A DNA stretch of 25,704 nt from Methanosarcina sp. Ant1 (GTDB lineage: Archaea > Halobacteriota > Methanosarcinia > Methanosarcinales > Methanosarcinaceae), in NCBI GenBank assembly GCA_001714685.2, contig MDTP02000037.1, positions 1-25,704 of the forward strand. Direction: 5' to 3'. The notes beneath the pieces were generated by a model, which saw only the letters and a list, made by a program, of their open reading frames with translations, was not told the origin of the DNA and did not search any database. Of this stretch, positions 1-25,704 are shown one piece after another (positions within the stretch are counted from its first letter, which is position 1; each line of letters starts with the position of its first letter). The position numbers and the translations under genes were made by a program.

Positions 1-173
1 AATTTTTTAGCTAAATAAGCAATTATAGACCATTTTTTAGCTTCTAAAGCATTTTTGTCAATTTTGGCAAAACCTCAGCTAAGAGACTTTTCCGTTAGTC
101 GAATATAGATCAAAAGAGTGCCAGAACTAACCTATCCGTAAGTATCAAAGCTATAATGGTTGAATCAGTTATC

Positions 174-208
174 GTTTAAACCCTTTTTAATGGACCTTCC
201 TCGCGAAT
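174..208 (-). repeat. Solitary degenerate CRISPR repeat relic (array-2 / R2 type)
   Basis: gtttaaaccctttttaatggaccttcctcgcgaat aligns to the R2 consensus gtttcaatccttgttttagtggatcttgctcgcgaat at about 29/37 positions (6 mismatches, one 2-nt gap). The whole terminal tcgcgaat block matches. No partner repeat lies at spacer distance. Confidence 0.4.
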
Positions 209-310
209 AATACGAAACCACAAAGAGAACATTAATAACTTTCTTCTCATAACTTTCATTCATCAATAATTTTTTCCAGAGGAATCAACAATGCCAATTA
301 CCGACAGTAC

Positions 311-628
311 ATGAAACAAATGATAACAAAAACCAAAGACTACACTATCGTTATCCTGAAGGCTGCACAAAAAAGAAACGAGCCCGAAGCTGAAAAAATA
401 ATATGGGAGCACGGCAGAAGGAACTTTTCCCTGAGAGAGGAAGGAAAACTGTCAATTGTCTGCCCTGTTAATGATGGGACTGAATTGAAAGGAATAGGAA
501 TTTTCAGCACGAGCGAAGAGGAAACTAAAAGAATAATGGATGAGGACCCTGCTGTGAAAGCTGGAATCTTTACCTATGAAATCCATCCCTGCAGGAGCTT
601 CCCTGGGGATATGCTGCCTGAAAAATAA
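311..628 (+). CDS. Small YciI-like (dimeric alpha/beta-barrel) protein, function unknown
   Basis: ATG-initiated 105-aa ORF. The stretch GKLSIVCPV..G..GIGIFSTSEEETKRIMDEDPAVKAGIFTYEIHP resembles the YciI-like family pattern. Recognised by eye only. Confidence 0.5.
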   Translation: MKQMITKTKDYTIVILKAAQKRNEPEAEKIIWEHGRRNFSLREEGKLSIVCPVNDGTELKGIGIFSTSEEETKRIMDEDPAVKAGIFTYEIHPCRSFPGDMLPEK

Positions 629-640
629 AAAATATTCAAA

Positions 641-670
641 AAGGCACTCATTCAGCCTTATTTTTCATTT
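641..670 (+). terminator. Hairpin plus T-run downstream of the YciI-like gene
   Basis: aaggc-actcattca-gcctt forms a 5-bp stem at 641-659, followed by ttttt at 661-665. It lies 13 nt after the stop codon. Confidence 0.3.
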
Positions 671-696
671 TCTTAAGGCTATAAAAAAGGATATAA

Positions 697-736
697 GTTT
701 CAATCCTTGTGTTGCTGGAAGCTACTTCTCATTCGA
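697..736 (-). repeat. Solitary degenerate CRISPR repeat relic (array-1 / R1 type, ghost-array variant)
   Basis: gtttcaatccttgtgttgctggaagctacttctc[att]cgat. The first 14 nt are identical to R1. There are 4 internal mismatches and a 3-nt insertion. It ends in cgat, like the ghost repeats at 2721 and 2918. Confidence 0.6.
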
Positions 737-757
737 TTGAGAGAAACATCTGGAGAA

Positions 758-2239
758 TTACAGCAGCAGCAAAAAGAGGGACGCTGGCACTGTAGCATAT
801 TTTCCGCTGAGATCAAATTTGTTTTTTGAAATAAGGATCCCTCTCTCAAAAGCGGTCAGTCCCCGGTAATCGCTGCTATTGATCCGGTTCTGGTATTTCA
901 GCTCGATTCCGAGAAGTTTGTTTCCATCTTCTTTCAGGACGAAATCAACTTCTTTTTTTCCGCCGCTTGTTTTCAGATAAAAGATGTGGTCGTGGGGAGA
1001 GAATATATCGCTTGGATGTTTTTCGTACATGAAACGCACGAGGTGGGAATGAATTACGGATTCTGCGAGTTTGCTTCTGGTTTCGGGGCTGTTCAGGTAG
1101 AGGTTTGAGGATTCGAAGTAGTCTGTCAGGCCTGAAGCCCAGGTGCAAAGAGCATGGAAGATGAAGGGGTCCTGGAAGTAGATTTTTTTCTCTTTTTTTA
1201 AACTCGCAGTTTTCTTCGGGAGGTCAAGGGGATAGAGGATGTTCAGGACAAAGGAATCTTCAAGGGCAGTGACGTATTTTTGCACAGTTACATGAGCCCC
1301 TATGTCTGTTTCGTCGGTGATGCCCCGCCAGCTTACCGGGGTTGTGAGCTTGCCGAATATGCTTCTGAGGGCCTGTTTTACAGGCATTTCTGGAATGTTC
1401 CAGCGTGCCAGGTCCCCTATGAGGGACTGGATATAGATTTCGTAAATACTGTTGTCGATTTTGTTTTTTGAGAAAAATTCGTTGATGGGCCTCGGGATCC
1501 CCCCGGTGATAAGATACTGGTCAAAGAGCCTGTCGAGTTCGGGCTGGTAGAGGAGAAGCATGCTCATGAGGGGGTCAGTTCTGCCTTCAAACAGGTTTGA
1601 AAGGATCTCCTGCCTTTTTGGACCTTCAATGAGCCCGTTTGCTCCCATAAACTGCTTCAGGTCGGGATTCAGGGTTTCTACGTATTCGGAGAACTTCATT
1701 GGAAAAAAGATCTTGTCCAGGGTCCCCTCCCCTTCCCCCCTCCTCCCAGGAAGCCTCTCAATACTGCCTTTTATGTCTATTGAGTGCGAGCCGGTCAGGA
1801 CTACAGTTGCATTTTTAAGGGCACCGGTATCAACAAGGTACTTTAGCCCCTTTTCCCAGTCCCTGACCGAAGAAATCTCATCCAGGAAAATGTATTTCCT
1901 CTCCAGCCTGAAAGCCGAAGCCCAGTTAAGGTAGAGGTTCATGACCTCAAATAGCTCTTTTTCATCAGCCACGAGGTCGCAGGTAAAGTAAAAAATGCTC
2001 TGGGAATGCTCTATTTTTGAAAGCAGCTCCCGGATTATGAGCTTAACCAATGTGGTCTTTCCAACCTGTCTCGGCCCCGTGAGCGTATAGATCCTGTCCC
2101 TGTCAAACTCCAGCTCCGAAAGAAGCCTCGGGCTCCACTTCAACAGCGAATCATCCAGCTTTTTCAGTTTGTCATCATCCCGGATAGCAGCAGGGTTCTT
2201 CCACCAGGGGTTCTGGGCAGAGAGATGAGTCAAATCCAT
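758..2239 (-). CDS. AAA+ ATPase of the AAA_14/DUF4143 (COG1373-like) family with a C-terminal PD-(D/E)xK-like motif
   Basis: 493-aa ATG ORF. Walker A is GPRQVGKTTL and a Walker B-like motif is YIFLDEIS. The N-terminus NPWW and the C-terminus EVDFVL...GIELKYQ (D...ExK) are typical of this archaeal ATPase family. Confidence 0.8.
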   Translation of the reverse strand: MDLTHLSAQNPWWKNPAAIRDDDKLKKLDDSLLKWSPRLLSELEFDRDRIYTLTGPRQVGKTTLVKLIIRELLSKIEHSQSIFYFTCDLVADEKELFEVMNLYLNWASAFRLERKYIFLDEISSVRDWEKGLKYLVDTGALKNATVVLTGSHSIDIKGSIERLPGRRGEGEGTLDKIFFPMKFSEYVETLNPDLKQFMGANGLIEGPKRQEILSNLFEGRTDPLMSMLLLYQPELDRLFDQYLITGGIPRPINEFFSKNKIDNSIYEIYIQSLIGDLARWNIPEMPVKQALRSIFGKLTTPVSWRGITDETDIGAHVTVQKYVTALEDSFVLNILYPLDLPKKTASLKKEKKIYFQDPFIFHALCTWASGLTDYFESSNLYLNSPETRSKLAESVIHSHLVRFMYEKHPSDIFSPHDHIFYLKTSGGKKEVDFVLKEDGNKLLGIELKYQNRINSSDYRGLTAFERGILISKNKFDLSGKYATVPASLFLLLL

Positions 2240-2276
2240 ATGAGATATTCTATGTCCCCTGGGGGTTATATAACTT

Positions 2277-2326
2277 GGTTAAATGCTTAACCACCTGTAT
2301 ATAAATTACTGGTTAGATGCTTAACC
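2277..2326. promoter_or_regulatory. Two copies of a 16-bp palindrome flanking a TATA-like box upstream of the ATPase gene
   Basis: GGTTAAATGCTTAACC (2277-2292) and GGTTAGATGCTTAACC (2311-2326). Each is GGTTAR-ATGC-TTAACC. tgtatataaatt sits between them. A second palindromic gttatataac at 2265-2274 lies about 30 nt upstream of the ATG at 2239. Confidence 0.3.
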
Positions 2327-2647
2327 ACACATGAATGCGGATACTTCAAAACTGCTTTCTAGAGCTTAAAAGTAAGCCCGCCCTTTCAGGAAAAAAAATT
2401 TGGCTTACTGCCAGTACAATTCTTCATTAATATATTTCTCCCGCCTCCCGCTAGGGGAAGGAGTTTCCTGCAATCTGTCTTTCCGGACCTTTTTCTAAAA
2501 TAACATGCCCGGACTCCTTTTCTAGAGAAATAGGATTGAATTAGAACAAGGAAAGCACGGAAAACACGGAAGAAAGGATGCGGGGCACAGTTATTCAGTC
2601 CAGAATTGCAGCCTGGAAAATATAGGAACTGGCAATTTGGCAGCTTT

Positions 2648-2954
2648 GTTTCAATCCTTGTTTTTGTGGCATCTACTTCTCGACTTCTTCATCTTAAATA
2701 TTATCAAAGGACAATAAACAGTTTCAATCCTTGTTTTCGTGGAACCTACTTCTCGATGAATTACGAAGGAATGGTTAAAAAATAACTCCAAGTTTTCACT
2801 TTGTGAATGGCTCTATAATTCCATTTCCCCAAATAAACATAAAGGCAATGTTGGTACATAAATACTTGAAATTCTAGTTTCATCATTCCTAAATGTACAA
2901 GCAAAAATAGGAATCAGGTTTTAATCCTTGTTTTCGTGGAACCTACTACTCGAT
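2648..2954 (-). CRISPR. Decayed 'ghost' mini-array: three diverged R1-type repeats
   Basis: Repeats at 2648-2684, 2721-2757 and 2918-2954 have 3, 4 and 6 mismatches to R1. There is one normal 36-bp spacer (2685-2720) and one abnormal 160-bp interval. The array is followed by a paralog of the array-1 leader. Confidence 0.7.
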
Positions 2955-2975
2955 GGGTCTTTTTCCCTTATTTTC

Positions 2976-3149
2976 GGTTCTTCGCATTTTTGTGTGGGTT
3001 GAAAATAATTCTTTAGTTGAGAAGTGACTAAACCAAAGAGAAATTATCGATTTTGAATGTGATTTACAACACGAAATGTTTTCAAATATTATAGATGTTG
3101 TATCACATTTAGAAAGCGACTCTATATTACCACTCAAAATAGCGAAGAG
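2976..3149. mobile_element. MITE-like insertion a (174 bp)
   Basis: A 10-bp direct duplication ccttattttc is present at 2966-2975 and 3150-3159. The imperfect TIRs are ggttcttcgc and gcgaagag. An internal hairpin is aatgtgatttacaacac / gatgttgtatcacatt. The paralogous site at 16709-16722 is uninterrupted (cccttattttcagc). Confidence 0.7.
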
Positions 3150-3373
3150 CCTTATTTTCAGCTAATTCTTAGTAATTTCGAACCTGATAATCAGAATCAA
3201 GCAACTTATTTTTGTTTTAAATATCTAATATTCGAAAGTTATATGTTTTAGTTTTAGTTAACAAAATTAGCTGGTCGACAAATAGCGATAGTGTATAAGG
3301 AAGGATACCATAATAACTTTTGTACTTTCGCTTATCCGATAACTAAATTATTTTTTTGGCAATATATATAAAG

Positions 3374-3572
3374 GACTCAGTATCAAAATCCAGTGATTTT
3401 TGCATTTCTTGATTAAAAATCTGAATTCTTAAGAAGAATTCAATCTCTAATCAAAATTAACATTCGATACCTAAAGACTTCAACAAAGAAGTATAATCAC
3501 AAGGATTGTAACCAATTACAAAATCTAGTGATTTTTAATTTTATGTTCATCACTGGATTTTGGCACTGAGTC
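3374..3572. mobile_element. MITE-like insertion b (199 bp)
   Basis: An 8-bp TSD atataaag is present at 3366-3373 and 3573-3580. The ~25-bp TIRs are gactcagtatcaaaatccagtgat and atcactggattttggcactgagtc. The element is absent from the paralogous leader B around 16925-16960. Confidence 0.7.
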
Positions 3573-3611
3573 ATATAAAGTACATTTTTAAAAAAATCAT
3601 TTAGAGAGTAG

Positions 3612-3900
3612 CTCACATTTCGACCCCCTCCCAAAAAACACAACTTAATTTTTTTATTCATATAGTTTATTGCTAATTTCACTCTAATTTTTATATTAAT
3701 TATTTAGTTTTTGATAAATATAGCTAAACTTTTCTATATTTTCATTGATTTTCACAAATTTTGACTAGGCTTTTTTGAACATTGTGAGATTCAAACCAAA
3801 ATAATTGATTTTTTTGAGCATGTGTTCATAAAAGATTCAATAAGTTTATTCAGTTGTTGAATAAATCACCATATTTTTGAAAGGGGGGTCGAAATGTGAG
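3612..3900. mobile_element. MITE-like insertion c (289 bp)
   Basis: The 17-bp TIR is perfect: ctcacatttcgaccccc and gggggtcgaaatgtgag. The TSD agtag is at 3607-3611 and 3901-3905. Leader B is uninterrupted at the corresponding site (gaagagtggggtaggtggg, about 16962-16980). Confidence 0.7.
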
Positions 3901-4126
3901 AGTAGGGTAGGTGGATACATCATAAATTTTAGCCAAATGTTTGAAGTGTCGCTTCATTACGAATTCCGAATTTGTGGCCCAGAAGAAAAAGTGAGATTTC
4001 TTTAGAAATACTTCAAAAAATTAATTCAGAATGTTCGTTATTGGTATCGTTTTTCTGTAAATTAAAGGGTCAAAATGAAAAAAGCGTGATTCCAGAGGAA
4101 AACGAGAGCAAACTTCCAGAATTCGG

Positions 4127-4140
4127 TTTTTGGCCAAAAA
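4127..4140 (-). terminator. Perfect palindrome / oligo-T just downstream of the Cmr-operon stop
   Basis: TTTTTGGCCAAAAA lies 15-28 nt past the TGA at 4155-4157 on the minus strand. Oligo-T tracts are typical archaeal termination signals. Confidence 0.3.
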
Positions 4141-4154
4141 GCATAAAATACAAC

Positions 4155-5063
4155 TCATAATGGTTCAGTTACTGTTTTTTCTTCCCATAGAAGTTGAATC
4201 AGTATACCTATAAAAAATGAAAAACTAGCATAAACCAATATTGATCTCCAATGAAGCGTCGAGGGATCTAATAATTTTATTGAAATGTATGTGTATATAA
4301 AAAGATATGAAAAGAAAGTTGACCAACCGAAACCCCATACTAATATTGGAAAGATCCTACTGATAATTTTTGAATTAAAATAGTTCATTGGCAATGATCC
4401 GCGAATGATTTTGCTACACTCGAAAAAGAAATAAAAAAAAGATGACAGAAATGTGAAAACTAAAAAATAATAAGAATAGTTACTATTTAATATACCACTA
4501 CCAAACTTCATGAGATCTCCAGAAGAAGCAATCAATATAATCCCAACAAGACTGGCACTCAACATCCTCGGGAGAAACAACTTAAATAAATTTAAACTTA
4601 TAATATCTCGATGCTTAAAACAAAGCTCCCAGGCTCCTATCCAATTATATCTTTTGAGGAGGAAATCGATGCATTCCGTCAGATAGTATTTTTTAGCTCC
4701 GGTGCTTAAGTAGTTAAAAACCACGTCTCCATTAATAATTTTCATTAGATCTTCTTCGCGACTTATGTCTATGCACTCTGCACTTAAAATTGAAAACACA
4801 TAGTCACATTTTTCACTGAGACAACATTTTAGCCAGTAGTGTTGCCAGAGTGCTTTATTGTGTTCTTCCAACCCAATTTTCCCGATTTGGATATTTAGTG
4901 CTAATGTTTGAACAGCAATAGCTTCTTCAGGAAATTTTACCGCTTCAGTAGGAATTTTAGCAGGAGCTACATTTATTTTTTCAGTTCCAACATAGTTATT
5001 GAATTTTGTTAGAGTACCTATTTGTTCAAAACTGTTGCGCAAAGAGATTAATTTTTTATCCAT
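4155..5063 (-). CDS. Type III-associated membrane protein: ~160-aa Cys-rich soluble N-terminal domain plus four predicted TM helices
   Basis: 302-aa ATG ORF. Hydrophobic segments are at about aa 163-182, 196-216, 234-260 and 273-293. Its ATG (5061-5063) is 1 nt from the stop of the upstream CARF gene. I recognise no family motif. Confidence 0.7.
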   Translation of the reverse strand: MDKKLISLRNSFEQIGTLTKFNNYVGTEKINVAPAKIPTEAVKFPEEAIAVQTLALNIQIGKIGLEEHNKALWQHYWLKCCLSEKCDYVFSILSAECIDISREEDLMKIINGDVVFNYLSTGAKKYYLTECIDFLLKRYNWIGAWELCFKHRDIISLNLFKLFLPRMLSASLVGIILIASSGDLMKFGSGILNSNYSYYFLVFTFLSSFFYFFFECSKIIRGSLPMNYFNSKIISRIFPILVWGFGWSTFFSYLFIYTYISIKLLDPSTLHWRSILVYASFSFFIGILIQLLWEEKTVTEPL

Positions 5064-5064
5064 G

Positions 5065-5832
5065 TTAATCGAACCGCTCTGGGGGGAGATGAATTAAGAT
5101 CTCTTTCCCAGTCTTCACATCAGAATATCCAGCTTTAAACTCACTAATTCCTGGTACTGGTGAATTAGGATCAAAGGACATGACTGTTATTTTTTCATAG
5201 TTAGTTTCTTCATACAAATAAAAAATTTTTGCACATGCATTTATATATGCAAATGCACCTAATAAGATACCCACCCCTTTATATCCACCTGTCAAATTGA
5301 AAATATATTCCTCGTTTTCATTTTCCTCAAATTTAGTTATGGATTTTTGCCATATCTCAAGTAGTGCAGATCCAAATCTTTCAGCATCTGAAGGGTCAAG
5401 ACCAATTATCGGCCATTTTTCAATCTCAATTCCTGGTAATAAATTATTTTCTTTAAGAACATTATATATCACATTTGCACAAAATGAACCTTCTTTGTTA
5501 TCTGAATGAAGAAGGATGACTTTATCACCATTCCCCAGAGATCCTTTTTGACTGTTATCATAGTAAATCTTTATAGCTTTTAGTGACGCCAGCTCAGCAG
5601 GAAGATCTTTCATATATGCTAGATTTTCCCATGAAAAAGGTTCGAATTCTTTGGAGAGATCACAATCCTTCTCCAACGCTTCTTTTAGTTTACTATTGCA
5701 AGTTGATTCATAATCCATTCTTTCTTTTTCACTTCCCAGACCTAAAAAAGAATTATCGCAAAGTCCTCCATATCTCCAGCAACATGATTTGAAAAGACTT
5801 GTTCCGCAGGTTGTAATTATTGTTCTTGGCAT
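5065..5832 (-). CDS. CARF-domain protein (Cas_APE2256-like), with no recognisable effector domain
   Basis: 255 aa. Motifs are an N-terminal TTCGTSLF, PAELASLK, DKVILLHSDNKEG and FNLTGGYKGVG, the canonical CARF Rossmann signatures. Its ATG directly abuts the cmr6 stop (TAAATG). Confidence 0.75.
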   Translation of the reverse strand: MPRTIITTCGTSLFKSCCWRYGGLCDNSFLGLGSEKERMDYESTCNSKLKEALEKDCDLSKEFEPFSWENLAYMKDLPAELASLKAIKIYYDNSQKGSLGNGDKVILLHSDNKEGSFCANVIYNVLKENNLLPGIEIEKWPIIGLDPSDAERFGSALLEIWQKSITKFEENENEEYIFNLTGGYKGVGILLGAFAYINACAKIFYLYEETNYEKITVMSFDPNSPVPGISEFKAGYSDVKTGKEILIHLPPERFD

Positions 5833-6657
5833 TTAACACACCCTCTGTTCAAAATAACCATAGCTAGAATCTGTTTTTGCACCGATTCCAAAAGTTTTCA
5901 GTGCATTTGTAATAAGTCCCCTTACCAGATCCAGATCTTCTTGTACATTTTCTTTGCCGTATCCGACTAAAGGAGCAATTGCAAACTCGAATTCTATCCC
6001 TTTTTTCACAGCAATAAAGTGTACTGGGACTGGATTTTGGTCGTCTCTTGGAAATTTATTTTTTTGGTAGTAGTCCTGATAATGTGGAGTAAAGACATCC
6101 AGTTCAAAGAAATCAGATAGTGAGTCTCTATTAACGTTTTTAGGCCATGCATCAGCAAATAATATATTTCCCCTTTGAGATTCTTTTTCTGCAGGTGAAT
6201 TTCCAAAAATTCTCTTCTTAAATCCTTCATCGATAATTTCAAACTCATCGCAATAATGTCTTGTAACTCCCTTTATTGCAGAGCCTGAAATTATGGGAAA
6301 TCCATAATATGGATGAATTAAAATAGAATTTTTGAGAATTGATTCTCCCCCATGATTAACTATAACTCTGGTTTTGGTATTAAGGGAAAATGACATTATT
6401 CCAGGCAGAGAGTTCTTTCGATTTTTTAAATAAGAGTAACTAGTAACTTCCAGCGGGATTTTATATTTTATTAATCTCTCAAGGTGCTGAACTTTACAAT
6501 TATCCTTTCTATTTGGAGAGTAAGTTGGAGTGTCATCCTGAGTTATTCCCCATAAAAAATATTTGTCAAAAATCAGAGCTGGATTTACTTTTTCGGAATT
6601 AGAGATTCCTTTCACACACTTGATATTTTTAACCCATTTTGAATCCGAGAGAACCAT
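5833..6657 (-). CDS. cmr6: Cmr6 (type III-B RAMP/Cas7-like subunit)
   Basis: Motifs are HPYYGFPIISGSAIKGVTRHY, GNILFADAWP, FTPHYQDYY and FGIGAKTDSSYGYF. I prefer the ATG at 6657, 2 nt after the cmr5 stop. The maximal ORF starts at a TTG at 6705 and would overlap cmr5 by 46 nt. Confidence 0.85.
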   Translation of the reverse strand: MVLSDSKWVKNIKCVKGISNSEKVNPALIFDKYFLWGITQDDTPTYSPNRKDNCKVQHLERLIKYKIPLEVTSYSYLKNRKNSLPGIMSFSLNTKTRVIVNHGGESILKNSILIHPYYGFPIISGSAIKGVTRHYCDEFEIIDEGFKKRIFGNSPAEKESQRGNILFADAWPKNVNRDSLSDFFELDVFTPHYQDYYQKNKFPRDDQNPVPVHFIAVKKGIEFEFAIAPLVGYGKENVQEDLDLVRGLITNALKTFGIGAKTDSSYGYFEQRVC

Positions 6658-6659
6658 TT

Positions 6660-7070
6660 TTAGTCCCCACTCTGCAGCATTGCATCTGAAAACCTTTTGA
6701 GCCAAAGAATAAGAGCCTTTGATTCCTGGGACTTTTGTATTATCTCATCATCCGTACATTCAAGAAGAGATAGATAAAGTTTCAATGGACTTAATTTCTC
6801 ATTATTACCCATAATCCACTTCAAGATATGTCCCGCAAGAAATTCATAGTGAGTGTAACTTTTCTGACCTTCATCTCTCCCATTTTCTTTTGTTTTGCTA
6901 ATGTAAAAGGAAAGAGTTTGTATTAGTCCTGATTTTTGGATTAGAGCACCAGAAGAACGAACTGCACTGTGGTATTTTTTTTCACGTTCATCTCCTTCTC
7001 TTTTGATGTATTCAATACATCCATATGCATACTCAGCTCGCTCATGATCCAGATTTTTGCCAACTATCAT
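6660..7070 (-). CDS. cmr5: Cmr5 (Cas11 small subunit)
   Basis: 136 aa, helical. The stretch AVRSSGALIQKSGLIQTLSFYISK matches the Cmr5 pattern. It sits between cmr4 and cmr6, with an ATGA overlap to cmr4. Confidence 0.75.
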   Translation of the reverse strand: MIVGKNLDHERAEYAYGCIEYIKREGDEREKKYHSAVRSSGALIQKSGLIQTLSFYISKTKENGRDEGQKSYTHYEFLAGHILKWIMGNNEKLSPLKLYLSLLECTDDEIIQKSQESKALILWLKRFSDAMLQSGD

Positions 7071-8032
7071 TCTATTCCCTCCTGACTTTTTTCGCCCGCA
7101 ATACCATTTACAGAAAGGTTTGATAGTGAAAGCCTGGTAATCCCCTTTCCTGTAGTTTCGTCTCCTCCTATCTGGATTACTGTAGGTAAATATTTAACAA
7201 AATTGTTCTTAACTTCAGTTGCACTTAATGCACAGTCTTTTTTTCTGGATCTTTCAAAAATCAGAGTACTATACATAATAGTTTCAGAGGGGAGGTACTC
7301 TGTATAACGAAGTGAACCGTCTACAGTAGTTCCACTATCTCCAATTCTAATATTTGGAACTATCTCAGTAGCGTTAGTAACAAAATATCTGAATATATCG
7401 TCGTCCACCAAGACGAATTTTTTCTCAAATTCACTCTTCAAGAAACTATCTTTACCATATACTTTTTCTCCAATCACCTTTGCAATGATCTCAATTTCCT
7501 GTGAATCCTCACAAGTAATCGGAAATTCCTCCAGGAATATTTGAGTAGTTTTTGGCATGTATAACTCTTTTTTCCCAGAAGGGCTTACCATGGCCTTGTT
7601 TAGACCTGAGTGAACTTTTTTTAAAGGATTGGTAAGTTTTGAAGATAATGATTCCATGTCCATCAGACAAAGCCTTTCATAAAATCGCCAAAGTACATGT
7701 GGACTTGTTATCCAAGCAAAGCATCCCCTGACAGATCTTACGGGAAAAGCTAGAATCTGCCCGTCTCCAAAAGAAATTGCTCCAGAATGTTTCTCTCCAT
7801 TTCCAGGAGATGGACCAAAAAGCATATCAAAATCTATGGAGCCTCTTTCTTCATATGAATCTCTAAGGACCCCTTTTATGGATGATGCTTGTATTATAGG
7901 AAATTGCGTTGTTCTTTCGCGTAAGATTGGATTATCTACGATTCCAAGACCTTCCCCAGAGCCATTATGAAGAGGGGTAACAACGTTTACAAACATAATG
8001 TCGTATTCATGAAGCTTGTTCTCTTGTGTCAT
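7067..8032 (-). CDS. cmr4: Cmr4 (Cas7 backbone subunit, target-RNA cleaving)
   Basis: 321 aa. The stretch VTPLHNGSGEGLGIVDNPILRERTTQFPIIQASSIKGVLRD includes the conserved Asp of the Cmr4 active site (IVDNP) and a C-terminal GGDETTGKG. Confidence 0.85.
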   Translation of the reverse strand: MTQENKLHEYDIMFVNVVTPLHNGSGEGLGIVDNPILRERTTQFPIIQASSIKGVLRDSYEERGSIDFDMLFGPSPGNGEKHSGAISFGDGQILAFPVRSVRGCFAWITSPHVLWRFYERLCLMDMESLSSKLTNPLKKVHSGLNKAMVSPSGKKELYMPKTTQIFLEEFPITCEDSQEIEIIAKVIGEKVYGKDSFLKSEFEKKFVLVDDDIFRYFVTNATEIVPNIRIGDSGTTVDGSLRYTEYLPSETIMYSTLIFERSRKKDCALSATEVKNNFVKYLPTVIQIGGDETTGKGITRLSLSNLSVNGIAGEKSQEGIE

Positions 8033-8033
8033 A

Positions 8034-9185
8034 TTACCAACAACCTATTAAAGATATACCGAAGCCAGCACTGCAGTATTCGTCAGACAAACTAGCTCCA
8101 AAATTATATTTCTCAAAAAATTTTGTGAATTTTTCTTTGTTCCAGGAATTTGCTTCAAAAAAATAAACGCTACCAGCACGAACTGCTTTTTTTATGGGTC
8201 TCGGTTGTCCTCCAAAGTCATTTTTGTTAGCCTTCCACCCGCTAATATACAGTGGTTTGTTGACAGCCGCTCCAACAAGTACAGCATCACTAAATTCTGC
8301 TGGTAGTTCTAGACGCCATCCGTTTTTAAAAATAGCCGGACTCGCAAAATATATGAAAAATTTTTTCTTATTTTGAATCTCCCTTAAGATCTCTGGATTT
8401 TCTGTAATCAATTTGTTGTTTTTACATTTGACTGCAACTTTCTTTCTCTCTCCTCCAAGTGTTAGTATTTTATTATGGAGATCGGATTCTTCGATACCTT
8501 CAGCAACTATCGTAAAACCTGATTCTATTAGCTTTTGTTTTCTTAGCTGATCTCTAAAACGCAAGTTTACGGCTGTATAAAGGAAATGATCCTCAGGACT
8601 TTTTGAATATTTTGAAATTACGTGTCCGTATCTCGTTTCTTGAATAAAAAAAGAATTTTCAGGCTCAGAGGAGATAGTTGAAAAGGAACTAAGTCTTCCT
8701 GCAAGGTATTTCATTAGTTCTTCAACAGGAATATATTCTTCTAAGGGCTTAAGTTCTAATCCCAAAACATTAGGTATTTTTAATGGTTTTATTTTTTTGT
8801 CAATGATGTCCCACATACATTGATTGTTTTCATAAGGAAACAATACATGGGGCACATATGGACGCCTTGTTACTTCTATCCATAAATTTGATGGCGGTGG
8901 AAAATATGTTTTTTCTCCTTTTTGCAGGAATGGACCTTTGAGTTTTAAAGGAGTATTTAGAAGCTTTTGGTCGTATTTCCCAAGTTTTGGGTGTTTATAT
9001 TCTCCAGATACAAATTTAATTCTATCAACTTCTGAAGTATCTTCGAGTACAGCATTCCCGATTGCTCCATAAAATGTCAAAGGGGACGGGAAATTGAAGT
9101 CTGCTGTGGATTCTTCTCCAGCATTAAATGAGCGAGCATCTCTAAAAAAAAGTGTATCAAGAGGTTTGAGATCAATCTGGATCAC
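8034..9185 (-). CDS. cmr3: Cmr3 (Cas5-like subunit)
   Basis: 383 aa with a GTG start in a GTGA overlap with the cas10 stop. The N-terminus is LKPLDTLFFRDARSFNAGE...FPSPLTFYGAIGNAVL and the C-terminus is glycine-rich (SAGFGISLIG). Confidence 0.8.
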   Translation of the reverse strand: MIQIDLKPLDTLFFRDARSFNAGEESTADFNFPSPLTFYGAIGNAVLEDTSEVDRIKFVSGEYKHPKLGKYDQKLLNTPLKLKGPFLQKGEKTYFPPPSNLWIEVTRRPYVPHVLFPYENNQCMWDIIDKKIKPLKIPNVLGLELKPLEEYIPVEELMKYLAGRLSSFSTISSEPENSFFIQETRYGHVISKYSKSPEDHFLYTAVNLRFRDQLRKQKLIESGFTIVAEGIEESDLHNKILTLGGERKKVAVKCKNNKLITENPEILREIQNKKKFFIYFASPAIFKNGWRLELPAEFSDAVLVGAAVNKPLYISGWKANKNDFGGQPRPIKKAVRAGSVYFFEANSWNKEKFTKFFEKYNFGASLSDEYCSAGFGISLIGCW

Positions 9186-11092
9186 TTCAAATCACCCCTT
9201 CCTGTCTCCTCCCTTACAAAAAATAGAGCTATTTGGAGGAAGTTTTCAAAGTTTTCTTTCGCAGTTTCAATTGATTTGTTCTTATCAGGGTCTGCCATAT
9301 AAAAGAATAATTCCGTTATTAAATCCAAAGTAAGAATTACATCCTTGAATTTAAGTTGCCAGAGTTTAGATCCTGAAGGTATATGCCGTTTTAGCAACCT
9401 ACTTAACTCCGATTTAAACATCTTCTCATTTAGTTCCAATGTAGACCTATACTCGTTATATTTATAGAAAGAAGAAAGTTCTTCCATAAATTCATGAACG
9501 AAACCCGTACTCAGCTTATTCTCTGGACCTTCAAGCATAAATGAAATAAAACAACTCAAAATATCCAAAATTTTTATCGAACCTAATTCTTGTAAATTCG
9601 GTATTTCAATTTCCCATTTATAACCCCATGTAACAACTGATCCTGAAAACAGTCTTAGCGTAATACAGAAGGCGTCCTTATCTTTAAACAATTCTTTTGC
9701 TTGATCTACATTTTTCCTTGCTTCTTCTAATCCTCTACGAAGAGGGTCTTTGTGATGAAGGATTACAATTCCGGCACTGATAGTTTGTTTTATATTCGAT
9801 TCATTGAATTCGCTAATGAAAGAGGATCTTGCTTTATTAGCTGTTGAAAGAGATCTTTCCAGAGGAAGAAATGCAAGTAGGTCGTCTCCTCCTGAATAAA
9901 CGCACAGACCATTACCTTCTCTGTCATCCCTTATCAACTCAGACGTATTTGCTCCAGTATCTGCTAAAATTTCACTTAGTTTTTTCTGATAATCTATGGT
10001 GAAATCAGTATCTTTGATGATTTCCCCTGAAGCAAGTTTTACCTCTCCAGACATGAGTTTCCCCATGTTATCTCCATCCATCATCAAAATGGAGTAGTAT
10101 TTTGACGGTTCTTTTATTCCAAGTGATTCATAAACTGCACGCAACTTTTTTTTGGTGTCCTCGCAGAGTCTTCTGAATTCTTGATCATCAGGAGCTTCAT
10201 ATTCTTTTTTGAAGAAATCAAAATTTAAATAATCTTCATAATAATATTCTCCATTTTTGTGTGTGATCCCAATATATTCCCCAATTTCACGAATTTTTTC
10301 AGCAAATTCTTTGACCTCCGTTTTCTCATTTTTTTGTTCAATTAATTTTTTTGCAGATGCAGCTGAAATGTCCATTACTGAATCAAACTTTTGGTCATTT
10401 ACCCCGATATCATCCGGATTAAGTAATCGCTTCAATAAGCAGATTGGACATAGTACTTCATTTTCTCTTATTCTTGATTTCAATTTTTTATGAACGCTTG
10501 TGTAAATTTCTGATGCACATTCTCTGCGACCACATTGGCTACATTTTTGAACACATTCTCCTTCCCATGATTCAAAATTTCGTGTTACTTTTCTTTCATC
10601 GAAAAAGCGAAGAATTTCTTTCACTTTCAATTTGTATGAATTATTCAGTTCTTCTATCGTTACAGGAACTGCAACCCAATTTATATAAAAAGGGGATTTC
10701 ATTTTTTGGTTATAATGTCCTCTGCAATCATAAGAAAGTTTCAAATAGAACTTTTTTTGTACATCATTCCAAAAGTTGCATAATCCATTTTCCATCTGAG
10801 AAAGCGTTTCATCCAGTTTTGACTTTGGAATTACAGCCATGTAAATATTAGGAAGAGAAGACAAACGTTCTTTAGAATATTTAATATGTGGATAAATTAT
10901 AGATTTTGGGCCATAAGTTTCATATAATGGCTTCATTGAGTTTAATGTAGCTAAAGAAAGCAAACGACTTCCTATATATAGGTCCCTTGTTTTTCTTGCT
11001 TCACTGATGAATTCTTGAACAGGACCAATCGAAACTCTGAGAAGGCAGAATTCATTACCATAAGTCTTCATATTTTCGATCAATTCATTCAT
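9182..11092 (-). CDS. cas10: Cas10/Cmr2 without an HD domain, cyclase GGDD motif intact
   Basis: 636 aa. The protein begins about 20 aa before SIGPVQEFISEARKTRDLYIGSRLLS, which normally follows the HD domain. Cys cluster: CVQKCSQCGRREC...CPIC. Palm motifs are ILMMDGDNMG and VYSGGDDLLAF. GGDD is at aa 401-404, nt 9881-9892. Confidence 0.9.
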   Translation of the reverse strand: MNELIENMKTYGNEFCLLRVSIGPVQEFISEARKTRDLYIGSRLLSLATLNSMKPLYETYGPKSIIYPHIKYSKERLSSLPNIYMAVIPKSKLDETLSQMENGLCNFWNDVQKKFYLKLSYDCRGHYNQKMKSPFYINWVAVPVTIEELNNSYKLKVKEILRFFDERKVTRNFESWEGECVQKCSQCGRRECASEIYTSVHKKLKSRIRENEVLCPICLLKRLLNPDDIGVNDQKFDSVMDISAASAKKLIEQKNEKTEVKEFAEKIREIGEYIGITHKNGEYYYEDYLNFDFFKKEYEAPDDQEFRRLCEDTKKKLRAVYESLGIKEPSKYYSILMMDGDNMGKLMSGEVKLASGEIIKDTDFTIDYQKKLSEILADTGANTSELIRDDREGNGLCVYSGGDDLLAFLPLERSLSTANKARSSFISEFNESNIKQTISAGIVILHHKDPLRRGLEEARKNVDQAKELFKDKDAFCITLRLFSGSVVTWGYKWEIEIPNLQELGSIKILDILSCFISFMLEGPENKLSTGFVHEFMEELSSFYKYNEYRSTLELNEKMFKSELSRLLKRHIPSGSKLWQLKFKDVILTLDLITELFFYMADPDKNKSIETAKENFENFLQIALFFVREETGRGDLK

Positions 11093-12189
11093 AGGGTGCC
11101 TCCATTTAAATTGTTGACAAAAACATTTTGTCCATCTATTAGCATATTTTTAAGGTAATCTAATGCACAATTATTTGGATCTTTTTCGACGTTTTTTTGC
11201 TGGCACCAACTAACTACAGGAATGAATTTTTCGACTTTATCCAGCCTTATTTTGTGAAATCTTATGAATACAGGGGAAGCCATACGATGTGTGCTTCTTG
11301 CCCATCCTAATCCATCACAATTTGAATCGCCGTGAAATTTGGCAATTGCATCGTTTCTGTCGATGAAACCAGCATTCCCAACAAAGATCTGCTCACAACT
11401 TCGTAAAATGAAGAAAGAAGAACTTTTAGGAGCACTTGTTATCGAAACGTCGGCAAATATATTTTTACTGCTTGTAAATTTATTTTCTTCAATCCATCGA
11501 CGAAACAATTCCCAAACTAAGCTCAAACCTTTCTGTATATGTCCTTCGAGTCCTTCAAGATCAACAAAAGTTTGTTTTATCGGAAGCTCTATTTTCTTTC
11601 CATTTAAGTGAAACGAAAAAGGATTGTTTTCTTTTAAGGGACAGATAACTGGAGAACCAAATCCCCGTCTTTCTCTTTTTCCAACTGAACCTAAATTACC
11701 CCATACCCAGATAGTAGAAAATAGAACCTTTAACTCCATTTCAGACATAGTACTACGGGGGATAATTTGTATTGTGTATGAAGAGTTTTCAAGGTAACCC
11801 TGGCTTATTGCTGGATTTCTTGATTTCCCAGTGGATCTACACTCGTAACATCCTTTTCCTCTACAATTACGGCAGGGTTTATTAAAGCCAAGTTTTATGT
11901 TATCGTCTGGAAAATGACTTTCAGTATCAATAATCATTCTAAATTTTGCGCCGATCTTGTCGCCGTTTGAATCTTTAGTATCGGCAGAACCAAATATATT
12001 ACTTTCTAAAAGAAGTAACTCCTCCTTTTTTATGTCCCTGAACATGCCCCCTATTACAGCTCTAAACCAAAAACGCCAAGATCCTCTGAGAGCCTTTCCC
12101 GTAAGACCAGCACTATCAGCAGAGTATTTATTTGCTCCATCAATAAGTAGGGGTGTAACGAACCTGACTTTAAATTCCTTTACTTCCAC
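11089..12189 (-). CDS. cmr1: Cmr1 (RAMP subunit) with an inserted CxxCxGxGCxxC zinc knuckle
   Basis: 366 aa with a GTG start. The N-terminus is FVTPLLIDGA...LTGKALRGSWRFWFRAV and the glycine loop is GKRERRGFGS. The stop is in an ATGA overlap with cas10. Confidence 0.8.
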   Translation of the reverse strand: MEVKEFKVRFVTPLLIDGANKYSADSAGLTGKALRGSWRFWFRAVIGGMFRDIKKEELLLLESNIFGSADTKDSNGDKIGAKFRMIIDTESHFPDDNIKLGFNKPCRNCRGKGCYECRSTGKSRNPAISQGYLENSSYTIQIIPRSTMSEMELKVLFSTIWVWGNLGSVGKRERRGFGSPVICPLKENNPFSFHLNGKKIELPIKQTFVDLEGLEGHIQKGLSLVWELFRRWIEENKFTSSKNIFADVSITSAPKSSSFFILRSCEQIFVGNAGFIDRNDAIAKFHGDSNCDGLGWARSTHRMASPVFIRFHKIRLDKVEKFIPVVSWCQQKNVEKDPNNCALDYLKNMLIDGQNVFVNNLNGGTL

Positions 12190-12255
12190 AATTTACCACC
12201 ATATTTCAAGTTTTCTGCCCCTCTTGGAGGAGTAGTCATATGCTTCAAAATTCTA

Positions 12256-12930
12256 TTATACGCGAATTTTTCTCACAGTCCCAAACCCTTTCGCAACCCC
12301 TTTCCCTACCCCCATAAAATCCGGAATCAAAAAATTGGCTATAAAACCACCTTTAAAAGAAGTAAAATCCATCTTTTTGAATTTTGAACTTCTGAGCTCC
12401 ACATCAACATCACATTTTATAGTATCAGGAACCGTATACCCGAAAGCCTTTGACATGGAGAGCAGATTTCCTATCAGGGTCTTTCGAAGTAGTTCCTTTT
12501 GCTCTTCAGGGTTGTCGATCTCAGAGAACCTTTCTTCGTTTTCGTCATTGAAGGCAAGCCAGGGGGTGAGGAATTCGTAAAAGTAGATGCCTTTTGTAAG
12601 GCCAAATTCCTGTTTTTTGATCCTCATTGATCTGTCTGTGATTTCAAAGTCCTCGTGAGGGAGAGTAACCGTGTCAAATTTGTCAAATAAACCTTTCAAG
12701 GTTTCTGCCCCTTCGTTTATACCGACAATGAGAGGCATCCTGCCAAGGACCTTGTACTGCACAAGAGGGTAGCGGTAGAGGAACCTGTCTGTGTTATGGT
12801 TGTGGAGCTGGTCATATTCATTGAATTTTGACGCAAAGAAACCACGGATCTGATTTGCGTCTCCCCTGAACTCTTCTGTGCCTTCAAAAGTCATTTCAAG
12901 GGTCTTGAGTTTAATGTTTTTCTGATTCAT
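12256..12930 (-). CDS. cas6: Cas6 crRNA-processing endoribonuclease
   Basis: 224 aa. It has RYPLVQYKV and the C-terminal glycine-rich loop GVGKGVAKGFGTV typical of Cas6. It lies immediately upstream of cmr1. Confidence 0.85.
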   Translation of the reverse strand: MNQKNIKLKTLEMTFEGTEEFRGDANQIRGFFASKFNEYDQLHNHNTDRFLYRYPLVQYKVLGRMPLIVGINEGAETLKGLFDKFDTVTLPHEDFEITDRSMRIKKQEFGLTKGIYFYEFLTPWLAFNDENEERFSEIDNPEEQKELLRKTLIGNLLSMSKAFGYTVPDTIKCDVDVELRSSKFKKMDFTSFKGGFIANFLIPDFMGVGKGVAKGFGTVRKIRV

Positions 12931-13051
12931 AATATCTATAGAGAATTATTTGAAATCACATTTTTTATTTTTGCTTATATTTGTTATGTGATAAATAAGT
13001 TTTTAAATTCATTTAACGGATTTTCTACATAAAAATTTACTGAGTATATAT

Positions 13052-14215
13052 TTAAATAAATCCTTTAATTTTTTTATTAAAACATTGCTCAATTTTTTCA
13101 AGACCGGCGGAGCAATCCGTATGCCTGTAATAGTTCACCCAGGGGTCGACAACTCTATAGATATTTTTAATTAAGTTTTCAAGAGACCGATTCTCATTTT
13201 CATCACCGGGATTTGATTTTTCTATGCTTTCTATATTTCCTATATTTTCTATGCTATCTATTACTTTCTCGATGGATCCTTCGGTAGGTATGACCCTGAT
13301 ACCTCCCTTCACCCCTTTTTCATCTACATTTTCCTGAAAATAGAAGCCTACGAACTCGAACCCGCTCCCTATACTCCCGACATAGGTCTTTTCTTTGTTT
13401 AATCCAAGACCCAGTACAGCCAGAACAGCCTCAACCCTGTCCTTGTCGATCCATTCCCTGGAAAGAATTACAAAGTCATCTGCAAAACGCACAAGGTGTT
13501 CTACTGAGTCGCCTTCAACGTTCTTTAGACCTATTTCAGTCCATTGATTATCGAACTGGTCAAGATAGAAGTTTAATAGAAGAGGCGAGATTATCCCACC
13601 CTGAAGCAGCCCTTTTCGAGGAGATTTCCCTGAGCAACCTGCTGCTGAGCCTTTTTCGAGCCAGGACTCGACCATGGAAATTACAAGCTTGTCCTCGATC
13701 CTTCTTTTAAGAGCTTTCATGAGTTTATCATGTGGAATGCTGTCAAAGCAGTCTTCTATATCTCCCTTCAGGTAATGGGTGCTTCCGGTTTCCAGCCATT
13801 TGTAGACCTCAAGGCTGGCCAGTTTTGCGGACCTGTATGCTCGATAACCGTAAGAGCAGTCTTCAAAATCAGCTTCAAAAATAGGCTCAAGAATGAGTTT
13901 TACAGCTCCCTGAACAAGCCGGTCTTTTACAGTCAGGATTCCAAGCTGTCTTGTCTCTCCATTTCGTTTTGGAATTTTGACTCTTTTCACTTCATCAGCA
14001 ACAAACCGATCCCCTTCAAGTTCTTTCTTTACGGCCCGGATAAAACCTTCAACACCTGAAGCCTCTATCTGTTGGATGGTAAGAGAATCCAAACCAGTAC
14101 CTTTAGTATTCCTGTTCAGGTTCTCCCATGCCGTGTAAAGGACTTCGTCTTTTAAAAGCAGTTTTTTAAGCTTTTTGAATCGCTTGCCTGGATTCTTCTT
14201 AGCTTTGTTATACAA
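13052..14215 (-). CDS. Stand-alone CRISPR-associated reverse transcriptase (group II intron-like RT)
   Basis: 387 aa. RT motifs are RVKIPKRNGETRQLG, DIEDCFDSIPH, GLLQGGIISPLLLNFYL, VRFADDFVIL (the YxDD box), LNKEKTYV and FEFVGFYF. The thumb-like stretch is IYRVVDPWVNYYRH. The mapped start is a TTG at 14215. The frame is open upstream to 14275, with an in-frame ATC at 14249-14251 behind a strong SD. Confidence 0.85.
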   Translation of the reverse strand: MYNKAKKNPGKRFKKLKKLLLKDEVLYTAWENLNRNTKGTGLDSLTIQQIEASGVEGFIRAVKKELEGDRFVADEVKRVKIPKRNGETRQLGILTVKDRLVQGAVKLILEPIFEADFEDCSYGYRAYRSAKLASLEVYKWLETGSTHYLKGDIEDCFDSIPHDKLMKALKRRIEDKLVISMVESWLEKGSAAGCSGKSPRKGLLQGGIISPLLLNFYLDQFDNQWTEIGLKNVEGDSVEHLVRFADDFVILSREWIDKDRVEAVLAVLGLGLNKEKTYVGSIGSGFEFVGFYFQENVDEKGVKGGIRVIPTEGSIEKVIDSIENIGNIESIEKSNPGDENENRSLENLIKNIYRVVDPWVNYYRHTDCSAGLEKIEQCFNKKIKGFI

Positions 14216-14319
14216 TTTCAGTTGAATATTGGCTATATTTTGTTTCTGGATATCAGATACCTCCTTAGATGATCCTTATTTACAATCATCTACAGAACCT
14301 GATATACTTAGCCGCGAAT

Positions 14320-14339
14320 AATTCGGCTTTTTCCCGAAT
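14320..14339. promoter_or_regulatory. Copy of the AATTCGGYTTTTTCCCGAAT quasi-palindromic motif, upstream of the RT
   Basis: aattcggctttttcccgaat matches 17188-17206 with one substitution and a 1-nt T-run length difference. A 6-bp stem attcgg/ccgaat is possible. It lies about 55-75 nt upstream of the RT Shine-Dalgarno on the minus strand. Confidence 0.35.
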
Positions 14340-14378
14340 AAGAGAAACTGACATTGCTTTTCAGAAAATATAATGGAC

Positions 14379-14384
14379 AAAAAA
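14379..14384 (-). terminator. T6 tract (minus strand) between the trailer end of array 1 and the RT gene
   Basis: The plus strand reads ggacaaaaaagtaag, giving TTTTTT on the transcribed minus strand 15-20 nt past the last repeat. Confidence 0.25.
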
Positions 14385-14398
14385 GTAAGCGTTTTTGA

Positions 14399-16698
14399 GT
14401 TTCAATCCTTGTTTTCTTGGCAGCTACTTCTCGACGTAAATAAAAAAACGTATGATAAGGTATGATAAAATAGTTTCAATCCTTGTTTTCTTGGCAGCTA
14501 CTTCTCGACACCGAAAAGGCCACGGCAGCACTATCTTCAACCGAGTTTCAATCCTTGTTTTCTTGGCAGCTACTTCTCGACAGCACAAACAGAAGACCGC
14601 ATGGAAATTAATGAAAAGAGGTTTCAATCCTTGTTTTCTTGGCAGCTACTTCTCGACTAGAGAACAATTAGATCCCCGGGATTGGACCGTCCAGTTTCAA
14701 TCCTTGTTTTCTTGGCAGCTACTTCTCGACTAGAGAACAATTAGATCCCCGGGATTGGACCGTCCAGTTTCAATCCTTGTTTTCTTGGCAGCTACTTCTC
14801 GACGGCATAAGCTTGACTAAGGAGGAAAGACTAAACAAGTTTCAATCCTTGTTTTCTTGGCAGCTACTTCTCGACCAACAAAAAAACAAGGTAGTTGGAG
14901 GAGAAAGTATGGTTTCAATCCTTGTTTTCTTGGCAGCTACTTCTCGACCTGGTGATTGGGTTTAGAGGGGGTGAGGAAGAATAATCGTTTCAATCCTTGT
15001 TTTCTTGGCAGCTACTTCTCGACTGAAAAAGAATTGCAGGAAGCTGTTTCTTGGATTAAGTTTCAATCCTTGTTTTCTTGGCAGCTACTTCTCGACTTAT
15101 GATGCGAATACGGAGAAGGAAATGTCTGAAGGTTTCAATCCTTGTTTTCTTGGCAGCTACTTCTCGACTCGTTGCTACTTTTAATGATCCGGATGAGGTA
15201 ATTTTGGTTTCAATCCTTGTTTTCTTGGCAGCTACTTCTCGACAAAAAACCAAACAACACAAAAACCAACCAAATAAAGTTTCAATCCTTGTTTTCTTGG
15301 CAGCTACTTCTCGACGAAATACTGGGAACTTAATCACGGTAAATCACTTAAGTTTCAATCCTTGTTTTCTTGGCAGCTACTTCTCGACAGGTCTCAAGAG
15401 TGTAAGCATAGATTTTATAAAAGTTTCAATCCTTGTTTTCTTGGCAGCTACTTCTCGACAAAAATGAGATATGCAACTATCGAATCGGTCGGAAAGTTTC
15501 AATCCTTGTTTTCTTGGCAGCTACTTCTCGACTGAAGATAGTGCTTGGATTGAGATCAGAAACCTGAGTTTCAATCCTTGTTTTCTTGGCAGCTACTTCT
15601 CGACCAGGGGGCTGGAGTGAATGCTTCTGGGTTTGCTCAGAAGTTTCAATCCTTGTTTTCTTGGCAGCTACTTCTCGACTCTGAGGTAGAAAATGTATAT
15701 CGAGACGTCCTTAAGTTTCAATCCTTGTTTTCTTGGCAGCTACTTCTCGACTATTGTAATCAGCAACTCAGCCAATTTCGAAAATCAAAGTTTCAATCCT
15801 TGTTTTCTTGGCAGCTACTTCTCGACAAAAAATGAAATCAATAACAAACGACCTTGTAGGAGGTTTCAATCCTTGTTTTCTTGGCAGCTACTTCTCGACC
15901 AGGGTATTATATAAACATAATTGTTCAACCTGATAAGTTTCAATCCTTGTTTTCTTGGCAGCTACTTCTCGACTGAGCTCACCCGCATTGAAAAGTGTTG
16001 GGAACAGAGTTTCAATCCTTGTTTTCTTGGCAGCTACTTCTCGACCACAAGCACGAACCTAAATAGCCGGACGGACAACAAAGGTTTCAATCCTTGTTTT
16101 CTTGGCAGCTACTTCTCGACATGCAGAGGTGCAAAAGAATGATAAAGAAATTTTTGTTTCAATCCTTGTTTTCTTGGCAGCTACTTCTCGACCTTCACTA
16201 AGATTTCCAAAAGACAGAAAGTACCAAGTTTCAATCCTTGTTTTCTTGGCAGCTACTTCTCGACATGATAAAGAAATTTTTTACTTTGACGATGTTAGTA
16301 GTTTCAATCCTTGTTTTCTTGGCAGCTACTTCTCGACCAACGCGTAGCCCGCACTGCAGGATATGGATCCCAGTTTCAATCCTTGTTTTCTTGGCAGCTA
16401 CTTCTCGACCATATGCTAATCTTATGGGAGTTAACCTCGAAGGAGGTTTCAATCCTTGTTTTCTTGGCAGCTACTTCTCGACTACCGTAATAGACATGTC
16501 TAATTTTAATGGTATTCGTTTCAATCCTTGTTTTCTTGGCAGCTACTTCTCGACCTGGGACATTTCCAGTTACATTAACCGTAGAGGAGTTTCAATCCTT
16601 GTTTTCTTGGCAGCTACTTCTCGACTACGAATTCGACCATTACGGTAGAACATATACCATAGTTTCAATCCTTGTTTTCTTGGCAGCTACTTCTCGAC
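14399..16698 (-). CRISPR. CRISPR array 1: 32 x 37-bp repeats, 31 spacers of 34-39 bp
   Basis: The repeat is gtttcaatccttgttttcttggcagctacttctcgac, with all 32 copies apparently identical. Its reverse complement ends ATTGAAAC, the canonical 8-nt crRNA 5' tag, so transcription is inferred on the minus strand from the leader at 16699 onward. Confidence 0.97.
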
Positions 16699-17198
16699 AG
16701 GGTCGTTTTCCCTTATTTTCAGCCAATTATTATGTAATTTCGAACCTGATAATCAGAATCAAGCAACTTGTTTTTTGCTTGAACTGTATAATATTCGAAA
16801 TTTATCTATTTTTGTTTTGGTTAACTTAATTTGGCTGTCGACAAATAGCTAGTGGGTATATAAGGACGGATACCATATAAACTTTTGTATTTTCACTTAC
16901 CTGATAGCGAAAGTATTTTTTTAACAATGTACATATGTGTACACTTTCTAAAAATCATTTGAAGAGTGGGGTAGGTGGGACACATACAAATTTTTAGTAG
17001 AAAGTTTACAGTGCCGCTTCATTGCGAATTTTTGATTTATGGTCAGTAAGAAAAAGAGAACTTTCTGTTGAAATACTTCAAAAGAGTATTTTATAATGTT
17101 CTCTATTGATATTGCTTTTTAAAAAAGAAAGGGGTCAAATTGAGAAAAAGCGTGATTCCTTTGGAAAACGGTGAGCAAACTTCCAGAATTCGGTTTTT
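16699..17198 (-). promoter_or_regulatory. Leader B of array 1; divergent control region shared with cas1
   Basis: AT-rich and non-coding, abutting the last (+ coordinate) repeat. It is paralogous to 2955-4131. It starts with AGGG, as do the flanks of the other two arrays. Confidence 0.7.
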
Positions 17199-17209
17199 TC
17201 CCGAATTCT
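17185..17209. promoter_or_regulatory. Perfect 9-bp inverted repeat AGAATTCGG-N7-CCGAATTCT upstream of cas1
   Basis: agaattcgg ttttttc ccgaattct lies about 70-90 nt upstream of the cas1 SD. Its core recurs upstream of the RT (14320-14339), with a diverged form at 4118-4140. Confidence 0.4.
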
Positions 17210-17290
17210 TCGCGAAATATTACTTATAGGTCCGTAGGTTTAGAAGAATGTGGGATTTAATAGTTCTCAATACACAGGAGGTAATGCTAA

Positions 17291-18310
17291 ATTCGCCTTA
17301 TTGTTGATGAATACGGGACTTACATACATAAGAAAAGCAACCGATTTATTTTCGTTGACAAGACTGAAAAGCTGCTAACAAAAGGATTTTCGGCAGATAA
17401 AGTATCACAGATCCTTATTTACACGGGAGCTGCAGTTACTGCTGATGCAATTGAGCTTGCGGTCAAAAAGGGTATAGACATCGTTTACCTGGACAGGATG
17501 GGGAGGCCTTTTGCAAGGACTTATTCCTGCGAACAGGAAAACTCGGCAACAGTACAGCGTTGCCAGGCAAGGGCTTATGATGATGGAAAAGGGGTTTTCC
17601 TGATAAGTTCCATTATCGGGGCTAAGATTAAGAATCAGGGGTACCTGCTGAAAAATCTGGCAAAAAAGAGGGACAACGAGCGCTTGGTAGGACAGGCGGA
17701 AAAGATCATGTCCCAGGCCGAAAAAATAAAAGAGCGAGCTGAAGAATGGGGGTATATAGAAGAAGCAAGAAACAGCCTTTTTGGGATTGAAGGAGAGGCT
17801 TCAAGGATATATTTTCAGGCTCTTTCAAATATCCTTCCGGAAGCCGTGTACTCAGGGACGCGCACAAAACAGCCGCCCGGAGATCTTTTTAACGCAATGC
17901 TCAGTTACGGATACGGGATTCTTTACACTGAGGTAGAAAAAGCCTGCGTACTCTCAGGCCTGAACCCCTACATGGGCTTCCTTCATACTGACCTTCCTGG
18001 AAAGCCTTCCCTCGTCCTTGATTTGATTGAAGAATTCCGGCAGCCGGTTGTGGACAGGACTGTGCTCAATCTTGTCACAAAAAGGATAGTCACGGAAAAT
18101 GACCTTAAGCCAGTTGAAGGTGGTTTTTACCTTAACCAGGCCGGAAGGCATAAAACCATGGAAGCAATTTCCGAAAGGCTGGCAAAGGTTGTAAACTACA
18201 AGGACCTGAAGCACTCTTTTTCAAGCCTCGTCCTGCTGCAGGCGAATATGGTTTCAAAATTCCTGACCGGTGAAAGAGTTGGATATTCTCCTTTTGTGTA
18301 CTGGAGGTAA
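17291..18310 (+). CDS. cas1: Cas1 integrase; its N-terminal domain is encoded upstream of the first canonical start codon
   Basis: The ORF-track call 17498-18310 contains the catalytic region (GIEGEASRIYF, GFLHTD, LDLIEEFR). The same frame is open back to 17291 and reads IRLIVDEYGTYIHKKSNRFIFVDK...ILIYTGAAVTADAIELAVKKGIDIVYLDRMGRP, a typical Cas1 N-terminal domain. That stretch has no ATG, GTG or TTG. GGAGGT (17277-17282) lies 8 nt upstream of the ATT at 17291. Confidence 0.85.
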   Translation: MRLIVDEYGTYIHKKSNRFIFVDKTEKLLTKGFSADKVSQILIYTGAAVTADAIELAVKKGIDIVYLDRMGRPFARTYSCEQENSATVQRCQARAYDDGKGVFLISSIIGAKIKNQGYLLKNLAKKRDNERLVGQAEKIMSQAEKIKERAEEWGYIEEARNSLFGIEGEASRIYFQALSNILPEAVYSGTRTKQPPGDLFNAMLSYGYGILYTEVEKACVLSGLNPYMGFLHTDLPGKPSLVLDLIEEFRQPVVDRTVLNLVTKRIVTENDLKPVEGGFYLNQAGRHKTMEAISERLAKVVNYKDLKHSFSSLVLLQANMVSKFLTGERVGYSPFVYWR

Positions 18311-18312
18311 CA

Positions 18313-18618
18313 ATGTTTTTATGGCTCGTCTACGACGTAACCGATAACAACCTTCGGTACAGGGTTTCGGAAAAGTGCCTGGACTTCGGGCTCCACAGGT
18401 TCCAGAAAAGTGTATTTTTTGGGGAGCTCGAACCGGAAAGGATGAATAGCCTTGCAGAAGAAATTGAACAGGTGCTGGACCATGAAGAGCGGACTGAAGA
18501 AGATTCCGTGCTCCTTTCACCGGTCTGTGCAGCCTGCCTGGGGAAAAGGCTTGTAATCGGGAAAAACTTCAACATTGACGCTTACGCAGAAAAAGAATGC
18601 TTATTTATTGCTGAATGA
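18313..18618 (+). CDS. cas2: Cas2
   Basis: 101 aa with an N-terminal LWLVYDVTD (conserved Asp). Its ATG is 2 nt after the cas1 stop and 4 nt after a GGAGGT. Confidence 0.85.
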   Translation: MFLWLVYDVTDNNLRYRVSEKCLDFGLHRFQKSVFFGELEPERMNSLAEEIEQVLDHEERTEEDSVLLSPVCAACLGKRLVIGKNFNIDAYAEKECLFIAE

Positions 18619-18679
18619 CCTGAACCTGTTAGAAAAAAGGGACAGGAAAGAAAAAGGAAAAGCAAGGAGTGGAAAAACC

Positions 18680-19450
18680 ATGGCAGTAATGATTGCAACC
18701 CTTGGAGGGTCGGGAGATATAATAAAACTGGGGGTAAGGCTGATGGAAAATGTAGATAAGGTCCTGCTGGTTGCCGGAAAGCCCCTTGATGAACTTTATC
18801 CGGAGTCAGAGATTAAGAAAGGCACGGAAATTGTAAATCCCCCGGAAAAAGCTTCAGAACTGAAAAAACTCCTTGAAGGGTTCGGCATCCGCGTCGAAAC
18901 CTGCGAAGTAGACCCTTTTGATTTCAAAGAATGCTTTATAACGATAATCGGATTAATCCATGCCCAGCCCGATGGTGTTGAAGTCGTTTTAAACGTCACG
19001 GGCGGCACAAAAATCCTCTCCCTTGCAGCCATGAGTGCAGCAGGAATGTGCCGGTGCAGAGCTTTTGTAATCCAGGAAAAAGGAAGCAGGAGCATCAAAC
19101 TTGAACTTCCGATGCCTGACTCCGGCTATTTCGAAAAAATCGGTAAGCAGGGAAAGAAGATCCTCTCCTACCTGATGCAGGAAGAAAAGAAGCTGAAAAT
19201 ACCCATCGAAGAGTGCAGCGATGAAAAACTCAAGCCCTTCATAAGCAAAAACATATCAAACCACCTCGGAGTAACTCCCCAGACAATTACCCCAAACCTC
19301 AAGACCCTGGAATTTTCCGGGCTTCTTTCCAGCAGAAAAGGAGCAATAAAAAGAGGTGAGCCTGCAGGCGGAAAATGCGGAGTAAAAATCTGGCGCCTGA
19401 CAGATGAAGGAAAAATCTATGCTGCTTTTTTCAACAAGGAAAAGCTTTGA
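18680..19450 (+). CDS. csa3: Csa3-like regulator: N-terminal CARF domain plus C-terminal winged HTH
   Basis: The start is MAVMIATLGGSGD. NVTGGTKILSLAA is the CARF signature. The C-terminal ISNHLGVTPQTITPNLKTLEFSGLLSSRKG...WRLTDEGK is wHTH-like. I prefer the ATG at 18680, preceded by AAGGAG, over the TTG at 18575, which overlaps cas2 by 44 nt. Confidence 0.7.
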   Translation: MAVMIATLGGSGDIIKLGVRLMENVDKVLLVAGKPLDELYPESEIKKGTEIVNPPEKASELKKLLEGFGIRVETCEVDPFDFKECFITIIGLIHAQPDGVEVVLNVTGGTKILSLAAMSAAGMCRCRAFVIQEKGSRSIKLELPMPDSGYFEKIGKQGKKILSYLMQEEKKLKIPIEECSDEKLKPFISKNISNHLGVTPQTITPNLKTLEFSGLLSSRKGAIKRGEPAGGKCGVKIWRLTDEGKIYAAFFNKEKL

Positions 19451-19487
19451 AAAATACCAAAATCTCTTTTTTGATTAGAATGCAGGA

Positions 19488-22400
19488 ATTTGGAAGCCTT
19501 TTTTAGTGGATTTTGCTCGCGAATTTTAATTTTCGTGCTTAGTATGCCACACATAAGCATGATGTTTCAATCCTTGTTTTAGTGGATCTTGCTCGCGAAT
19601 CATACTTCCTAATGCTGCAACTACAATTGATAATTTAGTTTCAATCCTTGTTTTAGTGGATCTTGCTCGCGAATGGGCCTCTTGTTCACGGTGTATCCCG
19701 CTAATGAAAGAAGTTTCAATCCTTGTTTTAGTGGATCTTGCTCGCGAATAGGTGTATACTGGCTTTAATATCGCGGCCCGTATGGCAAATATTGTTTCAA
19801 TCCTTGTTTTAGTGGATCTTGCTCGCGAATTTCCGGGGACCACTTAGAAGGTACTCCCAAAACATGTTTCAATCCTTGTTTTAGTGGATCTTGCTCGCGA
19901 ATCATGATAGCCCGACTAAAACAATTAAGGATGTGTTGTTTCAATCCTTGTTTTAGTGGATCTTGCTCGCGAATACCTATGTGCCAAATCCTTATGCGGA
20001 GCCTGCAATGTTTCAATCCTTGTTTTAGTGGATCTTGCTCGCGAATCAGTCAATAAATTAACTTGGAGAAAAGAATTATGGGTTTCAATCCTTGTTTTAG
20101 TGGATCTTGCTCGCGAATACGTCTGCCAGCTCGTACACAGATCGTTCACACTCTGTTTCAATCCTTGTTTTAGTGGATCTTGCTCGCGAATTCGAATTTA
20201 TTAATACTGATACCGCTGATATTGTTAGTTTCAATCCTTGTTTTAGTGGATCTTGCTCGCGAATATTGTCTAGACTCAGTCAAAGCCTCGATGCGCATGG
20301 GCGATGTGTTTCAATCCTTGTTTTAGTGGATCTTGCTCGCGAATAACGAACTTCGTCAGCAATGTGACCGGTAATGTCACGTTTCAATCCTTGTTTTAGT
20401 GGATCTTGCTCGCGAATGCGTATAAAATCGATGTCCCCGACCGAAATGTGGACGTTTCAATCCTTGTTTTAGTGGATCTTGCTCGCGAATTCAAGAGGTC
20501 TGTACATGAACTTTGCGCTTAATCTAAGTTTCAATCCTTGTTTTAGTGGATCTTGCTCGCGAATATGAGATGGTGGTTTAAAATGACTTTATACGGGAAA
20601 AGTTTCAATCCTTGTTTTAGTGGATCTTGCTCGCGAATTGCTAGCTATTCTCCCAGAGTCCGTAAATATATCCTGTTTCAATCCTTGTTTTAGTGGATCT
20701 TGCTCGCGAATATATACTGCATTACCTGTATACGAGGATATTATATGGCGTTTCAATCCTTGTTTTAGTGGATCTTGCTCGCGAATCATGCCATTGGCGA
20801 GATTATTAACTGTATCTGTTGCGTTTCAATCCTTGTTTTAGTGGATCTTGCTCGCGAATTCAATACTGATACCGTTGATGTCGTTGATATCACAAGTTTC
20901 AATCCTTGTTTTAGTGGATCTTGCTCGCGAATGTTGATAAGCTGCTGTATATACAGTAAGATGGGTTGTTTCAATCCTTGTTTTAGTGGATCTTGCTCGC
21001 GAATCAGAATAGGGGAAAGACTACGCCTAAAGTTTATTTGTTTCAATCCTTGTTTTAGTGGATCTTGCTCGCGAATTTCCCATATTTTGATAACTCAATC
21101 CACTCAATGTTTGTTTCAATCCTTGTTTTAGTGGATCTTGCTCGCGAATCCGATAGCTCCGGTCCCGAACTTTACGCGCGCGATTTGTTTCAATCCTTGT
21201 TTTAGTGGATCTTGCTCGCGAATTGTTGAGCGTGTGCGATGTGTCGAGTTTAGTGACGGGTTTCAATCCTTGTTTTAGTGGATCTTGCTCGCGAATTTTT
21301 ATTTTCAAAAGAGAATATAAATACCCGAATGGTGTTTCAATCCTTGTTTTAGTGGATCTTGCTCGCGAATATATGTAGGGAAATATCTGATTACCCGAGG
21401 CTCGCAGGGTTTCAATCCTTGTTTTAGTGGATCTTGCTCGCGAATATATTTTATATCCTGTGGGATTAAGGCCTTATACAGAGTTTCAATCCTTGTTTTA
21501 GTGGATCTTGCTCGCGAATATTATATGACATGCTAAACTACCGAGTCATCTACGTTTCAATCCTTGTTTTAGTGGATCTTGCTCGCGAATTTGTTTTGAG
21601 ACAGTTCAGCACGTCTCAAATCGTGGCGTTTCAATCCTTGTTTTAGTGGATCTTGCTCGCGAATACAGAATATACGATCTGGGGAAGATGCAGGATAAGG
21701 GTTTCAATCCTTGTTTTAGTGGATCTTGCTCGCGAATCTAATGAAAGCTAATTTTACAGGAGCTAGATTTGGTTTCAATCCTTGTTTTAGTGGATCTTGC
21801 TCGCGAATAGGCTCTAATCTGCTGCACGCTATCGTTTTAAAGTGGTTTCAATCCTTGTTTTAGTGGATCTTGCTCGCGAATTTAAAAGTAATTCCAGCAG
21901 CAGCAGGAGCCGAAAATGTTTCAATCCTTGTTTTAGTGGATCTTGCTCGCGAATCTTTTGGTGCACATAACTTAATATCGACTTCTCTGTGTTTCAATCC
22001 TTGTTTTAGTGGATCTTGCTCGCGAATCTATCAGATAACAGGCAAGGGTATCCTAAGTTTTATGTTTCAATCCTTGTTTTAGTGGATCTTGCTCGCGAAT
22101 TTCATCTTTACGTGTAGAGTGGTACAAATGTATATAGTTTCAATCCTTGTTTTAGTGGATCTTGCTCGCGAATAATTACTCCGTTTTCGTGTACGGCAAC
22201 CAAAGGAACGTTTCAATCCTTGTTTTAGTGGATCTTGCTCGCGAATTTATAAAGCTGGGCATATATTTAGAAAGATAGAATAGTTTCAATCCTTGTTTTA
22301 GTGGATCTTGCTCGCGAATTGTAGCTGCATCGACTTCGTTTTCTGTTATTTCAGGGTTTCAATCCTTGTTTTAGTGGATCTTGCTCGCGAATTTCTCTCC

Positions 22401-23623
22401 GGTTTCAACTGGCAGCCATGGTCGATTGGTTTCAATCCTTGTTTTAGTGGATCTTGCTCGCGAATTCCTGTTAGGAGCCATGTGTGTAGGCATGTGAAGT
22501 CGTTTCAATCCTTGTTTTAGTGGATCTTGCTCGCGAATAAGGGGCGCAAGGCCCTAAGACAAATCAGGAGATGGTTTCAATCCTTGTTTTAGTGGATCTT
22601 GCTCGCGAATTCTATATCTGGGAAGAATAAAAAATCCTGATAATGTTTCAATCCTTGTTTTAGTGGATCTTGCTCGCGAATAACATTTGACAAAGTGGAA
22701 GACCGAAAACTACAGGTGTTTCAATCCTTGTTTTAGTGGATCTTGCTCGCGAATTATAATTGATAGCCAGCTAACCGGAGATTTAGGGTTTCAATCCTTG
22801 TTTTAGTGGATCTTGCTCGCGAATCTCTTGCTAATCAGCTCTCCAACCAGTACGGAAAAGGTTTCAATCCTTGTTTTAGTGGATCTTGCTCGCGAATATT
22901 AAAATAAGGAGATGACAAAAAAATGCAAACAAGTTTCAATCCTTGTTTTAGTGGATCTTGCTCGCGAATATTGGCTCAACGCCTGGATAATTTGCAATGA
23001 CAGCAGTTTCAATCCTTGTTTTAGTGGATCTTGCTCGCGAATAGCAAAACGACTCCAGTTATAGCGTACATACTGCATGTTTCAATCCTTGTTTTAGTGG
23101 ATCTTGCTCGCGAATGCGAGAGTCGCATTGTCGGGAGTCGCGAAAAACAAGTTTCAATCCTTGTTTTAGTGGATCTTGCTCGCGAATTCGGACTCGTAAT
23201 CATACAGTCAGTATTTCTTAAAAAGTTTCAATCCTTGTTTTAGTGGATCTTGCTCGCGAATGCGGGTTTTTCGCAGGACTCAGACGAGCTGGGATGTTTC
23301 AATCCTTGTTTTAGTGGATCTTGCTCGCGAATCACCATTGTACACTATAGATTGACAAGTCCAATTTTGTTTCAATCCTTGTTTTAGTGGATCTTGCTCG
23401 CGAATAAATGTTCTACGCCGTAGTAGCGGTAACGGACAATAGTTTCAATCCTTGTTTTAGTGGATCTTGCTCGCGAATCATAATCACCAAATGTAAATGG
23501 GTGGATCCAATATTGTTTCAATCCTTGTTTTAGTGGATCTTGCTCGCGAATAAAATTCTGGAACGACGCCCACCCGAATGATAGGAGTTTCAATCCTTGT
23601 TTTAGTGGATCTTGCTCGCGAAT
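19488..23623 (-). CRISPR. CRISPR array 2: 57 x 37-bp repeats (first one degenerate), 56 spacers of 33-44 bp
   Basis: The repeat is gtttcaatccttgttttagtggatcttgctcgcgaat. Its reverse complement is ATTCGCGAGCAAGATCCACTAAAACAAGGATTGAAAC. The repeat at 19488-19524 has 8 mismatches, typical of a trailer end, which places the leader at 23624 onward and transcription on the minus strand. Confidence 0.97.
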
Positions 23624-23800
23624 AGGGCAAAATTTTCCGTTTTTTGGCCAGAAAAGGCACGAAATAAGCCCTTTTTCGGGGCTAAAATTCTTGTTGGAAA
23701 ATTATCAAACCCTTTATAAATACAAGAAAATCAGGGTTTTTGGCGGTTTGGAAACATCTGGACATATGCTTTTCTTTCTATTAAACTTTTCTTTTTAAAA
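23624..23800 (-). promoter_or_regulatory. Leader C of array 2
   Basis: It begins with AGGG like leader B. ttttccgttttttggccagaaaagg (23634-23658) is homologous to 4122-4143 in leader A. A TATA-like tttataaata at 23713-23722 lies about 90 nt from the first repeat. Confidence 0.45.
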
Positions 23801-24006
23801 CTGTTTTAGATGAATTCAAATCCGGATACTTTCGTGCTCATCATATCTCATATATCATTTTCACTCAGGAAAAAATTGGATAGCGGCACTTTGGCCAGAA
23901 ACAAGAAAGTCCTGGTCATTTCCTGATATCTTTCTTGATTCCGGGACAAAAAACCTCCAAAACCTGAAATAGGAGATTCAGATATATTCATTTAGGTGAA
24001 TAATGC

Positions 24007-24576
24007 ATGAAAAAAACTTTCGAGAATGTTTACCAGTTGAAGCTTGCCATGAAAGGCATTACCCCTCAGATCTGGCGGCGAATCCTGGTGCCGGAGAATT
24101 ATACCTTTATGGACCTCCACAATGCTATCCAGGCTGCGATGAATTGGGATGATTACCATTTGCACGAATTCGAAATTCAAAACCCAAAGACCGGGCAGCT
24201 CGACAGAATAGGGACGAAAGGTGACGATTACGAAGATTACGGTGACGGGCCTCTTGTACCGGAAAAGAAAGCTAAACTCTCTGACTATTTCACGATGGAA
24301 AATAAGGCTGCTCTGTACACATACGATTTCGGGGACAACTGGCAGGTAAAAGTTCGGCTTGAAAAAATCCTTCCGAAAACAGAAGGAGTGGAGTATCCGG
24401 TCTGCACTGCGGGAAAAAGGGCAGCCGTCCCCGAGGACAGCGGAGGGATAGGAGGCTATGAAGATCTGCTGGAAATCCTGAAGGACCCTGAAGATGAGGA
24501 ATATGAAGACACCCTGGAATGGATGGGAGAAGATTTTGACCCCGAATACTTTGACCCAAAAGACGTTTCTTTCTGA
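24007..24576 (+). CDS. Plasmid pRiA4b ORF-3-like (PRiA4_ORF3 family) protein
   Basis: 189 aa. The stretch YQLKLAMKGITPQIWRRILVPENYTFMDLHNAIQAAMNWDDYHLHEF matches the family's N-terminal signature as I recall it. Confidence 0.6.
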   Translation: MKKTFENVYQLKLAMKGITPQIWRRILVPENYTFMDLHNAIQAAMNWDDYHLHEFEIQNPKTGQLDRIGTKGDDYEDYGDGPLVPEKKAKLSDYFTMENKAALYTYDFGDNWQVKVRLEKILPKTEGVEYPVCTAGKRAAVPEDSGGIGGYEDLLEILKDPEDEEYEDTLEWMGEDFDPEYFDPKDVSF

Positions 24577-24672
24577 GCTGCAAAAACTTCCTAATTTGTA
24601 AAGATTAGGTTTCGCCTTCTAAAAATCGTCTCCGAAAACTTCAAATTCATAATATTATATAGCGTACTTCTC

Positions 24673-25020
24673 ATGCAAGAAAATAAAGGCCAGAGTAAGG
24701 ACTTCACAGGAACATGGCACATTTATGAGATGGAACTATGGGATGAGGACTATTTCAACATGGAAGTTAAGGCTTATATTAAGATAGAGCCAGACAACAA
24801 CGGGTATTTTCAATTTGGTTTAGTTTGTGGTGAAATAGATGGAAGGATCGTTGATTATGCTGACTGTAAAAGATTTGAATTCACCTGGGAAGGAAATGAT
24901 GAGTGCGACCCTGTCTTTGGTAGTGGTTGGGTCAGGATAAAAGAAAAAGATGTACTTGAAGGCGAGTTTAGATTTCATCATGGAGACAGTACTACCTTTT
25001 CAGCAAGGAAAGTAAAGTAA
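24673..25020 (+). CDS. Hypothetical protein
   Basis: 115-aa ATG ORF with coding-like composition. I recognise no motif. Confidence 0.45.
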   Translation: MQENKGQSKDFTGTWHIYEMELWDEDYFNMEVKAYIKIEPDNNGYFQFGLVCGEIDGRIVDYADCKRFEFTWEGNDECDPVFGSGWVRIKEKDVLEGEFRFHHGDSTTFSARKVK

Positions 25021-25095
25021 AAAATCAAGGCTTTGATAGCTTTGATAGATAACTTCGCATTTGTCTCTTACTCTCAAAATTGTTCGGAAACCGCT

Positions 25096-25704
25096 TTATC
25101 TATTCCTGGAAAGTTTTTTTGCTGTTTCCATATCTCCAAGCTCAGTATATGATTCAGCTTCTGCTCTAAGCATATTTTTTATTATTGATTCATCTGAATG
25201 TGGAAAAATCCGGCGAAAACCCTGGCAGTATTTGATCCTCTTCACATAAAAAGAGGCATCCTTCGTCCCTGGGTTAGCCAATTCCATTTTAAAATCCTGA
25301 CTCCAATTAGAAATACTTTGCGATAGACCTGGAAGGAATTTATCAGCGTCTGTAACAGACGTTATATGAGGAGGAACAATACTTATTATCATGTTCCACG
25401 CTTTTTCCCACTTTTCTATTCCATCCATGTAATTCCGTTTTCCAATATCTTCATAGCCTTCTTGAATTAAATCATCGATCATTTCTACATTGTATTTTTC
25501 TGGTATTATTCGGTTCCATAGTTCTATCATTGCTAACCATATGAAATCTTCATCTTGGTCTTGTGCAACAAAATTCTGGGTGTAATAATGATCTTCTGCT
25601 AACTCAATTGCAGAGATATAATTTTGAGCCTGTTTTTTGAAACGTTCTATTTCGAAATCGACATGCATTGATTCCAATTTTTCAATTATTTCTAAAGTAC
25701 TCAT
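25096..25704 (-). CDS. Hypothetical protein (may extend beyond the window edge)
   Basis: 202-aa ORF whose ATG is the last 3 nt of the window, so the true start could lie upstream. I recognise no motif. Confidence 0.45.
   Translation of the reverse strand: MSTLEIIEKLESMHVDFEIERFKKQAQNYISAIELAEDHYYTQNFVAQDQDEDFIWLAMIELWNRIIPEKYNVEMIDDLIQEGYEDIGKRNYMDGIEKWEKAWNMIISIVPPHITSVTDADKFLPGLSQSISNWSQDFKMELANPGTKDASFYVKRIKYCQGFRRIFPHSDESIIKNMLRAEAESYTELGDMETAKKLSRNR

What the first reader, a model, noticed from the sequence alone, without database searches (positions are those of the whole stretch)
4155..5832. CARF-only protein plus 4-TM membrane protein coupled to the end of an HD-less Cmr operon: candidate split cOA-gated membrane effector
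Seen in sequence:
- The cmr6 stop (5833-5835) directly abuts the ATG of a 255-aa ORF.
- That ORF's stop (5065-5067) is 1 nt from the ATG of a 302-aa ORF. Both are therefore the last cistrons of a run of tightly spaced genes (junctions from -4 to +2 nt) starting at cmr1.
- The 255-aa protein carries the CARF signatures TCGTS, PAELASL, DKVILLHSD and NLTGGYKG. It has no HEPN R-x4-6-H, nuclease or protease motif that I can see.
- The 302-aa protein has a ~160-aa Cys-rich soluble domain I cannot assign, followed by four hydrophobic helices.

Established knowledge: Cas10 with an intact GGDD makes cyclic oligoadenylates (cOA), which act through CARF or SAVED effectors. Known membrane effectors (Cam1, Csx23, CRISPR-associated CorA) are single polypeptides with other architectures.

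Inference: no Csx1, Csm6, Can, NucC or similar effector is present in the window, and Cas10 lacks HD. This two-gene pair is therefore the best candidate for the immune output, with sensor and membrane-perturbing module on separate chains. Alternatively, the CARF protein is a ring nuclease and the membrane protein senses the signal itself. I cannot tell whether these families have already been catalogued.
Basis: partly seen in the sequence, partly recalled or inferred. Interest (0 to 1): 0.8.

Follow-up and report, generated by a model that had tools for sequence, protein, structure and literature searches.

The report
CARF sensor plus membrane protein pair
The last two genes of this archaeal CRISPR type III operon encode a signal-binding protein with no output domain and a four-helix membrane protein; the pair recurs together across archaea and bacteria and is probably the still-uncharacterised membrane "output" of these immune systems.

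Summary
A 255-aa CARF protein (5065-5832, minus strand) and a 302-aa membrane protein with four transmembrane (TM) helices (4155-5063, minus strand) close a tightly packed RT-cas6b-cmr1-6 operon. Its Cas10 has no HD domain and keeps an intact GGDD motif.

- **CARF protein.** It belongs to the CARF7 / Cas_APE2256 clade. Its closest solved relatives are the CARF domain of Cami1 and the ring nucleases Sis0811 and Sso1393. It has neither a RelE nor an HTH domain.
- **Membrane protein.** It matches no Pfam family or solved fold. It is a compact member of a large family (891 clusters) that ends in a near-invariant ...IGIxxQxxWEEKxxTEPL C-terminus. PADLOC catalogues the family as Mem_01. It is probably the "Cam3" of Hoikkala 2024 and the membrane family of Shmakov 2018.
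- **Conservation of the pair.** In about 37 of 41 loci, a stand-alone CARF gene sits directly upstream of the membrane gene. The loci include type III-B and III-D-like systems, always with HD-less, cyclase-competent Cas10.

The pair is therefore a real, mobile signalling cassette. Which chain senses the signal is unresolved. A split sensor/effector is most likely (about 0.45). The main rival is a self-sensing membrane effector with a dedicated ring nuclease (about 0.25). The family is already catalogued but its function has not been characterised.

The parts
4155..5063 (-). 302-aa membrane protein. It has an N-terminal helical cytosolic domain (about 1-160), four TM helices and a conserved C-terminal tail ...GILIQLLWEEKTVTEPL. 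It is a short (4-TM) member of the Mem_01 / probable Cam3 superfamily.
   Evidence: ORF. No Pfam or NCBIfam hit. PADLOC Mem_01 matches only residues 275-302, E 0.031. AF2 model pLDDT 84.6. No PDB fold match. 891 family clusters. hhalign against the long forms gives probability 100%, E 1.7e-42.
5065..5832 (-). 255-aa stand-alone CARF protein of the CARF7 / Cas_APE2256 clade. It is Cami1-like but has no RelE and no HTH domain. It carries the TCGTS and NLTGGYK motifs.
   Evidence: Pfam PF09651 E 4.7e-16. PADLOC CARF_RelE E 1.3e-24, over the CARF part only. AF2 model pLDDT 91.7. Foldseek matches Sis0811, Cami1 and Sso1393 at E 2e-7 to 2e-6. Profile against Cami1 8phb E 1.4e-9.
5833..6705 (-). cmr6. 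The likely start is the ATG at 6657.
   Evidence: TIGR01898 E 7e-41.
6660..7070 (-). cmr5
   Evidence: PF09701 E 2.4e-20.
7067..8032 (-). cmr4
   Evidence: TIGR02580 E 8e-63.
8034..9185 (-). cmr3
   Evidence: PF09700 E 1.2e-48.
9182..11092 (-). cas10/cmr2, 636 aa. It is HD-less and has GGDD at residue 401.
   Evidence: Cmr2_N plus palm2 domains, no HD domain. GGDD motif.
11089..12189 (-). cmr1
   Evidence: TIGR01894 E 1.4e-9.
12256..12930 (-). cas6b
   Evidence: Cas6b_N and Cas6b_C domains.
13052..14215 (-). Group-II-intron-type reverse transcriptase at the head of the operon. The same order, RT-cas6b-cmr1-6-CARF-TM, is found in cultured Methanosarcina.
   Evidence: RVT_1 plus GIIM domains; TIGR04416 287.6 bits. 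Loci L060-L062.
14399..16697 (.). CRISPR array 1 (37-nt repeat GTTTCAATCCTTGTTTTCTTGGCAGCTACTTCTCGAC)
19564..23624 (.). CRISPR array 2 (repeat GTTTCAATCCTTGTTTTAGTGGATCTTGCTCGCGAAT)

Best explanation
The two genes form one functional cassette that provides the signalling output of an HD-less type III-B system.

**Shown**
- Cas10 keeps its cyclase motif.
- The 255-aa protein is a CARF7 domain closest to the cA4-sensing CARF of Cami1, but it carries no effector domain.
- The 302-aa protein belongs to a large membrane-protein family. Its conserved residues cluster at the cytoplasmic face of a 4-TM bundle: P165/R166, Y211/E215, R236 and G286-I287-Q290-W293-E294-K296, plus the C-terminal tail.
- The two genes are translationally coupled, and the pairing holds whichever member is used as the starting point. 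It is found across type III-B and III-D-like loci of archaea and bacteria.

**Inferred**
- On target-RNA recognition, Cas10 makes a cyclic oligoadenylate, most likely cA4.
- A dimer of the CARF protein binds it. In the ligand-bound state the dimer engages the cytosolic N-domain and vestibule of the membrane protein.
- This opens or disorders the 4-TM bundle, so the membrane depolarises and growth stops.
- The CARF probably also cleaves cA4 slowly (S12 and K185, equivalent to Sis0811 S12 and K169). That would make it both the sensor and the timer.
For: **CARF identity**
- Searches place it in CARF7, closest to Cami1.
- No RelE, HEPN or HTH domain was found. The C-terminal part (residues 214-247) is three beta strands.

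**Cas10**
- It is HD-less with GGDD here and in 9 other pair-bearing loci.

**Adjacency of the pair**
- CARF immediately upstream of the membrane gene in 12/12 Pfam-annotated contexts.
- About 37 of 41 distinct loci overall. Of the 24 gene pairs extracted, 19 have junctions from -11 to +21 nt.
- Reverse check: three CARF homologues chosen through the CARF search alone (P0040, P0090, P0092) all have a family member directly downstream.
- The cassette occurs behind both cmr1-6 and csx19-type III-D operons. CARF and membrane-protein pairwise distances correlate (Pearson 0.65; 0 of 2000 permutations reach this).

**Absence of alternatives**
- Of 10 annotated loci with at least 8 kb of flank on each side, 8 show no other CARF/SAVED effector.

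**Membrane protein is more than an anchor**
- Intramembrane and interfacial polar residues are conserved across 891 clusters.

**Prior knowledge**
Against: - No interaction was tested.
- The C-terminal tail is equally conserved when the partner is a Cas_NE0113-type CARF and in non-CRISPR homologues with no CARF neighbour. The tail is therefore not a CARF-specific docking peptide.
- The CARF C-terminal 40 residues are poorly conserved, so no obvious conserved interface is visible.
- The partner CARFs come from the CARF7 clade that also holds the Crn1 ring nuclease. The NE0113-type partners look similar at the motif level, but their clade was not tested here. The catalytic Ser and Lys are invariant.
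- There is precedent for a membrane effector paired with a dedicated signal-degrading enzyme: CorA with NrN, and Cam1 with ring nucleases in 81% of loci (PMC12409355).
- The N-domain of the membrane protein carries conserved aromatic and basic residues (W73, Y76, W77, R102, R138, Y139) that could themselves bind a nucleotide.
Confidence: 0.45

Rival explanations
1. Self-sensing membrane effector plus a dedicated off-switch. The membrane protein binds the cyclic nucleotide itself, through its helical N-domain and cytoplasmic vestibule, as Csx23 does with a non-CARF domain. The CARF7 protein is a Crn1-like ring nuclease that resets the signal.
For: - By Foldseek, the Sis0811 and Sso1393 ring nucleases rank among the closest solved structures, interleaved with Cami1. 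S12 and K185 match the catalytic S12 and K169 of Sis0811 and are invariant.
- Cami1's CARF7 domain has ring-nuclease activity, and the membrane effector Cam1 sits next to ring nucleases in 81% of loci (PMC12409355).
- CorA is accompanied by signal-degrading enzymes (PMC11229360, PMC12255297).
- The alternative partners are Cas_NE0113-type stand-alone CARFs with similar motifs.
- The tail and N-domain core are conserved even where no CARF gene is adjacent.
- Conserved aromatic and basic residues lie at the cytosolic face.
Against: - By profile, the CARF is nearer to the sensor CARF of Cami1 (E 1.4e-9) than to Sso1393 (E 0.004). It is far below NCBIfam's ring-nuclease cut-off (18.3 against 600 bits).
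- The adjacency is near-obligate and fixed in order, it holds in both directions, and the genes are translationally coupled. That is tighter than for known ring nucleases, which are found with several different effector families.
- Locus L007 carries an additional Csx3/Crn3 gene.
- The N-domain has no detectable similarity to any nucleotide-binding fold.
Confidence: 0.25
2. Accessory or anchor protein, not an effector. The membrane protein tethers the CARF protein or the CRISPR machinery to the membrane, or modulates it. Immunity comes from Cmr4 RNA cleavage or from effectors encoded elsewhere in the genome.
For: - Shmakov 2018 proposed membrane anchoring for the uncharacterised type III membrane family (10.1101/270033).
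- The window is only one 25.8-kb contig, and other Methanosarcina genomes carry Can1-2-type effectors in other loci.
- Locus L064 has a Cas_Cas02710 gene 9 kb away.
Against: - Polar residues within and at the edge of the membrane (E215, R236, S248/S252, Q290, W293-K296) are conserved over 891 clusters. A passive anchor would not need them.
- The cassette moves between III-B and III-D backbones. That argues against a specific contact with one effector complex.
- The module is reused outside CRISPR with other N-terminal regions.
Confidence: 0.12
3. The pair serves the RT-linked adaptation or other housekeeping of these RT-associated type III variants, rather than interference.
For: RT or RT-Cas1 genes are present in most pair-bearing loci.
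Against: - The pair always ends the effector operon (after cmr6 or the last RAMP gene), not the cas1-cas2 module.
- Several loci have the pair without a nearby RT (L003, L007, L065).
- CARF domains are signal receptors of the interference pathway.
Confidence: 0.05

Closest known systems
Cam3 with its upstream 'Cami1'-annotated gene (Hoikkala, Graham & White 2024, PMC11229360)
   Same: - Cam3 is a membrane protein with a compact helix-rich N-terminal soluble domain followed by a TM bundle.
- It is always immediately downstream of an APE2256-family CARF gene in type III-B loci.
- It has no fold match and its function is described as 'enigmatic'.
   Different: - Cam3 is described with six TM helices. 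The window protein has four, while its long-form homologues (400-500 aa) have an extra insert of about 110 aa that is consistent with two more helices.
- No Cam3 sequence could be obtained, so identity with this family is inferred, not tested.
- The partner here lacks RelE. The paper's 'cami1' table itself contains APE2256 proteins of 237 and 277 aa, too short for a RelE domain. Their Cam3 partners may therefore also be RelE-less.
PADLOC Mem_01 (PDLC01155, 'Membrane protein (6TM) with a globular domain at N-terminus')
   Same: - The C-terminal 4-TM module and tail are shared.
- 31 of 40 family members hit the model (best E 1.9e-12).
- The deltaproteobacterial orthologue P0021 hits it at E 5.6e-9.
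   Different: - The window protein itself reaches only E 0.031, over its last 28 residues.
- It has four TM helices, not six.
- The N-terminal domains are not matched by the model.
Cami1 (CARF7-RelE, PDB 8phb/8phj)
   Same: - It is the best sequence-profile match of the CARF (E 1.4e-9).
- Motifs are shared: CGTS, SAExxSL and TGGxK.
- Foldseek E about 1e-6, TM-score 0.53-0.57.
   Different: There is no RelE domain, so this protein cannot be a ribosome-dependent RNase.
Crn1 large ring nucleases Sis0811 / Sso1393 (CARF7 + wHTH)
   Same: - Sis0811 is the top Foldseek hit (7pq3, E 1.8e-7).
- Equivalents of the catalytic Ser and Lys are present.
- Both are stand-alone proteins of similar size.
   Different: - There is no wHTH domain; the C-terminal part is three beta strands.
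- Sequence similarity is weak (3qyf E 0.004-0.014).
- These proteins are not known to pair with a membrane protein.
Single-chain cOA-gated membrane effectors: Cam1, Cap1, Csx23
   Same: All are type III ancillary proteins that link a cyclic-oligoadenylate signal to membrane depolarisation. This is the functional analogy proposed here.
   Different: - In those proteins the sensor and the TM helices are on one polypeptide, with two TM helices per subunit (as described for Cap1).
- The sensor families differ.
- PADLOC finds no sequence relation with the 302-aa protein.
CorA with NrN or SAM-AMP lyase
   Same: This is a membrane effector encoded next to, and sometimes fused with, the enzyme that degrades its signal. 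It is the precedent for the rival explanation.
   Different: The signal is different (SAM-AMP) and the folds are unrelated.

Membership tests
CARF superfamily, clade CARF7 / Pfam Cas_APE2256 (255-aa protein) | Match to PF09651 above the gathering score | tested here: met
   59.3 bits against a cut-off of 24.8, E 4.7e-16. PADLOC CARF7 models score E 1e-24 to 1e-8.
CARF superfamily, clade CARF7 / Pfam Cas_APE2256 (255-aa protein) | Rossmann-like fold with a G-T/S loop after beta-1 and a GGxK motif | tested here: met
   TCGTS at 8-12 and NLTGGYK at 179-185, invariant in 34 orthologues. AF2 model pLDDT 91.7. Foldseek probability 1.00 to CARF7 structures.
CARF superfamily, clade CARF7 / Pfam Cas_APE2256 (255-aa protein) | Binds a cyclic oligoadenylate | not testable with these tools
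   Needs ITC, EMSA or co-crystallisation.
Cami1 (CARF-RelE) | C-terminal RelE-family RNase domain | tested here: not met
   The protein ends at residue 255. The PADLOC CARF_RelE alignment covers only profile positions 2-166 of 294. Pfam finds no toxin domain.
Crn1 ring nuclease (large form, Sis0811/Sso1393) | Catalytic Ser after beta-1 and Lys of the GGxK motif | tested here: met
   S12 and K185 are invariant. The correspondence to Sis0811 S12 and K169 is at motif level only.
Crn1 ring nuclease (large form, Sis0811/Sso1393) | C-terminal winged-HTH domain | tested here: not met
   Residues 214-247 are predicted as three beta strands. No HTH family hit.
Crn1 ring nuclease (large form, Sis0811/Sso1393) | NCBIfam NF040951 'CRISPR system ring nuclease' cut-off | tested here: not met
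   18.3 bits against a cut-off of 600.
Crn1 ring nuclease (large form, Sis0811/Sso1393) | Cleaves cA4 to A2>P | not testable with these tools
   Needs an enzyme assay.
PADLOC Mem_01 (302-aa protein) | Significant match to PDLC01155 | tested here: inconclusive
   The window protein scores E 0.031 over residues 275-302. However, 31 of 40 aligned relatives hit the model, and hhalign to the long forms that hit Mem_01 gives probability 100%, E 1.7e-42.
PADLOC Mem_01 (302-aa protein) | Six TM helices after a globular N-terminal domain | tested here: not met
   Four TM helices. The N-terminal helical domain is present.
Cam3 (Hoikkala 2024) | Gene immediately downstream of an APE2256-type ('Cami1') gene in a type III-B locus | tested here: met
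   1-nt junction in the window. The same arrangement is found in 12/12 annotated loci.
Cam3 (Hoikkala 2024) | Helix-rich N-terminal soluble domain plus a six-helix TM bundle | tested here: not met
   The helical N-domain is present. The bundle has four helices here, and six are inferred only for the long-form homologues.
Cam3 (Hoikkala 2024) | Sequence homology to published Cam3 proteins | not testable with these tools
   No Cam3 sequence or accession is held in the paper text or its supplements.
Cam1 / Cap1 / Csx23 / CorA membrane effectors | Sensor domain and TM helices on one polypeptide, with sequence similarity to those families | tested here: not met
   The 302-aa protein hits no PADLOC model other than the weak Mem_01 match. 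It contains no CARF domain: the A2 profile found nothing significant in 200 family proteins (best E 0.029).

The most novel reading that the evidence does not exclude
The CARF7 protein and the 4-TM protein may form a two-chain, cyclic-oligoadenylate-gated membrane pore. It would be the first type III effector whose soluble sensor and membrane output are separate subunits.

The 4-TM plus WEEKxxTEPL module would then be a new, widespread family of membrane-effector modules (about 900 clusters). It would be plugged onto different CARF partners (APE2256-type or NE0113-type), onto both III-B and III-D backbones, and, outside CRISPR, onto other N-terminal sensor regions.
Probability: 0.35. Interest if true: 0.8.

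Novelty: new variant of a known kind. Interest (0 to 1): 0.6.

Why it matters
**Why the gap matters.** Type III CRISPR systems with HD-less Cas10 depend on signal-activated effectors. A sizeable set of loci has no recognised effector (PMC12409355 notes 31 ring-nuclease-bearing loci with none).

**What this cassette offers.** It is a strong candidate to fill part of that gap.
- It is conserved from Methanosarcina to Deltaproteobacteria, Nitrospirota and anammox bacteria.
- It is always found with cyclase-competent, HD-less Cas10.
- It is usually the only CARF-bearing element nearby.

**What would follow if the split design is right.**
- It would show that CARF sensors can act in trans on a membrane partner.
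- It would give a function to the 'enigmatic' Cam3/Mem_01 family.
- It would define a new pore or gating module with a striking invariant C-terminal motif.

**Testability.** The pair is also present in cultured Methanosarcina genomes with matching operon order (L060-L062). That makes genetic tests feasible in a tractable archaeon.

Tried and rejected
**Searches that found nothing**
- Pfam, NCBIfam and a PDB sequence-profile search of the membrane protein gave no hit.
- Foldseek of its AF2 model against the PDB gave nothing better than E 0.3.
- The viral-contig scan found no relative.
- There is no bacterial-type intrinsic terminator after the operon. Only a T-rich stretch follows the stop codon.
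- Literature searches for the pair in Methanosarcina or RT-linked type III papers found nothing specific.

**Tools or data not available**
- Complex prediction was tried with a Gly-Ser-linked CARF+TM fusion and a paired alignment of 13 loci.
- No Cam3 sequences could be recovered from the paper or its supplements.

**Searches that were too narrow**
- The genome-collection scan used a narrow pattern and returned only 2 loci.

**Ideas considered and rejected**
- A natural CARF-membrane protein fusion as a Rosetta-stone clue: none among 200 family proteins (best E 0.029).
- The C-terminal tail as a CARF-docking peptide: rejected because the tail is unchanged with NE0113-type partners and in non-CRISPR homologues.
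- The CARF as Cami1: rejected, no RelE domain.
- The CARF as a Csa3-like regulator: rejected, no HTH domain.
- A 'Cys-rich' metal-binding N-domain: rejected, only C80 and C81 are conserved.
Full report
**Observation.** The window is essentially a whole 25.8-kb contig of Methanosarcina sp. Ant1. The CARF protein is 100% identical to BGV40_03510. On the minus strand lies a compact operon:
- RT (13052-14215)
- cas6b (12256-12930)
- cmr1 (11089-12189)
- cas10/cmr2 (9182-11092)
- cmr3 (8034-9185)
- cmr4 (7067-8032)
- cmr5 (6660-7070)
- cmr6 (5833-6657 or 6705)
- a 255-aa ORF (5065-5832)
- a 302-aa ORF (4155-5063)

The cmr6 stop abuts the ATG of the 255-aa ORF, and that ORF's stop is 1 nt from the next ATG. 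Cas10 is 636 aa, begins with the Cmr2_N domain at residue 17, has no HD domain, and keeps GGDD at residue 401. The rest of the window holds:
- two large CRISPR arrays and repeat remnants
- cas1 and cas2
- a Csa3-like CARF-HTH gene
- an AAA_14/DUF4143 ATPase gene
- a PRiA4_ORF3 gene

There is no Csx1, Csm6, Can or NucC gene.

**The 255-aa protein.**
- It passes Pfam Cas_APE2256 (E 4.7e-16).
- It matches PADLOC's CARF7 models. The best is CARF_RelE (E 1.3e-24), but only over the CARF part of that model.
- An alignment of 34 orthologues shows invariant G10, S12, C18-W19, A79-E80 and A82 of the PAELASL motif, and N179, T181-G182-G183-Y184-K185 of the NLTGGYK motif. D103 is nearly invariant (at least 90%).
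- The AF2 model is confident (pLDDT 91.7). It has a CARF core followed by three beta strands at 214-247.
- The closest solved structures are the ring nuclease Sis0811 (E 1.8e-7), Cami1 (about 1e-6) and Sso1393.
- By sequence profile, Cami1 is nearest (E 1.4e-9) and Sso1393 is distant (E 0.004).

It is therefore a Cami1-like CARF7 domain without RelE, HEPN or HTH. It retains the Ser/Lys pair that is catalytic in Sis0811.

**The 302-aa protein.**
- It has no Pfam, NCBIfam or PDB sequence match.
- Its confident all-helical AF2 model (pLDDT 84.6) has no Foldseek match in the PDB.
- The distribution of Lys and Arg places both the N-domain and the C-terminus in the cytoplasm, with four TM helices between them.
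- A profile search of 1.84 billion representatives found 891 relatives at E up to 0.001, of which 326 score 1e-10 or better.
- Lengths are bimodal, about 275-350 aa and about 400-450 aa.
- Nearly all relatives end in ...IGI(F/L)xQxxWE(E/D)K(T/P)(I/V)T(E/Q/H)P(L/F/I)-COOH.
- The long forms align with the short ones over the whole length (hhalign probability 100%, E 1.7e-42). They carry an insert of about 110 residues between the N-domain and the conserved PR motif.
- The long forms, and the deltaproteobacterial orthologue of the window protein, hit PADLOC Mem_01, described as 'membrane protein (6TM) with a globular domain at N-terminus'. The window protein itself reaches only E 0.031.
- Conserved residues lie at the cytoplasmic ends of the helices (P165/R166, Y211/E215, R236, Q290-K296) and in the N-domain (W73, Q74, Y76, W77, C80, C81, R102-E103-D105, R138-Y139).

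**Conservation of the pair.**
- Every Pfam-annotated context has a 229-275-aa Cas_APE2256 gene directly upstream of the membrane gene, as the last two genes of a type III effector operon. This holds for 12 distinct contexts. They include Deltaproteobacteria, Ca. Ethanoperedens, Ca. Scalindua, several unnamed MAG and metagenome contigs, and cultured Methanosarcina.
- A metagenome scan added 51 loci. In my own HMM survey, about 32 of 41 distinct loci with enough upstream sequence have the APE2256-type CARF upstream. Four have a Cas_NE0113-type stand-alone CARF and one has another weak CARF-like protein. Only three related GC-rich, non-CRISPR contigs have none.
- No partner is long enough to contain RelE.
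- Of the 24 gene pairs extracted, 19 have junctions from -11 to +21 nt.
- The reverse test also holds. CARF homologues chosen only through the CARF search (P0040, P0090, P0092) are each followed by a family member.
- The cassette sits behind both cmr1-6 (III-B) and csx19-containing III-D-like operons. CARF and membrane-protein distances co-vary (Pearson 0.65; Mantel test 0 of 2000 permutations).
- All ten neighbouring Cas10 proteins inspected are 474-642 aa with GGDD or GGDE and no HD domain.
- Of the ten annotated loci with at least 8 kb of flank on each side, eight have no other CARF/SAVED effector nearby. L007 adds a small SAVED protein and Csx3. L064 has a Cas_Cas02710 gene 9 kb away.

**What is known.**
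- Shmakov et al. [quoted passage not shown]
- Hoikkala et al. 2024 named Cam3. [quoted passage not shown] Its function is called enigmatic, and it is possibly an accessory protein.
- Their 'cami1' table contains APE2256 proteins of 237 and 277 aa. Their Cami1 class therefore includes RelE-less CARF7 proteins, and the Cam3 partners may be of the kind seen here.
- I could not obtain a Cam3 sequence, so identity is probable but untested.
- Cami1's CARF7 domain is reported to have ring-nuclease activity, and Cam1 is accompanied by ring nucleases in 81% of loci.

**Mechanism.**
- *Shown:* a cyclase-competent, HD-less Cas10; a CARF with no output domain; a conserved partner membrane protein with conserved polar residues at the cytosolic membrane face; and pairing that holds in both directions as a mobile unit.
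- *Inferred as most likely (0.45):* the CARF dimer senses cA4 and gates the 4-TM protein, causing membrane perturbation and growth arrest. Slow cA4 cleavage by the CARF acts as a timer.
- *Main rival (0.25):* the membrane protein senses the signal itself, and the CARF is its dedicated ring nuclease. Three points support this rival: the catalytic Ser/Lys, the ring-nuclease relatives within CARF7, and the conservation of the tail and N-domain core where no CARF is adjacent.
- *Less likely (0.12):* a purely anchoring or accessory role. This fits poorly with the conserved residues inside the membrane and with the cassette's transfer between III-B and III-D backbones.

**Verdict.**
- The pair is a genuine, widely conserved type III signalling cassette.
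- The families are catalogued but not functionally characterised.
- The split sensor/effector idea is plausible and testable but not demonstrated.
- The window's copy is a compact 4-TM variant of the Mem_01 / probable Cam3 family.

Noticed in passing
window 17285-18310 (+): cas1 looks truncated at its 5' end. The Pfam match of the ATG-started ORF (17498-18310) begins at profile position 67. Cas1-like sequence continues about 40 codons upstream in frame but reaches stop codons without any ATG, GTG or TTG. In related loci Cas1 is fused to the RT; here the RT sits separately at the head of the cmr operon.
   Followed up: partly
window 14621-14766: One repeat-spacer unit of CRISPR array 1 is duplicated exactly: 14621-14693 equals 14694-14766.
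   Followed up: no
window 14399-16697, 19564-23624, 2628-2954, 677-733, 185-217: Two large arrays share the repeat 5' half GTTTCAATCCTTGTTTT but differ in the 3' half. Degenerate remnants of both repeat types lie downstream of the cmr operon.
   Followed up: no
window 3124-4138 versus 16734-17205: The stretch just downstream of the membrane gene is a 73-98% identical copy of the stretch between array 1 and cas1. It looks like a duplicated CRISPR leader or flank.
   Followed up: no
window 18575-19450 (+): A Csa3-like CARF-HTH gene (HFX_2341_N, Csa3_N, weak HTH_Crp_2 hits) overlaps the end of cas2. It is a second potential cOA-binding protein in the window, and probably a regulator.
   Followed up: partly
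L052-L054 (GC-rich metagenome contigs); P0209 (1213 aa); P0270 (792 aa): Members of the membrane family also occur outside CRISPR loci. They have long extra N-terminal regions and no adjacent CARF gene, and in L052/L053 a response-regulator-like gene lies upstream (my reading of its sequence; not scanned against Pfam). They keep the WE(D/E)xPITEPL tail and the N-domain core motifs.
   Followed up: partly
L026, L030, L035, L049: In some III-D-like loci the upstream partner of the membrane protein is a Cas_NE0113-type stand-alone CARF (Pfam E 4e-9 to 9e-14 for three of them; L035 judged by shared motifs) instead of the APE2256 type.
   Followed up: partly
L007 9882-10676: One pair-bearing locus also carries a 180-aa SAVED-domain protein and a Csx3/Crn3 gene directly after the membrane gene.
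   Followed up: no
L060-L062 (cultured Methanosarcina genomes, e.g. GCA_000744315.1): The same operon order, RT-cas6b-cmr1-6-CARF(275 aa)-TM(310 aa), is followed by SEC-C and PRiA4_ORF3 genes. The window also has a PRiA4_ORF3 gene, at 24007-24576. The CARF protein is seen on more than 100 contigs.
   Followed up: partly
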